NCBI GenBank assembly: GCA_963700285.1
Contig: CAVOXA010000014.1
Coordinates: 160,001-224,000, forward strand
Reading direction: 5' to 3'
Source: an uncultured Chloroflexia bacterium
GTDB taxonomy: Bacteria > Chloroflexota > Anaerolineae > JAAYZQ01
DNA: 64,000 nt
Made by a program: the position numbers and the translations under genes. Of this stretch, positions 1 to 64,000 are shown one piece after another (position 1 is the first letter of the stretch; the number at the start of each line of letters is the position of its first letter). The notes beneath the pieces are model-generated. The model searched no databases. It was not told the origin of the DNA and worked only from the letters and a program-made list of their open reading frames with translations.

Positions 1-175
1 AGTGCACGGGTAGGGGCCCCACCCACATGGTGAAATCCATCTCGTCGCTGTCGCCCATAATCCAGCAGAATCTCGGTCTCCCCCGTTCCATCCAACCCTA
101 CTCCTTCCCTGCCCTCACGCACGGTAATGCGTCCAATCCTATCGTTGTCGCAACGCGTTTGCCGACGGGCCTCGC

Positions 176-1018
176 CTACTCCTGCGCCTTGATGGCCACA
201 AAGCCGACGGCACCCGGACCGATGTGGGTGCCAATCACAGGTGTTACCTCGGCGGACAGGGACAACACGCCCTCGGGATCCAGGTATCTGGCCTCGCGCC
301 CCAGCGCTTCCGCTTCTTCGGGCGCGTGGGTGTGGACCAGAGCCAGTTCCTCAAGCGATCCCAGTCCACTCAGCAGCTCGATCACTCGGGCCAGGGCCGC
401 CTTGCGCGTGCGCACCCGTTCCATGTCGAATTCCCCGTTGTTCATCTTGAGCAGCGGCTTGATCTGTAGTACCGAAGCGAGGCCGGATTGGAATCGGGTC
501 AGGCGCCCACTGCGGCGCAGGTACTCTACGGTATCCAGGGCGGCGAAGCAATAGGTGCGCGCTGCCAGGTCTTCGAGGAGGGCCACGATCTCGTCCATGG
601 TGCGCCCCTCGGCAGCAGCCCTTGCTGCCGCCAGCACCTGCAGGCCGGTGCCCAGCGTCAAGTTTCCCGAATCAAAGACGGTCACCGGCAGCTTGTCCCA
701 CTCTTCCGCCGCCAGGCGGGCCGAGTTCACCATGGCGCTCAGACTGCCGGCTACGTGTATGGCCAGGATCTCGGTCGCTCCCTCGGCAGCCAGCTTGTCA
801 AACGTCTCAATGAACGTCCCCGGCCCGGGAACCGACGTCATCGGATGGCTATCGAAATGGGGCAAGCCCTCGTAGAACTCCTGGCGCGACATCGTGACAC
901 CATCCAGGTAGCTTTCGGAGCCGATGTTGATGTACATCGGCACGACGGTGATGCCATACTCGTCTACCATCGCCTGGGGAAGATCGCAGTTGCTGTCGGT
1001 GACAATCCTTATAGACAT
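176..1018 (-). CDS. DegV family fatty acid-binding protein
   Basis: Starts IRIVTDSNCDLP, contains TSVPGPG, SLSAM, DSGN, LRRSGR and IKPLL, ends IGTHIGPG, all typical DegV motifs. GAGGAGG RBS upstream of the ATG at 1018. Confidence 0.93.
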   Translation of the reverse strand: MSIRIVTDSNCDLPQAMVDEYGITVVPMYINIGSESYLDGVTMSRQEFYEGLPHFDSHPMTSVPGPGTFIETFDKLAAEGATEILAIHVAGSLSAMVNSARLAAEEWDKLPVTVFDSGNLTLGTGLQVLAAARAAAEGRTMDEIVALLEDLAARTYCFAALDTVEYLRRSGRLTRFQSGLASVLQIKPLLKMNNGEFDMERVRTRKAALARVIELLSGLGSLEELALVHTHAPEEAEALGREARYLDPEGVLSLSAEVTPVIGTHIGPGAVGFVAIKAQE

Positions 1019-1066
1019 CAGCTCATCCCTCCTCGATAATTGGCCTACAAGCCCTTCCATGAGGGC

Positions 1067-1095
1067 ATTATAGCACGTTGTCATGGTTTTGTCAA
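1067..1095 (-). promoter_or_regulatory. sigma70-type promoter for DegV gene
   Basis: Minus strand reads TTGACA-17 bp-TATAAT with extended -10 TG, directly upstream of the gene. Confidence 0.8.
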
Positions 1096-1177
1096 TAGTT
1101 TGGACAGGTTTCTGGAGTTAAACTTGCATTAAAACTGGGCACAACCTTGACAACCAGCAAGGCATGGAGGTTCTGAT

Positions 1178-1673
1178 ATGAATCACCAACGGATCGAGCC
1201 TGGACCCGGTCAGGAATCGGTGTGGGATTATCCTCGTCCGCCGCGCGTTGAAGAGACAGCGCGGCATGTGAAGGTCGTTTTCGACGGTGAGGTGATCGCC
1301 GATACGCGCCGGGCGAGGCGGGTGCTGGAGACGAGCCATCCACCCGTCTACTACATCCCGCCGGAGGACGTCCGGATGGAATACCTGACCGAGACGGGCC
1401 GCCGCACCTGGTGCGAGTGGAAAGGGCAGGCCGGCTACTACAGCCTACGGCGTAAGCGGGCGGCGAGTGGAGAATGCTGCCTGGTTTTATCCACAACCCA
1501 CCACCGGCTACAAAGAGATCCAAGGACACGTGGCCTTTTACCCGGGAAAGATGGATGCCTGTTACGTGGATGGCGAGCGGGTCCAGGCTCAGCCCGGCGA
1601 CTTTTACGGCGGCTGGATCACCGGTGACATCGTGGGACCGTTCAAGGGCGAGCCGGGAACGGCGGGCTGGTAG
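1178..1673 (+). CDS. DUF427 domain protein (one apparent frameshift near 1450)
   Basis: ESVWDYPRPP, VLETSHPPVYYIP and WCEWKGQAGYY in ORF 1178..1627 continue as NAAWFYP...PGDFYGGWIT in ORF 1467..1673. Confidence 0.88.
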
Positions 1674-1723
1674 CCCTGCACACCCTGGTGGCAGCATTGC
1701 AGTGCGCCCTTGTGACAGTTTCA

Positions 1724-2610
1724 CTACCGTCTGGGTGAGAATCGAGGTCGGGGGATCAGCACCGGGGTGCGTTCCTTGTAGGCCTCGTAGTCCTCCTGGC
1801 CGCCCCATTTCTCGTCGGCCCTTTTCTCCAGCATGGGCACGCCGCTGACGCGGGTGAGCAGCAGGGTGACAAATACCGGGGAGATCAGGGTGACCCACTG
1901 CCAGCCCCGCAGGACGGGCAGGGCGATGATGGCCACGCCGATCCAGAGCACGATCTCGCCAAAGTAGTTGGGGTGGCGGGACCAGGCCCACAGACCGCTG
2001 TCGATGAATCTGCCCTTGTTCGCCGGATCCGCCCGGAAGCGGCTCTTCTGGGCGTCGGCCGCCGCCTCGAACGCGAACCCGAGCAGCCAGACCACAAAGC
2101 CGACCAGCGCAAACAGGCCCAGCTCCTTGCGGGTGGTCGTGGTGATGGCCGCCAGCGCGGCGGCCAGCGTGAGGGTCACCCACAAGCCCCTGCAGGGTCC
2201 AGGTCAGCAGGAAGCGGGGGAAGGAGGGCTTGATCTCGTCAAAGCGGGCGTCCTTGCCTGCCTTGCGGATGCGGCGGAACAGGAAGGTGCCCAGGCGGAC
2301 CGCCCAGATCACCACCAGGCCCAGCAGCAAGAGTCGACCGGCCATCGACGACCGGGCTGAGCAGCACCGCAATGGCCGTCACCGAGATGTAGGTGATGCT
2401 GCCGGTGAGGTCAAAGAACTGCTCGCTCTGCAGCAGGTAGGCCGGGATGAAGGCCAGCCACTGGATCAGGAAGGCCAGCCCCACACACAGGGCAAAGACC
2501 GGGATGCCGGCGACCGTGGCGCCCCCCTGGCTGCCGGCCCAGGCGATCCCCACACCGACCAGGACGATGACGGGCAGGGCGAGCAATGAGTTACGATCTG
2601 CTTTCTTCAT
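1724..2610 (-). CDS. DUF1295 / steroid 5-alpha-reductase-like membrane protein (frameshifted)
   Basis: SEQFFDLTGSITY, WAVRLGTFLFRRI..GKDARFD and GLWAWSRHPNYFGE..SGVPMLEK are spread over three overlapping ORFs. Confidence 0.88.
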
Positions 2611-2816
2611 AGGGTTCTCTGTCCTCTCTGCCCCAGCGGATCGGTGGGGCAGGCCACCATCTGGACAATCCAGATGACTTGTCTGGAGAATTATATCACA
2701 GATTGACCGAGACCGCCAGCTTTCCGGCCGGACTTCCAGCAAGACGCCCGTGTACTTCGTCCTCGATTGGTCGTCGCTCGTTGGTCCATAACTCAGCCGG
2801 AGCATCGTTCCGCCCC

Positions 2817-5800
2817 TCAATGCGGCTCGATGACCACATCCTGCCAGAACCAATTCCTGAGGGAGGAGGCGGGGCTCTTTTTCACCCAGGGCTTGACCAG
2901 CAGATGCCGGCGCATATAGATCAGGGGAAGTATCGCAGCCTGCTCAAGCGCGATCTTGTCTGCCTGCTGATACAGCACCATCCTATCCCGCTGATCTGTG
3001 AGACGCCTGGCCTTCTCCACCAGATCGAGAAACCCCTCGTGCTGCCAGCTCCCTCGGGTCCAGCGGCGCATGCCCACCCGCAGGGGATTGTCCGGGTCGG
3101 CATAGTCGGTGACCCACGCCCCGAGCCACATGTGGGGAAGCTCTTCGTCCAGCATACTGAGATAATTTGCCCAGTCCAGCGATGAGGCCAGGGTGACAGG
3201 AACCTCGAGGCTCTCCTGCCACATGATGAGGGGAACCTCGCCAAAAGGCTCCCTGCCTCGCCACACCGGCAGTTCAATCTCCGGGAAGCCTCGCCCACCC
3301 GGAAAGCCAGCCTCGGCCAGGAGAGCGCGCGCGCGGTTGAGGTCATAAGGCAGGCCGATATTCGGAGAATGACCAGGCATCGTCGGTGGTATTACTCCCC
3401 CGGTGGCCGGAAAATAGTGTCCCCGGAAGGCGACATCCGCCAGCGTCTCCCTGTCCGTAGCCAGGGCAAAGGCCTGTCGCACACGCACGTCGTCAAATGG
3501 GGGGCGGCTTGCATCGAAAGCGATGTGAAAGTGCCCCGGCACGGGGACCGATACGTATTCATCTGCAAGTCGCTGTCTCAGGCCCTCCACTTCTGGCTCC
3601 GGAAACCCCAAGGTCTCCAGGATGTCGAGATCGCCAGCCTCGTACATCTCCAGCTTGCGAGGCCATGCCTCGAGCGGAAGCACCCAAACCTCCACACGAT
3701 CTACGTTGCCTGAACAGAGACCATGATATCGACGATTGCGCGCCAGGACCAGCCGTTCTCCCGGCTGCCAATTCTCCAGCATAAAGGGGCCATTCGTCAC
3801 GATGTTTCCTGCTGCTGCCCAGGCATCGCCGTAGGCCTCCACGATGTGCCGGGGTACCGGCAAGAGGAATGGCAGCAACTGAAGGAAATGGCCGGTTGGC
3901 CGCTCCAGTTCAACAACAAGGGTTGTGGCATCCAGCGCCTGGATCGCCACTTGGTCCGGATCTGTTTCCTGACCCTGGTGGTAGGCCCGGGCTCCCCGGA
4001 TATCGTGCAGCCCCTGTGCAGCGGCCGATCCAGTCGCTGGATCCAGGATGCGCTTCCAGCTGTATTCAAAATCGTGCGCCGTCACCTGGACGCCATCGCT
4101 CCACCACACATCGTCCCGCAGGTGAAAGCGATACTTGCGGCCTCCTCCAGGACCTCCCAGCTCAGGGCCATATCGGGAACGATATCCATCTCCGGGGTCA
4201 GGATCGCCAGCCCGCTGAATAGATGCTGGATCACTTGGGCTGAGTCATCGTCGTTGACCGCAGTCGGATCCAGAGTGAGAAGGACCCCGATGGATACTCT
4301 GAGGGCATGGGGGGCAGGTCGCAACAGGATAGAAGGCTGTGGCCTTCCTGCCTTTTGCCACATGGCGAAACCGTCGTCGTAGGCCTGGCGGGCCTGGCGA
4401 AAGTCAAAGGCATTGTGGTGGGTCAGGCCCAACTTCATCAGCGTCCGGGCTGCCTGCTCATGGTCCCCACGCTCCTTGAGAAAAGCCAGCGCCCGCTCGT
4501 AGGCGCGGATCGCCTCCGGATGGGCGTACAGACCCCGCGCCCTGTCCCCTGCCTGGAGCAGATACCCCACAGCTTCGCCGCTGCGCCCGGCCAGCGCCAG
4601 GTGGTCGGCGATCAGACCCGTGTACTCGGCAACCCGCTCCCCACCCTGCTCCAGCAGCCAGTCGGCGACCAGGCCATGGTACACCCGCCGCTCCCGTCTC
4701 AATACGCTCTCGTAGCTGATCTCCCGCAGCATGTTGTGCTTAAAGATGTACTCCTGGGCATCCGCAAAGGTGGACGTCTCCCGCTGGAAGACCAGCTCTC
4801 TGCCCCGAAGAGCCGACAACTTTTCCTCCACCTCCGCGTCCGTTATCCCCTCACCGGCCGACTGGTTTATGCGGGCCACGGCCTGATCCCAGAACAACCG
4901 CCCCACCACCGACGCCTGCTGCAGCACCGTCCGCTCAACCGCCGGCAGGAGGTCCAACCGGGCCTGCAACACACCGGTCAGGGTGGGCGGCACCCGGACT
5001 TCCGCCAAACGCGCAGTCTCCAGCCGCCACTCCGTCCCACTCTTGACGATCACACCATCCTCAACGAGCATCTTGATCAGCTCTTCGATGAAGAAAGGAT
5101 TGCCCTCCGCCCCGGAGACCACGAGGTCGAGCAGCGCTTTTGGTGGGTGGTCCATCCTTCGCAGGATCTGGGCTACCAAGCGCCGGCTATCCCACTTGGA
5201 CAGGGGATCCAAGTCAAGGCGGCTGTGGAAGGGCTGGCCCTCACCCCAGCGAGGCCGCCGCTCAAAGAGCGACGGGCGCGCCGCACCGACGGTCATCACC
5301 GGCTGGCCTTCCAGGGCCAGGACCAGGTGGTTCACCGCATCCAACGAGCTTTCGTCCGCCCAGTGCAGATCCTCCAGCAGAACCAACACCGGACCCTGGG
5401 CAGCCATGCCCCGGAAATAATCAGCCAGGTTCGCCAGCCCCCGGTTGCGGACCTCCTGGGCATCGCTCAGCACGCCGTCCGGCTGTGGGCTTTCCCCAAG
5501 CTCAAACCCGAGCAGGTAGCCAATGAGATGAGCCGCGCTTTGACTCTCACTGGAGCCGCCCAGGGCCGCTGCCACGCCTGCGTCGAGCTTCTCTCGTACC
5601 TGTGCCGGCGGGTCACTGTCCAGGATCTCGAAGCGAAAGGCCAGCAGGTCACGGATCAGCCGGTAGGGCAGGTTCTGCATCTCCTGGCTGGCGCGCCCCT
5701 TGAAATAGTAAAACTGCTGGGGCAGCAACTCGGACCACAAGTCGAACTCATAGAGCAGCCGCGACTTGCCGACACCGGCCTCGCCGCTGACGGTCACCAT

Positions 5801-6761
5801 CTGCAGCTCACCGTCCTCCATCGCCGTGTAAAAGGCATCCTGCAGGCGCTTCAACTCCGCTTCCCGGCCCACCATGCGCGTCTCTATACCTTCCACGCCC
5901 CGTTCCGGCTTGCGAAAAGCCCTCGCTTTGGCCCGCTCCACCAGGTAGGTCTGGACTGGCACCGACCGGCCTTTGACGTGTAACGGTTCCTGGGGCTGGA
6001 CATCAAAGACGCCGCGCACATGACGGTAGGTATCGTGGCTGATCAGGATGCCGCCCGACGGCGCGTTCTGCTCCATGCGGCGCCGCCAGGTTGACCGCGT
6101 CACCCATGGCCGTATACTCGACCCTGAGATCGGTGCCCACTTCGCCGACGACCACCAGCCCGGTGTTGATACCCACCCGCACGGCAAAGCCCCGGATCCC
6201 GCGCTCCCGCTCCAACTTGATGCCGTACTCCTGAGCCCCTGCGATGATGTCCAGTGCAGCCTTGCAGGCGCGCTCCGGGTCATCCTCGTGGGCGATGGGC
6301 GCTCCGAAAAAGGCCAGGATGGCGTCACCCATCAGCCGAGCAACAGTTCCCTCCTGGCGATAGATCGGCCCCATCAGGACATCAAAGGCGCCATCCATGA
6401 TCTCGAGCCATTCCTCCGGGTCCAGCTCCTCGGCCAAAGCCGTCGAACTCTTGATATCGGAAAACAGAATCGTGACCATGCGGCGTTCGCGGCTCAGGCG
6501 ACCGCGGGTGGCCTGCAGCCGGTCGGCGTACTCTCTCGGTACCAGGCGGTGCAGCCGCTCTGCAACGGCATCGGAAGAGCCACTGGCTTGGACGTCCACC
6601 TCCGCCGCTATCTCGCCGCCGCACACGAAGCAAAAGCGTGCATCCGGATCAGGCGGCAGATCTGTTCCACACTGGGGACATACCAGGGACAGCTTGGACC
6701 CACACCTCATGCAGAAACTAGCGCCGTCAGGGTTCCATTTTTCGCATTGCGAACAGCGCAT
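2817..6761 (-). CDS. Double Zn-ribbon / class III nucleotidyl cyclase / STAND (AAA_16) ATPase / TPR / family-5 solute-binding domain fusion, copy 1 (two apparent frameshifts)
   Basis: CxxC pairs at the N-terminus. Cyclase motifs FSDIKSST, RLMGD, GINTG, VNLAA. Walker A GEAGVGKS, Walker B LEDLHWAD, GNPFF. Short TPR region, then TLDP...LFSGL, VTAHDF, TNGPF and PPFDDVRVRQAFA (OppA-like). Joined from ORFs 6003..6761, 4082..6328 and 2817..4109; the intact paralogue at 11462 supports the join. Confidence 0.85.
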
Positions 6762-6874
6762 CGTACCCCCTCAGCAATGGCAATGCCAGACCGGTCCAAC
6801 CCATTTTACATCAGATCCCGAAATAGGCCAAGGTCCAGTTCCGAAGGCTTGAGCTTGGCGTTCGGCGAATGCCA

Positions 6875-7927
6875 TCACGTCTCATGCAGCCGTGGATCAA
6901 GGGCATCCCGCAGCCCATCGCCAACAAAGTTGAAGGCCAGCGTCAGCAGGGTCAGCGCCAGGCCGGGCACTAGGACCAGGTGCGGGTTGGAGCGAAGGCC
7001 GGGATAACCCTCCTGGATCATGGCCCCCCAGCTTGGCGTCGGCGGGTTCACGCCCAGCCCGATGAAGCTCAGCGCCGCCTCGGCAAAGATAAAGCCGGGG
7101 ATGGCCAAGGTGGCGACCACCAGTAGGGGACCGATGGTGCTGGGCAGCAGGTGCCGAAACAGGATGCGCATCCTGCCCGCGCCGATGGCCCGGGCGGCCA
7201 GGACGAATTCCCGCTCCTTGTGGCTAAGCACCTGTCCCCGGGCCAGACGGGCGATGCCCAACCAGCTCAGCGCCCCCAGCGCGATGAACAAGAAGAGCAG
7301 CCCGCCCAGGGCATTGTTGGCCCCTATGAGAAAGCCGGCAGGACCGGTCGCCCCCTGGCGCGAGAGGGCCTTGAAATAGACCTGGAGCAGGATGATCAAC
7401 GTCAGCCCGGGGATGGCGTACAGAAAATCGACCACGCGCATCAGGGCCTCGTCCGTCCGCCCGCCGCTGTAGCCCGAAACAGCGCCATAGATGACCCCGA
7501 CGGCCAGGCTCACGGCCGTTGCCACAAAGGCCACGGCCAGGGAGACGCGGGCGCCGTAGACGGTCCGGCTCCAGAGATCGCGGCCCAGCCCGTCGGAGCC
7601 AGCAAGGAAGACTGTGCACGCTGGCTGCAAAGGGGTCCCGGCCCAGTGGCATTTCACCAGATGGTCCTCGTCGACACCGTAGCGGGTGAAGGGTTTGGCT
7701 CGACCGTTGGCGGTGTTCAGCGCGGCATAGTCATAAGGCGTGATGCAGGGAGCGATGATGGCCAGGAACACGACCAGAGCAATGAAAAGCGCTCCGGCCA
7801 CGGCCACCCTGTTGCGGCGAAACTGGCGCCAGGCATCTGTTACCGGACCCCGGCCCGTGCGCAGTTGATCCTGAACCCGTACTGCTGCTGGCCCCTCGTC
7901 TGCCATACTCACCAACGCTTCAGTCAT
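6875..7927 (-). CDS. oppC: Peptide ABC transporter permease OppC/DppC family
   Basis: AWRQFRRNRVAVAG, GSDGLGRD, GARVSL, EFVLAARAIGA (EAA-like motif), EAALSFIGLG..PTPSWG, GDGLRDALDPR. Confidence 0.92.
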   Translation of the reverse strand: MTEALVSMADEGPAAVRVQDQLRTGRGPVTDAWRQFRRNRVAVAGALFIALVVFLAIIAPCITPYDYAALNTANGRAKPFTRYGVDEDHLVKCHWAGTPLQPACTVFLAGSDGLGRDLWSRTVYGARVSLAVAFVATAVSLAVGVIYGAVSGYSGGRTDEALMRVVDFLYAIPGLTLIILLQVYFKALSRQGATGPAGFLIGANNALGGLLFLFIALGALSWLGIARLARGQVLSHKEREFVLAARAIGAGRMRILFRHLLPSTIGPLLVVATLAIPGFIFAEAALSFIGLGVNPPTPSWGAMIQEGYPGLRSNPHLVLVPGLALTLLTLAFNFVGDGLRDALDPRLHET

Positions 7928-8163
7928 GGGTGCGCCCTGGTCATTGCGCTCTGGGTCTAGGACTGGCAGGATCACTGCCACCCTCAACCTAGTCTTTGAA
8001 GAGGACACATGGCAATGCTATCACTGATTGGGTCCCGGGAGTCCCCAGCTTGCTGGGGTTCTTGCCCTCCGGGGACAGTCGCCCAGAGCAGGGCTTTGAC
8101 CTTGGCACAGGCGGACGCCCGGAACCACCACCGAGGGTCATCTATCAGACCAACAGTATCCCA

Positions 8164-9136
8164 TCAGTCGTACCGGATCCGTGGATCCAGCCAGGCGTAC
8201 ATGATGTCGACCATCAAGTTCCCGGCAACCAGGAATAGCGCATAGATCAGGGTGATGCTGGTCAGCAGAAAGTACTCGCGACTGCCGACGCTCTCCACGA
8301 ACTTTCGGCCCAGGCCGTCCAGGGCAAAGATCTGCTCGACGATGAAAGTCCCGGTGAGGACTCCGGCCAGGAGCGGGCCCAGGATGGTGGCCAAGGGGAT
8401 CATGGCGTTCTTGAGCACGTGGCGCAGTAGGACCCATTCCTCGCGCACGCCCTTGGCCCGGGCCGTCCGGGTATAGTCCTCGGACAGTACCTCCAGCATG
8501 CTGGCCCGCAGCAGGCGGGCGATACCGGCCGACAGCCCCAGACCCAGGGCGAGCACGGGCAGCACGGCATGCCGCCAGAAATCGGCCGTCGGCCGCGGCA
8601 GGAAACCCAGGATGTAGGGTGGCTCGGCCCCCCAGAAGGCGATGGGGAACCAGTCGAGGCGCAGGCCCAGAATCAGGATCAGCGCTGGACCCAGGACGAC
8701 GACGGGCATCGACGCGCCCAGCACGGCGAAAAAGGTGGCCGAATGGTCGACGAATGTGTTTCGCCGCCAGGCCGCGATCAAGCCGGCCGGCATGCCGATG
8801 GCGAAACCCACGAGCAGGGCCAAAACCCCGAGTTGGATGGAGACCGGCAGCGTGCGGGCCACCACGTCGTTCACCGTCTGGCCCGGCATGTGCAGCATGG
8901 GCCCCAGATCACCACGCAGCAGGTTGCCCATGTAGGCGCAGGAATTGCTCTGGCCAGAGGCCGGTCCAGGCCGTAGCGCTTCTCCATGACTAGACGGATG
9001 GATCGGGCATGTCCTTCTGGCCCATGGTGGAGAAGGGACCGCCGGGCAGGGCCTGGATCAGGGCAAAGGTCGCCGCGGCGATGGCAAAAAGTACCGGAAC
9101 CGACAGGAGCAACCGCCGGACAATGTGCCGGGTCAC
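8164..9136 (-). CDS. oppB: Peptide ABC transporter permease OppB/DppB family (frameshifted near N-terminus)
   Basis: GTG start overlaps the oppA stop. IVRRLLLSVPVL..LPGGPF, GDLG, EDYTRTARAKG, HVLKNAMIP, VEQIF, LDPRIRY. Confidence 0.9.
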
Positions 9137-11319
9137 CGGCGGGCTGCCTGCTTTGCTTCCCAGTCGATGGTCCAGTTGTGGAAGTGCATGCTGAAGGGAT
9201 CCTCTGGCCCCTGATCGAGCCAAGAGTGCACGGCCTCGATCGACATGTCCACGGTGAGGGGGATGAAGGGCAGATCGCCCTCTGGGCCGAAAAAGCCCTC
9301 TTCGATCTGGCGGTAGAGCGCGATCCGGCGGTCCGGGTCTGGCTCTTCCCGCGCCTGAACGATCAGATCGTCGAGCGCCCCACATTCCCGGCCACGCGCC
9401 GGCATTGTGCCACTCTTGCACCACAGCACATCCCCAACCCAGTTGTTCTCGTCAGGATAGTCGGCGGCCCAGCCCATCGTCCACAAGTGGGGCCGCGTTT
9501 CCGCTGGCCCCCGAGCGGCGTCCATCCGCTCGCGGAAGGACAGTTGCTCAACCTGGATCATTTCCGGGCTGCAGCCCAGGTGTTCCACCCATTGGGCCTG
9601 CGCGTATTCACCGTTGGGCAGCGCATCGGGGCCAGGACCGATCATCAGCGTCACCTGGGGAAAGCCGGCGCAGTCCGGGTATCCAGCCTGAGCCAGTTGC
9701 TCTCGAGCGAACTCGGGATCGAAGCCGACCCCACCTCGTAGATGGGCGGGGCGCCAAAGATGCCCGGAGGGGCAAAGTGCACCATCGGCAGGCCTGACCC
9801 TGCATCACCTCCTCTGCGAGGGTCTGGCGGTCAAAGGCCGCGTTAAAGGCCCGACGCACATGCACATTGTCGAAGGGCGGCTTGTCGCGGGCGAAGCCAA
9901 GATAGAGCACCGCCGGATCGGGCACCGGATCCCCTTCGTCCGGGAACTGCTCCAGGTGCGCCTGCAGCTCCAGATCCGGGATCCCGAGACATCCACCTCA
10001 TTGTTGAGCCACAGGGCATAGCCGGTGACTCAGGTCGGGCACCACTCTGACCACGGTGCGCTCGATGTTGCCGCTACCGCGCAGGTCCTGGGGCATCAGC
10101 GGGTTGCGCCACAGGCTGCTGCGAACCCCACGCTGCCACTCGTGCAGCACGAAGCGGCCGTTGGTGACAATGCTTGCCCGGCTCTATCCAGGCTTCGCCG
10201 TGCTCCTCGACGGCCCACTGAGGCGTCGCCGCCAGCGTCCACATGGGCGTCATCGACAGAAAGTAGCTGGCCGGAAACGCCAGCTCGATGACCAGCGTGT
10301 CGTCCGCCGGCCCGGACCCCGATGGCCTCGACCAGTTCCGGCGGGATCGCAGCCGGATCTTCCGCGTACAGGACCTCTTCGCAGCCTTTAATCAGGGGCG
10401 CGACCACAGCGCTATAGTAGGAACCAACGTCGGGATCGCAGGCGCGCTTGATAGCGTATGCGAAATCGTGGGCCGTAACGGTGCGGGGCTTGCCTGCCTC
10501 GTCCAGCACTTGCCTCGTCTCGCCCGTGTCCGGGTCGTGGCGGACCCAGGGGATGTCGGTGCGCAGCTTGAAGGTGTAGACCAGGCCGTCGTCGCTGACC
10601 TGCCAGCTCTCTGCTACCTCGGGTACGAGCTCGAGCGTCTCTGGATCCCGGTCGGTGAGGTTCATGAACAGGTTTTCGATTTCGTCGAACGAGACCACGT
10701 CGCTGGCCAGTTGAGGGACATGGGCCGGGACGTCGGCATACAGCACGGCCTCGCAGCCCTTGATCAGCGGCGCTACCACGCTGCTGTAGTAACTGCCCAG
10801 GTTGGGATCGCAAGCGCGCTTGATGGCGTAGGCGAAATCGTGGGCCGTCACAAAGCGGGGGTTGCCCGCCTCGTCCAGCACCTGCTCCGTGTCGCCCGTG
10901 TCCGGGTCGTGGCGCACCCAGGGGATGTCAGGCCGCAGCTCGAAGGTGTAGACCAGGCCGTCGTCGCTGACCTGCCAGCTCGTAGCGGCCTCGGGCACGA
11001 ATTCGAGAGACTCCGGGTCGCGGCTCGTCAAGCTGACAAACAGGTTCTCGACAAAGTCGATCGAGCCCGCGTCATCGGCCAATTGCGGATCAAGGGTGGA
11101 GATCTCTGTGGTACGATAGCCATCAAAGGTCACAGGCTCCTGCGACGCCGACGGCGATGGCACGGCCGTCAGAGCGGGCGACGGAGCCTGCTCTCCGGTA
11201 GATGAAAGTACTGCAGTCTCCCCCAGGACCGCCGGCTCCGGGGTCGAAGCGCAGCCGGCCAGTACCATTGCCGCCAAGATCAAGGGCAACCGCAAACTTG
11301 GGTATCTCCTCTTTATCAT
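9133..11319 (-). CDS. oppA: Lipoprotein peptide-binding protein OppA family with internal duplication (frameshifted in C-terminal half)
   Basis: Lipobox LAGC. TLDPQL..ENLF, ATSWQVSDDGLVYTF, VTAHDFAYA, PPFDNVHVRRAF, WAADYPD. Pieces lie in ORFs 10096..11319, 9608..9925 and 9133..9654. Confidence 0.85.
10357..11049 (-). repeat. Diverged in-frame tandem duplication within oppA, 372-bp period
   Basis: ENLFVSLTSRDPESLEFVPEAATSWQVSDDGLVYTF...KGCEAVLYAD recurs as ENLFMNLTDRDPETLELVPEVAESWQVSDDGLVYTF...KGCEEVLYAED. Confidence 0.93.
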
Positions 11320-11461
11320 CTCTTCCTCTTTCCAGCTCAGATTCCTACTCGAAAGTCTCAGAGAAGCGCCGAGACCGGCCAGTGTTCAGTGACGAATGGC
11401 CAAGGGATAGTGGGCCATCCCATGTCCATCCTCCCCCATCCACCGCTCCTGCTTCCTCCCC

Positions 11462-14400
11462 TCAGTGCGGCTCGATGACCATGTCTTTCCAGAAGAACGC
11501 GCCCGACGCCGACCTGGGGCTGCTCCGGACCCATGGCTTGACCAGCATATGCACCCTCGGGTAGGAGAGGGGTAGGAGGGGCACCTGCTCGACCAGGACA
11601 AGTTCTGCTTGAGCGTACAGCGCCATCCGCTCTGCCAGGTCCATGGCACGCCGTGCCCGCTCGATGAGGGCAAAGTACTGCTCTTCGCGCCAGGCCGTGG
11701 CGCGCTGCACCGCCACGCGGAGGTAAGTATCCGGATCCGGGTAGTCAGGCCCCCAGGCCACCAGAGTCAGGTGAGGTGGAGCGTTGCGGACCCGGTTGAT
11801 GAACTCGGCCCACGGTAGGACCTGGTAGCCGATCTCTACCCCCAAGATCTCATGCCACTGCGCCTGCAGGTGCGGGGCCTGGGCCCGGAACCCAAGAGGT
11901 GCCAGCAACTCCACCTCAGGGAAACCCCTGCCGCCAGAATATCCGGCCTCTGCCAGGAGTTGCCGGCCACGCTCTGGGACGTACGGCAGGGCGATACCCG
12001 CCGAGTGTCCCGGCATGCCAGGCGGCACAAGCCCGCCGGTAGCCGGCTGGTAGTAGCCGGCGGAGGTGACGTCGACCAGTCCCTCCCGGTCCAGTGCATA
12101 GGCAAAGGCCAGCCGCACCCGGAGGTCGTCAAAGGGCGTGCGTGTCAGATCAAAGGCCAGGTAGCGGGTTAGCACCCCGGGTTGCGTTATGTAGTCCCCT
12201 GCCAACCTCCGCCGTACCCGATCCGCCTCTTTCGGGTCGTCAACATCCAGCCCGATGATATCCAGAAGATCGGCCTCGTACATCTCGAGAATAGAACGCC
12301 AATCCCCTAGGAGACCCAGCGGCAGCTCCACTCGTTGGACGTTGCCGCCGAACCGCCCGTGGTACCGCAGGTTGCGCACAAGTACCAAGGAGTTGCCCCG
12401 CTGCCATGAATCCAGTCTAAGGGGCCCATTGGTGAGGATGTTCTCGGGCTCCGACCAGGCTGAGCCCAGTCGCTCAACGAGGTGGCGAGGAACCGGATAC
12501 AGGGCGCTGTAGCTCAGCAGTGGCAGAAGGTATCCCGTCGGCGCCTCAAGCTCCACGGCGAGTGTGACGTCGTCAATGGCCATCACACCCAGGCCATCCG
12601 ACTTGGAGACGTGTCTATTGTGGTATGCCTTGGCCCCCTTTATGTCGTATAGCAGGCTGGCATTTCGGGATTCACTCGCAGGAGCCAGCACGCGCTTCCA
12701 GGCGTAGACAAAGTCATGGGCTGTCACCGGCACCCCGTCACTCCAATAGGCATCAGCCCGCAGGCGAAAAACAACCCTGCGCCCATCCCGGGAGACCTCC
12801 CAGCTTGCAGCCACGTCAGGCACAACGCCACCGTCATAGGTGAAATCCACCAGCCCACTGAATAGTTGTTCAACGAGATCGAGGGAACCCTCGTCAGTCG
12901 CGAATGCTGGGTCCAGGGTCAGCGGGTCAACGCCTGGCTCCCTGAGGGCATGGGGTGCAGGCGGCAGCGAAGCGGCAGTGGCGGCCTCTTCCGCACGGCG
13001 CCAGAAGGCAAAGCCCTCGTCATAGGCCAGGCGGGCCTGCTGGAAGTCAAAGGCCGCATCGTGCGTCAGCCCCAACCGCATCAATGTGCGCGCCGCTTGC
13101 TCATCCTCTCCTGCCTCTTTCAGGGACACCAGCGCCCGCTGGTAATAGTCCGTCGCCTCCTGGAGGGCATAGGCAAGCCTCGCCCGATCCCCTGCCCGCA
13201 ACAGGTACTCTGTCGCCTTCTCGACGTCACCGGCTCGCTCCCAGTGGTAGGCCAGCAAGCCCACCTGCTCCTCCACCCGCACGTGGAACAGTCGCTCTAG
13301 CGCCTCGGCCACCTGCCGGTGGAAGACACGCCGGTCTTTTATCAATAGTCCGTTGTAAGCTGCCTCCTGGGTCAGCTGGTGCTTAAAGATGTACTCCAGA
13401 TCCGGCAGCCGCGCTCTCTCACGTATCATCTCTTCCCGCTGCAGCGTCTGCAGCTCAGCGTGCAAATCGCGTTCCTCATGGGCGAGCTGCGTCAGCACCC
13501 GGCACAGAAAGAGCCGCCCGATGACCGCCGCCATCTGCAACACCCGCTTCGTCTCCTCCTCCAGCCGGTCGATGCGGGCCGCCAACACCCCCTGCAAGGT
13601 GTCTGGGATTGCGATCTCGCTCACCTCCCGCGCCGCCAGCCAGCGACCTGTCCCTACCTCTTGCTCGATGGCTCCCTCATCGATCAAGGAGCGCAGTACC
13701 TCCTCCAGGAAGAAGGGGTTGCCCTCGGCCCGGTCCAGGATTCTCTCCTTAAGCTCAGGGGGCAGGCATTCCATCCACAGCAGGTTTCCCACCAACCGCC
13801 CACTCTCAGCCTCGGACAGGGGATCAAGCCACAGATCGGTGTGCCGCTGTCCGTGGTCCCGGGCAGCCGTTTGCCTCAACTGCCAGGACTTGTGCGACCG
13901 CTCCGGGCGGAATACGCAGACGATCAACAGCGCGTGCCCTTCGGTGACGGCCAGCAGCTTTTCCAGCAACTCTATCGACGTCGGGTCCGCCCAATGCAGG
14001 TCCTCCACGACAAGCACCAGGGACCTTTCCCTGGCCGCAGATGCAACCAGCGTCTCCACAGCGCGGAACGTGGCAGACTTGAGCTCCCGGCCATCCAAGT
14101 GGCTCAGCCTGGCCTCCGACTCTTTTTCCAGTGGTAGGGACATCAGCGCGGCCAGGAAAGGGTAGACCTCATCAGACTGCTCAGGGTACAGGGCCTGGAC
14201 GCGTCCTCGCAGGGCATCCCCGACATCCACAGGACCGTCCCCCACGCGCACTCCCAGCAGCCCTCGCAGCAGATCGAGCCAGACAAGATAGGCCACGGAG
14301 CCACCGTAGGACAGACAGCGGCCCTCGACCCATTGGACCCAGCCTTGTGAAGGCTCCTTCGCAAGGCTTTGCTTGCGCAGCTCCGCCACCAGCCGTGACT

Positions 14401-15405
14401 TGCCGATCCCGGCTTCGCCTACGAGGGTCGCGATGCCGCCCGCCCCGGTCTGCAGGCGGTCCAGCGCCTCGGTCAGGGCAGCCAACTCTTCTACCCTACC
14501 CACCAGCGGAGAATCCAGCCCGGCGATGCCACGCAGCTTGCCGGGGGCATCCTCTGGCGCCAGCACCCGGTAGACGTCGACTCGCTCCATCCGGCCCTTG
14601 ACCTCAATTGGCCCTAGGGCCTCCGTCTCAAATAGAGGCGCGACCAGTTTGTGGGTGGCCTCACTGATCAGCACCGTGCCTGGCTCCGCCGCCGACTCTA
14701 TCCGCGCCGCCAGGTTCACCGCGTCGCCCATGGCCGTGTACTCGACCCGCAGGTCCGAGCCCACCTCGCCCACGACGACCAAGCCGGTGTTGATCCCCAC
14801 CCGCACGTTGAACCCCTGGACCCCTCGCTCTCGCGCCAGACGCGTTGCATAGTCTTGAGCACCCGCGATTATGTCCAGGGCAGCGCGACAGGCCCGCTCC
14901 GCATCGTCCTCGTGGGCAATCGGCGCGCCAAAGAAGGCCAGGATGGCGTCGCCCATCAGCCGGGCCAGCGTGCCCTCGTAACGGGTTACGGGCTCGATGA
15001 GGACGTCAAAGGCCCCGTCCATGATCTCCATCACGTCTTCCGGATCGAGTTCTTCGGCCATGGCCGTCGAACCCTTGACGTCACAGAAGAGGATGGTTAC
15101 CGTGCGCCGCTCACGGCCCACCTGGCCCCGCGAAGCCAGCAACCGCTCGGCGTACTCTTTGGGCACCAAGCCGTCTCAGGAGGCGGCCGCCGTTGGCCTC
15201 AGGCGCAGGCCGCGGTTCGCAGCCAGGGCTGCGCCAGTACCTAGGGCGGATGGGCAGCACGGTTCGCGCCGCAGTCAAGACAAAACCTGGCCTGGAGGGG
15301 CAGCTCAGTGCCGCACTGGGCGCAGATCAGACCAGCCTGGACCCGCACTTCAGGCAGAACTTGGCGCGTTCGGGATTTTCGGTGGTCGCAGCTCGCACAC
15401 TGCAT
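11462..15405 (-). CDS. Double Zn-ribbon / class III nucleotidyl cyclase / STAND ATPase / TPR / family-5 solute-binding domain fusion, copy 2
   Basis: The uninterrupted 1235-aa ORF runs from FCDVKGST, RLMGD, VNLAAR through GEAGIGKS, VEDLHWAD, GNPFF and TPRs to LTLDPAF..LFSGL, TNGPL, PFDDLRVRLAFA. The Zn-ribbon N-terminus (MQCASC..FCLKCG..CAQCG..FCLDCG) lies at 15170-15405 with frameshifts. Confidence 0.9.
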
Positions 15406-15558
15406 CTCAACCCTCCGATCTGCGTAGCGGTTTGTGCGAGATTATCGGTACAAAGACATCTCGCCTTTCGCGCCAGTCTTCGCCACGATAAGCGTGTGAC
15501 GGTAGCGACAGAGGCCAGGTGTCCCTGGTTCTGGCCCAGAGCGAAGAACCCCTACTCG

Positions 15559-15587
15559 ATTATAGAACAGATGAACAGATTTGTCAA
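15559..15587 (-). promoter_or_regulatory. Consensus sigma70 promoter heading the cyclase-Opp cluster
   Basis: Minus strand reads TTGACA-17 bp-TATAAT about 150 bp upstream of the copy-2 start. Confidence 0.8.
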
Positions 15588-15923
15588 CTATTGCCTGCAG
15601 GCCACGTACCTTACGTACAGTTGTGGGCACCTCATCAGCGCAGGACCTGCTCGGTCCTGGCATCCGGCGCCATCCTCTCTCCTGGTCCATCGCCCGCCTG
15701 GCCTGCTGGCAAGGGCAATGATAGGCTCGTGGCGCCACGGTGGTTCCAGGTCCTGTCTGTCAAGTACCACAGACAGGCCGGAAATAGCCAGCGCCCGTTC
15801 GGCGCCGGGGACAGGCCAGGCCAAGCCGTCTCCAGTTGGATGTGGCACAGTTCGCCCTTATGTGGTAGAATACCTAGGCGGTGCCCAAACCGCGAGACTG
15901 TCAGACTAGGAGGAGGTCAATTG

Positions 15924-16493
15924 ATGCTACGGGATCTGGTACTGAAGAACAGAAGCTACCGCCGCTTCCACCAGGAGGTCGCCATCGACACAGAGACGCT
16001 GAGGGATCTCGTGGATCTGGCCCGACTCTCCGGCTCCGGCAGCAACCAGCAAGCCCTCAAGTTCATGCTGGTCAACGACCCGCAGACCTGCGCCGTGGTG
16101 TTTCCCCGCCTGGGCTGGGCAGGGTTCATCAAGGACTGGCCCGGCCCGGGCGAGGGGGAGCGGCCCTCGGCCTACATCATCATCCTGGGCGATACCGAGA
16201 TCAGCAACTCCTTCGGCGTCGATTGGGGCATCGCTGCGCAGAGCATCATGCTTGGCGCCGCGGAGAAGGGCTGGGGCGGCTGCATGATCGGATCCGTCAG
16301 CCGGAAAAACCTCCGAGATGCGCTGGACATCTCGGAGCGTTTCAAGATCCTGCTGGTCCTGGCCCTGGGCAAGCCCGCGGAGAAGGTCGTCATCGACCCA
16401 GTCGGATCAGATGGCAGCATCAAGTACTGGCGCGACAGCGACAGCGTGCACCACGTTCCAAAACGGTCTCTGGACGAGCTGATCGTCGGCTAG
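15924..16493 (+). CDS. Nitroreductase family protein
   Basis: NRSYRRF, ARLSGSGSNQQ, DWGIAAQSIMLGAAEKGWGGC, VPKRSL. AGGAGG RBS. Confidence 0.92.
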   Translation: MLRDLVLKNRSYRRFHQEVAIDTETLRDLVDLARLSGSGSNQQALKFMLVNDPQTCAVVFPRLGWAGFIKDWPGPGEGERPSAYIIILGDTEISNSFGVDWGIAAQSIMLGAAEKGWGGCMIGSVSRKNLRDALDISERFKILLVLALGKPAEKVVIDPVGSDGSIKYWRDSDSVHHVPKRSLDELIVG

Positions 16494-16542
16494 CCCTCAA
16501 GCGTGGCCGCGGCCCATATCCTGCGACAATGGAGGAGGCAGC

Positions 16543-17034
16543 ATGGCGATCGAGATCCGCCCGGCAACCCCCCAGGACTATGATGACTTGTGCGCGCTCC
16601 TTGACCAGGTGGATGCCCTGCACCGCGACAACCTGAGTCACCTCTACCAGAAGCCACGCGGGCCAGCCCGAGGCAAAGACTATGTCCTGAGCCTGCTCGC
16701 AGACGAGGATGTGTGCCTGTTCGTGGGCGAGGCTGCCGGCGTCGTCGTCGGCTTTGTGCATGTTCAGGTGTGCGAGTCGCCGCCCATACCAATCTTTGTC
16801 CCACGACGATACGCGGTCGTGGACAACCTGGTGGTAGACCGGCACTTCCAACGACGCGGCCTGGGCCGGGCGCTCATGGAACAGGCGCATCGGTGGGCCG
16901 CAGATCAAGGCGCCACCGCAGTCGAGTTAACCGTCTACGATTTCAACGAAACGGCCCGCGCCTTCTACAAGAGCCTTGGCTACGTCGTCCAAAGCTCCCA
17001 GATGTACAGGCCTCTCAAGCAGGACTTGCCCTGA
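16543..17034 (+). CDS. GNAT family N-acetyltransferase
   Basis: IRPAT..D start, LVVDRHFQRRGLGRALM (motif A), N..ARAFYKSLGY (motif B). Confidence 0.92.
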   Translation: MAIEIRPATPQDYDDLCALLDQVDALHRDNLSHLYQKPRGPARGKDYVLSLLADEDVCLFVGEAAGVVVGFVHVQVCESPPIPIFVPRRYAVVDNLVVDRHFQRRGLGRALMEQAHRWAADQGATAVELTVYDFNETARAFYKSLGYVVQSSQMYRPLKQDLP

Positions 17035-17066
17035 TCGCGGCAGACCCCACAGGAAGCGGTGGCAGC

Positions 17067-17765
17067 ATGGCGCTACGGTTTGCGTTCTTGGTTCTGCAAG
17101 AGCACCCTTATGGGCGCGAGATGTTGCGCATCCTCCTGGACCAGGGCTTTGTGCCGGGGCTCGTCATCGAAGAGGTCTCGGCCGTTGCCGACGAGGAGCG
17201 GGCCAAGTTCCTGACCCGCATCGCCGGCCAGCCGGTGCCACCGGCCACGGCCGAACTCGTCGCCGCTTCGGACATCCCCCGCCGGGAGGTGGCCAATCAC
17301 AACGAATTCGCCTGTCGCCAGTACCTGGAGGCATTCCGCCCCGACCTCACCGTGCTGGGCGGTACGCGCATCCTGCGCCCCGACATCCTGGCCATCCCGC
17401 GCCTGGGCACGGTCAACGCCCACCCGGGGCTGCTGCCCTGGCTCCGGGGCTCCTCGTCGGTGGCCTGGGCGCTGTACAAAGATCTGCCGCTCGGTTCGAC
17501 CACGCACCTGTTGGACGCGAGCATCGATACCGGCCCCATCATCCTGCGGCGGCGGTTGGCGGTCCGCCACGGGGACACCTACGAGCAGCTCGTCCGCCGC
17601 ATGCTCACGCTCTCTGGCGAACTGATGGCCGATACGCTGGCACTGTTCCAGGCAGAAGGCGGTGGAAACACTCGGCCAGGACCCGAACGCCGGCGAAACC
17701 CTGCGCGTAATCCCAGCCGATCTGCTGGAAGAGGCCAAGGCCAAGCTGGCTCGGGGACACTATAG
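17067..17765 (+). CDS. Formyltransferase (Fmt/PurN-like N-terminal domain) family protein
   Basis: VNAHPGLLPWLRG and HLLDASIDTGPI motifs. Probable frameshift near the 3' end. Confidence 0.82.
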   Translation: MALRFAFLVLQEHPYGREMLRILLDQGFVPGLVIEEVSAVADEERAKFLTRIAGQPVPPATAELVAASDIPRREVANHNEFACRQYLEAFRPDLTVLGGTRILRPDILAIPRLGTVNAHPGLLPWLRGSSSVAWALYKDLPLGSTTHLLDASIDTGPIILRRRLAVRHGDTYEQLVRRMLTLSGELMADTLALFQAEGGGNTRPGPERRRNPARNPSRSAGRGQGQAGSGTL

Positions 17766-17791
17766 TCACTTTGTCGACGCAGGAGGAACGA

Positions 17792-19069
17792 ATGATTGAA
17801 CCAAGCTTTGAGTCAGGCCTGACCGCCGCCCTGGAAATGGACCGGCAGGACAACCTGGCGTCCTTCCGCGATGCTTTTGTCATAGACCAGCCGGACCTCG
17901 TCTACCTGGACGGCAATTCTCTGGGCCGCCTGCCCCACAAGGCGGCCGAGCGGATGCAAACAGCCGTCGAGGACGAGTGGGGCCGCGACCTGATCCGGAG
18001 TTGGAACGCCAATTGGTTCAGCGCCCCGGCCCGGGTGGGCGACAAGATCGCCCGCCTGGTAGGCGCCGGCCCGGGGCAGGTCGTGGTCAGCGATTCCACC
18101 TCGGTCAACCTCTTCAAGCTGGTCATGGCCGCGCTGGCCATGCGGCCCGACAGGCTGGGCATCGTCAGCGACGTACTAAACTTTCCCTCCGATCTCTACA
18201 TCCTTCAGGGCTGCAGCCAATTGCTGGGCAATCGCCACCAGATCCAACTGGTTCCCTCGGCCGACGGGATCGAGCCCGACCTCCAGGAACTCTGGCAGAC
18301 CATCGACGAACAGACGGCACTGGTGACCCTGTCCCACGTGTGCTTCAAGAGCGGCTACCTCTATGACGCATTGGCGGTGACCGAGCGCGCGCACGAGGCC
18401 GGCGCCCTGGTCCTCTGGGACCTGAGCCATTCCGTGGGGGCCGCGCCTGTAGACCTGGATCGCTGCGGTGTGGATCTGGCAATCGGCTGCACCTACAAGT
18501 ACCTCAACGGCGGGCCCGGGTCGCCGGCCTTTCTGTACGTCAGCCACGACCTGCAGGAAGCCGCCTCATCGCCCATCTGGGGCTGGCACGGCCAGCGGTC
18601 GCCCTTTGCCTTCAACCTGGGCTATGAGCCCCTGGAGGGCGTGGGCCGCTTTCTGACCGGCACACCACCGGTCCTCTCCCTCCTGGCCATGGAGGCCGCC
18701 CTCGACCTGACCCTGGAGGCCGGCATGGACCGCATCCACACCAAGTCGGTCAAGCTCACTTCCTACCTGATCCACCTGGTGGACGCTGTGCTTGCCCCCC
18801 TGGGCTTCACGCTGGGCACGCCACGCGACCCCGGCCACCGCGGCTCCCACGTCAGCATCCGCCATCCGGAGGGCTACCGCATCAACCGGGCGCTCATCGA
18901 AGAGATGCAGGTTCTGCCCGATTTTCGAGAGCCGGACAACATCAGGCTGGGATTGGCACCCCTCTACACCTCCTTTGCCGAGGTCTGGCAGGCCGTGGAT
19001 CGCATCCGATTGACCATAGAGGAAAAGCGCTACGAACGCTATTCGACAGCGAGACAGACCGTGACCTAG
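17792..19069 (+). CDS. kynU: Kynureninase
   Basis: YLDGNSLG, DSTSVNLFK, NFPSDLY, WDLSHSVGA, GCTYKYLNGGPG (PLP lysine), RGSHVS, DFREPDNIRLG. Confidence 0.95.
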   Translation: MIEPSFESGLTAALEMDRQDNLASFRDAFVIDQPDLVYLDGNSLGRLPHKAAERMQTAVEDEWGRDLIRSWNANWFSAPARVGDKIARLVGAGPGQVVVSDSTSVNLFKLVMAALAMRPDRLGIVSDVLNFPSDLYILQGCSQLLGNRHQIQLVPSADGIEPDLQELWQTIDEQTALVTLSHVCFKSGYLYDALAVTERAHEAGALVLWDLSHSVGAAPVDLDRCGVDLAIGCTYKYLNGGPGSPAFLYVSHDLQEAASSPIWGWHGQRSPFAFNLGYEPLEGVGRFLTGTPPVLSLLAMEAALDLTLEAGMDRIHTKSVKLTSYLIHLVDAVLAPLGFTLGTPRDPGHRGSHVSIRHPEGYRINRALIEEMQVLPDFREPDNIRLGLAPLYTSFAEVWQAVDRIRLTIEEKRYERYSTARQTVT

Positions 19070-19094
19070 ATGCGCGATTCGGATCTGCGCCATC

Positions 19095-19194
19095 CAGACC
19101 TCGGAGGTTTCTCACGCCCTTCCACAAGTCGAGTCGGAAGAACATTGGCCCGATCCTCGACTGTTTGGATACCCGGCAAAACCTCCGAGGTCTG
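19095..19194. repeat. REP/MITE-like element with perfect 16-bp inverted ends
   Basis: CAGACCTCGGAGGTTT (19095-19110) and AAACCTCCGAGGTCTG (19179-19194). Related palindromes occur at 26976, 51422 and 63196. Confidence 0.75.
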
Positions 19195-19217
19195 TTCTCG
19201 ATAAGGAAGGACACTCG

Positions 19218-20898
19218 ATGGCTAATACCCCATTCGCAGAACTTGCCCAACTTGGCGAAGAACTGGAGGCGACAACCAAACGCCTCGAGATGTCGACGCT
19301 GCTTGCTGGCTTTCTGAGACAGCTCGCCCCAGAGGAGATCCCCCCAGCGGTGCGCCTGACCATCGGCCAGGTCTTTCCGGAATGGGACGGCCGGGCGCTG
19401 AATGTGAGCTGGAAAGTCGTCATCGCCGTCGTGGACAACCTGACCGATGCGGCCCCCCAGGTCCGGGAGGAGATCTGGGGCCAGGCGGCAGATGGGGGTG
19501 AGGCCGTGCGCCTCTTGCTCGAGCGCGCCCGCATACAGCCTCCTGAGGCGCCGCCGCTGACGATTTTGGGTGTGTACGGCACCTTCGAAGAGATCGCCGC
19601 GACGGCGGGCAGGGGCTCCCGGGCGCGCCGGGAGGCGCTCTTGCGCAGGGCTGCTGGTCCGGGCCACCCCCGTGGAGGCCAAGTACTTGGCCAAGATCAT
19701 CTACCAGGACATGCGCCACGGCGTCAGTGAAGGCATCATGCTCGACGGCATCGCCAGGGCGGCCGGGGTCAAGGCCCCGCTCGTGCGCCGCGCCAACCAG
19801 TTGTGGGGCGACCTGGGTGAGGTGGCGCTTGTAGCCTTGACGGAAGGAGAAGCGGGCCTGATCAGAGCCAGCCTGCGCCTTTTCCGCCCCATCAAGCCCA
19901 TGCTGGCCCATACCGCCGGCAGCCTCGATGAAGCAATGGAGCGACACGGTGGCGGGTTGGCCCTGGAGTACAAACTCGACGGAGCGCGGGTCCAGATCCA
20001 CCGCCGGGGTGACCAGGTACGCATCTACTCGCGCAATCTGGCGGACGTCACAGCCAGCCTGCCGGACGTCGCCGCTGAGGTCCAGAAAAAGCTGGGGGCA
20101 GAGGAGGCCATCCTGGAAGGCGAAGCGCTAGCCGTGGACCATCAGGGGCACCCGCTGCCCTTCCAGCATCTCATGCGCCGCTTCCGCCGCACACGCGATG
20201 TGGCGGCGACGGTCGCCCAGATACCCGTCCATCTCCACCTTTTTGACGTGCTGTACGTAGATGGCCGGTCGCTGGTGGATGAAAGCAACGAGGCTCGATG
20301 GGCGGAACTGGAATCCGCTGCCGGCGGACTCGACCTGGTGCGCCGTATCCTGCCGGGTACCATGGAGGAAGGTAAGGCGTTCACCGACGAGGCTTACCGC
20401 GACGGCCACGAAGGGGTGATGGCCAAATCCCTGGACAGCACCTACAGTCCCGGTGTGCGGGGCAAGTCCTGGCTCAAGCTCAAACACGTCGTCAGCCTGG
20501 ATCTGGTCATCGTCGCCGCCGACTGGGGCTATGGGCGGCGGCGAGGTTGGCTATCCAACTACCACCTGGCAGCCCGCGATGCCGAAAGCGGCGAATTCCT
20601 GGTCGTGGGCAAGACCTACAAAGGGCTGACCGACGTGGAATTCCAGGTCATGACCACACGCCTTCTTGCCCTGGAACAGGGGAGACGCGACGGTACCGTC
20701 TTTGTCCAACCCAGGGTCGTCGTCGAGGTTCTGTTCAACGAGATCCAGGAGAGCAACCGGTACCGGTCGGGCCTGGCGCTCCGCTTCGCCCGTATCGCCG
20801 GCCTCCGCGAGGACAAAACGCCGGCCGAGGCCGACACGATTCAGACGCTGCGCCAGCTCTACGACCAGCAGTTCCAATACAAAGGGCGATTGCCCTGA
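19218..20898 (+). CDS. lig: ATP-dependent DNA ligase (LigB/archaeal-like), frameshift near 19650
   Basis: N-terminal DNA-binding domain, then KPMLA, EYKLDGARVQ (motif I), EGE, FDVLY, EGVMAK, WLKLK, ALRFARI..REDK. Confidence 0.93.
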
Positions 20899-20967
20899 TT
20901 TCGCAAGAGCCCAACGCCCACGCTTGGTTGAGGGACGCAAGGGCCTGAGCTGAAATCGTAACAGACC

Positions 20968-21906
20968 ATGGACAAACCAGCAGGAGAGACAGAGGGTCTG
21001 GAACAGCCAGTATCCAGCCGGCGACGGGCGCAGTTGATCGGCGTCGTCCTGGCCAACGTGGCCACCCTTACCTGGGCCACCAACATGACGCTGGGCCGCT
21101 GGCTGCGCGACGACATTGGGCCGCTGACCCTGGCCGCGTCCCGGTTCTGTATCGCCTCTGTTCTCTTTGCCATCCTCCTCCAGGGACGGCCGGCCGAGGA
21201 GCGCAAGTTGGGTCCGGATCGCTGGTGGCTGCTGGCCATGGGTCTCACCGGCGTCGTCTTTTTCGCGCCCGCCCTGTACCTGGGCTTGCGTTTCACCACC
21301 ACCGTCAATGCCACCCTGATCAACGGGCTGGGCCCGCTCATTACCGGGCTGCTGGCCGCCCTGCTCATCCAGGAACCCATGACGCGCCGCCAGGTCGGCG
21401 GCGCTTTCGTCGGACTGGCCGGCGTGTTGGTCTTGATCTCCGGAGGTTCGCTGCTGCTCTGGCGATCGATGGCCATCAATGCCGGCGATCTCATCATGGT
21501 CGGGGCGGTCGCGCTGTGGTCGCTTTATTCGGTCCTGGTCCGGCGCGTCATGCGGCAGAGATCGGCCCTGTCGGCTACGGCGCTCTCGACCTTTATGGCC
21601 CTACCCCTGCTGTTGATGGCCGCCACATGGGAGATCTACCACCTGGGGGTGAGGCTCAGCCCCCAGCTCGCTGTGGCCATCCTGTACATCGGCATCGCGC
21701 CGACCGTGGTTGGCTTCCTGTCCTGGAACGAAGCCATCCGCCGCCTGGGCTCCAGCGGCGCGATGGTCTTTTACAATACCCTGCCCCTTTACGGGGCGCT
21801 GCTGGGCATCATGCTCCTGGGCGAGACCGTCAGTTGGAGCTACCTGGTGGGTGGCGTTCTGATCATCGGCGGCGGGCTGTACGCAGCGCGGGGGCAACAG
21901 AAGTGA
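20968..21906 (+). CDS. DMT/EamA family transporter
   Basis: About 10 hydrophobic segments with two EamA repeats (LAASRF, GLRFTT..NATLI, GDLIM, WNEAIRRLG, LLGE). Confidence 0.92.
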   Translation: MDKPAGETEGLEQPVSSRRRAQLIGVVLANVATLTWATNMTLGRWLRDDIGPLTLAASRFCIASVLFAILLQGRPAEERKLGPDRWWLLAMGLTGVVFFAPALYLGLRFTTTVNATLINGLGPLITGLLAALLIQEPMTRRQVGGAFVGLAGVLVLISGGSLLLWRSMAINAGDLIMVGAVALWSLYSVLVRRVMRQRSALSATALSTFMALPLLLMAATWEIYHLGVRLSPQLAVAILYIGIAPTVVGFLSWNEAIRRLGSSGAMVFYNTLPLYGALLGIMLLGETVSWSYLVGGVLIIGGGLYAARGQQK

Positions 21907-21949
21907 CAGCCTGGTCGGCGGCAAGGACCCAGGGTACGCGTTGTTCTAC

Positions 21950-22144
21950 GTGTACTGCAGTATGCACATTCACACCTGAAGCCACGACTTGCTCGCGCGG
22001 ACCACAGTCCGCGCATTGGGACCTGGAGCCACGAGTCGTTCCACGCAGACGACAGTCTGCGCATTGGCACCTGGAGCCACGAGCTGCTATGCGCGGACCA
22101 CAGTCCGCGCAGTTGTGCCAGGAGCGCTGGACTGCGATCCAGCG
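21950..22144. repeat. About 3.5-4 copies of a 47-48-bp tandem repeat, each carrying a stem-loop
   Basis: The unit CAGTCYGCGCATTGGNACCTGGAGCCACGA recurs at 22005 and 22053, with degenerate copies at 21958 and 22101. Hairpins at 21995-22014, 22044-22061 and 22090-22111. Confidence 0.85.
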
Positions 22145-22212
22145 TGAGCCGAAATGGGATGGAGGATCATCCCAGAATAAAACGGAAAATCTGCAAAGGG
22201 AATGCTACAACC

Positions 22213-23148
22213 ATGACAATGACTCAGACTCTCAAAGCCTATGATCTCCTGGATAGCGCACTGGTTACAGGGTATTCGGTAGCAAACGTACTCCGGGAAC
22301 ACGGACTGCAGGTCGAGGTGGTCCCTATCACAGGCCCAAACGGCTCCACCCACTTTGTCCGTGCCTTTGTGTCCGGTACGGCCGGCAAGCGAGGCGGCGG
22401 ACCCGCCCCCACCCTGGGCATCATCGGCCGGTTGGGCGGGATCGGTGCGCGCCCCGCCGCCATTGGCCTGGTGTCGGACGGCGACGGCGCGGTCACGGCC
22501 ATCGCCTGCGCCCTCAAACTGGGCGATATGGCCGCCGCCGGCGACCGGCTGCCCGGCGATGTCATCGTGGCCACCCACATCTGCCCGACCGCACCGGTCA
22601 TGCCCCACGAACCTGTGCCTTTCATGGGCTCGCCTGTAGACATGGGCACCATGAACCGCCACGAGGTGCAGCCCGAGATGGACGCCATCCTTTCAGTGGA
22701 TACGACCCGCGGCAACACCCTCGTAAACCAGCGGGGCTTTGCCATCTCTCCAACCGTGAAGGAGGGCTACATCCTGAAGGTGAGCCCCGACTTGCTACGA
22801 ATTATGTCGACTGTCACCGGCCGTCCACCGGTCGTACTGCCCATCACGACCCAGGACATCACGCCCTATGGCAATGGCATCGATCACGTCAACAGCATCA
22901 TGCAGCCGGCCACGGCCACCGGCGCTCCCGTTGTCGGGGTGGCCCTGACGGCCGAAACCGCGGTGCCGGGCTGTGCCTCCGGGGCCAGCCAGCCGGTCGA
23001 CATCGAGGCGGCCACGCGCTTCTGCCTGGAGACAGCCAAAGGCTTTGGCCAGGGCGCCTGCAGTTTCTACGATCCAGAGGAGTTCGAGCGACTGGTCAGC
23101 CTCTATGGCTCGATGCAGCATCTGCAGACCCTGGGCAGCCCGCGATGA
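22213..23148 (+). CDS. DUF1177 family protein
   Basis: PTLGIIGRLGGIGARP, VSDGDGA, HEPVPFMGSPV, ILSVDTTRGN, QDITPYGNG, AVPGCASGA. Confidence 0.88.
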   Translation: MTMTQTLKAYDLLDSALVTGYSVANVLREHGLQVEVVPITGPNGSTHFVRAFVSGTAGKRGGGPAPTLGIIGRLGGIGARPAAIGLVSDGDGAVTAIACALKLGDMAAAGDRLPGDVIVATHICPTAPVMPHEPVPFMGSPVDMGTMNRHEVQPEMDAILSVDTTRGNTLVNQRGFAISPTVKEGYILKVSPDLLRIMSTVTGRPPVVLPITTQDITPYGNGIDHVNSIMQPATATGAPVVGVALTAETAVPGCASGASQPVDIEAATRFCLETAKGFGQGACSFYDPEEFERLVSLYGSMQHLQTLGSPR

Positions 23149-23255
23149 GTCCCTTGCGGGCCATTCCGGCTCCCGGCTATCAGGCAAGAATCCGTGTCCT
23201 GAGCCATAATCCAGCCCGGAAGAGCGCTCTGTTCCGTCAACGGCTGGAGTAGTTT

Positions 23256-23323
23256 GTCATTCTGAACGCAGTGAAGAATCTCACTTGCGCCCAGCCGAGA
23301 TCCTTCGCTTCGCTCAGGATGAC
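23256..23323. repeat. REP-like palindromic element (GTCATTCTGA...TCAGGATGAC type)
   Basis: GTCATTCTGAACGCAGTGAAGAATCTC pairs with GAGATCCTTCGCTTCGCTCAGGATGAC; the element is intergenic. Confidence 0.75.
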
Positions 23324-23467
23324 GTTATGTCTGGCTCAGGATCTCTTTCTCACGAAGAGGCACCCTGTACCATGGAACACTCAAAATGACGCATTCCCGA
23401 GGACCGAATTTCTTCCACATGGAGTGACCTGCCGGGCCATAGATCACCGGTAGTAGAAAGGATCACG

Positions 23468-26400
23468 ATGGCAAAACGCTTCATACCAATCACTCTGCTA
23501 CTGACGCTCCTTCTTCTGGCTGGCTGTGCCACAGCGGCGACGCCCAGCCCCGAGCCGTCGCCGACTCACCCACCACCGCCGACAGAGAGCCCCACCATTC
23601 TTCAGCAGGGTGCGCTGATCAGTGAAGTCCTGCCAGGTGTGGTCGGCACCAACAACAACCTGGAATTCATCGAGCTGTACAACGCCGGGACCGAAGCGCT
23701 GGATCTGAAGGGCTGGTCGCTGTGGTACCGCCTGGATGACAAGCAAGCGGAGCAACAGATCTACGCCTGGGACAGTCCGAGAGACGTGCCCGGCCATGGC
23801 CATTTTCTCATCGTACGCTCCGGGCAGGATGTGGGCAACCTTGGCGATGCCGAGTTTGACCTTTCACTCTATGAGAAGAGGGGAGGATTGGCGCTGCGCA
23901 ACGCTGAAGGCGAACCCGTGGACACGCTCGTTTGGGGTGCGGGCCCTTCCGATTATGTCACTGGCTCTCCTGCCGAGGCGCCCGCCTCGGGCGCGAGCCT
24001 GGAGAGACTGCCAGGGGGTTCCGCCGGCAACGGCGCCAGCACTGGGAATGATGCTGCTGACTTTGCCCTCAACGCAGTGCCGAGTCCCCAGAACAGTGGG
24101 GATCCCGTCAGCCCCCTGCCAGATCAGTATCTGATCATCGACTTGGTAGCGCCAGAAAGCATTGAACCCGGGAGCGAGATCAACTATGCCGTCGAGGTCC
24201 AGAACCTCACCGCTGGGCCGGTCCACGATGTTCGCGCCAGGATTCCCATTCCCCCTGGCTTTGAGGTTTTGTCGATGCCTGCTGGGGCAGGCAAAAGCGA
24301 GGGCTGGATCGAGTGGCCCATCCCCGAACTGGGCGCCGGCGCTACCCAAACCGGCAAGATCATACTTCAGAGTCCCTGGACCTATCTCCGTACCCTGGTC
24401 AGCGGCTATTATGTCCAGGCCGGCGATTGGGTAGACAGGGTCTACGGCCCGATCCGGCCGCTGGCCGTGGAGGGTGGGGCCATCCCCATTGGTACGGCTC
24501 GCGCGCTCACGGGCGAGACCGTTACCGTTGAAGGCGTGGCCAGTATGTACACCGGCGGCTTTTACGCAGGCAGCACCGGCACCAAGTTCTACATGGAGGA
24601 CGACTCGGGCGGAATCCAGGTCTATTGCCCCGGTGGCGCCGACCTGGTCAGCGTGGATGTGGGCGACCGGGTGCGGGTCACGGGCCTCATCGAGGCCTAT
24701 CGCGACTCTGTCGAGATCGTCCCCGCCGTATATCCGGACGACGTTGAGGTCGTCGAACAGGGAGGCAGCGAGCCGGTTCCCTTCCCGGCCACGCTGCCGC
24801 AGGCCAGCAGCGACGAATCCCTACTGGGCCGCCTCGTCGAGGTAGAGGGAACCGCGGGCCGTATCGAAGAGTTCAGCTACAGCTACGAAGTCGATCTGCT
24901 GGACCAGGAGGGCCATGCCCTCCTGGTCTACGTTGACAAGGAGACCGGCGTCACCACCGAGCCCATGGACGTGGGCAGCCTGTACCAGATCACTGGCGTT
25001 AGCGAGCTGTACAACGGTAGCTGGCAGCTCATGCCCCGTTTCCAGACCGATCTCGGCGAGATCTTTCCGCCAGAGCTGATGCTGGACATGGCAGCCAACA
25101 ACAGTGCCCTGCCCGGGGGAATCATCACCTATACCCTGACCGCCTTCAACCACACGCAGGCGCCTCTGACAGGCGTCCAGATTCAGGCTGTTCCACCGAC
25201 CGGCGGGGTAGCCATCTCCGGGATCCTGGATGGGGGCGAGCGAACAGATAACAGCATCATCTGGACCATTCCCGAGCTGGCCGCCGGGGGAGGGTCCGCG
25301 ACAGTCCAATTCCTGGTCAGCGTTGATGCGGACGCCAGCGGCCAGATCCAGGTCCCAGGGGCAGTGGTTACGGCCAGCGAATGGCCGGAACCGGTCCACA
25401 CTCATCCCACCCTGACCTTTGTCGGCAGCGGCGTACCCATCTGGGCCATCCAGGGCCCGGGCGTCGCTTCGCCCTACGCGCGCCAGGAGGCGACCACCGA
25501 AGGTATCGTCATCGGCGTCTTCCCGGGCCTGGGCGGGTTCTGGATCCAGGAAGAGGAGAGCGACGACGATCCGGCCACGTCTGCCGGCCTGTTCGTACTG
25601 ACCCAGGATCTGGAGACGCCGGTCGAGCTGGGCGACCTTGTCCGAGTCACCGGCAGGGTCCGGGAGCTGTCGGGCCAGACGATGCTTGACGTCTCTGACT
25701 CGGGTGATATGACCGTTCTGACAACGCGCAACCTGCTGCCGGCAGCCGTCGAGCTGGACCCGCCCCTGGACAAGGCGGAGTCACAAGTCTACTACGAAGC
25801 GCGGGAAGGCATGCTGGCCCAGGTCACGGCTCCGGCCGTGGCGGTGGGGCCGACGACCAAGTACGGCGAGACGGCGCTGGTTCGCAGCGACCGCGAGATC
25901 GAGCGGGTTATGCGCGGCGACCCAACCGGCATGTTGATCTTTTTCGACGACGGCTCGGAGGCCACCCACTTGGACGCCTCCACGCTGGCTTTTGGCCTGA
26001 GAACGGGCGATTTGCTCAGCGCCGTCGAAGGCCCGCTGGCCTACACCTTTGAGAACTACAAGATCGAGATCATCTCGCTGCCGGTCATCACGTCGACAGC
26101 CACGGCACTCCCCGCGCTGCAGCCTCCCGGCCCTGACCAATTCAGCATCGCCACCTTTAACGTGGAGAACCTGTTTGACGCCAACTCACCGCATCCCTCA
26201 GATCCGCCGATACCTAGCACGCGCCAGTACAAAGCGGACCTGGGCAAGACGGCGGAGGCCATCAAGGCCATGGGCTCGCCGACCATCGTCGCGCTGCAGG
26301 AGGTGGAAAACATTGGCGTCCTGGCCGACCTGGCCGAGCAGGAGGCCATCGCCCAGCTTGATTACCAGCCTTTCCTGCAGGAGGGTACCGACAGCCGGGG

Positions 26401-26971
26401 CATCGACGTTGCCTACCTGGTCCGCGGCGACCGGGCCACCGTCAAGGGGACGGCCAGCTACCCGGCGCCGGAAGGCCTGACCAGCCGGCCGCCGCTGGTC
26501 ATCACCACGACCCTACACCTGGAGACGGGGGATACCACGGTCTATGTCATCAACAACCACTTTACCTCCATGTCAGGCGGAGAGAAGCCGACCGAGCCCC
26601 GCCGGACGGCCCAGGCCGCGTGGAATGTTGACCTGGTGGAGAGGATCCTGCGCAGCGATCCGGCCGCCCGTGTCGTCATCCTGGGCGACCTGAACTCCTT
26701 CTACGACTCACCGCCGCTGAACGTTCTGCGCGAGGCAGGACTGCGGCACGTCTACGAATTCGTCGAGCCTGACCGGCCTTACTCTTATATCTACCAGGGC
26801 GAATCCGAAACCCTGGACCATATCCTGGTGACACCTTCGCTGTACGACCGCCTTGTACAAGTTGAGGCCCTTCACATCAACGCCGACTACCCTCTCCCGA
26901 CGCCGGGTGATGCATCCGCCCGCGGCTCGTCGGACCACGATCCGATCGTCGCCATGTTCTCGTCTGACTAG
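23468..26971 (+). CDS. Lipoprotein extracellular nuclease: lamin-tail domain, DUF11/Ig-like, OB folds and C-terminal EEP (ExeM/NucH-like) domain
   Basis: Lipobox LAGC. LISEV..EFIELYN (lamin-tail domain). GDRVRVTG and IWAIQG..SP (OB folds). ATFNVENLFD, LQEVEN, NNHF, GDLN, LDHILV and SDHDP (EEP catalytic motifs). Confidence 0.9.
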   Translation: MAKRFIPITLLLTLLLLAGCATAATPSPEPSPTHPPPPTESPTILQQGALISEVLPGVVGTNNNLEFIELYNAGTEALDLKGWSLWYRLDDKQAEQQIYAWDSPRDVPGHGHFLIVRSGQDVGNLGDAEFDLSLYEKRGGLALRNAEGEPVDTLVWGAGPSDYVTGSPAEAPASGASLERLPGGSAGNGASTGNDAADFALNAVPSPQNSGDPVSPLPDQYLIIDLVAPESIEPGSEINYAVEVQNLTAGPVHDVRARIPIPPGFEVLSMPAGAGKSEGWIEWPIPELGAGATQTGKIILQSPWTYLRTLVSGYYVQAGDWVDRVYGPIRPLAVEGGAIPIGTARALTGETVTVEGVASMYTGGFYAGSTGTKFYMEDDSGGIQVYCPGGADLVSVDVGDRVRVTGLIEAYRDSVEIVPAVYPDDVEVVEQGGSEPVPFPATLPQASSDESLLGRLVEVEGTAGRIEEFSYSYEVDLLDQEGHALLVYVDKETGVTTEPMDVGSLYQITGVSELYNGSWQLMPRFQTDLGEIFPPELMLDMAANNSALPGGIITYTLTAFNHTQAPLTGVQIQAVPPTGGVAISGILDGGERTDNSIIWTIPELAAGGGSATVQFLVSVDADASGQIQVPGAVVTASEWPEPVHTHPTLTFVGSGVPIWAIQGPGVASPYARQEATTEGIVIGVFPGLGGFWIQEEESDDDPATSAGLFVLTQDLETPVELGDLVRVTGRVRELSGQTMLDVSDSGDMTVLTTRNLLPAAVELDPPLDKAESQVYYEAREGMLAQVTAPAVAVGPTTKYGETALVRSDREIERVMRGDPTGMLIFFDDGSEATHLDASTLAFGLRTGDLLSAVEGPLAYTFENYKIEIISLPVITSTATALPALQPPGPDQFSIATFNVENLFDANSPHPSDPPIPSTRQYKADLGKTAEAIKAMGSPTIVALQEVENIGVLADLAEQEAIAQLDYQPFLQEGTDSRGIDVAYLVRGDRATVKGTASYPAPEGLTSRPPLVITTTLHLETGDTTVYVINNHFTSMSGGEKPTEPRRTAQAAWNVDLVERILRSDPAARVVILGDLNSFYDSPPLNVLREAGLRHVYEFVEPDRPYSYIYQGESETLDHILVTPSLYDRLVQVEALHINADYPLPTPGDASARGSSDHDPIVAMFSSD

Positions 26972-26975
26972 AACA

Positions 26976-27010
26976 AGACCTCGGAGGTTTTTCTCAACCT
27001 CTGAGGTCTG
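26976..27010. repeat. REP-like hairpin (same family as 19095)
   Basis: AGACCTCGGAGGTT-TTTCTC-AACCTCTGAGGTCT immediately after the nuclease stop codon. Confidence 0.7.
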
Positions 27011-27080
27011 GGAGGCACAGACTACGGGGGTGCCAAACCTCCGGTTCGTCGAACGCCTCTAACGTCCAGGAGGTACAACT

Positions 27081-27944
27081 GTGTCCAACGCCAACAGCTT
27101 TCGCGAGATCTATGCCCGGGTTGACGATGAAACGGCCCGCTCCCTCCAGGCGTTTCGCCGCGATCCACCGATCAAGCAGCTCTCTATCGATGGCGGCATC
27201 TGGGATTATGTCACTTTGGGACACGGCGACCAAACCATCCTGTTTCTGCACGGCATGGCGGGAGCCTACGATATCTGGTGGCGGGTCCTTGAGAGCCTCA
27301 AGCACCGCTATCAGGTCCTGTCCCTCACCTACCCGCCGGTCGAGGGACTGGAGGCTCTGGCCCGCGGGATCGAGGGCATTCTGGACCAGGAGGGGATCCG
27401 TAAAACAAACATCGTGGGCAGCTCGCTGGGCGGCTACCTGGCCCAGTACCTGGTAGCCAGGGTTTCCAACCGGATCAGGCGGGTGGTCTTTGCCAACACA
27501 TTCCCACCCAACGACGTCATCGCCGCCAACACCCGGCTGGCGGGCAGGTTCCTGCCCTTCCTGCCCGGCCCGCTGCTGATGTACGGCCTCAGGCAGAATA
27601 CAGAGAAGCGGCTCTACCCCGCGTCGGGCAATTCAGAGCTCCTGCGGGCCTATCTGCTGGAGCAGTATTCAGGGGCCATGAGCAAGGCCCAGTTCCTGGC
27701 CCGCTACCGCTGCGTGGTCGATCCTTTTGAGGCCCCCAATCCGGAGGAGCTGGGCATCCCAGTCCTGATCCTGGAGGCAGACAACGATCCACTGGTGGAA
27801 AAAGCCCTGCGCGACATGCTCAAGGAGACCTATCCTTCGGCGGTCGTGCACACTTTGCTCGGAGTGGGCCACTTTCCCTACTTGAACGTGCCTGGCGTCT
27901 ACACAGACCTGTTGAGAGGATTCTTTGCCGGCGAGTCGGGATGA
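27081..27944 (+). CDS. Alpha/beta hydrolase
   Basis: FLHG, nucleophile elbow GSSLGG, DNDPLV, GHFPY. Confidence 0.9.
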   Translation: MSNANSFREIYARVDDETARSLQAFRRDPPIKQLSIDGGIWDYVTLGHGDQTILFLHGMAGAYDIWWRVLESLKHRYQVLSLTYPPVEGLEALARGIEGILDQEGIRKTNIVGSSLGGYLAQYLVARVSNRIRRVVFANTFPPNDVIAANTRLAGRFLPFLPGPLLMYGLRQNTEKRLYPASGNSELLRAYLLEQYSGAMSKAQFLARYRCVVDPFEAPNPEELGIPVLILEADNDPLVEKALRDMLKETYPSAVVHTLLGVGHFPYLNVPGVYTDLLRGFFAGESG

Positions 27945-28010
27945 GCAGGGCGGCCCTGGCCATGACGCGCGTCGCGGCCGGCGGACAGGAGCAGGCGGCC
28001 GCTCCGGACC

Positions 28011-28439
28011 CTAAAACGACAGGGCGACTGTCCCCCCACGCTCCAGAACTGCTGGCCATAAGCGATTCCTACCCCGCCCCGTTGGGCAGCGCCTGGGGCC
28101 GCATACAAGTCCTGGGCGCCTGGCCAAGCCCCATGGCACGCCATCGTCCCTCAGGGCGCAGGACTGGGCATAACCGGCGCCTGCCTCGAGAAACACCCCG
28201 GGCGGCGGTGTCGCCTGCCCTTTGTCGTTGCGACCCCAGCATACAAGGCTGCCGTCGGCCTTGATGGCACAGGTGTGCTCGGTGCCCGCCGCAACCCTGC
28301 CGGTGATGGAGGCCAGGCTGGTCGCCTCGCCAACCGTGCGCGGGCCCCCTGCCCACGCGACCTGTGGCCGGAACATGACAAGGATGGCCACACCAGCCAG
28401 CATCAGGGACAGGAGGAAACCTGTCCGAAACAGGCTCAT
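28011..28439 (-). pseudogene. Truncated RCC1-repeat secreted protein fragment
   Basis: A signal peptide is followed by only about 1.5 RCC1-like repeats (VAAGTEHTCAIKADGSLVCWGRN..GQ) before similarity is lost. Confidence 0.55.
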
Positions 28440-28607
28440 ACCAAGATGTACACCGAATTGTGATTGGGGGTTACCGCGCTTGACTCCTGCCCCTCCGGAT
28501 CGGTGCGCTCAGCCTCCATCAGGGCTGGGGAGGCCGACGGTCCAGTACCGACCTCCCCACGGTGTTGCGGGTTCAGATCCGGCCGATCAACCGGTGGACC
28601 GATACCC

Positions 28608-29913
28608 TCAGCGCCGCAACAGAGGCAGGAAGGCCCGCGCATGGCCCACCAGACGCCCCCGGATCTCATAGTCAGGCCCCGGGCCATTCATCCTCGTAGG
28701 CCACCAGGCAGGGCCCGGAGGGAGCACAGGCCACTTCCGGGACCTTTTGGGCCAAAGCCGAGTTGTCGATGGGGAATTGGGTCCCCACGGGCGCATTCGA
28801 GATCGGGCTGACCACCCGGCCATAGACATCCCAGGCCGGATAGGCGCCGCCGATGTGCCGCCACGGGACCAGATAGCGCCCGCCGTCGCCAAAGGCCACC
28901 GCAGGCTCGACGCGCTTCATTCCGGTATCGTGGGCGATGTTGATGAAGGGCTCAAGCCCGCCATCGCCGCGAACCCGCCGGCCCCAGACGCTGTAAAGAC
29001 TCGCCCCATGATCCTCATTCCAGACAGCCATGTATTCGTCTGAGCCTCCGGCCAGGGCAACGCCATCCTGCGGCGGGAAACCGGTGGGGCTAAGGTAGAA
29101 CTCGGAACCCAGCCAACCCATGTTAAAGCTGGTCCGCCGCCCGACTATGTCGCCGCCCGCCGTGGGTGGGCCCTGGAAGGTATAGGCAATCAGATACTCG
29201 TTGCGCGCCCGGTTGTAGGCGACGTCGGGCAGCCGCCGCACCTGATTGGCTCCCCCAGCGATGTTTCGCCAGGTTTGCAGCGCGCCAGTGCTGGCACGGA
29301 CCCGCCGGGCCTCGATATCGCGCCGGGTGGGGCCGAGGTCCTTTTCGTATACCACCAGAAACTCATCCGCCTGGGCGCTGCAGGCCACAGCGGCATACCC
29401 GTCCTTGTCATAGTCAGGGTCGATCTGAACAAATGTCCCGGGCTCACCTGACCCTTTGAGCAGCTGGCCTTGGATGTCCGTGTCGGTGGCACTGAACTCG
29501 TAGGTCCACACCACCAGGTAGTTGCCGCTCTTGGGACAGTAGGCCACGTCGGGCCAAGTGTACCGCGCGTTCACCTTGTGCCCCACCGCAAAGGCCGGGT
29601 CCCTGAGCGATCCGTTGCCTGCCACCCGCCGGCCAAAGATGGCCACTTCGCCCCCGTGGATGTGCTGCTCCCAGACCACCAAGTACTCGTTGAGCCGCTC
29701 GTTGTAGGCCACCGACGGGTTCTGGTTTTCCAGCCCGTCAACCTGGATTTGGATAAAGTCACCCATCGGCGGGGCGGCAATCGCCGCTGGAACTCCGACT
29801 GCGGTCACGCTTTTGCCGTCTTCTCCAGGCTGGGCCAGTGCTCCCCCGCTGGCCACAAACAGAGCCACCAACAAACCCAATAACGTGCCCTTCAACCAGT
29901 GTGTGCTCATCAT
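28608..29913 (-). CDS. Secreted repeat (beta-propeller-like) protein with C-terminal FLPLLRR tail; frameshift near 28680
   Basis: Signal peptide, then repeated P.VAY..(E/N)YLVVW..DI.G.RV units. The C-terminus DYEIRGRLVGHARAFLPLLRR is in ORF 28608..28892. Confidence 0.75.
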
Positions 29914-30665
29914 GTTCCCTCCTCTCTCTACTTGTACTCTTGCTTTTGCCTTCGCAGGCTGACAGCCAGGCTGGCGCCGCACCGGCCCGGGTCTACCACT
30001 GAAGACCACTTGTCTGCGCCGCGCACCTCAGGCAGCCCGCCACCGTGCCGAACTCGGCCATCCAGAAGACACCGCCCCCAGGGTACGGCACTGTCGGCGG
30101 CAATGTCGCCCTGCGGTACATTGCACTGAACGGGAATGTGGGATGGGAGCCAACGGGCACCGTACGCCGGAGCTGTATGGTCTTTGACGCGGTGGCTGCC
30201 TTGACGGGCATAGATGGCCTGAGACCACCTGCAAGCCGTCAGCGCCTGGTTGCGGGGCAGATCGTTGGGCCAAGCCCACCCAATCTGTTGGCGGATGGTG
30301 GCCGGGCAGGGCAGCCGGCCGGTTGGCCAGTGCCTCATTCGGTCCATCTTGCGGATGCACAAACGGCTCACACTACCAACCTCCCTCTGCGAAAGCGCCG
30401 GGAGATGATCCAAGGAGACGTTCAGGCGCTGTTGGCCTGCAACATCTCTATCACAGTACCGTTGTCCCCGCTGCCCGGTGTGCGTGGTGTGTGCCTGCTC
30501 CGCAGACCACCCTGCGGGTCCGGGCGGGATCCGTGCTATATTGACTGGTGCGTCCCTATTGTAGCACAGGATCCAGTCCGGGGCAAGTCGCCCCGGCTGA
30601 GACCAGGCAGCAGAGACTGCGGAGGTCCGCTCTGCGCCTCACGCGCCGCCCGTGATCCGCGATCC

Positions 30666-31065
30666 CTACCTGTCCTCCTCCATGATCCGGATGGCGGCCT
30701 GGGCCAGATCCTGGCCGGCAATATCGGGGCGCGGCGAGAGCGAGCCGAAGACCATCCCGGGGCGGGCAACGAAAGCGGCGGCGCGTCCGGCCCCCATTGC
30801 GCCGGCCACGTCCCGGTCGCAGGCGGCGATGAGCCGCATGTCCCCCGTCCCCACGCCCAACTCCGCCGTCGCGTAGCGATAGAATTCGGCGGCAGGCTTG
30901 AACGCTGCACTGCATCGACGGAGAGAACTCGTTCGAAATCGCCGGCCAACCCGGCGTGGGCCCCAGTTGGGCCTCGGCCACCTCCAACGTCGAGTTGGTG
31001 AGGGTGGCCGCGCGGAAACCCGCGTCCTGCAAGCTCGCCAGGCTGGCGGGGGCCTCGGGATGGCG
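30666..31065 (-). pseudogene. C-terminal fragment of a type II haloacid dehalogenase (HAD)
   Basis: ATLTNS, FERVLSVDAV..FKPA..Y, LIAA..DVAGA..AG and FVARPG across frames. No N-terminal DxxGT half is visible. Confidence 0.65.
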
Positions 31066-31197
31066 GGTGTTTGGGTACTTGAACCACAGACACACGGGAA
31101 CACAGTGAAACCCATGGATTGGCTGGACGTGGTGCGCTCTGCGCCTCTGGCTGGGGCTGGTGCCGATTCCCGGTAGCGCTTGGCAGGCAGGCACGGC

Positions 31198-32256
31198 CTA
31201 TGCTTTGCTCAGATTGTATTTCATGATCCCGGCGTGCTTGCCTCCCTTGGTGCGCTCCAGGGCATAGACATCGCCCGCGGGGCCCCGCGCCTGGTCGGCA
31301 ACCTGATGGATGGCCGCCACGTCCTCGCCGTCCAGAGAAAAGTCAAAGAGGTGCAGGGTATCGGGCAGGTGGCCGGCGTGGCGCGCGCCGACGATAGCTG
31401 CGGCGACCCCGGGCTTTTGCAGGACGTAGCGCGTGGCCACGGCGGCGATACTGACCCCATGCTTACCGGCCACCTCGCGCAGCACAGCCAGCAGATGCTG
31501 GAACAGGCCCCAGCCACCAAACTCGTCGACGATGAGCATGTACTTGGTCAGGGAACGGTTCTCGAAGGGCGGCTCTGGTTGAGGCACGCCCAGATAGCGG
31601 TCCGAGAGAAGACCTCCGGCCAGGGAGCCATAGCAGAGTAGCGAGATGCCGTGCCGCGCACAAAAGTCAACCATAGCCGGTTCGGGGCGGCGGTCGAGGA
31701 CCGAGTACTGGACCTGGTTGGAGACCACTGGCACGCCAGCGTCCACGATCTGAGCGAGTCGAGGAACGTCAAAATTGGTCAGGCCAACCTGCTTGATCTT
31801 GCCCGCGCGCTGCAGGTCGTAGAGATATCCCGCGACCTGCACATAGCCGGGCACCTCATAGTCCCACCAGTGGAACTGGACGAGATCCAGCCGCTCAACA
31901 CCCAGGCGCCGCAGAGAGCGGTCGATGGCCCGCTCCACGCCATCCCTGCCCAGCGACGGCAGCGCGTCGAGATCGGGGACATACTTGGTGTGGACCTGCA
32001 CCGCGGGTAAGGCGCCCTGGCAAAAGCCGTCACGGTGCCGGCGCAGAAACTCACCGATGAGATCCTCGACCCCGGTATAGATGTCGGCGCAGTCAAAGGT
32101 CGTGATGCCAGCCTCCACATAGAGGCGCATGTCAGCGAGGGCCTGCTCACGCTGGACGCGGCCGTGGCCACCGGCGAGCTGCCAGCCGCCCTTGATGACG
32201 CGCGAGATGCTGTACTGGGGTGATAGCTGGGTTCGTTCCACGGTTGCTTGGCTCAT
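31198..32256 (-). CDS. Aldo/keto reductase
   Basis: GGWQL, FDCADIY, HTKYVP, SLRRLGVERLDLVQFH, GLTNFD, NQVQYS, LAGGLL. Confidence 0.93.
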   Translation of the reverse strand: MSQATVERTQLSPQYSISRVIKGGWQLAGGHGRVQREQALADMRLYVEAGITTFDCADIYTGVEDLIGEFLRRHRDGFCQGALPAVQVHTKYVPDLDALPSLGRDGVERAIDRSLRRLGVERLDLVQFHWWDYEVPGYVQVAGYLYDLQRAGKIKQVGLTNFDVPRLAQIVDAGVPVVSNQVQYSVLDRRPEPAMVDFCARHGISLLCYGSLAGGLLSDRYLGVPQPEPPFENRSLTKYMLIVDEFGGWGLFQHLLAVLREVAGKHGVSIAAVATRYVLQKPGVAAAIVGARHAGHLPDTLHLFDFSLDGEDVAAIHQVADQARGPAGDVYALERTKGGKHAGIMKYNLSKA

Positions 32257-32382
32257 GGTATCCGTCCCTGATCGAGAGAGATGCTAGCCACGAACTGCAC
32301 GAATTTCGCGAAAAAGGGCGAAAGGCTGGTTGATTATACCACAAGGGATGGGCGCGGTCCATGTACCACGGAAGGCAGAAAC

Positions 32383-32411
32383 TTGACGGGCCGGCGGAGT
32401 TGTGGTATAGT
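32383..32411 (+). promoter_or_regulatory. sigma70 promoter of tRNA-Asp
   Basis: TTGACG-17 bp-TATAGT with extended -10 TG, 12 bp before the tRNA. Confidence 0.8.
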
Positions 32412-32423
32412 TGGCCGCGTACT

Positions 32424-32499
32424 GGGGGCGTGGTGTAGTGGTTAACATGCCGGCCTGTCAAGCCGGAGATCGCGGGTTCAAATCCCGTCGCTCCCGCCA
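32424..32499 (+). tRNA. trnD: tRNA-Asp (GTC)
   Basis: Acceptor stem GGGGGCG/CGCTCCC, anticodon arm CCGGC-CTGTCAA-GCCGG, T-loop TTCAAAT, encoded CCA. Confidence 0.97.
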
Positions 32500-32507
32500 G
32501 TATGTCA

Positions 32508-32540
32508 ACTCCTGGGCTTTTTGGGGCCCGGGAGTTTTGC
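32508..32540 (+). terminator. Probable intrinsic terminator after tRNA-Asp
   Basis: AACTCCTGGGC...GCCCGGGAGTT hairpin followed by a short T run. Confidence 0.55.
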
Positions 32541-32887
32541 GTTTGGCTACCCCCAGGATAGCACTGATGCGCCGGGCCAACTGATAGCGACCACCGGATC
32601 GACACTTGGCCTTGACCTGGGGTGAGGCTGCCAAGTCCTGCCAGATGTTGCGTCTCGGCCTGGCAAACCGCTCGATTTTGCCGAGCAATCAAGCAGGGCC
32701 AGCCGGATCTGCCCCCGCAACACCGCCCGCTTGCCAGGTCTGAACAAGGGGAAAATCGCGCCAGGCCAGGATGCCGACCCGAGCGATCTAGACACAGAAT
32801 TGGAACTGCACTATACTGTTGCTGCAGGCCAGATTATGTACCAGCAGACTGCACGGGCCATGAAGGAGAGAATACGGGAGGACAACG

Positions 32888-33967
32888 ATGAACGGAGTGA
32901 ACCCTGACTTCAGCCGCATCACAACCACGCTCGAGCATGAAGAGCCGGATAGGGTACCCCTTGCGGAAGTGGTCGTCGATTATGAGATCATGAGCCAGTT
33001 TCTGGGGCGCACAGTGGCGGATGAGGATGTCGCCGCTCAGGTGGAGTTCTGGACAAAGGCCGGCTACGATTTCATCCCGCTCACAGTAGGCGTCATGCGC
33101 CCCGGGGGCATTACGAAGGACTCGCAGATCTCAAGAGTGGTCAAAGAGTTCCTGCTGCGGGATGGGCAGGAGGCCGTCGCCAACGGCGACTGGAACATCT
33201 GGGCCAAGCCGCGCATCCACACCGAGGCCGACTGCGAGGCATTCCCCTGGGAAGCCTTGGCCCAACTAGATTTGAGAAGGTTCCACGAGGTTCAGACGTA
33301 CCTTCCAGAAGGGATGAAGATCATTGCCACTTCCGGCAAGATTTTCACAACTGCCTGGATGCTCATGGGTTTCGAGAATTTCGCCCTCAGCCTGAAGCGC
33401 AACCCAGGGTTCACGCGGCGGGTCATCGAGCAAGTGGCGCAGATCCAACTGGATGGCATCAAGGCCATCTCGACGATTCCCAATGTCGCTGCCATTTGGG
33501 CCGTGGACGACGTGACATGTGGCACCGGGCCCATTATCAGTCCCAGGGATCTTCGCCGTGAGCTGTTTCCTTGGTACGAGGAATTTGGCCGGTTGTGCCA
33601 CGAACACGCTCAGTATTTCTTCTTCCATACGGATGGTGTGTTGTGGGACATCCTGGAAGACCTCATCGCGTTGGGCATCGACGCCTTGCACCCCATCGAT
33701 CCCACCTGCATGGACATCGTGGAGGTGAAGGAAAAGCTGCGCGGAAGGGTGTGCATCATTGGCAACATCTCCAACCAACTCCTCGAGGAAGGCACACCTG
33801 AAGAGGTTTCCGAGCTCGTCAAGCTGCGCCTGCGCACGGTCGCACCTGGGGGCGGCTACTGCCTGGGCAGTGGGAACTCGGTACCCAACTGGGCAAGGAT
33901 TGAGAATTACAGAGCCATGATTGACGCGGGCCTCAAGTATGGCCGGTATCCAATCCATATCAGATGA
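32888..33967 (+). CDS. Uroporphyrinogen decarboxylase / corrinoid methyltransferase (URO-D) family protein
   Basis: EPDRVP, LMGFENF, FHTDG, GIDALHPIDP, GNIS, GTPEEV, GGGYCLGSGNSV, ENYRAM. Confidence 0.9.
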   Translation: MNGVNPDFSRITTTLEHEEPDRVPLAEVVVDYEIMSQFLGRTVADEDVAAQVEFWTKAGYDFIPLTVGVMRPGGITKDSQISRVVKEFLLRDGQEAVANGDWNIWAKPRIHTEADCEAFPWEALAQLDLRRFHEVQTYLPEGMKIIATSGKIFTTAWMLMGFENFALSLKRNPGFTRRVIEQVAQIQLDGIKAISTIPNVAAIWAVDDVTCGTGPIISPRDLRRELFPWYEEFGRLCHEHAQYFFFHTDGVLWDILEDLIALGIDALHPIDPTCMDIVEVKEKLRGRVCIIGNISNQLLEEGTPEEVSELVKLRLRTVAPGGGYCLGSGNSVPNWARIENYRAMIDAGLKYGRYPIHIR

Positions 33968-34009
33968 CTGGGCTGCAAGAGATGTTGGTTAGGCCAATCG
34001 GGAGATAGG

Positions 34010-34603
34010 ATGAGATTCCTTTTTATTGCTGCCACTATCGTGGTACTTTTGCTCACCGCATGTGATGGCCCCGAAAAGCCCACTGCGGGAATTGGTCCTG
34101 AAGATACCCCAATTGAGACACCTGACATTGCCGAATCATCTCCCTCTGCTGCGCCACTGACTCGGAAAAGTCATGGAAACACCCTCATTGAGTCACCAGA
34201 GTATACTGGTGTCGTTTTCTCTGAGAATCGAGCTTCGGAGTTTAGCTTCTTATTTGACAGAGCTTCCACTGAATTCTGGGAGCCATCAATCAACGACGTC
34301 TCAAGAGCTGAGAAGTGTATCAGACAGCATCTTGTTTCTGTGCAGCAGGACCCGAATGATTACCAGAAAGAGCATGCTGCATTCATCTTGGAAAACCTTG
34401 GCGAATACCGGCGCCAATACGTAGGGATTGTTGTCGATGGTGAGAAGCGCATCTGGTGCAACGCGTTCTTCTTTGATGATTCATTCCCAGATTGGGAGCG
34501 TGATCCAGTTTACGTACTTGACGGGGGCAATCAATTCTGGCAGATCGAATATGATCTGCTCAAAGATAAATGTGTAAACTTCTACGTTCATGGAGAGGCA
34601 TAA
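34010..34603 (+). CDS. Hypothetical lipoprotein, AT-rich, cassette-like
   Basis: Lipobox LTAC. YRRQYVG..I..N..F..V.DGG..F motif. Visibly more AT-rich than its neighbours. Confidence 0.8.
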   Translation: MRFLFIAATIVVLLLTACDGPEKPTAGIGPEDTPIETPDIAESSPSAAPLTRKSHGNTLIESPEYTGVVFSENRASEFSFLFDRASTEFWEPSINDVSRAEKCIRQHLVSVQQDPNDYQKEHAAFILENLGEYRRQYVGIVVDGEKRIWCNAFFFDDSFPDWERDPVYVLDGGNQFWQIEYDLLKDKCVNFYVHGEA

Positions 34604-34609
34604 GTCTAT

Positions 34610-34676
34610 GTCCGACAAGCCGTCCCGGCGGACTCAGACCCTTGCGGGGTTACGCCGCTGAGCTAGGCATCAGCGC
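34610..34676 (+). mobile_element. Degenerate integron attC-like site
   Basis: GTCCGAC-AAGCCGTCCCGGCGGAC...CGCCGCTGAGCTAGGC-ATCAGCG resembles an RYYYAAC...GTTRRRY attC with both cores mutated. A GTTAGGC core sits at 33988, just 5' of the gene. Confidence 0.5.
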
Positions 34677-34806
34677 GGGAACAAGGCGAGATCGATCCCT
34701 GAATGGCAAAGAGAACAAACACCCTCCGTCGCCTGGCTGTCCTATACGAGTCCGATCCAGTGAGGAGACCTTGGCTGTGGCGGCAAAGCCGCAAAAGCCT
34801 CTATGT

Positions 34807-35761
34807 CTATTGTAGTTGGGTCTTTATGAAATCCAACGTCTGCTCAATGATCTCGGCTGATCTCGGATGTGATCTCATGGTTTCTTCAAACTCATGCCGT
34901 CCTTCTTCGAACTCGACCAGGGTTATGTCCATATCACTGGCCAACCCGACATCAAGAAAGTGATCGATGGAGTCGTTCACATAGCGCAGCATGGGCTTGC
35001 GACCGCCGCGAACGATCAGCAGCGGCAGATCCGTACGCATCTGCGCGACATCCTCTAGTTCGGCTGCATAGCAGCCGGACCGCGAACACATATCGTTGAT
35101 CCCATCGCGGAATCTGTTGTCAGGGGTCAGCATCTGACCATAGTAGAATACGGCGAATTTGAGAAAGCCCCTGCCCTCCTGCATGGCGAAGGACATGGCC
35201 GTGGGGCTATTGTCCGCACAGGACCATAGGCCGATACGATTCGGGTCCATGTGATGGAGGTGCCCATTCTCCTGGATCCAGGCCACCACGGCCTCCAGGT
35301 CATCATACTGCTCGGTCTGATAAGTGATCGCGATGAGCCCGGACGCGGCTACCAGCCTGCCCCAGGAGACATATTGGCTCATCTCCTTGAGCGGCTCGGA
35401 AATGTAGGGTGCCCAGTCAGGGTAGCCCATGACAAAGATCACGACCGGCAGGGTGTCGCGCCCCTTTGGACCCGGCGGGTTATAGACATCCAGAGGCAAG
35501 AGCGAGCCATTTGCCGAGGGGTAATTCAGGTGCGTCACGACGATCTCATCCATCCCTGGGAGACTGAAGGCCAGCGAGTCAACGGGCAGATCACTGTGCG
35601 ATGCCGGTGTGGGTGGTGGGTAGGGTACTGGTTGGCGCGGGGGTATTCGTTGCCGGAAAGCTTGTGGGTGTGGGTGTAGGTTGGGAAGTACCACATGCCA
35701 CGAAAAGCAGGGTGACCAGTATACAACCAATCAACTTCGGTAGCAGTTCCTTGCGATCCAT
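34807..35761 (-). CDS. Lipoprotein alpha/beta-hydrolase-fold protein (frameshift in Pro/Thr linker)
   Basis: MDRKELLPKLIGCILVTLLFVAC lipobox, then LDVYNP, PVVIFV, DPNRIGLWSC, PLLIVRG, EEGRHEFE. Confidence 0.78.
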
Positions 35762-35879
35762 CGTACCCTCCTTAAAGTCGTTGTTCGCTACAGAAACAGA
35801 CAGCAGTCACACGAGCAGCATGACACAAAGTATCGAGTATCCCGGCTGTTGAGGCGTTGAGAGGGCGGGAGACCCGCCC

Positions 35880-36098
35880 TCAGTACGACCTGTCTTGGGC
35901 AGAATCTACGTCGGAGGGCTCGAGAGTCTGTCGTCTCAAGAATAGAAACAGATCGTCCAGGCTGGCAAAGCCTTGGCTCTCGCCAGTGCGTGGGCTCTCC
36001 AGGGATGCCCTCCAGCCGGTTGTGCCCTCGCCCTTCACCTGCCACAAGCGCAGCAGGTAGGCGACGTACCTATGCTGCGGTTCAGTCACAATAACCAC
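35880..36098 (-). CDS. Small conserved hypothetical protein (YLLRLW...WRASLE...GFASL type)
   Basis: 72-aa ORF with YLLRLWQ, WRASLESPRTGE and GFASLDDLFLFL, divergent from the SARP-STAND regulator. Confidence 0.75.
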   Translation of the reverse strand: MVIVTEPQHRYVAYLLRLWQVKGEGTTGWRASLESPRTGESQGFASLDDLFLFLRRQTLEPSDVDSAQDRSY

Positions 36099-36208
36099 CG
36101 CTCCGGCCCTCTCTATCTCGCACGTCCTAATACCTCATTCAGCTCGACACTCCAGTCATAGTGTAGCAGATGATCGCGTGAAAAGCGCGTGAGCTGAGCT
36201 TGGCCCAA

Positions 36209-36237
36209 TTGCCTTCTGTTTGAGCATGCGCTATAAT
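36209..36237 (+). promoter_or_regulatory. sigma70 promoter for SARP-STAND regulator
   Basis: TTGCCT-17 bp-TATAAT. Confidence 0.65.
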
Positions 36238-36275
36238 GTATTCACGAACCGACGATTTCCAGGTGGTGCGGCAAG

Positions 36276-39200
36276 ATGGTCCGTCTATCCATTCGCCTGC
36301 TGGGTCCGGTTCAGGTCAGTTTGGATGACCAACCGATCACCCGCTTTGAGACGAAAAAGGGCCAGGCGCTGCTGGCCTTTCTGGCGGTTGAGGGTGACCA
36401 GCCGCACGGCCGGGCAGCACTGGCCGAGATGCTCTGGCCTGGCCGGGCAGAGGGCGCGGCCCGAGCAAACCTGCGCCATACCCTGGCCAAGCTCCGCACC
36501 GCCATCGGAGACCGCGAGGCCCTCCCACCCTTTCTGCTCATCGCCCGGGACACCACCCAGTTCAACAAGGCCAGCGACGCCTGGGTCGATGTCAGTACCT
36601 TCTCCGCGCTCTTGCAGAGCGCACAGGCCAAGACGCCAGCAAGCGGCAGGCAGACGATCCACCGGCTGGAAGAAGCGGTCAAACTGTACCGTGGCGTTTT
36701 TCTGGAGGACGTTTCGGTCCCCGATAGCGCTGCTTTTGAGGAATGGTTGCTGCTCAATCGCGAGCGATATGGCCGCCTGGCTTGGGACGCCCTGCACCTG
36801 CTGGCCGAACGATACGAGCAGATTGGGGAAACCGAACAGGCGCTGGCCCATACCAGGCACCAGGTAGAGTTGCAGCCGTGGCAGGAAGAAGCCCAGCGAC
36901 AGTTGATGCGCTTGCTGGCCGTCACCGGCCGCCGGGCTGGCGCACTGGCGCAGTACGAAGCTTGCCGGCGCGTCTTGGCCGAAGAGCTGGACATCGAACC
37001 GGAAGAGGAAACGATCGCTCTGTATGAGCGCATCCGCGATAGAGCCAGGTTGCTCCCTTCGTATTCGACCCCGCCGCATGGTCTGCCGGTGCCCCCTACT
37101 CCCTTTGTCGGACGGGAAGCCGAACTTGTCGAAATACAAGACCGCCTGCTAGGCCCAGATTGCCGGTTGCTGACCCTGGTCGGCCCCGGTGGCATCGGTA
37201 AAACACGCCTGGCTCTGGCGGCCGGTACACTGATTGCCGGAAGGCAGTACTTTGGGGAGTTCGACCGGGCGGGGACGGCATTTCCCCAGGGCATCGTCTT
37301 TGTGCCACTGGCACCCTTGGGTTCAGTAGGAGACATGGTACCTGCGATTGCTGATGCCTGCCAGGTGCGATTCGAAAGAGGGCAAGAACAGCTATTCGAC
37401 TACTTGCGCAAAAAGCGGCTTTTGCTCATTATCGACAATCTGGAGCACCTGCTAGACGGAGTTGGGCTGCTGGCTGAGATTCTCCGTACTGCTCCAGGCG
37501 TCAAGATATTGGCCACATCACAGGAGCGGTTGCGATTGCAGGGTGAGCACGTGTTTCCTGTTCCAGGGCTCGTGTTTCCAGAGCAGGAACCCACACCGTC
37601 TGCCCTGGCAGGCGTGGATGTGGACACCTACGTGGAGGCATATCCAGCCATCAGGCTGCTGGCAGAGAGTGTGCGTCGTATCCAACCGGCGTTTGCACCC
37701 GGCCCCGACGACCTGGCCGTGCTGGCGCGTATCTGCCACCTTTTGGATGGAATGCCCTTGGCCCTGGAACTGGCTGCATCCTGGACTGATGCGCTCTCTT
37801 TGAATGACATCCTTGTCGAGACCCGGCAGAGCTTGGATTTCCTACAGACGGAGTGGCGTGACATTCTCCGACGCCAACGCAGCGTCCGTGCTGTCTTTGA
37901 CACATCCTGGCGGCGGCTTGGCCAGGCAGAACAGGCGCTCTTCCCTCAACTCTCCGTCTTCCGGGGTGGCTTTACGCGGGTGGCCGCAGAGGAAGTGGCG
38001 GCAGGCAGCGTTGGGACAGGGCTCTTCGCCCGCCTGTTGTCCAAACTGGTCCACAAGTCGTTCATCCAATACGACCAGACCAGCGACCGATTCCAGGTGC
38101 ACAGATTGTTGCGCCAATATGGGGCAGAAAGACTGGCTCAGGATCCAGTCCACGAAGCAGAGGTACGGGATCATCACAGTTCCCACTTCTGCGGCTGGCT
38201 GGTCGAACAGGAAGCGAACCTGAACAGTGCCAAGCAGCAGCAAGTCCTGCAAAAGATTGAGGCTGAAATAGAGAACGTGCGGACCGCATGCAACTGGGCC
38301 GCAAGCCAGGGGCAGGCGGAACGACTAAGCAGGGTGATAGGCATCCTCGGCCTTTACTATGACTGGCGCGAAAGCTACCAGGCCGGCGAGCTAGTCCTCG
38401 GCAGTCTGGTGGAGAGACTTGCTGAGGCCCATGATCCCTCGTCGCCGATGACGGACAGCACGCTACGGGCCGCGGCCAGGATCCTGGTGTGGCAGGGCAG
38501 GTTCGCCGCGATGTTGGGAAAGCCAGAGGTCCGTGAAAGGCTGGTGTATGAAAGCCTAGCCCTCTTGGACTCCCCTCCGCTAGCCGACCAGGACACGCGG
38601 TCGGAGCGGGCGCACGTGTGGGCGCAATTGGCCTACACGCAGTACGGCAAAGACCTTGAGGCAGCAAGGGAGCTGTTCGTTCAAAGTCGCGATCTCTACC
38701 AGGTGCTCGGTGACCGGGGCGGCTCGGCCTACGCCCTACTGGGGCTGGGGCGCGTCGCCCGAAATCTGCAAGACTACGAAGAAGCTGAAGAGGCGCTCAC
38801 CCAGTCCCTGACCCTGCGCCAGGCCACAGGTGACCATGTCGGGGCCGCCCAAGCACTGAGTCTCTTGGGCGAGATGGCCCTGTACCAGGGAAAGTTTGGG
38901 AAGAGCGAGCGTTTGAGGCGGCAGAGCCTGGCCATCAACCGAAGCGCTTCTGGGCTGAATGATTTGGGGTTCACTTTAATCTGTTCCGGCCGGTTCGTCG
39001 AGGCAGAGAAGTTCGTGGCGGAAAGCGCTGTCCTGTGCAGGGATCTGGGTCTTGGTGTGGTGGCCTTCTGGACCTTCCTTGATCTGAGCCAGATCCACCT
39101 ACATCTGGGTGACTACCAGGCAGCGCGGGTGCAAGCAGAAGAAGCCCTGTCTCTTGCGCGCCAGGTCAAGTCTGATCGCAATACGGGCATCGCGTTGGGT

Positions 39201-39731
39201 CAGTTGGGGGCAGTGGCCCTGGCCGAAAGGGCGTATGCTCTAGCCCACGAACGGTGCGAGGAGAGTCTCGCCATCTGCCCGGAGGAGCCCGGAGCCTTGG
39301 GCTCACTCGCTTGTCTGGGCTTGGCAGCTCGCGGGCTGGGTCACCGCAAGGAGGCTGAGCAGTGCCTCCTCGCCCAGTTGCGGTGGGCTGTGGAACGCCG
39401 GTGTTTCTTTCCCCTTCCATGCACGCTTTCCGGCATCGCCCTCCTGCTGGCCGACAAGGGGCAAGCGGACCGAGCAGCGGAAGTCTATGCCCTCGCGCAA
39501 AGCTATCCCCTTGTAGCCAACTCGCTATGGTTCAAGGCGGTGGCCGGCGGCGAGATGGCTGCCGCTGCCGCTCGCCTCCCGCCACCAGCAGCCCAGGCAG
39601 CTCGTGCCCGTGGCCAGACGGTCGATCTTGGGCAAGGTGTCGCTGAGTGGCTCAACATTCTGGGCCCAGAATTCGGTCAGACTGAGCGCACCATGACCAG
39701 TCGCTGTCAAGTAGAACCCGGCGTCGAATGA
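36276..39731 (+). CDS. AfsR/SARP-like regulator: wHTH, BTAD, NB-ARC ATPase and TPR
   Basis: IRLLG..KGQALLAFLA, ANLRHTL, LYRG.FLED..FEEWL, ALAQYEACR (BTAD), FVGRE, GPGGIGKT, IIDNLEH, GMPLALEL, C-terminal TPRs. Confidence 0.93.
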   Translation: MVRLSIRLLGPVQVSLDDQPITRFETKKGQALLAFLAVEGDQPHGRAALAEMLWPGRAEGAARANLRHTLAKLRTAIGDREALPPFLLIARDTTQFNKASDAWVDVSTFSALLQSAQAKTPASGRQTIHRLEEAVKLYRGVFLEDVSVPDSAAFEEWLLLNRERYGRLAWDALHLLAERYEQIGETEQALAHTRHQVELQPWQEEAQRQLMRLLAVTGRRAGALAQYEACRRVLAEELDIEPEEETIALYERIRDRARLLPSYSTPPHGLPVPPTPFVGREAELVEIQDRLLGPDCRLLTLVGPGGIGKTRLALAAGTLIAGRQYFGEFDRAGTAFPQGIVFVPLAPLGSVGDMVPAIADACQVRFERGQEQLFDYLRKKRLLLIIDNLEHLLDGVGLLAEILRTAPGVKILATSQERLRLQGEHVFPVPGLVFPEQEPTPSALAGVDVDTYVEAYPAIRLLAESVRRIQPAFAPGPDDLAVLARICHLLDGMPLALELAASWTDALSLNDILVETRQSLDFLQTEWRDILRRQRSVRAVFDTSWRRLGQAEQALFPQLSVFRGGFTRVAAEEVAAGSVGTGLFARLLSKLVHKSFIQYDQTSDRFQVHRLLRQYGAERLAQDPVHEAEVRDHHSSHFCGWLVEQEANLNSAKQQQVLQKIEAEIENVRTACNWAASQGQAERLSRVIGILGLYYDWRESYQAGELVLGSLVERLAEAHDPSSPMTDSTLRAAARILVWQGRFAAMLGKPEVRERLVYESLALLDSPPLADQDTRSERAHVWAQLAYTQYGKDLEAARELFVQSRDLYQVLGDRGGSAYALLGLGRVARNLQDYEEAEEALTQSLTLRQATGDHVGAAQALSLLGEMALYQGKFGKSERLRRQSLAINRSASGLNDLGFTLICSGRFVEAEKFVAESAVLCRDLGLGVVAFWTFLDLSQIHLHLGDYQAARVQAEEALSLARQVKSDRNTGIALGQLGAVALAERAYALAHERCEESLAICPEEPGALGSLACLGLAARGLGHRKEAEQCLLAQLRWAVERRCFFPLPCTLSGIALLLADKGQADRAAEVYALAQSYPLVANSLWFKAVAGGEMAAAAARLPPPAAQAARARGQTVDLGQGVAEWLNILGPEFGQTERTMTSRCQVEPGVE

Positions 39732-39860
39732 AGGCTGTGAGCTGCAGAATACTGAGAGACACGGCGCTACAATAGGGATGAACCGGTCCTGACAAGAACC
39801 TGTGGAGGGAGGGCCGGCGTATCACAGACCCTTACCTGCACCAGGCGTGAGGAGGAACCC

Positions 39861-41336
39861 ATGAAACTGGTCATTGCCTTGATGAGTCATGAAACCAATA
39901 CCTTTTCTCCCGTTCCGACCCCCTGGGAACGGTTCGCTGACGAGGCAGGGAATAGTGGGGAGGCAGCAATTCGGGCCTATCAGGGCACGAACACACCGAT
40001 CGCCGCCTACATCGACCTGGCCCGAGAGGTAGGTGCCGAGATCGAGGTACCCATTGCCGCGGGGGCGAGTCCGTCGGGCCCGGTGGCGGCCCAAGCCTAC
40101 GAGTTTATGACCAACGCCATCCTGGAGGCCATAGGCCGAGGCTGTGACGCGGTCATGTTGGACCTGCACGGCGCTATGGTTGCCGAGACTACTCCCGACG
40201 GTGAGGGTACCCTGCTTAAAGCCATCCGCGCCATCGCCCCCGAGGTTCCAATCTGTGTGACCTGTGACCTGCACGCCAACCTGACGCAGGACATGGTCGG
40301 CAATTGCAGTGCCATCATTGGCTACAAGACCTATCCCCACGTGGACACCTACGATGCCGGCCAGCAGATTGGCCGCGTCCTGCTCGATCAACTGGCCGGC
40401 AAGGTAAAGCCGGTGATGGCCTGGGGCAACCGGCCCATGCTACCCCACACGCTGTGCATGGGGCACGAGTTCGAGCCCATGAAGACGCTGCAGGAGATGG
40501 CCCGCGCGGCAGAGCGGGACGGCGCCCTGGCTGCTTCGGTGTTCGGGGGCTTTCCTCTGGCGGATATCGAGTCCGCTGGCCTTTCCGCCGTCGTCAGCAC
40601 AGATGGTGACCCGGATGCGGCTCGCGCCATGGCCGAGCGGCTGCTGGATGCCGCCTGGGAGCGGCGCGCAGGCTTTTCCTATCACGGCGAGCCCCTGGCT
40701 GAGGCGGTCGCGCGCGCCAAGCAGATGGAGGATGGGCCCATCGTGCTGTTGGACCACGCGGACAACTGCGCTTCTGGCGGCACCCAGGACATGATGACGG
40801 TGATCGCAGAGGTGCTGCGCCAGGGACTCGAAGACGTGGCCGTCGGAGCCCTGTGGGACCCTGCGGCCGTTCGAGAGATGGCCAGGGCAGGCGTTGGCGC
40901 AACGGTCACGCTGCCTTTGGGCGGCAGGAGCGACGTCCCCTCGCTGGGCCTGAAGGGTGAGCCCCTGGAGGTGACCGGCAAGGTCCGGCACCTGTCGGAT
41001 GGAGAGTTTATCGTGCGTGGGCCGATGGCCACCGGGCGCAAGATGCGAATGGGGCCAACCGCCGTGTTGGACACCGGGCAGATGGAGATCGTGATCATCA
41101 GCCGGCACACGGAGCCCTGGGATGCTGGCGTGTTCACTTCGGTGGGCATCGATCCGGGCGCCAAGCGCTACCTATTGCTCAAATCTCGCGTTCACTGGCG
41201 GGCGGGTTTTGGGCCACTGGCCCGCCAGACGGTACCATGTGATGGGCTGGGCGCCACCAGTTCAGATTATGGTTTGTTTGAGTTTCGACATCTCCGGCGT
41301 CCGATCTACCCCCTCGACGACGTGCGGTTGCCCTAG
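39861..41336 (+). CDS. M81 family (MlrC-like) metallopeptidase
   Basis: HETNTFSP, LDLHGAM, DLHAN, YKTYPHVD, GFPLAD, DNCASGG, LKSRVH. Confidence 0.92.
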   Translation: MKLVIALMSHETNTFSPVPTPWERFADEAGNSGEAAIRAYQGTNTPIAAYIDLAREVGAEIEVPIAAGASPSGPVAAQAYEFMTNAILEAIGRGCDAVMLDLHGAMVAETTPDGEGTLLKAIRAIAPEVPICVTCDLHANLTQDMVGNCSAIIGYKTYPHVDTYDAGQQIGRVLLDQLAGKVKPVMAWGNRPMLPHTLCMGHEFEPMKTLQEMARAAERDGALAASVFGGFPLADIESAGLSAVVSTDGDPDAARAMAERLLDAAWERRAGFSYHGEPLAEAVARAKQMEDGPIVLLDHADNCASGGTQDMMTVIAEVLRQGLEDVAVGALWDPAAVREMARAGVGATVTLPLGGRSDVPSLGLKGEPLEVTGKVRHLSDGEFIVRGPMATGRKMRMGPTAVLDTGQMEIVIISRHTEPWDAGVFTSVGIDPGAKRYLLLKSRVHWRAGFGPLARQTVPCDGLGATSSDYGLFEFRHLRRPIYPLDDVRLP

Positions 41337-41631
41337 TGGCAGTCTCGCCAAGTGGGTACGATTCGGGCACCGCCGTAAACGGGCGGTGCTGGGCAGATTT
41401 CTGCCGATTTCAGTGCCTAGCACCGGCTCTTCCAGGCCGGTGCGATACAGCGTGATCACTAGAGACTTGGCGAGAGAACCACTTGGCCTTGGAGCCCGCA
41501 CGAGGTCACGAATGGCTGGCCTATCCTGGCCGAAACTGCCGCCCTGCCAGGGATTAGCCTGCCAGCCCGAGTCGCATCATGGGATGCTACATCTGGAGGC
41601 AGGCCCACGTTTGGTTCTACCAGCATGTTGC

Positions 41632-42399
41632 TCAGGTATAGTACTCTGGCGAGAGCTTGAGCGTCTTCCAGTAGTCGGGATCGTGGCCAAACAGGAGCTG
41701 CCCTCCTTCGGCCCGGGCCGTGGCCGCCAGGCGCTTGGCGGATGCTCGCGCATTGATGGCGTTCCAGGCCGCAGTCCAATTGTCCTGCACGAGATTCTCC
41801 TCCAAGCTGATGGCGTCCCCGGCGATGACCATCGTGCCGGAATTTGGCAGCCTGATGACCGGGCACTGCAAGCCCTTGACGTGACCGGGCAGCTTGAGAA
41901 CCTGGACCCCGGGCGCGAGATATAGATCTCCCTCCACCAAGTCATAGGTCAGATCGGACAGGTTCCAATACTCTGGTCGAAAACGCACGGACGAGCCGGT
42001 AGCCTGCTGATAGTGGTCTCGTTGCACAAGGATGAGCGAGTTCGGAAAGAGATAGTTGCAGCCGGCATGATCGAAATGGAGATGGGTGTTGACCACAATG
42101 TCAATGTCGCCAGGCTCCAAGCCCAACTCCGCCAACCGGTTCTCGAGCCGGTCTTCCTCTTTCATCAGGGGCAGGATGAGGTCCCCACGGGGTGTGTCCC
42201 CAAAGGTAGCCCGCGGATTCGCAATGTGGGCGGGGTGCATGCCCGTGTCAAAGAGGATGTTTAGCCCTTCAACCTGAACCAGCGAGGCCCAGATGGGAAC
42301 GATGATGCGCTCGCCGTCCCCACTGCCCGGCGTGAGGGTTCGCCCCTTGTCCAGATCACAAAGACCCAGGGGCAAGATGTAGAACCGCATTGTGCTCAT
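41632..42399 (-). CDS. N-acyl homoserine lactonase-like metallo-beta-lactamase-fold hydrolase
   Basis: LFDTG, THLHFDHAG (HxHxDH), PGHVKG, AGDA, FGHD. Confidence 0.88.
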   Translation of the reverse strand: MSTMRFYILPLGLCDLDKGRTLTPGSGDGERIIVPIWASLVQVEGLNILFDTGMHPAHIANPRATFGDTPRGDLILPLMKEEDRLENRLAELGLEPGDIDIVVNTHLHFDHAGCNYLFPNSLILVQRDHYQQATGSSVRFRPEYWNLSDLTYDLVEGDLYLAPGVQVLKLPGHVKGLQCPVIRLPNSGTMVIAGDAISLEENLVQDNWTAAWNAINARASAKRLAATARAEGGQLLFGHDPDYWKTLKLSPEYYT

Positions 42400-42543
42400 T
42401 TCACATTTCTCCTTCCCTTTTTGGCAAGGCGTCACTGGGTGATGACCTTGGTGTGGGCGATCCCGTTGGGCTGTTCAGGCCGAGGATTCTCTCAACTGCC
42501 AGCGAAGAGCTGACAAAGCTCGACAACACCACCCCGGTCGATC

Positions 42544-44022
42544 CTAGGGCAGGACCTCCGCCGCAAATGGGTCATCCACCCGGGGATACATGTTCAGGCT
42601 GGCCCGCTTATATGGGATTTCCCCGAACCTTGGGGTGATTGCGCCTGGCGAGGCCATGTAGATGATCTCCGACGCGATTGGGGAAAAGGCCGCGTAAAAG
42701 TGCTGCAGGGACTTGACGACGAGCAGACGCTTTTTCGTCGGGTCAATGCCCAGGTTGCTGAACACCTGGGGACTGAACACCTGCTTCCGGAGGCTGTTGA
42801 CGATGATGTCAACGCCATTGGTATGCAGGGCCACCGCATCGCCACAGGGAAGATTGAGGGCTTGGCCCTGTTGCGGCCAGTCCTGCGACATGTTCTCGGC
42901 TATGCCGGTCACGGTTGCCGTCAGGTCAAGGGGATCTCCAGACGTCGGCCCCATCTTGCCACCCAAACGCAAGTCGAGTGTGGCGCCTTTGCCCGCAGCC
43001 ATGGCCACCTGCACAACAACAGGATCCCAGATCATGGCCACCCCCGCATTTTCGATGCCTCGTTCCAGCAGGGCGCGCAGCACAAAGGTCGAGTCGCCGG
43101 GCGCACCGCCTCCGGTGTTGTCAGACTGATCGGCGATGACCACTGGACCCTCACCGACGGACAGCGCCTGGTCGAGCGCTTCATCTAGAGATAGTATAGC
43201 CAAATAGAGCTGATGGCGCAAGCTAAAGAATCTCTGGCCCAGTTCTGCTGCGACCTGTTCTGCCTTGGCGGTATCCCCATCGGTCACCGCCAGCGCCTGT
43301 GCCCCACTGATGGGCACGTCCCCCCACGGGAAACCGTGCGCCAGCGAAACAGAAAGGATTCCCCCTTTGCCTTCCATGATCAGCATGTCATCGACAAAGC
43401 TGCGCATGGGTTCAAACGGGGTTCGAAACAGCCCGACCATCCGGCAGTCATACGAGGCCATGACCGGATTGGTTCTGCCCTCTGCCGCAGCAGCAATGAG
43501 CTGGAACAGGTCCTCGGCCCGATCGGCGACGTCAATGTGCGGATACTCCTTGTAGATGACAATGGCATCAGCGAATTCGATCATCTCCTGGGTCACATTG
43601 CAGTGCAGGTCGAGTACGGTACCGATCTTTGCCTCTGGTCCGACGATTTCGCGGACGCGGGCAATCATGTCTGTTTCGCAGTCATCATAACCTTCAGCCA
43701 CCATGGCTCCGTGCAGGGGTAACAGGACAATGTCAACCGGCATCGCAGCCCGAAGAGCGACGAGTATTTCATCGCGCAAGCCTTCGTAGGTCGAGCGGGT
43801 TGTCGTACCGGCAGGTGAGGCCGAGGCATAGAGACCAAATTCAAAGTCCCAGCCGCGTTCCTTCGCTCTTTGGCGAAACAGATCCGTGGCGACGGCGAAA
43901 CCGCCTATGACCCCATCGTCGGGGACATCGGCAGCACGGACTACCTCAAAATCCGCCAGGGCAGTTGGCATGGGCGAAAAGGTGTTGGTTTCGGTTGAAA
44001 TCCCAGCACAAAACAGTTTCAT
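42544..44022 (-). CDS. M81 family (MlrC-like) metallopeptidase, second copy
   Basis: ETNTFSP, LHGAMVA, DLHCN, YKEYPHID, GFPWGD, DNTGGGAPGD, VKSLQHF. Confidence 0.92.
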   Translation of the reverse strand: MKLFCAGISTETNTFSPMPTALADFEVVRAADVPDDGVIGGFAVATDLFRQRAKERGWDFEFGLYASASPAGTTTRSTYEGLRDEILVALRAAMPVDIVLLPLHGAMVAEGYDDCETDMIARVREIVGPEAKIGTVLDLHCNVTQEMIEFADAIVIYKEYPHIDVADRAEDLFQLIAAAAEGRTNPVMASYDCRMVGLFRTPFEPMRSFVDDMLIMEGKGGILSVSLAHGFPWGDVPISGAQALAVTDGDTAKAEQVAAELGQRFFSLRHQLYLAILSLDEALDQALSVGEGPVVIADQSDNTGGGAPGDSTFVLRALLERGIENAGVAMIWDPVVVQVAMAAGKGATLDLRLGGKMGPTSGDPLDLTATVTGIAENMSQDWPQQGQALNLPCGDAVALHTNGVDIIVNSLRKQVFSPQVFSNLGIDPTKKRLLVVKSLQHFYAAFSPIASEIIYMASPGAITPRFGEIPYKRASLNMYPRVDDPFAAEVLP

Positions 44023-44138
44023 CGGACCTTCCTTTCAGCTATTCGTCTGTTACAAACAGTGGCCAGTGGCGCAGGTTGGCGACGTGCCGCCTGCCATGCG
44101 TCGCCGCACACAACGCGGCCCGCGTGGACCACAGATGC

Positions 44139-46442
44139 TCATGGCGTTCCATCCCACCCGGCGAGCCGGGCCGACAGCCACCACAGGGCCTGGCCCTTGA
44201 GCTTGCAGTTGAAGCCGTGGCTGTGGGCGCACTCGTCGTCATTGCCGGGCAGGTGCTGGCAGTCCTCTGGATGCTGCCTGCACCATGGGCCGCACCACGC
44301 ACAACTGTCGTCGGGGTACTGGAAGTAATGGCCCGCCGGATCGTAACTCTCAATGTCGGCAAAATCAAAGAGCACCTTGCCCTGCTGGCGGACGTGTTCC
44401 CGCACGCGCTCGTTGTTGCGGACCAGGGTATCGTTGTCGCCGTCGGTGTGCCCCGTCATGTAGACAAAGCGCACGTGCGGATACTCTTCTTCGAGCTGCG
44501 TCATCATGTCCAGGTACCGCTGCACGGGGGTGCCCTCGTCGGACATCTCACCGCACCAGGACCACATGAAGGCGGTGGCCTGGGGAGCGTTGTCGAGCAT
44601 GTCCCGCGCCCTGTCAAGGAACTGGCCGGGGTCCCACGACCAGTCATCATCGTATCCCATGCGCAGGCGCGGCGGATCGCCTTGGGCCGGCGGCTGCCAC
44701 CACTCCTTGGCAAAGCTGTAGGTAGGCCGGTCCACGTGGTCGCTCAGATACTCGGCGCCGGTCCACAACTGGGTGCCATGCGATGTGGAGCCATAGATCC
44801 ACACGACCTTCTCCTTGGCCTGCTCGATCCAGCGGGCCGGAATTTGTTCCAGGTCCGTGCTGCTGTGATCGGCGATGATGGCGCCGCCGCTTGGCCCGGG
44901 AACGATTGCCGCGGGTGCGGGCGATGGCGTGGGCGCCGCTCGGGGCGGGTTTGGGGCGGTCGCGGCCGCGGGCGGCGCTGTGATGCTCGCCCCCGAGGGG
45001 GAGGCAACGGCGGGCGGCCGGGCATCGCCCCCGGTCCAGACGGCGGGCACATCGAGGAGGTACATCTCTACCTCCTCGCTACCGGAGCGCCCCCAGTTGG
45101 AAGTGAACAGTACCCGCGAAAAGCCGCGGTTCACGGTCGCCTGGGGCTCGGCCCAGTAGTCGTGCTCCTGATCCTGGTCCACCAGGGAATGGGTGTGTGC
45201 CAGGCGCACGACACGCCCGCCGGCCTTTAGCTCGACGGCAAAGACCTGGTCGTCCATCCAAGTATGGGCGACCGGATAGCCCCCGCTGTGGGTCGAGACC
45301 AGCGCCCAGCCGGGCCGGTCGTAGGCCAATCCAGAGAAGTGGAAACCGAGGGGCGTAAACGAAAAGTCGATGGGTAGCAAGGGGGTTATGGTCCCGCTCT
45401 CCAGGTCGAGCATGGCGATCTCGTCGGTGTCGTTGTTCTGGAAGACAACCACCTCGCGCCCCTGGGCATCCAGCGCGGTGTCATAGTGGCCGATCGTGCG
45501 CAACAGGCTCCGGCCGGCGGTCAAGTCGCGGTCGTAGACCATCAGGCCGCAGGGGCGGGCGTCGCCCGCGGGTCCAATACCAACACCGGTCGAATCGTCT
45601 CCCGGTTCGCAGTAGCGGTCAAAGGAAGCGAGAAAGTAGGTACCGAGGGGGCTGATGGTCACGTGGTCGACGTCATCCTCGATGCCGGGCACGCCACGCA
45701 TGTCACGCACGGTCACCTCGCCGCTGACACGATCGTAGACAACAAAGGCAGAGGGAAGCCAGTCTTCATCCTCGGCCATCAAGCCCCAGGTTCGACTATC
45801 CATCGAAGGCCGTCCCTCGTAGCGGGTCCACACGGCTGACAGGTTCTGCCCCGGAAAGTCGGAGGCAAAATCATGCACAAGGTTATCCTGGCCGGTCGCG
45901 ATATCGTAGGCCATCAAGCGCGTCTCGTCGGTGAAGTAGATCAGGTCCGGATCCTGCGCGTCCCAGCGGGGCTCTGATTCCACCGGCAGGCGGCCCAGCG
46001 GCTGCAGCGAGGAGGCGTCATAGAGAAAGGACTCGCCCTCGGTGCCGCGGACCAGGATACGACTGCCATCGGCATTGAAGGACTGCACGCGGGAATACTC
46101 GTTCTTCAGGCCACGCGACTCGTCGCCGGATGTGAGATCCGCCTGGCGGTCGGTAACGCGCACCAGGCAGGAGCCAAAGACCGGGTCGCGCAGGGGAGAG
46201 CGGGCCGCCGGTTCGGCCAAAGTCGGGGGCTGGCGCACCTCGAGATCGGTGATGGGGGATGGCTGTGGATCGGCGCATAGCAAAGAGGGGAGCGTGCCCG
46301 CCGGATCTGCGGTTGCCAATGTCCTCGGTGGGGTCTGATCCGGCTCTTCAAGATCGACGGGGGGCGGTTCCTGGGGCGAAGCGCAGCCGGCGAGCAGCAG
46401 AAAGAGGAGACATAGGGCGATCCACAGGGTTAGCAGCCTCAT
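44139..46442 (-). CDS. Two-domain lipoprotein: beta-propeller-like domain, Pro/Ala linker and uncharacterised C-terminal domain
   Basis: Lipobox [17 protein letters not shown] and [18 protein letters not shown] in the first domain. After the linker: [39 protein letters not shown]. Confidence 0.78.
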
Positions 46443-46710
46443 GATCCACCTCCTCCTTTGGCTAGCAACCAGCCCGGTGCCTGGAACCGGCTCTGGACCC
46501 CGCCTGGAGCGGGATGGGGCGCCGGACACCGTGGCTTCTATGATACCACAGGCGGCGGGAAACGGCAATTGTAATCCATGGGCGCTGGCGTGTAGATTTC
46601 GTTGGGAGTTCGAGTTGGGACGGACCCCATGTGAGCTAGAGACGAAAGGTAACTGCCCGCGTGGTTCTGGCGGCCAACCACTCTGCGGCGGTGACGGTGG
46701 CTGGTGGCGT

Positions 46711-46740
46711 GGATTCCCGCCAAAAGCATGCGGGAATGAC
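46711..46740. repeat. REP-like hairpin ATTCCCGC-N8-GCGGGAAT
   Basis: GGATTCCCGC-CAAAAGCAT-GCGGGAATGAC, intergenic. Confidence 0.6.
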
Positions 46741-46907
46741 GGGTGGCGGAGGGTGTCATGCCCGCTGGATCGGCACCAGGGCTGAGCTGGGCGTGACAGC
46801 GTGAAAGGGGGCAGGTGATGGCGCTGAAATTGATGGGCAAGGGGGGGGTTCCTCCTGCGTGGTGGTTTCAGGGTAGGTCACGATGCTGCGGCAGTCTCGC
46901 GGGGTCT

Positions 46908-46936
46908 ATTATGGCACTGCTAGGAAAAGTTGTCAA
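46908..46936 (-). promoter_or_regulatory. sigma70 promoter divergent from the defence operon
   Basis: Minus strand reads TTGACA-17 bp-CATAAT with extended -10 TG. Confidence 0.65.
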
Positions 46937-47017
46937 GTCTTATGTGAAAATCCAGGGAGGATAAGGATCAGGTAAGCGTCCAACCGAGGGGTACCAGAGG
47001 TGGGCGACGGGGGAGAT

Positions 47018-47046
47018 TTGTGTTCTGGCGCGAATCAGGCTATAAT
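47018..47046 (+). promoter_or_regulatory. sigma70 promoter for the defence operon
   Basis: TTGTGT-17 bp-TATAAT about 140 bp upstream of the SNF2 gene. Confidence 0.6.
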
Positions 47047-47186
47047 GGGAACCAGCCAGTCCGGGGAGTCCTGTTTCGCGGACAGCCGCCTTCCAGACCC
47101 ACCATCTCTCGTATCGCTTCGGCGAGGAAGACGCAGATCCCCCTTTCAGGCACCTCGAGCAGCGTTGCACCCAGGAGTGGTTGCGC

Positions 47187-50163
47187 ATGGCAGATCGGCG
47201 TATCACCCAAAGCGATAGCCCCTCATTCGCACCTGGTACCGTGGTCAAGAACCGGGGACGGTTGTGGCGGGTGGATGCCCAGGACGGGGACGTCCTCATC
47301 GCCACGGCCATCGACGCCGGCGAGCCCGAGCAGCTCAAGTTCTACATCCCCTTCGAGGAGATCCAGCCTGGGCAGCTGGAGCCCCCGTCACCCGACATCG
47401 TGGGCCACATCGCTGCCCAAGACCTTCTCCTGCGCGCCTACCGCCTCAGCCTGCTGCACGGCACCGCCCCTCTGCTCAGCCTGCAGCGCAGCCGCGTCAT
47501 CCCCAAGGACTACCAACTGGTGCCGGTGGTCATGGCCCTGGAGATGCCCCGCGTGCGCATGCTCCTGGCCGACGACGTGGGGTTGGGCAAGACCATCGAG
47601 GCCGGGCTGATCATCACCGAGCTGCTGGCCCGCCAGATGGCCTCCCGGCTGCTGGTCATCGTCCCGGCCAACCTGCGCGAGCAGTGGCGGGAGGCGCTGG
47701 ACTACTTTTTCCACATCCCGGCGCGCATCATCTCCAGCCGCCACCGCCGCGAGATGGAGCGGGAACTGCCTGCTGGCGCCAACCCCTGGGAGCACTATCC
47801 GCTTCCTGATCACCTCGGTGGACTATGCCAAGCAGCCGGCCATCAAGAACCAGATCCTGGAGCAGCAGTGGGACGTCGTGCTCTTTGACGAGGCCCACCA
47901 GGTGGCCAAGCCCCACCAGAGCGGGCCGGACCAGCGGGTGCGCATGGACCGCTGGGAGCTGGCCGAGGCGCTGGCGCGCTAGCGACCGGGTGCGGCATCT
48001 GCTGCTTCTGACCGCCACGCCCCACAACGGCTACACCGACTCCTTTGCCAGCCTGCTGCGCATGCTGGACGTGGGCGCGACGGCCGGCCCGCTCCACGCG
48101 CCCCGCATCCTCCGGCCGGTGGCCGAGCGCCACGTCTGCCAGCGACGGCGGGAGGACGTGGAGACCTGGTTCCAGAGGACGCGACACGCGGACGTGCCGT
48201 CGCAGCCCCTTCCCCGAACGCGACCAGGATGAGGTCATCGTGCCGCCCACCTCCTACGAGATGGACGCCATCCGTGCCGTCGAAGCCTATGGCAGCCGGG
48301 TGCTGCAGCAGGCATCCGCCGGCAGCGCCCAGACACGCACTCTGGCCCATTGGACGGTGATGCACCTGCACAAGCGGGCGCTGAGCTCGCCAGAGGCGCT
48401 GCGCTGCTCGCTGCGCAACCGGCGAGAACGCCTGAGACAACGCCTGGCCGAGATGGACTACGGACTCCGCTCGCCGGATCCGAGGCAGATGCAGACCCGC
48501 CCCACTGATGCCGCCATCGCGCCCGAGGTGGCGCGCGCCAACGTGCTGGACGAGGACACCGGCGAGCGGCTGACCGACGAGGAAGCCGGCCAGCGGACCG
48601 AGCGGGTCGTCTATGGCTCGCCGCAGCAGATCCAGGCCGAGCTCGCGCTCCTGGAAGCGGTGCTGGACAAGGCCAGGCAAGGTCACCGCCGCGCCGCGAC
48701 AGCAAGCTGCAAAAGCTGTTGGACACCGTGCTCCGCCAGCGACTGGCCACCTATCCCAAGGTGGTCATCTTTACCCGCTACGTGGACACGATGAACTACC
48801 TGGCGGAGCAGATCCAGCGCGACAAGCGCTACGCCGACGCCACCGTGCTGACCATCCACGGCGGGCTGAACGAGCGACAGCGGCGGGAGGTCTTTCTGCT
48901 CGTTCGAGCGGGCCAAGATGGGCATCCTCGTCGCCACCGACGCCATCTCCGAGGGCATCAACCTGCAGCACGCCGCCGCCCAGGTGATCCACTACGAGCT
49001 GCCCTGGAACCCCAACCGGCTGGAGCAGCGCAATGGCCGGGTGGACCGCTTTGGCCAGCGCAAGCCCGTGGTCTATATCCGGACCATGGTCATGGACGAG
49101 ACGCTGGATGCGACTATCCTGAAGGTGCTGGTGGACAAAGGCAGCGCAGATCCGTCGCGACTATGGCTTTTCCCCACCCTATTTTGGCGACGAGACCAGC
49201 ATCCTGGACCTGCTGGAGCAGCACGAGGTCACGCTGGGCCCCAGTGCAGTTGAGCTTGTTCGAGGAGTTGGGGCCGGGCAGGACCGAGCGCAGGCAAGAG
49301 CCCGTCAGAGGATCCCTTTGCCGAGGAGACGCTGGAGCGGATCAAGGGCGACAGCTTTTACGGGCAGACGCACATCAGCCTGCCCGAGATCGAGCGCCGG
49401 CTGGAAGAGACGGCGGCCACGGTCGGCTCGCCGGAGGAGATCCGGCGCTTTGTGTTCAGCGGACTGAACCGCTTCGGCTGCCGTGTCAGCGAGAATGCGT
49501 GACGGCTCCTGGCGGATCATCCTGACCGAACCTGCCCTGCAGACCGCCTCGGTAGGCGAGCGTCGATCGAACGGGCGACCTTTGACCCCGAGTGGGCGCT
49601 GGACGACCCCGACGTGACGCTGCTGGACGTGGGCCACCCGCTGGTGCGGCGGCTGATCGAGGAGGTGAAGCAGCAGCGCCTTCCGGGATCAGGCGCACTA
49701 TGGACGCACGGCCTACATGGTCACGCCCGATGTGGACGAGGTGACGGCCCTGTTCCACCTGCTGGTCCGCTACGTGGTGAACACGGAGCCCACATCGATC
49801 GTGGAGGAGCTGCTGCCGGTGGCTGTGCCGGTCTACGGCGGGGAGCCGCTAGGCCGTGCAGCGACCCAGCGATTGCTTCGGGCCACGCCCTCTGCCGAAA
49901 CACGCACAGAAGCTGAAGTGAAAGAGACCCTGTCGGATGCACTGGGGATTGAGGCATTGGAGCGATTGTTTGGCGATGCGGTGGAAACGCGTCGGGAGGA
50001 GATTGCGGCCGAACGACACGCCATGGTGCGGCCCTTCGCCCAGGCTCAGGACAGGCAGACGGAGGGGCGGGAACATGTACCGTCAGCCGGGTGGCTGCGC
50101 GGGATCGACGAGCTGTCGCCCGGAAGTTCCGATCTTCTGACCATCACGATCCTATTTCCCTGA
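47187..50163 (+). CDS. SNF2-family helicase (DISARM DrmD-like), multiple frameshifts
   Basis: DYQLVP, LLADDVGLGKTIEAG (motif I), DEAH, LLLTATPHNG, VIFT.Y..T, ILVATDAISEGINLQ, YELPWNPNRLEQRNGRVDRFGQ, HPLV, spread over several ORFs. Confidence 0.88.
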
Positions 50164-50241
50164 CCGGCTATGCGACCCGGTCCAAATGGTGTAAAATATC
50201 GCATAATACGCACTTTACACTATTTGGTGAGGAGCGTAACG

Positions 50242-50693
50242 ATGCAGTCGATGCAGCGCGTTCGCAAGACCGACCTGGCCCGCAATACGCGCCAGGTGAT
50301 CAACGACGTCCTTCGCGGCCAAACGGCGGTGATCGAAAGTCACGGCGAACCGGAAGTAGCCATCATGGACATCATAGACTATCGCATCACCCGGGCGGTG
50401 ATGCGCTATTACAGCCAGCAGCCCGACATCGACACAGAGGCTGGCCTCTCCGAGGAGAGGGCAGCCAATGTCCCGGACCTGCAAGATCGTTTCAACCTGG
50501 TGCTGGCCCACTATCTGGCCGGCGCTGTCAGTCTGGGACGTGTGGCCGAGTTGTTGGGGCTTCCCTGGCTAGACCTGCGCACCCGCTTTCTGCGATTGGA
50601 TGTACCGCTGCGTGGGGCGCCATGTCGATCTCTGCTGGGGCCAGGGCTGATATCGAGGTAGGCGAGGCATGGATGAGGCCGGAACAGGGCTAG
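50242..50693 (+). CDS. Antitoxin-like protein: Phd/YefM-like N-terminus plus UPF0175-like HTH C-terminus; no adjacent toxin
   Basis: RVRKTDLARNTRQVINDV..IESHGEPEVAIM (Phd-like) and YLAGAVSLGRVAELLGL (UPF0175-like). Probable frameshift at the 3' end. Confidence 0.7.
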
Positions 50694-50719
50694 AGCGCCC
50701 CGGAGTGCGCGGAAGAACC

Positions 50720-55000
<4,281 letters not shown>

Positions 55001-55036
55001 TGGGCTGGCTGTACAAAGCTGAAACAGGAGGTCACT

Positions 55037-55285
55037 ATGGGAAGGATTACCCTGGAGATACCCGAGTCCCAGGTCATTGAGTGGGTACGACAGATCTCGC
55101 CCTCGGCCAAGCAGGAAGTGTTGAAGGCGCTCATCCCACGGCTGGAAGCCTTTGAGGCTCTGGTAGACCATGGGAACCAGCACATGCGCGCCCTCTGCGC
55201 CGAGCGCGGCCTGGACTGGGACAGCCTGACCGAGGACGAGCGCGAGCGCTTGATTGACGAGCTTTTGCACGACGACAGGGCGTAG
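55037..55285 (+). CDS. Small putative antitoxin
   Basis: 82-aa ORF with AGGAGG RBS and its own -10 box, directly upstream of the PIN gene. Confidence 0.65.
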   Translation: MGRITLEIPESQVIEWVRQISPSAKQEVLKALIPRLEAFEALVDHGNQHMRALCAERGLDWDSLTEDERERLIDELLHDDRA

Positions 55286-55287
55286 CC

Positions 55288-55684
55288 ATGCCAGAGCGGG
55301 TCGTCTTTGATACCAATATCTGGATCTCCGGCCTTGTGTGGCGCGGCAAGCCCTATCAATGTCTGCTGTTGGCGCGTGGCAGGGTGGTACAGCACGTGTA
55401 CTGCAAGGAGTATGGTAGCCGAGCTTCCGAAAGCTGCGCGAGACCTTTGGCTTTTCGGAGAACCACATCCGTGGCATTGTCTATGACCTGCGGCGCGTCT
55501 CAGAGATGGTAGAATCAGCGGCGGTCTTTGTGTGATTGCTGACGATCCGGACGACGACAAGTTTCTGGAATGTGTCAGCGGCGCGACGGCGATCGTCTCT
55601 GGCGATCATCACCTCCTGGACCTTGGCGAGTATGAGGGCGTCCCCATTCTCTCCTCGGCCGATTTCGTCGCGCGCTTCACCTGA
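55288..55684 (+). CDS. PIN-domain (VapC-like) toxin, frameshifted
   Basis: RVVFDTNIWISG, then DDPDDDKFLEC, IVSGDHHLL and ILSSADF in the other frame. Confidence 0.85.
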
Positions 55685-55699
55685 GGAACAGGAGGCTGT

Positions 55700-58170
55700 C
55701 GGCCGGTACGAGGGCGCGACATAATCCAGCCTTCGACGAGATTGGCTTTGATGGCGCGGGAGCGGGCAGGCGCGATGGCACCTGTGCCTGTGGCGCGTGA
55801 AGATAAAGCCGTGTGGCGGGAAGGGCCGTTGATAATGCCAGGAGACACCGCGGCCCTGGTCGGTGCACGCAAGCAGCAGCTACAATTCATTCAGCTCCAG
55901 AGTAACACTCAAGCCTGGCTCCGTTCCACACACAGGCACTGAGCAGCAACACAGCACACAATCACTAACCACTGAAAAGCTGGGAGACCGTGATTCCTAA
56001 CCCTGGCTGTGCCTGGGCAACACACACATTCCGGTATGTCTCGGCAGCACTTGATCGAAGCCATGCATTGTAAGGCAGTCCGCCGCGGTATGTTCTTCAC
56101 TGGATCTGATTGGAGGGCTCCAACTCTCGCGTTTGAGGGTGAGTTGACAGAAACTCTGTGAGCGCACGCGCTCCGCGCCACCCGAGGAGGCTCGCCGGGC
56201 ATGGAGCAGCCACACAACGGTGCAAGGCAGAGACAAGCAGCGCCTCCAAGAAGCTCTCGTCTGCCGCCCCGCCTGGTGCACCACTGATGGCTGACACCGA
56301 GGACCTCCCAGGGAGCTGGCGCTGACAACAGGAGCAACCTGGCAAGGCGGCACCAATGGGTCTGAGAGCCACCAGTAATGAACAGTGACTCGGCAGCAAC
56401 TGGACACACTCCTGGCCAGCCAGGCAACATGGTCCAGCCAAGGAACTGAAACGATATGAACAAAGATGCTTCTCAGCTTTCCTCTAACAAGCAGCAGCAC
56501 GCTGTTGGTGCACCAATTGGGCTGTCACGTCAACACTGGTAAAGCTTACAGGTTCGGGCGTTGATGACATGGCTGGCCGGCGCTGGTGAACCTGATGGAG
56601 AGCAAGAGCAGGTACCAAGATGCTTCAGCAACTACAACGCCCTCACAACTAGGTAGCTCTAGCTTCTTGCGGTGCCGACCTGATTAACCTGCCCATCACG
56701 TAGACAACAACAACATGATGAGCAGCCGGCCAAGCAGCAGCTCACAATCAACTCGCAGCAGCAAGAGCTCAGCAAAGCGCTCCGCTCTATGGCGGCGCTG
56801 AAACAAAGGAGGATGAGCAGTTGAAGCTGCTGAGCCACAATGACGCCTGAGGGACGGCTTCTCAAGGTTGGGTGAGGCGGCATGAGCAAGTACAATGGAC
56901 CCGTGTATTCACCAACACATCTTCCAACAAGCTGAGGCGGTGGCGTGTGTCTCACGTACCCACTGCCTCCAGCCGGAGCTGTTACCTGAACAACTGAGCA
57001 GCTTCCTGAACGTCATTGCTCATTGGGCAGCCTGATGACGCCCGTCTGACCGTATGGTGTTGGCATGTGTCGAGGAAGCTGTCCGTATCCATTCTGACCT
57101 CTAGCAACCGCAACGCTCACAACCAGTTCACAAAGTTCACAAGCAACTCGACGAAGCTGGAGCGTCACTCCGACTTGCACACAACAGCTCACGAAGATGC
57201 TGGCCAGCGGCATGAGCGCCAAGCAACCGGTCTCGTGGCCACGCCGACGACATCTACGCCACGCCTTTGCCGCAGGACGCCGGTGCACGCCAACACAAAC
57301 TCTACGCCACAACGGCGGACTCCGCTCTCCCCACTGACAAGGCCGCGGTGGACCTATTCGACAACCTGACAATCTTCGCCGTTCTCCTGCCACAAGACTC
57401 TGCGCAACTTCCTCCACGCCGACATCCACTGAAAGGCCTGTCGTCGAGGTTGATAAACACCACGCCAACAGGGACTAAACTTCCACTGGTGGCGGTGCGC
57501 CAGTGTCCCTGGGGAAGGCTAGAAACGCCAGCAGCAACCAAGGACATTGCCGCCACGTCGATCGGACAACCAGCTACTGTACCCATCGCGCTACACCCGC
57601 CATGCCGACGCCTATGCTTACACAACAATTCTCCCTGACCTGATTGGGGGATGTTGGAGAGGCAATAGCTTGACTGAGAAAGAGGAGCGAGATTGATGAT
57701 GGTCTAGCAACAATGGAGCCCTCAAGCATCCGACACCTCGAGCTAGCTGACTGGCTCTATCATTATGCTCATCGAGCTACGACAAGTCGATGGACACATA
57801 TGGCTTCAGCACATAGACCACACTACAGCAGGTATTCGCTCAATGACTAAGAATGTTGTGAGAGAGTAAGTTTTAATCCGATTGACTCTTCGTGGACTAA
57901 GGCATTATAAAGGTACCTGGGCTTGCAGCTGGCTCTGGGAAGAGGCAGCCTATTGGACTTCCATAAAGTAACAGGCCGAGTTTGAAGCTGCCACTGCCTG
58001 TTCCAGGGTCACTGGAACAGCATAGCTAAACAAAACAATGATCACAAAGATCCGGGCTCCGCCTGCATATCCATCCTGACTCAGCACTCCTCACCACGCA
58101 TCCGCATCCGTCACACACACAGACAAAGCCTAAGGACAAGGTGGCCCCACAACCCCGCAACGCCTGAGGA
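55700..58170. other. Unreadable, error-rich segment inside the defence locus
   Basis: No convincing ORF. Composition shifts to A/C-rich, and readable helicase motifs fade in only after about 58.2 kb. Confidence 0.6.
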
Positions 58171-58174
58171 CAAC

Positions 58175-61100
58175 AACAATACCTTCACGTCCTGGCCCAG
58201 CACCCAGGCCTACGGACCTACGTCCATACTTCCGAGTTCGAGACCTCCACTATATCCGACTATCGGTCACCGGCCACGGTGGAGCAGCCGCTCTGTGCAC
58301 GATGTCCACTGTCCTCGGCAACCAGCAACTTGGGAAAAAAATTCCCTCCCTGACAACTTCACATGGGCAACGGGTTGTCTGTCACCACGTCTCATTGCTC
58401 ACGGAGCAGCGCGAAACCACACAGCTCGCACATTCCCACCAGCACACAGTAAAGCATCACGATGGTGCGCCCGCATCGGACAGGTACAAGGGAAGGCGAC
58501 GGGCGGGTGAACCTGTTCCGCATCACATTCGTCGTCCTCGGTGGTGCGGCCTCAAGGCAGGTGGACCTGCGCCGTCGTCTCCCGATGGACATCGGCAACT
58601 GGCCAGATCGACGACGACTTTGCGCGCTGGCCAAGCCGCTCGGCTTCGGCTTCTATCCTCTTCGTCGCCGACGCGGTGCTGCTGGTGGCTTCGCCGATCC
58701 AGCGCGCGCGCGAACGACTACAACCCGGAGATCGGCCAGCGAGCGATGCGCTACGCACCCGGTGGTGAAGCGGCTGTGCGTGCTGCTGGAGCTGCTCGAC
58801 AACTGGGCGTGTTTGCGCGTCCGGGCGTGCTGCGCTTTCTGGTGCTGGACGAGGTGCACACCTACACCGGCAAGCGCGGCGCCGACGTGGCGGCGCCTCA
58901 TCCGCCGGCTGAAGCAGCACACCAGCACCGACGGGAGCGCTGCGCTGCATCGCCACCAGCGCCACCGTCGAGAGCCAGCCGGCGGCGACCGGAAAGGCGA
59001 GGACGCGAGCCGCGCATCGCCGATTTTGCCACACCGCTCTTTGGCGAGCCATTCAGCCGGAGGACGTCGTCACCGAGCAGTACGCGCCCCTGCCCGACGA
59101 CCTGCCGCCCCTCACCCGCGCGCATCGCCGAGGCCCTGGCCGACGGCCCCAAGACCCTCCACCAACTGGCTCGCCGACCTGGACGCCACCCCCGACAGAT
59201 CCAGCAAGCCCTCTCCAATCTCCAAGCTGCCAAGTCTACCAGCCAGTCTCCCGTCCCCAAGCTCCACGCCTTCTTCTCCCAGGGCCGCGCCATCACCGCC
59301 TGCCTGGCCCCCGAGGGACCGCACCTCAACGACCGGGGCGAGATCACCTGCCCCGCCTGCGCGACGCGGGACGGGCGGGAGCGCCCGACCTTCCCCTGGT
59401 CTTTTGCCGCGCCTGCGGCCAGGAGTTCTGGAGCGTGGCCGTGGACGAGGCGGGCCGGCTGCACCCGGCCGAACTGGACGCGGTGGACGTGCCGGGCGGC
59501 TGGGCTACCTGCTTGCCGGCCAGCCCGACGATCGAGCTGCCGGAGCACTGGCTCGACGCCCACGGGCAAGGTGCGCGGCGGCACGCGGGGCTACACCGAC
59601 GTGTGCCGGAGCCGCACACCGTCTGTCCCGATCTGCGGCCGGCTGGACGGCGACTGCGATCACGCAGAAGCGATGCCGCGTGACCGTTCCTGCCGGCACC
59701 CTTTCTCTTCTGCCCCACCTGCGGCATCGTCCACGACCGGCGCTCGCGCGAGTACAACAAGCTCTTTACTCTTTGGCTCGGTGGGCCGCTCGACCGCCAC
59801 CGACGTGCTGGTCAGCGCCCAGGTGCAGGCCCTGCCCCGGGACGCGAACAAGGTGATCGCCTTTTCCGACAACCGGCAGGACACGGCGCTGCAGGCGGCG
59901 CACATGAACAGCCTGCACAACCGCTTCACCTTCCGGCGGACGCTGTACACGGCGCTGCGGGAGGGTAGAGCCACGTGGTGGGCGAGGCGGGCGCTGCGCA
60001 GCGCACGGGCGGCTGCTGTTCGAGGCCAGGCGCGGCACGGCGTGCTGCCCGAGTTTCGCACCAGCCAGCGCATCTTCGGCCGGGACGGCAGGCAGAGAGC
60101 GCGCTACCAGCAGGTACCTGGACTTTGTCATGCTCCTGTGGGAGCTGGGCGGCACCCACCGGCGCACGCACCAGAACCTGGAGGACGTGGGGCTGCTGGT
60201 CGTCGGCTATGACGGCCTGGACGCGTGGCCGCGGCGGACGACTACTGGGCCGACGTGCCGCACATGGCCGACCTGGATGCCGACGCGCGCTACGACGTCC
60301 TGCTGGGCTTGCTCGACCTGATGCGCAAGCGCGCCTGGGCCATGCGACCATCCTCGAGCCCTTCCGGCTTCCGGACGGACGTTCTGGACAAGTCAACGAG
60401 GAGGCACATCCACGACGAGCTGCCTTTCGCGGCCCCATCGGCTACAGCGACGACAGCGAGTACACAACTCTCGTAGGGCGCGGTGTACCGCTGACCGGCA
60501 CCAACACCCAGCCCGTGGTCTGGATCAAGCGCGCTTCGGGCGTTGGGCCTGGATTACCGGCACACGCCGACGCCGTGGTCCTTCCGCCGCGTGGCCAGAG
60601 CTGGGCGACCCCGGACGCCGAGTTCCTGGTCGGCACACACGTGCAGCGGCTACGGGCGAGCGCTACGACCTGTGGATGTCTACTCCTGCCGATGCTGTCG
60701 GCCCTGGGCCGACCCGGCAGCGGAGCAGTGGCGCTGTCCCAAGTGCGGCACGGTGCATCACTTCCGGCCCCTGCGGGTCTGCACCGGCTCCACCTGCCGC
60801 ACGACGCTGATGCGGCGAGGACCTGGCCGGGAACTATTTCCGGCAGGTCTATGCCACACCGCTGGGCGAGGCGGTGCCCGTCCAGGCCGAGGAGCACTCG
60901 GGCCAGGTGCCGCGGCCAGGAGCGGCGCGGAGATCGAGGTGCGCTTCCGCGAGGCCGAGGCTCCGCTCAACGTGCCTCATCTGCACGCCGACCATGGAGC
61001 TGGGCATCGACATCGGCCACCTGAACGCGGTCACTCTGCGCAACGTGCCGCCCAGCCCCTCCAATTACGCCCAGCGGGCCGGGCGCGCCGGGCGGAGCGG

Positions 61101-63172
61101 GCAGGCCTCGCTCATCACCGTCTTTGCCGGCGTCGGCGCGGCCCGCGGCCCGCACGACCAGTACTTCTATCGCTTTCCGGAAAAGATGATCGCCGGGGCC
61201 AATCGCCCGCCGCGCTTCCGCCTGGACAACCGGCCCTGATCCCGGCCCACATCCACGCCCTGGTGCTGGAGACGCTGGGGCTGACCGGGACGGAGCGGCT
61301 GCCGGGCCGGCCCATCGGAGCTGCTCGACCTGGAGAGGTGGGATCTTCCTCTCTATCCCGGCTGGGCAGCAGCCTACCGGGCGGGCATGGACCGCTACTT
61401 GGCCCGACATCGCCGACGCGGTGGGCGAGGCCTTTGGCCGCCGAGATGAGGCCGATATCGACTGGTTCGACGCGCCTTTGTGGACGAGGCGAGTGCGGAG
61501 CTTTGTGGATGCCCTGGACGGGCCATGGACCGCTGGCGGGCCGAGTACGAGCGGCTGGACGAGGAGCGGGAGGAAATGAACCGCCTCCTGGGACGCGAGG
61601 GGGCCGGCGACCGGCCCTGAACCGGCGGCGGATCGTGGTCGAGGGCAAGACGGCAGGCCATGCGCGAGGGGCAGAGGGACTGGTACCTGTACCGCTACCT
61701 GGGCGGCGAAGGGTTCCTGCCCGGCTATGCCTTCCCGCCGCAGGCGGCGAGTCCTGTCCTTCGACGAGCAGGAGGACGAGCTGGCCCGCGACCCGGCCAT
61801 CGCCCTGACCGAGTACGCGCCGGGCAATTTCGTCTACTACCGCGGCGCACGCTACGAGATCACCCACGGCCGGCCCCGCACCCGCGGCGAAAACCTGCTG
61901 GCCTTTGAGAAGGTGCTGATCTGTCCTGAGTGCGGCACGGCCTACCTGGGCGCAGGACGTCCAAGCGCGCTGCCTGTGCCTGCTGCGGCGGACTCGTTCA
62001 CAGGCGTACACCCCATCCAGCGCGCTCTGCAGATGCCCGACATGGTCGCCCACCGGCGCACGTCGCATCACCGCCGATGAGGAGGAGCGCATGCGCCGTG
62101 GGTACCTGGTCGAACCACACTACCAGATGGGAGACGATGTCCAAGCCTACCAAGTCTCGCACGGCGGCCAGGCCGCCTTCGAGTTGACCTACGAGCACAA
62201 CGGTCGCATTATCGTCGTCAATCAGGGCACACGACAGACCGAGCAGGACAACGAGCCGCCAGGCTTTACCTTCTGCCGGGCCTGCAACCGCTGGCTGGTG
62301 GGAAAGAATGCCATTGAGGAGCATTCCGGCGAGGGCGGCAAGTGTCCCCGGCACGCGCGAAGCGAGGACATTCTGGGCGGCATCTATTTGTTCACCGACT
62401 CCCGCAATGATGTAGTGACCCTGGTTTGTCCCCAGCCCGGCGACGTGCCTGACGCCGACGCTTTCTATACAACGCTGCTGCACACATTCAAGCAGGCGCT
62501 GCTCATCACCATGAACCTGGATGAGAGCGAAGTGGGCGGTTTCCTGGCGGCGGTGTCCGTTGGCGAGGAACGCCAGCGCCTCGTGCTATACGAAACAGCC
62601 GAGGGTGGCACCGGCGCCGTCGAGTCCCTGACCGATCCCCATCGTCTGCTGGCGGTCATCCGGAATGCTCAGGAACTCCTCCATGAGGACGAGCCGGAGC
62701 AGGGCTGCGAGAAGGCATGCTACGAATGCCTCTGCTCGTTCTACAACCAGCGAGACCACGGGCTGTTGGACCGCCATCTGGTGCTGCCCTTCTTGCGCTC
62801 GCTGGAACACGCTGACGGTTGAGGCCATACAGGCAACCATCGGCCCAACACTGGCCGAGCTGGAGGCTCAGTGCCAATCGGACCTGGAGCGGCAGGTGCT
62901 GCAGAGCCATCCACGATCGTGGCCTGCGCCTGCCAGATGCTGCGCAGAGAATCCTCTACGATGGAGATGAGCCGATTGCCATCGCGGACTTCTTCTACGA
63001 GCCCCGGATCGTGGTCTTTGTCGATGGCTCGCCGCATCACCAGGATTACGTCCAGGCTGCTGATGACTGGAAGCGGCGCCGGCTGGTGGCCAGAGGGTAC
63101 CGGATTGTGGTGGTGCGCGGGGAGGAGATGGAGGCTGGGTTGAGTGACCTGGCTTCGCGGCTGATGAGTTGA
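58175..63172 (+). CDS. Large DEAD/DEAH helicase with DUF1998 (MrfA-type Zn domain) and C-terminal DUF559/Vsr-like nuclease; heavily frameshifted, start approximate
   Basis: Corrupted Walker A near 58475. [101 protein letters not shown], then [18 protein letters not shown]. Confidence 0.85.
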
Positions 63173-63195
63173 CGCGTCAGGTGGACACTGCTTTC

Positions 63196-63230
63196 AGACC
63201 TCGGGGGTCCCAGGCAGACCCCCGAGGTCT
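63196..63230. repeat. REP-like hairpin (family of 19095/26976)
   Basis: Perfect 14-bp inverted repeat AGACCTCGGGGGTC / GACCCCCGAGGTCT just after the helicase stop. Confidence 0.7.
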
Positions 63231-63492
63231 TGGCGTGTTCAGCCGGGCGGGATGATGAGCCGGCGGGCGTCGTCGGGGGGTCCGGCCGTCCCTTGGCCGC
63301 GTGACCCCTGCCGACAGTTCTGTGGTATTCTCACTGCTCGCTTCGAGCTTGCTAGAAACCCGATTCTGTGTTAGACTTATGTCATGAACTGGAGCCTCCC
63401 TACGAGGAGGACAAAGCCCTGACAGGGCTTTTGCTGCAGGAGCAGACCCGTCAGGTCTCCATGCGCGCAGCAGAAAGGGAGGGGAAGGAACC

Positions 63493-64000
63493 ATGCATTG
63501 GCCAAGCTTACTGATCGGCATCGTTTTGGGCTGGATCATCGAATGGCTCATCGACTTTTTCTTTACCCGCAAGAGACGCCAGGATTGGGCCGACAAAGAA
63601 ACTGACATGGGGGTCCAACTCGCAAATGCCCTGGCTGAGAACAACACCCTGCGGGCGCAGCTCACCGCACAGCAGGAAGCGGAGAGCGTAGCGGCGGAGA
63701 TGGAGACCCGGGCGCCAGAAGCGGCCGGTTTGGCCGCAGCCGGTCTGGCCACGGCCGGCTTCGCCGCGGCGGCTTTGTCCGGCGAAGGTGCGGTCGTGAC
63801 CGGGGACGACCTGACCATCATCGAGGGGATCGGCAGCAGGACGGCCGGGTTGCTGAACCAGCAGGGCATCTATACCTTTGCCGAGCTGGCAGACACGGAC
63901 GTCGATCGCCTGCGGACGATGCTGGCGGAGGGAGGTCCTGCCTTCCGCCTGGCGGCGCCCGATACCTGGCCGCGTCAGGCGCGACTGGCGGCCAATCACG
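63493..64000 (+). CDS. Membrane-anchored helix-hairpin-helix domain protein, runs off the window end
   Basis: Read manually: MHWPSLLIGIVLGWIIEWLID (transmembrane), coiled coil, DDLTIIEGIG..LNQQGIYTFAELA..TWPRQARLA. Not in the ORF track because there is no stop codon in the window. Confidence 0.8.
   Translation, partial: MHWPSLLIGIVLGWIIEWLIDFFFTRKRRQDWADKETDMGVQLANALAENNTLRAQLTAQQEAESVAAEMETRAPEAAGLAAAGLATAGFAAAALSGEGAVVTGDDLTIIEGIGSRTAGLLNQQGIYTFAELADTDVDRLRTMLAEGGPAFRLAAPDTWPRQARLAANH

Follow-up and report, generated by a model that had tools for sequence, protein, structure and literature searches.

Cyclase-STAND proteins ending in an OppA-type domain, candidate cytoplasmic peptide receptors beside oppABC in an uncultured Chloroflexia bacterium

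Organisation of the locus

The window, a stretch of 64,000 nucleotides, comes from an uncultured Chloroflexia bacterium (assembly GCA_963700285.1, contig CAVOXA010000014.1, positions 160,001-224,000 of the forward strand). At window positions 2817..15587 it holds five co-oriented genes on the minus strand, in the order fusion 2, oppA, oppB, oppC and fusion 1, as the initial annotation had reported. The order is read from this single assembly; contigs of independent DNA runs cover small shares of the cluster, none spanning it. The consensus promoter described earlier was found again as a putative sigma-70-like site at 15587-15559 (minus strand), a 12/12 match to TTGACA-17-TATAAT about 150 nt ahead of an ATG at 15405; promoter-like sites of any quality numbered five against a shuffle mean of 2.5, and the 12/12 match is unique among them. 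A pattern search 5' of the fusion 1 orthologue in a genome of the same genus found no such site. Given the shared orientation, the perfect consensus and intergenic gaps of 142 and 114 bp, co-transcription in the source strain is plausible. Rfam matched no RNA family in the cluster region and one tRNA elsewhere in the window.

Fusion 2 begins at the ATG with two Zn-ribbon motifs (15170..15405), read across about three frame breaks, at a place where many full-length homologues match PF12773 or PF13240. There follow a class III nucleotide cyclase (14555..15115), a STAND core of nucleotide-binding (NBD), helical (HD) and winged-helix (WHD) domains (13292..14524) recognised by its motifs and by structural alignment of a model, a TPR-like stretch of six helices that we interpret as the STAND arm (12980..13342; model helices 396-516) and a complete OppA-type family-5 solute-binding domain (SBP) without signal peptide (11462..12949). 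The next gene, oppA (9133..11319), encodes an ordinary lipoprotein with a lipobox and is frameshifted, with a 373-bp internal duplication; oppB (8164..9136), a permease gene, is frameshifted near its 5' end, and the permease gene oppC (6875..8008) matches PF00528 and PF12911. Fusion 1 (2817..6761) repeats the layout with Zn ribbons (about 6755-6612), cyclase (6491-5930), STAND core (5890-4655), arm (4636-4349) and an SBP (4306-2820) that shares 50% identity with its fusion 2 counterpart.

Integrity and distribution of the fusions

Profile searches confirmed that a complete family-5 SBP is joined to cyclase and STAND domains in one protein, as had been proposed. Fusion 2 matches PF00211 (residues 22-195), PF13191 (221-417) and PF00496 (782-1152) in a single stop-free frame (15169-11462), and fusion 1 matches PF12773, PF00211, PF13191, weakly TPR_12, and PF00496. 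The description of fusion 2 as one ORF thus holds for its cyclase-STAND-SBP part but not for its start, and Zn ribbons, claimed for both proteins, have a profile match in fusion 1, those of fusion 2 being visible only across the frame breaks.

The breaks in both fusions and in oppA and oppB could suggest that the fusions arose by chimeric assembly or are pseudogenes in decay. Fusion 1 is broken at about 6080, in the cyclase, and at about 4140, in the SBP. Both positions lie in open frame in the same-genus orthologue (84% DNA identity). At 6079/6080 and at several of the oppA/oppB breaks, single-base indels distinguish the contigs of run X2, so the breaks in fusion 1 and in oppA/oppB are likely assembly errors. 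The same-genus genome has its own breaks at other places, and hundreds of intact full-length homologues come from independent short-read assemblies, which leaves the chimera or pseudogene explanation barely credible. All three domains occur together in 118 of the 119 other homologues among the matches listed, and the cyclase-STAND-SBP fusions are a real and widespread bacterial protein type; their genomes are uncultured assemblies in all but one record. A plasmid match (H1) covering 82% of the query proved to be two separate genes, not a fusion.

In keeping with the earlier claim that signal peptide and transmembrane segment are lacking, hydrophobic 19-residue windows never reach 2.0 in any of 120 proteins, and a transmembrane-like window is likewise absent from all 150 proteins of a second set. 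On this sequence evidence, a cytoplasmic location is the best reading.

The nucleotide cyclase and its neighbours

The N-terminal domain carries the two metal-binding Asp (112 of 119, with seven gaps, and 118 of 119) and the transition-state Asn (119/119) and Arg (116/119) of class III nucleotide cyclases, together with a Thr or Ser kept throughout (119/119); fusion 2 retains both Asp, Thr, Asn and Arg. At the purine-selecting Lys site we found Arg in 76, Lys in 28 and Gln in 13 of the 119, with Arg in both window copies where CyaB has Lys. We take adenine selection in class III adenylyl cyclases to depend on this Lys and an Asp/Thr pair; in view of the residues at the site, the product may not be cAMP.

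A gene for a cNMP-binding protein lies at most 3 kb downstream at 9 of 32 cyclase loci, against 0/38 SARP and 0/3 kinase loci (0/41 together), and those that follow cyclase fusions are of four architectures; a kinship check on this link could draw on two independent pairs only, was underpowered and did not confirm that the link is independent of kinship. These neighbours support cyclase function, not sensing. The window copies have no adjoining cNMP-binding gene, and a CRP block lies some 16 kb beyond fusion 1.

The STAND core and its arm

The Walker A Lys, the Walker B Glu-Asp, GNP and the WHD His are each conserved in 119 of 119 homologues, within the domains that define a STAND protein: an NBD with Walker A and B, a helical domain with GxP and a winged-helix domain. 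An AlphaFold2 model of STAND-arm-SBP of fusion 2 (pLDDT 89.3, pTM 0.86) predicts compact packing of the three parts. It aligns with PH0952 of Pyrococcus horikoshii (6mfv; Z 22.3, rmsd 5.0, 341 residues) and with MalT of Escherichia coli (8bob; Z 21.8, rmsd 4.9, 364 residues), sharing with both the NBD-HD-WHD core and the three-hairpin arm. Both alignments extend into the six helices that the model places between WHD and SBP, and these match the three-hairpin arm of PH0952. The "few TPRs" annotated initially therefore survive as TPR-like helices, with the weak TPR_12 match in fusion 1, but in this confident model the segment is best read as the STAND arm. Since the supposed TPRs match the arm, the OppA fold occupies the usual position of the TPR sensor; SBP_bac_5 directly after the arm agrees, in position only, with the proposal that the SBP replaces such a sensor. 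One relative, with 69% identity over residues 1-694, carries a TPR array at its C-terminus instead.

STAND sensors consist of repeated motifs "in most cases" (PMC6468293); in the fusions, SBP_bac_5 stands where a TPR, LRR or WD40 sensor would be. MalT and PH0952 end in a TPR repeat array, whereas the fusions end in a two-lobed OppA fold and have an N-terminal cyclase as output. MalT-type STANDs are reported to be induced by small molecules via arm and sensor (PMC4381067), and in AfsR and plant NLRs a His of the WHD reportedly acts as the latch on ADP (10.64898/2026.09.02.748808); we infer that the WHD His of the fusions is equivalent.

The solute-binding domain and its candidate ligands

The closest solved SBPs, by sequence and by structure, are OppA, MppA and DppE (Z 38-40, rmsd 2.0-2.3, 25-28% identity), with which the fused domain shares the whole fold and the positions of OppA Trp416 and Asp419. 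These we take to be peptide-anchoring positions of OppA, Asp419 binding the amine, and Arg413 to be its carboxylate-binding position. The Trp416 equivalent is kept in 111 and the Asp419 equivalent in 99 of 119 homologues, both being present in fusion 2; in a wider set, scored by pattern, the Asp is kept in 89 of 120, about a quarter of the fused SBPs being without it. The Arg413 position is not kept and is mostly hydrophobic across the 119. The fused domains further differ from OppA, MppA and DppE in having neither signal peptide nor lipobox, in being fused and in having no linked permease; thus neither of the marks of an OppA transport component, a signal peptide (judged by hydrophobicity windows) and recurrent opp linkage, is found.

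By analogy with these relatives, the fused SBP is likely to be a sensor of short intracellular peptides. A non-peptide solute (an amino-acid derivative, an opine-like compound, a metal chelate or a sugar), or a ligand that inhibits rather than activates, would be in line with the wide variation of pocket positions around the Trp/Asp motif, the loss of Arg413 and the divergence of paralogues within one genome, which share only about 50% identity in this domain. The ligands of family-5 SBPs are varied: one survey describes no clear ligand preference for SBP_bac_5, with peptides making up about half of the known ligands (PMC10443332). The best sequence and structure matches are nevertheless all peptide binders, and most members keep the Asp to which we ascribe amine binding, so that we consider a non-peptide or inhibitory ligand fairly unlikely.

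Relation to the neighbouring oppABC

The initial annotation saw in the locus an import-and-sense circuit, the fusions being dedicated partners of an ATPase-less OppABC whose imports they sense, in the manner of Opp/RRNPP but with a cNMP output. The absence of oppD and oppF from the cluster was confirmed; 22 of the 29 oppC-like frames in the source genome, however, lack a PF08352 match within 10 kb, and the absence is the norm there, not special to the cluster. Co-orientation, the single perfect promoter consensus and the short gaps count in favour of the circuit in the source strain. The neighbourhood survey, named beforehand as the refuting test, found opp permeases near 1 of 130 other fusion loci, with oppB/C on the opposite strand and 5 kb away. 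Among loci flanked on each side by 5 kb or more the figure is 1/44; total flank came to 1.05 Mb, about four opp-linked loci would be expected at the source genome's own oppC density, and at control loci these profiles pick up opp genes. In a genome of the same genus (G261), the orthologue of fusion 1 directly follows a nitroreductase gene and is itself followed by CRP; the orthologous oppABC is on a different contig, with no fusion within 20 kb. The three other fusions of the source genome have no adjoining opp genes either.

The suggested phylogeny of fused SBPs and the neighbouring OppA, which share 28-29% identity, gave no closer tie. In a quick LG+G4 search, with rows picked by similarity to fusion 2, the fused SBPs form one clade (63/63 rows, SH-aLRT 99) and OppA falls outside it; it belongs to a clade of free OppA proteins that forms the sister group of the fused SBPs as a whole (SH-aLRT 95, long branch), which speaks for the circuit. 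The adjacent OppA as donor or sister of the fused SBPs was rejected (p-AU 1.6e-6). RRNPP receptors bind peptides via TPRs and have adjoining pheromone genes. The proposed logic of intracellular peptide sensing is alike, but a crude signal rule applied to the 400 bp downstream on the same strand found short signal-peptide ORFs after only 3 of 100 fusions, mutually unrelated and none recurrent. As a conserved system the OppABC circuit is largely refuted; we hold it to be very unlikely, and the presence of oppABC between the fusions reflects local arrangement, not a conserved partnership.

Exchangeable outputs of the family

At the 130 other fusion loci the N-terminal output is SARP in 56, a cyclase in 45, a kinase in 7, and absent or cut off in 22. 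The conserved unit is thus STAND-arm-SBP, with an exchangeable output domain that is most often a SARP transcription activator. The SBP tree shows 11 label changes each for SARP and cyclase outputs; the source genome alone has five fusions, including a SARP-STAND paralogue, and elsewhere there are tandem SBP arrays of 2-4 domains, a CHAT-cyclase version and tandem-cyclase versions. A kinase-version search returned no two-SBP protein of 1870-1890 residues among the best 120, and the Acidobacteriota and Actinomycetota versions are not thereby tied to the clade.

Paralogue expansion, output shuffling, SBP arrays and the CHAT version would also suit an Avs/NLR-like immune or conflict receptor whose SBP detects a peptide or protein that is foreign or stems from damage, or else serves as a ligand-free autoinhibitory lid. 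PADLOC (2023), however, matches only the cyclase, to PycC models (best 5.9e-25), leaving STAND and SBP unmatched; the genes that recur nearby encode signalling, secreted and housekeeping proteins rather than defence proteins, and the outputs are regulatory. We regard an immune role as unlikely. The Pycsar cyclase PycC shares the class III domain but has neither STAND nor SBP, and no effector operon recurs at the fusions.

Discussion

Taken together, the data are probably best explained if the fusions are one-component cytoplasmic STAND receptors of the MalT/AfsR/NLR type, with an OppA-type domain after the arm and peptide-triggered cNMP synthesis. A short peptide or peptide-like metabolite, imported through any one of the many Opp systems of the genome or arising from proteolysis, would close the OppA fold; closure would release the arm and permit ADP-to-ATP exchange and oligomerisation, which would bring the cyclase domains together. 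The cNMP then made, probably cAMP, would act on cNMP-binding proteins, those of CRP type among them. In this scheme the ligand class, the direction of regulation, oligomerisation and the product are drawn by analogy.

SgrR is a cytoplasmic regulator of HTH-SBP_bac_5 architecture with a family-5 SBP as sensor and no STAND switch; by description it resembles the fusions, which add that switch. AfsR of Streptomyces (SARP-NOD-TPR) is like the commonest fusion version, SARP-STAND, and the WHD His is invariant in the fusions, but AfsR has TPRs at the C-terminus where the fusions have the SBP. TIGR03903 (TOMM kinase/cyclase) matches residues 16-695 with 290 bits, below the family threshold of 706. 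Mammalian soluble adenylyl cyclase has a predicted STAND domain after its tandem cyclases, also seen in some fusions, and M. tuberculosis Rv0386 presumably has the cyclase-STAND-TPR architecture; unlike the fusions, none of these three has an SBP. Our literature search, with most subscription journals outside its coverage and Leipe et al. 2004 present only as a reference, found no description of a STAND-SBP5 fusion.

More broadly, we give slightly better than even chances to a bacterial family of peptide receptors, NLR-like in build, with a domesticated OppA in place of the repeat sensor; its Venus-flytrap closure around a cytoplasmic peptide would trip the STAND switch, and the core would have been plugged into transcription activators, Ser/Thr kinases and cyclases. 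Characterised STANDs sense via repeat arrays, and few small-molecule inducers are known. A well-understood two-lobed sensor makes the ligand findable, for instance trapped in the SBP alone, and, with cAMP reporting arm release directly, the link between ligand binding and NOD opening becomes open to direct test. If true, such a family would be a peptide-sensing layer in uncultured sediment Chloroflexota, would correct database entries labelled "ABC transporter substrate-binding protein" and would offer a modular intracellular peptide biosensor. Because the structural matches tied for best include MppA and DppE, some members might even read murein peptides, converging on NOD1/NOD2 logic, a quite improbable extension.

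Gene set and reading frames

The proposed order fusion 2 (about 15405-11462), oppA, oppB, oppC, fusion 1 (6761-2817), with all five genes on the minus strand, was confirmed, and the consensus promoter claimed ahead of the set matches at 12/12 at 15587-15559 (-). Fusion 2 had been described as one ORF; PF00211, PF13191 and PF00496 do share a single open frame of 1235 codons, whereas its Zn ribbons are encoded further upstream and are read only across about three breaks of frame. In fusion 1 these domains recur together with PF12773, as proposed, in a frame interrupted at ~6080 and ~4140. The assembly is rich in indels, with breaks also in oppA, oppB and several paralogues. In a genome of the same genus (G261) both fusion 1 break sites are open and breaks are located elsewhere, and contigs from X2, a sequencing run with a related strain, differ by indels of one base at 6079/6080 and also at oppA/oppB breaks; we infer that the frame breaks are assembly errors. 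That the fusions are themselves an artefact of an assembly so interrupted is hardly credible; the best 120 of 5647 matches include the window's own protein, and 118 of the remaining 119 combine cyclase, AAA_16 and SBP_bac_5, with identities of 53-74%. The window's genome holds five STAND-SBP fusions (4 cyclase, 1 SARP). Outside it, a TPR-SBP query reached E <=1e-90 in at least 47 of 300 genomes from the class; with scoring confined to four candidates in each genome, the true figure may be higher. A GTDB pattern scan gave 207 relatives, and 77 of the 80 kept were Chloroflexota, mostly Anaerolineae, which makes the window's organism a likely member of this group; in the Atlas, clusters that combine these three domains were most frequent in Actinomycetota, with few members of known phylum. 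No NCBIfam model spans the whole protein above cut-off.

Within oppA, at 10352-11096, 373 bp encoding part of the N-terminal region of OppA are duplicated in tandem (78.6% identity), a duplication that is missing in the G261 orthologue; it could be two oppA genes merged through deletion, or a mis-assembly.

Domain anatomy and proposed mechanism

The claimed absence of a transmembrane segment held, with no 19-residue window at hydropathy 2.0 in any of 120 proteins, and none at 2.2 in 150 more distant ones; unlike these fused solute-binding (SBP) domains, the OppA next door carries an ordinary lipobox. Over 119 aligned proteins (P0002 excluded), the Walker A Lys, Walker B Glu-Asp, GNP motif and the His of the winged-helix domain (WHD) are invariant in the STAND part, and both Asp, the Thr/Ser, Asn and Arg are kept in the cyclase, where the position of the CyaB Lys is Arg in 76, Lys in 28 and Gln in 13.

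An AlphaFold2 model of STAND-arm-SBP (67-row alignment; pLDDT 89.3, pTM 0.86) matched DppE, OppA and PrgZ with its SBP (Z 38-40), and PH0952 (Z 22.3) and MalT (Z 21.8) with its N-terminal half. The model places six helices between WHD and SBP, and PH0952 is described as having an arm of three helical hairpins that resemble TPRs, with a distinct TPR sensor behind it (PMC6468293). Because the six helices resemble this arm, the "few TPRs" of the initial annotation are most likely the STAND arm; on this reading the SBP, which directly follows the arm in the fusions, has taken the place of the whole sensor. One relative, with 69% identity across residues 1-694, runs on into a TPR array, not an SBP.

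Class III cyclase domains function as dimers. In MalT, inducer binding draws the arm off the core of the switch (NOD) ahead of nucleotide exchange (PMC4381067). By analogy, a ligand would close the SBP and release the arm, the NOD would then take up ATP in place of ADP and oligomerise, and the dimerised class III domains would make cNMP, a course of events that we regard as reasonably probable. In the fused SBPs the equivalents of OppA Trp416 and Asp419 are kept in 111/119 and 99/119 proteins, with that of Arg413 not kept across the alignment, all three being positions with peptide-binding roles in OppA. A non-peptide ligand, or a response of inverse sign, is unlikely; that the SBP is an inert lid, or the fusions an immune receptor, we think a little less likely still.

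Link to Opp genes

The initial annotation had proposed an import-and-sense circuit with the bracketed oppABC. Among 130 unique fusion loci (146 hits minus duplicates, window copies excluded, many contigs short), oppB/C lay in the flanking sequence covered at only one, on the opposite strand and 5 kb off; counting only loci flanked by 5 kb or more on each side, it was 1/44, and the same profiles do find opp genes when run on control loci of other families. In G261 the oppABC orthologue and the fusion 1 orthologue sit on different contigs, the 20 kb covered at oppABC containing no fusion, and a short secreted ORF followed 3 of 100 fusions. A dedicated Opp circuit, which the gene order of the window would suggest, is thus very improbable.

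The G261 fusion locus runs nitroreductase, fusion 1 orthologue, CRP, HD protein, cNMP-binding membrane protein, second fusion and cNMP-SpoIIE; in the window's genome the CRP block lies ~16 kb past fusion 1. That genome has 29 oppC-like but only 8 oppDF loci, implying that its Opp systems share ATPases; 22 of the 29 oppC-like frames have no PF08352 gene within 10 kb.

Exchangeable outputs and neighbours

The conserved unit is STAND-arm-SBP. The 130 loci comprise 56 SARP, 45 cyclase (two labels reassigned by inspection, then confirmed), 7 kinase and 22 with output absent or cut, and 150 representatives, some with 2-4 SBP domains, include 48 SARP, 21 cyclase, 13 kinase, 6 SARP-kinase and 2 SARP-cyclase, the rest being partial or with no output detected. 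On the SBP tree the SARP label changes 11 times, as does the cyclase label; starred branches force at least 7 of the SARP changes and at least 5 of the cyclase ones.

Variants include two to four tandem SBP domains (P0121, P0002, L091:625-4638), tandem two-cyclase (sAC-like) or CHAT-cyclase N-termini on the same core (L073, P0200, P0269, P0134) and STAND-arm-SBP without an N-terminal output (L089:6233-9406, L182:6666-9926). In L114:271-3114 a Ser/Thr kinase and a hydrophobic segment are joined to an OppA-type domain that groups with free OppAs, an apparent membrane receptor version.

A cNMP-binding gene lies within 3 kb downstream on the same strand in 9/32 cyclase loci vs 0/41 loci of the SARP or kinase type (p 3e-4 in Fisher's test, a significance exaggerated by kinship); these neighbours are CRP, cNMP-SpoIIE, cNMP-HD_5 and stand-alone cNMP proteins. 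The label for such a neighbour requires 7 changes among 30 cyclase rows, and an independent-pairs test had only 2 pairs. At four loci a small protein of ~140 aa, unmatched in Pfam, is all that separates the cyclase-type fusion from the cNMP-binding gene (L097:5261-5674, L145:10126-10632, L146:5862-6341, L175:12085-12540).

SARP fusions often precede large secreted proteins on the same strand, with beta-helix, CBM96 or PPC domains (L045, L046, L049, L056, L058, L061, L063, L065, L082, L083, L086, L087); by a crude rule such a protein is next in 7/45 SARP vs 1/36 cyclase loci, and a SARP-fusion regulon of secreted enzymes or adhesins is possible.

Placement and origin of the fused SBP

From their sequences, the fusions would be one-component regulators of the STAND kind whose sensor is not built of repeats, a variant that we did not find described in the literature searched, nor in the accessible portions of PMC10443332, PMC12802110, 10.64898/2026.09.02.748808, PMC10745434 and PMC2447327; the main text of PMC8195603 nowhere mentions SBP, solute or OppA. 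A review, in its available part, treats signalling SBPs as extracytosolic partners of membrane receptors (PMC8050422).

In a quick LG+G4 tree of 104 SBP rows picked by similarity, a single branch (SH-aLRT 99) sets all 63 fused SBPs apart; their sister is a clade of free OppAs in which the window OppA sits on a long branch. The window OppA shares 28-29% identity with the fused domains. A tree that groups it and its orthologue in G261 with both fusions of the window was rejected in an AU test that used 44 of these 104 rows (p 1.6e-6).

The second G261 fusion (L039:5963-9632) has a mosaic look, its cyclase-STAND part nearer fusion 1 (75% DNA) and its arm-SBP nearer fusion 2 (68%), suggesting sensor exchange between paralogues. 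Elsewhere in the window, a tRNA gene at 32424-32496 beside a GC fall to 0.54 at 34001-36000 marks a possible integration site.

Follow-up and report, generated by a model that had tools for sequence, protein, structure and literature searches.

A probable ARMADA-family defence locus on a 20-kb island of an uncultured Chloroflexia bacterium, with reading frames most likely broken by assembly errors

Introduction

DISARM class I consists of DrmD, DrmMI, a separate DrmA helicase and DrmB (DUF1998), and the PLD nuclease DrmC. Druantia types I to III have DruE together with DruA-D, DruM/F/G, or DruH. In BREX, PglZ and BrxC accompany PglX.

A further family, ARMADA, was first described in 2025 by Bell et al. 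in a bioRxiv preprint of September 2025 (PMC12458937), and a paper in mBio appeared in 2026 (PMC13463889). According to the preprint, it combines a YprA-like helicase, fused to a Vsr nuclease, with a BrxHII-like helicase and a PglX-like methyltransferase (PMC12458937). In the E. coli experiments presented in these two sources, each of ArmA, ArmB, ArmC, and ArmD was needed for defence; phage protection was shown there for E. coli type II systems only and was non-abortive (PMC12458937, PMC13463889). The main text of the preprint mentions ArmD for type II only (PMC12458937).

Here, we analysed a 64,000-nucleotide stretch of DNA from an uncultured Chloroflexia bacterium (GCA_963700285.1, CAVOXA010000014.1:160001-224000), called the window below. 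A first-pass annotation had read part of it as a methylation-linked system with three core genes, akin to DISARM class I yet separate from it, and had suggested a PADLOC run and a survey of the three-gene architecture. Judging from sequence, we consider it probable that the locus, carried on a 20-kb island, belongs to the ARMADA family and that the roughly 80 frame breaks in its genes are errors of this long-read-style assembly and not gene decay.

Results and discussion

Three co-oriented genes resemble armA, armB, and armC

We scanned 80 plus-strand stop-to-stop ORFs of 46.5-64 kb with Pfam, ran 35 proteins, 31 of them fragments from the window, against the 2023 PADLOC library, and aligned the DNA to intact proteins of relatives while following the frame across breaks. 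The co-oriented SNF2 helicase, N6-adenine methyltransferase, and helicase-DUF1998 gene with a putative nuclease of the first-pass annotation were borne out, and the genes lie on the plus strand at 47.1-63.2 kb (Pfam and frame-following alignment; Table 1). None of the three is an open frame in the assembly, a point absent from that annotation.

Table 1. Features of the locus, in window coordinates
Feature	Position	Strand	Evidence or remark
armA: SNF2 / BrxHII / DrmD-like helicase	47064..50163	+	Pfam, PADLOC, frame-following alignment
Open 165-aa ORF in the armA-armB gap	50164..50661	+	Weak Phd/YefM-like match
armB: PglX / DrmMI / type IIG-like N6-adenine DNA methyltransferase	50714..55000	+	Pfam, PADLOC, frame-following alignment
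35-nt near-perfect palindrome in armB	51422..51456	.	16-nt arms, 3-nt loop
VapBC-like pair: 94-aa ORF, then PIN_3 gene	55001..55685	+	PIN_3 matches below cut-off
Degenerate block, likely ArmD-like relic	55612..57662	+	Collinear frame-following alignment
armC: YprA-family helicase, DUF1998, and putative C-terminal Vsr-like nuclease in one chain	58134..63172	+	Pfam, PADLOC, frame-following alignment
In-window part of 20.2-kb insertion	46455..64000	.	Absent from congeneric genome G001

In armA, plus-strand ORFs gave Pfam matches to SNF2-rel_dom, ResIII, and Helicase_C at 47046-49250, and its fragments matched DrmD (2e-36 and 1.9e-27) and BrxHII (1.4e-23) in PADLOC. The followed frame is 84% identical at the amino acid level to an intact 1,005-aa protein of genome G018 over 966 aligned codons, with 12 frame breaks and no in-frame stop, and it keeps a Walker A motif (GLGKT, 47580) and a DEAH motif (47887). 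For armB, MmeI_Mtase, Eco57I, and N6_Mtase were matched at 52376-53634 (Pfam, plus-strand ORFs), and PADLOC gave DrmMI at 6.9e-31 and PglX at 2.1e-08. Its identity to the intact 1,402-aa protein of G065 is 74% at the amino acid level over 1,361 codons, with 30-32 frame breaks and 0-1 in-frame stops; a SAM-binding GSGHF motif lies at 52442 and a catalytic NPPW motif at 53242.

The armC gene has Pfam matches to Helicase_C at 60811-61236 (9.3e-10) and to MZB (DUF1998) at 61920-62819 (2.8e-09), and its fragments matched DruE1 in PADLOC (1.1e-30 and 3.4e-21). In the frame-following alignment, single ORFs of 1,698-1,818 aa are matched from 58134 or 58480 through 63163; amino acid identity to intact relatives of 1,726-1,818 aa is 60-64%, with 34-37 frame breaks and 0-1 in-frame stops. 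This collinearity upholds the annotated fusion of helicase and DUF1998 in one chain. The followed translation has a DEVH motif (58848) and nine CxxC motifs. No Walker A was recognisable in the frame-followed alignment, and the first 350-700 nt are poorly conserved; a 5' truncation of armC was considered and dropped, as the match reaches back to 58134-58480, though weakly. At the other end, DUF559 at 62816-63169 was a weak match (E 0.0054, 17.0 bits against a Pfam cut-off of 20.6). Among the ArmC proteins of relatives, that of G017 exceeds this cut-off at 25.5 bits, and that of G002, to which the armC C-terminus is nearly identical, gave no DUF559 match at E 0.001.

The genes group with ARMADA

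Proteins of the relatives matched those of E. coli ATCC 8739 by BLASTP at 9e-59 to 7e-65 for ArmA, 5e-32 to 2e-67 for ArmB, and 2e-37 to 3e-56 for ArmC, the last being better than their matches to E. coli DruE (5e-29 to 3e-34). We then placed ArmC in a FastTree phylogeny of 25 rows, which has SH-like support only. The window ArmC fell in a 7-row clade (support 100), whose sister is a 10-row clade made up of three-gene loci. It lay outside the clade of E. coli ArmC and three true type II loci of the same class (G296, G297, and G224), which is separate, and belongs to the sister clade of the E. coli type II ArmC. E. coli DruE was outside the ArmC clades, on a long branch. By BLASTP of the relatives and on this tree, the window ArmC groups with ARMADA ArmC and not with Druantia DruE. 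Since it is outside the type II clade, we call it type I-like, an assignment made by exclusion in a tree without a named type I reference.

The survey of the architecture found ArmA-like and ArmB-like genes together in 9 of the 10 fetched ArmC neighbourhoods, with the orders A-B-C, C-A-B, and B-C-A, and also in G017. ArmC-like genes were present in 71 of 301 sampled genomes of the class (E <= 1e-30), a count that includes type II and Druantia-like helicases. ARMADA type I has the same three-gene set, in a variable order that includes A-B-C, and, like the window's relatives, it has an ArmC of about 1,700-1,820 aa that lacks the additional C-terminal domains found in type II. The traits of ARMADA ArmC include a BrxA-like insertion after RecA1, a beta-barrel zinc module, and a MarR-like insertion in RecA2.

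All four components of the E. coli type II systems (NCTC 12900, ATCC 8739, and EDL933) have homologues in the window's clade, and these systems share the placement of armA-armB before armC. However, their ArmC is 2,113 aa long and only 26-27% identical to the window's relatives, and their ArmD follows ArmC, whereas the ArmD-like remnant of the window precedes armC and looks dead. The genes 3' of armC here encode an HHH-repeat protein and an Ig-like/LysM protein, and not ArmD.

Because ARMADA has been published, a known system accounts for the locus in the literature, although the 2023 PADLOC library names only DrmD, DrmMI, and DruE parts. The first-pass annotation was right to separate the locus from DISARM class I, given its fused chain and its lack of DrmC. 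However, the locus is not a new system but probably an ordinary member of the already known ARMADA family.

The frame breaks are very probably assembly errors

Throughout armA, armB, and armC, we counted about 80 frame breaks, a density of 4-7 per kb, with at most one in-frame stop per gene. When the frames are followed, identity to the intact proteins of relatives is nevertheless 60-84%, and the catalytic motifs are preserved. GC values for the first, second, and third codon positions of these frames are 0.67-0.71, 0.44-0.49, and 0.86-0.88. Of 1,499 sites that are the same in four relatives, 62 (4%) are different in armC, 30 of them third positions. Essential genes of the same genome are also affected: rpoC, compared with an intact 1,536-aa RpoC, shows 26 frame breaks (23 are +1 insertions) and one stop in 4.6 kb, and secA is split over three frames. 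Because the proteins are conserved, the motifs are kept, and rpoC and secA are likewise damaged, the breaks are very probably assembly errors. We infer from these comparisons that the true armA, armB, and armC genes are intact.

The rpoC gene is split in the few-contig assemblies G001 and G015 as well and unsplit in G017 and G011. At nine break sites, contigs from four metagenomes have one letter fewer than the window; the contigs compared from these four runs are of relatives only. A search for a sequencing run holding the locus found none, the best share of sampled words being 0.08. Such errors would have to be patchy, because the first 47 kb of the window is mostly lower in breaks, with several ORFs of 1,150-1,240 aa open, and rpoB is intact in the same genome. 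Genome scans of ORF coverage and GC3 phase, which are too blunt for error patches, put the locus at about the 99th percentile, with some 20 other windows alike.

The alternative is that the breaks are real mutations and that all four genes are pseudogenes, a decayed ARMADA relic on an old island. This would fit the block at 55.7-58.4 kb, whose degeneracy indel errors do not explain, the unrecognisable Walker A of armC, the palindromic element within armB, and a break density above that of most of the adjoining 47 kb. It fits poorly with some 80 indels set against at most 2 in-frame stops, with the strong codon-position signature, with the low divergence of armC at conserved sites, half of which is in third positions, and with intact catalytic motifs. 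The essential rpoC and secA genes, moreover, carry the same +1-dominated damage in this assembly. We therefore consider decay of the whole locus unlikely and favour assembly error as the source of the breaks in armA, armB, and armC. Part of the system may still be truly damaged, because the block is not explained by indel errors alone and the armC Walker A cannot be recognised. Patches of +1 indel errors in this assembly break up even rpoC and secA, and calls of "pseudogene," "split gene," or "novel architecture" made in this genome should first be checked against such a control.

The unreadable block likely holds a dead ArmD-like gene

The segment at 55.7-58.4 kb, which runs into the 5' end of armC, has a GC content of 0.56, lacks a codon signature, contains in-frame stops, and mismatches at 36% of 412 conserved sites. 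Aligned to the ParE-UvrD protein of G002, the block at 55612-57662 gave a weak collinear match with a frame-following score of 197, 37% identity, 4 in-frame stops, and no trend in GC across codon positions (0.61/0.53/0.60). Eight shuffles scored 90 +/- 14, and 45 random genome segments scored 123 +/- 19 with a maximum of 172. A ParE/RelE-UvrD ArmD-like gene is located directly upstream of ArmC in G002, G072, and G129, all in the window's clade, and the ArmD-like proteins of relatives match E. coli ATCC 8739 ArmD at 9e-34 and 4e-31 (BLASTP). The part at 55.7-57.7 kb is likely a dead ArmD-like gene, with a ParE/RelE domain and a UvrD/GajB-like helicase. Since the unreadable segment likely holds this relic, the earlier count of three core genes, all of which are there, may understate the locus.

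Pfam, hmmsearch with a three-protein profile against ORF fragments, nhmmer, and blastn (word size 7) gave no ArmD-like match in the block. Other candidates, namely the G065 RecQ-like helicase, the DprA-like protein, the G090 gap ORFs, and the G072 Mrr-like protein, gave block scores no better than shuffles. Rfam had no match in 46-64 kb at E <= 0.1, the only tRNA of the window being at 32.4 kb, and thus the block is no known RNA gene. Its base composition is shifted (A by +0.09, G by -0.075); G-to-A hypermutation was considered and dropped, as the polarised changes at conserved sites had no one dominant type.

In other relatives, the slot between armB and armC contains a STAND NTPase or a RecQ-like helicase with a DprA-like protein. 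The ArmD-like gene before ArmC in three members of the window's clade sets them apart from ARMADA type I, as the preprint's main text mentions ArmD for type II only. One tentative reading, which we regard as possible though doubtful, is that the window's ArmC clade constitutes an undescribed ARMADA variant, non-type II, with ArmD before armC in a swappable slot, ArmD dead here, and ArmA to ArmC under selection. If this were true, ARMADA could lose ArmD and work as a three-gene system. Two small leads on relations among ARMADA types are the position of an ArmD-like gene before armC in a clade outside type II and the changing content of the armB-armC slot.

Other systems explain the locus less well

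It could also be proposed that the genes are an unlinked mix within a defence island, in which a type IIG restriction-modification enzyme, a stand-alone SNF2 helicase, and a Druantia-type DruE merely adjoin. The methyltransferase does match type IIG models (7.9e-112), and near-identical SNF2 genes in G018 and G040 precede other partners, a DEAD helicase and a SIR2 protein. DruE is PADLOC's name for the helicase and the best PADLOC match of the armC fragments, both proteins being very large helicases of the YprA family that have DUF1998 and CxxC modules for zinc binding. However, no Druantia partner (DruA-D, DruM/F/G, or DruH) was matched among the PADLOC-scanned proteins, including the 31 window fragments. 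The trio also recurs in the surveyed neighbourhoods and G017, among distant homologues and in three gene orders, and the requirement for all of ArmA to ArmD reported in E. coli (PMC12458937, PMC13463889) argues for a linked system. We consider an unlinked mix very improbable.

A DISARM class I system, incomplete or variant, whose drmC and free-standing drmB lie concealed in the unreadable segment is scarcely credible. DISARM shares with the locus an SNF2 helicase, an N6-adenine methyltransferase, and a helicase of the YprA family together with DUF1998, and two of the genes are best named DrmD and DrmMI by PADLOC. However, MZB is part of the helicase chain both in the window and in every intact relative, a putative Vsr-type nuclease on the window's chain takes the place of DrmC, and the helicase fits DruE and ArmC far better than DrmA (1e-30 for DruE and 1e-11 for DrmA with the same armC fragment in PADLOC). 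The first-pass annotation had found no readable HKD/PLD gene and had allowed for a drmC in the unreadable 55.7-58.2 kb, beside separate drmA and drmB genes. None of the 80 plus-strand ORFs gave a PLD match, nor did any of the 38 ORFs read from either strand of 55.5-58.6 kb, and the chain is fused. BREX differs from the locus as well, since neither PglZ nor BrxC was matched in the Pfam and PADLOC scans, in agreement with that annotation.

As a probable ARMADA locus, it adds an environmental member to a defence family described only in 2025. By analogy with E. coli type II, its protection is predicted to be direct and non-abortive. Host DNA would carry a mark set by ArmB, the motors of ArmA and ArmC would work on incoming DNA that lacks it, and cutting would likely fall to the Vsr-type nuclease of ArmC.

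The island and its accessory elements

The insertion extends from 46454 to about 66702 in window numbering. It is absent from the congeneric genome G001, where its flanks are 277 bp apart (G001:C6, 352547 and 352824) compared with 20.2 kb here. The GC content of the island is 0.63-0.71, against 0.61 for the genome. A search for end repeats or att sites found nothing convincing, and no integrase was seen in 63.2-66.7 kb.

Smaller elements are interspersed with the arm genes. The 165-aa ORF matched PhdYeFM_antitox below the Pfam cut-off (E 0.0011) and has DNA homologues in G013, G017, and G029, the one in G017 being directly 3' of the ArmC-like gene. In the VapBC-like pair, PIN_3 was matched at 55258-55509 and 55487-55681 in Pfam, the gene being split by one frame break; DNA homologues of the pair, with 65-80% identity, are found in five other genomes. 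Further copies of the 35-nt palindrome exist in the same genome and in relatives. We also observed that the edges of this palindrome are the exact end points of many metagenome contigs with unrelated flanks.

Three frame-broken genes form an ARMADA locus

Between 47.0 and 63.2 kb of the window, no long gene is open on the plus strand, and the stop-to-stop ORFs of the three frames overlap one another. A Pfam scan of the plus-strand ORFs that reach 60 aa (80 in all) found the pieces of three large genes in order along that strand. Among 31 window fragments scanned with PADLOC, those of armA matched DrmD/BrxHII (2e-36 and 1.9e-27), one of armB matched DrmMI/PglX (6.9e-31), and those of armC matched DruE (1.1e-30 and 3.4e-21). 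Thus, the first-pass annotation was correct in seeing an SNF2 helicase, an N6-adenine methyltransferase, and a helicase-DUF1998-nuclease gene at 47187..63172. Searching 40 related genomes at the DNA level and 300 genomes of the class at the protein level yielded intact homologues, and the arm genes were traced with a purpose-written protein-to-DNA aligner that allows frame changes. The followed frames keep GLGKT and DEAH in armA, GSGHF and NPPW in armB, and DEVH and nine CxxC motifs in armC, whose C-terminus is nearly identical to that of the relative G002. No recognizable Walker A was found along the followed frames of armC.

Features of the arm locus (window positions)
Feature	Position	Strand	Evidence
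armA	47064/47165-50160	+	84% aa identity to 1,005-aa G018 protein; 12 frame breaks; 0 in-frame stops
SNF2-rel_dom + ResIII + Helicase_C	47046-49250	+	Pfam
165-aa ORF	50164-50658		Open; weak Phd/YefM-like match
armB	50717-54913	+	74% aa identity to 1,402-aa G065 protein; 30-32 frame breaks; 0-1 in-frame stops
35-nt palindrome	51422-51456		Near perfect; inside armB
MmeI_Mtase + Eco57I + N6_Mtase	52376-53634	+	Pfam
VapBC-like pair (94-aa ORF, then PIN_3 gene with one break; PIN_3 matches below the Pfam cut-off)	55001-55685	+	Pfam
armC	58134/58480-63163	+	60-64% aa identity to 1,726-1,818-aa proteins; 34-37 frame breaks; 0-1 in-frame stops
Helicase_C	60811-61236	+	Pfam
MZB (DUF1998)	61920-62819	+	Pfam
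DUF559	62816-63169	+	Pfam, weak match

The published description of the ARMADA anti-phage system (PMC12458937) gives its trio as a BrxHII-like helicase (ArmA), a PglX-like methyltransferase (ArmB), and a YprA-like helicase (ArmC) bearing a fused, predicted-active Vsr nuclease. Gene order varies in type I, and type II has a strict A-B-C order followed by ArmD, a RelE-GajB fusion; type II in E. coli is described there as non-abortive and as depending on each of its four genes and on the NPPW motif. Work in EHEC (PMC13463889) confirms these findings. We found that the relatives' proteins each match their counterpart in the E. coli reference, the ATCC 8739 locus. In a FastTree phylogeny of 25 ArmC/DruE rows, with SH-like support only, the window's ArmC fell within a 7-row clade (support 100) whose sister group comprises 10 rows of three-gene loci. 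E. coli ArmC and three class members with ArmD 3' of ArmC formed a separate clade, and E. coli DruE lay outside the ArmC clades on a long branch. ArmA-like and ArmB-like genes adjoin ArmC in 9 of 10 fetched neighborhoods, ordered A-B-C, C-A-B, or B-C-A; the order in G017 is A-B-STAND-C. The relatives' homology to E. coli Arm proteins, the tree placement, and the recurrent trio together identify the locus as ARMADA. The proposal that the system is related to DISARM but separate from class I was right, except that it now has a name. By its position outside the type II clade and by ArmC size, the locus is type I-like.

The class also has canonical ARMADA type II loci (L110, L111, and L112, from G296, G297, and G224). 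Their ArmC proteins are 2,085-2,226 aa long and 33% identical to E. coli ArmC, and ArmD lies directly 3' (41-47% identical to E. coli ArmD).

The frame breaks match errors elsewhere in the assembly

Across the arm genes, ~80 indels are accompanied by no more than 2 nonsense codons. Along the followed frames, GC at the three codon positions is 0.67-0.71/0.44-0.49/0.86-0.88, which is the pattern of live genes. Where four relatives agree, armC deviates at 62 of 1,499 sites, 30 of them third positions. All small frame-shifting gaps in armA against both close relatives are extra bases in the window, and at nine break sites one letter is absent from relatives' contigs in four sediment or marsh metagenomes. 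Because those runs are not the source of the assembly, they show no more than that it is peculiar in having the extra bases; in a search of sequencing runs, words sampled from the locus were present at ≤0.08 in any run.

Essential genes of the same genome are the decisive control. Its single rpoC locus (contig C10, 1212613-1217243), compared with an intact 1,536-aa RpoC at 84% identity, has 26 breaks in its frame over 4.6 kb, of which 23 are single extra bases, as well as 1 stop. Pieces of secA lie in three frames (contig C1, 1054531-1060901) and one break interrupts a second gyrA-like copy; the main gyrA and rpoB are whole. Of the other assemblies tested, the two with few contigs (G001 and G015) likewise have a split rpoC, and G017 and G011 have an intact one. 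Aligned with the congeneric G001 over 10.3 kb of orthologous stretches from its first 20 kb, the window shows 19 gaps of one or two bases. Given this damage, the assembly has patchy, insertion-biased indel errors. The arm genes carry the same signature, and their apparent wreckage is very probably an assembly artifact.

Compared with G001, several ordinary genes in positions 1-20000 seem to be broken by gaps of one base; a cyclase-AAA-TPR gene (at 6079) and a nitroreductase (at 15918) are examples. G001 lacks the 6.5-15.8 kb stretch at the syntenic place. The assembly is 89% complete with 6.5% contamination.

The block between armB and armC resembles a dead ArmD-like gene

From 55.7 to ~58.4 kb, GC is 0.56 and stops fall every 25-35 codons in all frames. 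Neither Pfam, run on 38 ORFs from both strands, nor Rfam gave a match in this block, and the DrmC that had been reported missing does not emerge from it. Within the window's ArmC clade, G002, G072, and G129 have a ParE/RelE-UvrD protein (735-823 aa) immediately 5' of ArmC, which gives matches to GajB models (2.2e-30) and to E. coli ArmD (9e-34 and 4e-31) for the ParE/RelE-UvrD protein. These proteins align collinearly to 55612-57662. The G002 protein scored 197, compared with 90 ± 14 for eight shuffles, 81 for the reverse strand, and 123 ± 19 (maximum 172) for 45 random genome segments. The aligned stretch is 37% identical to the ArmD-like protein, has 4 in-frame stops, lacks the Walker A lysine, and is without a codon signature (GC 0.61/0.53/0.60). 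hmmsearch, nhmmer, and blastn found no ArmD-like gene in the block, which could alternatively be unrelated DNA or a worst-case assembly patch. On the collinear alignment, we somewhat favor a dead ArmD-like gene. Because the degenerate block extends into the first 350-700 nt of armC, the start of that gene may be damaged too. An ArmD-like gene 5' of armC in a non-type II clade is mildly new, as is a variable slot between armB and armC.

The cargo of this slot differs among relatives. In G017 it is a NACHT-HEAT STAND NTPase that also carries an EAD10 domain (L018:9064-13770). In G065, a RecQ-like helicase bearing HEAT repeats and a PRTase domain is accompanied by a DprA-like protein (L054:954-3815 and 42-950). 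In G090 there are three ORFs without a strong family match, one with a weak NOV_C match (L052:104-2479).

Genomic setting and neighboring elements

The flanks of the locus are 277 bp apart in G001 but 20.2 kb apart here, and the GC of the insertion exceeds that of the genome. Since the flanks are near-adjacent in G001, the locus belongs to an accessory island. A search for end repeats gave nothing convincing, and no integrase was seen at 63.2-66.7 kb. Immediately 3' of armC is a gene for a 424-aa HHH-repeat protein with two tandem 273-nt and three 90-nt copies (63804-64000, continuing to ~64700; L001:18305-19199), and an Ig-like (Big_6/Big_13) LysM protein comes next.

Related copies of the palindrome inside armB are present at four further sites in this genome, and several related genomes have them too. 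In four metagenomes, many contigs stop precisely at the edges of the palindrome and continue into unrelated flanks, a pattern that points to a small element, mobile or REP-like. The 165-aa ORF between armA and armB has a 154-aa homologue in G017 (L019:419-880), just 3' of the ArmC-like gene; after this homologue come a PAPS-reductase/4Fe-4S protein and an NB-ARC-WD40 protein.

SNF2 genes in G018 and G040 are 80-83% identical in DNA to armA. The first (L010:4374-5639) is followed by a DEAD/Helicase_C protein and the second (L009:3495-4700, minus strand) by a SIR2_2 protein, not by a methyltransferase. Thus, the ArmA-type helicase may serve other partner sets.
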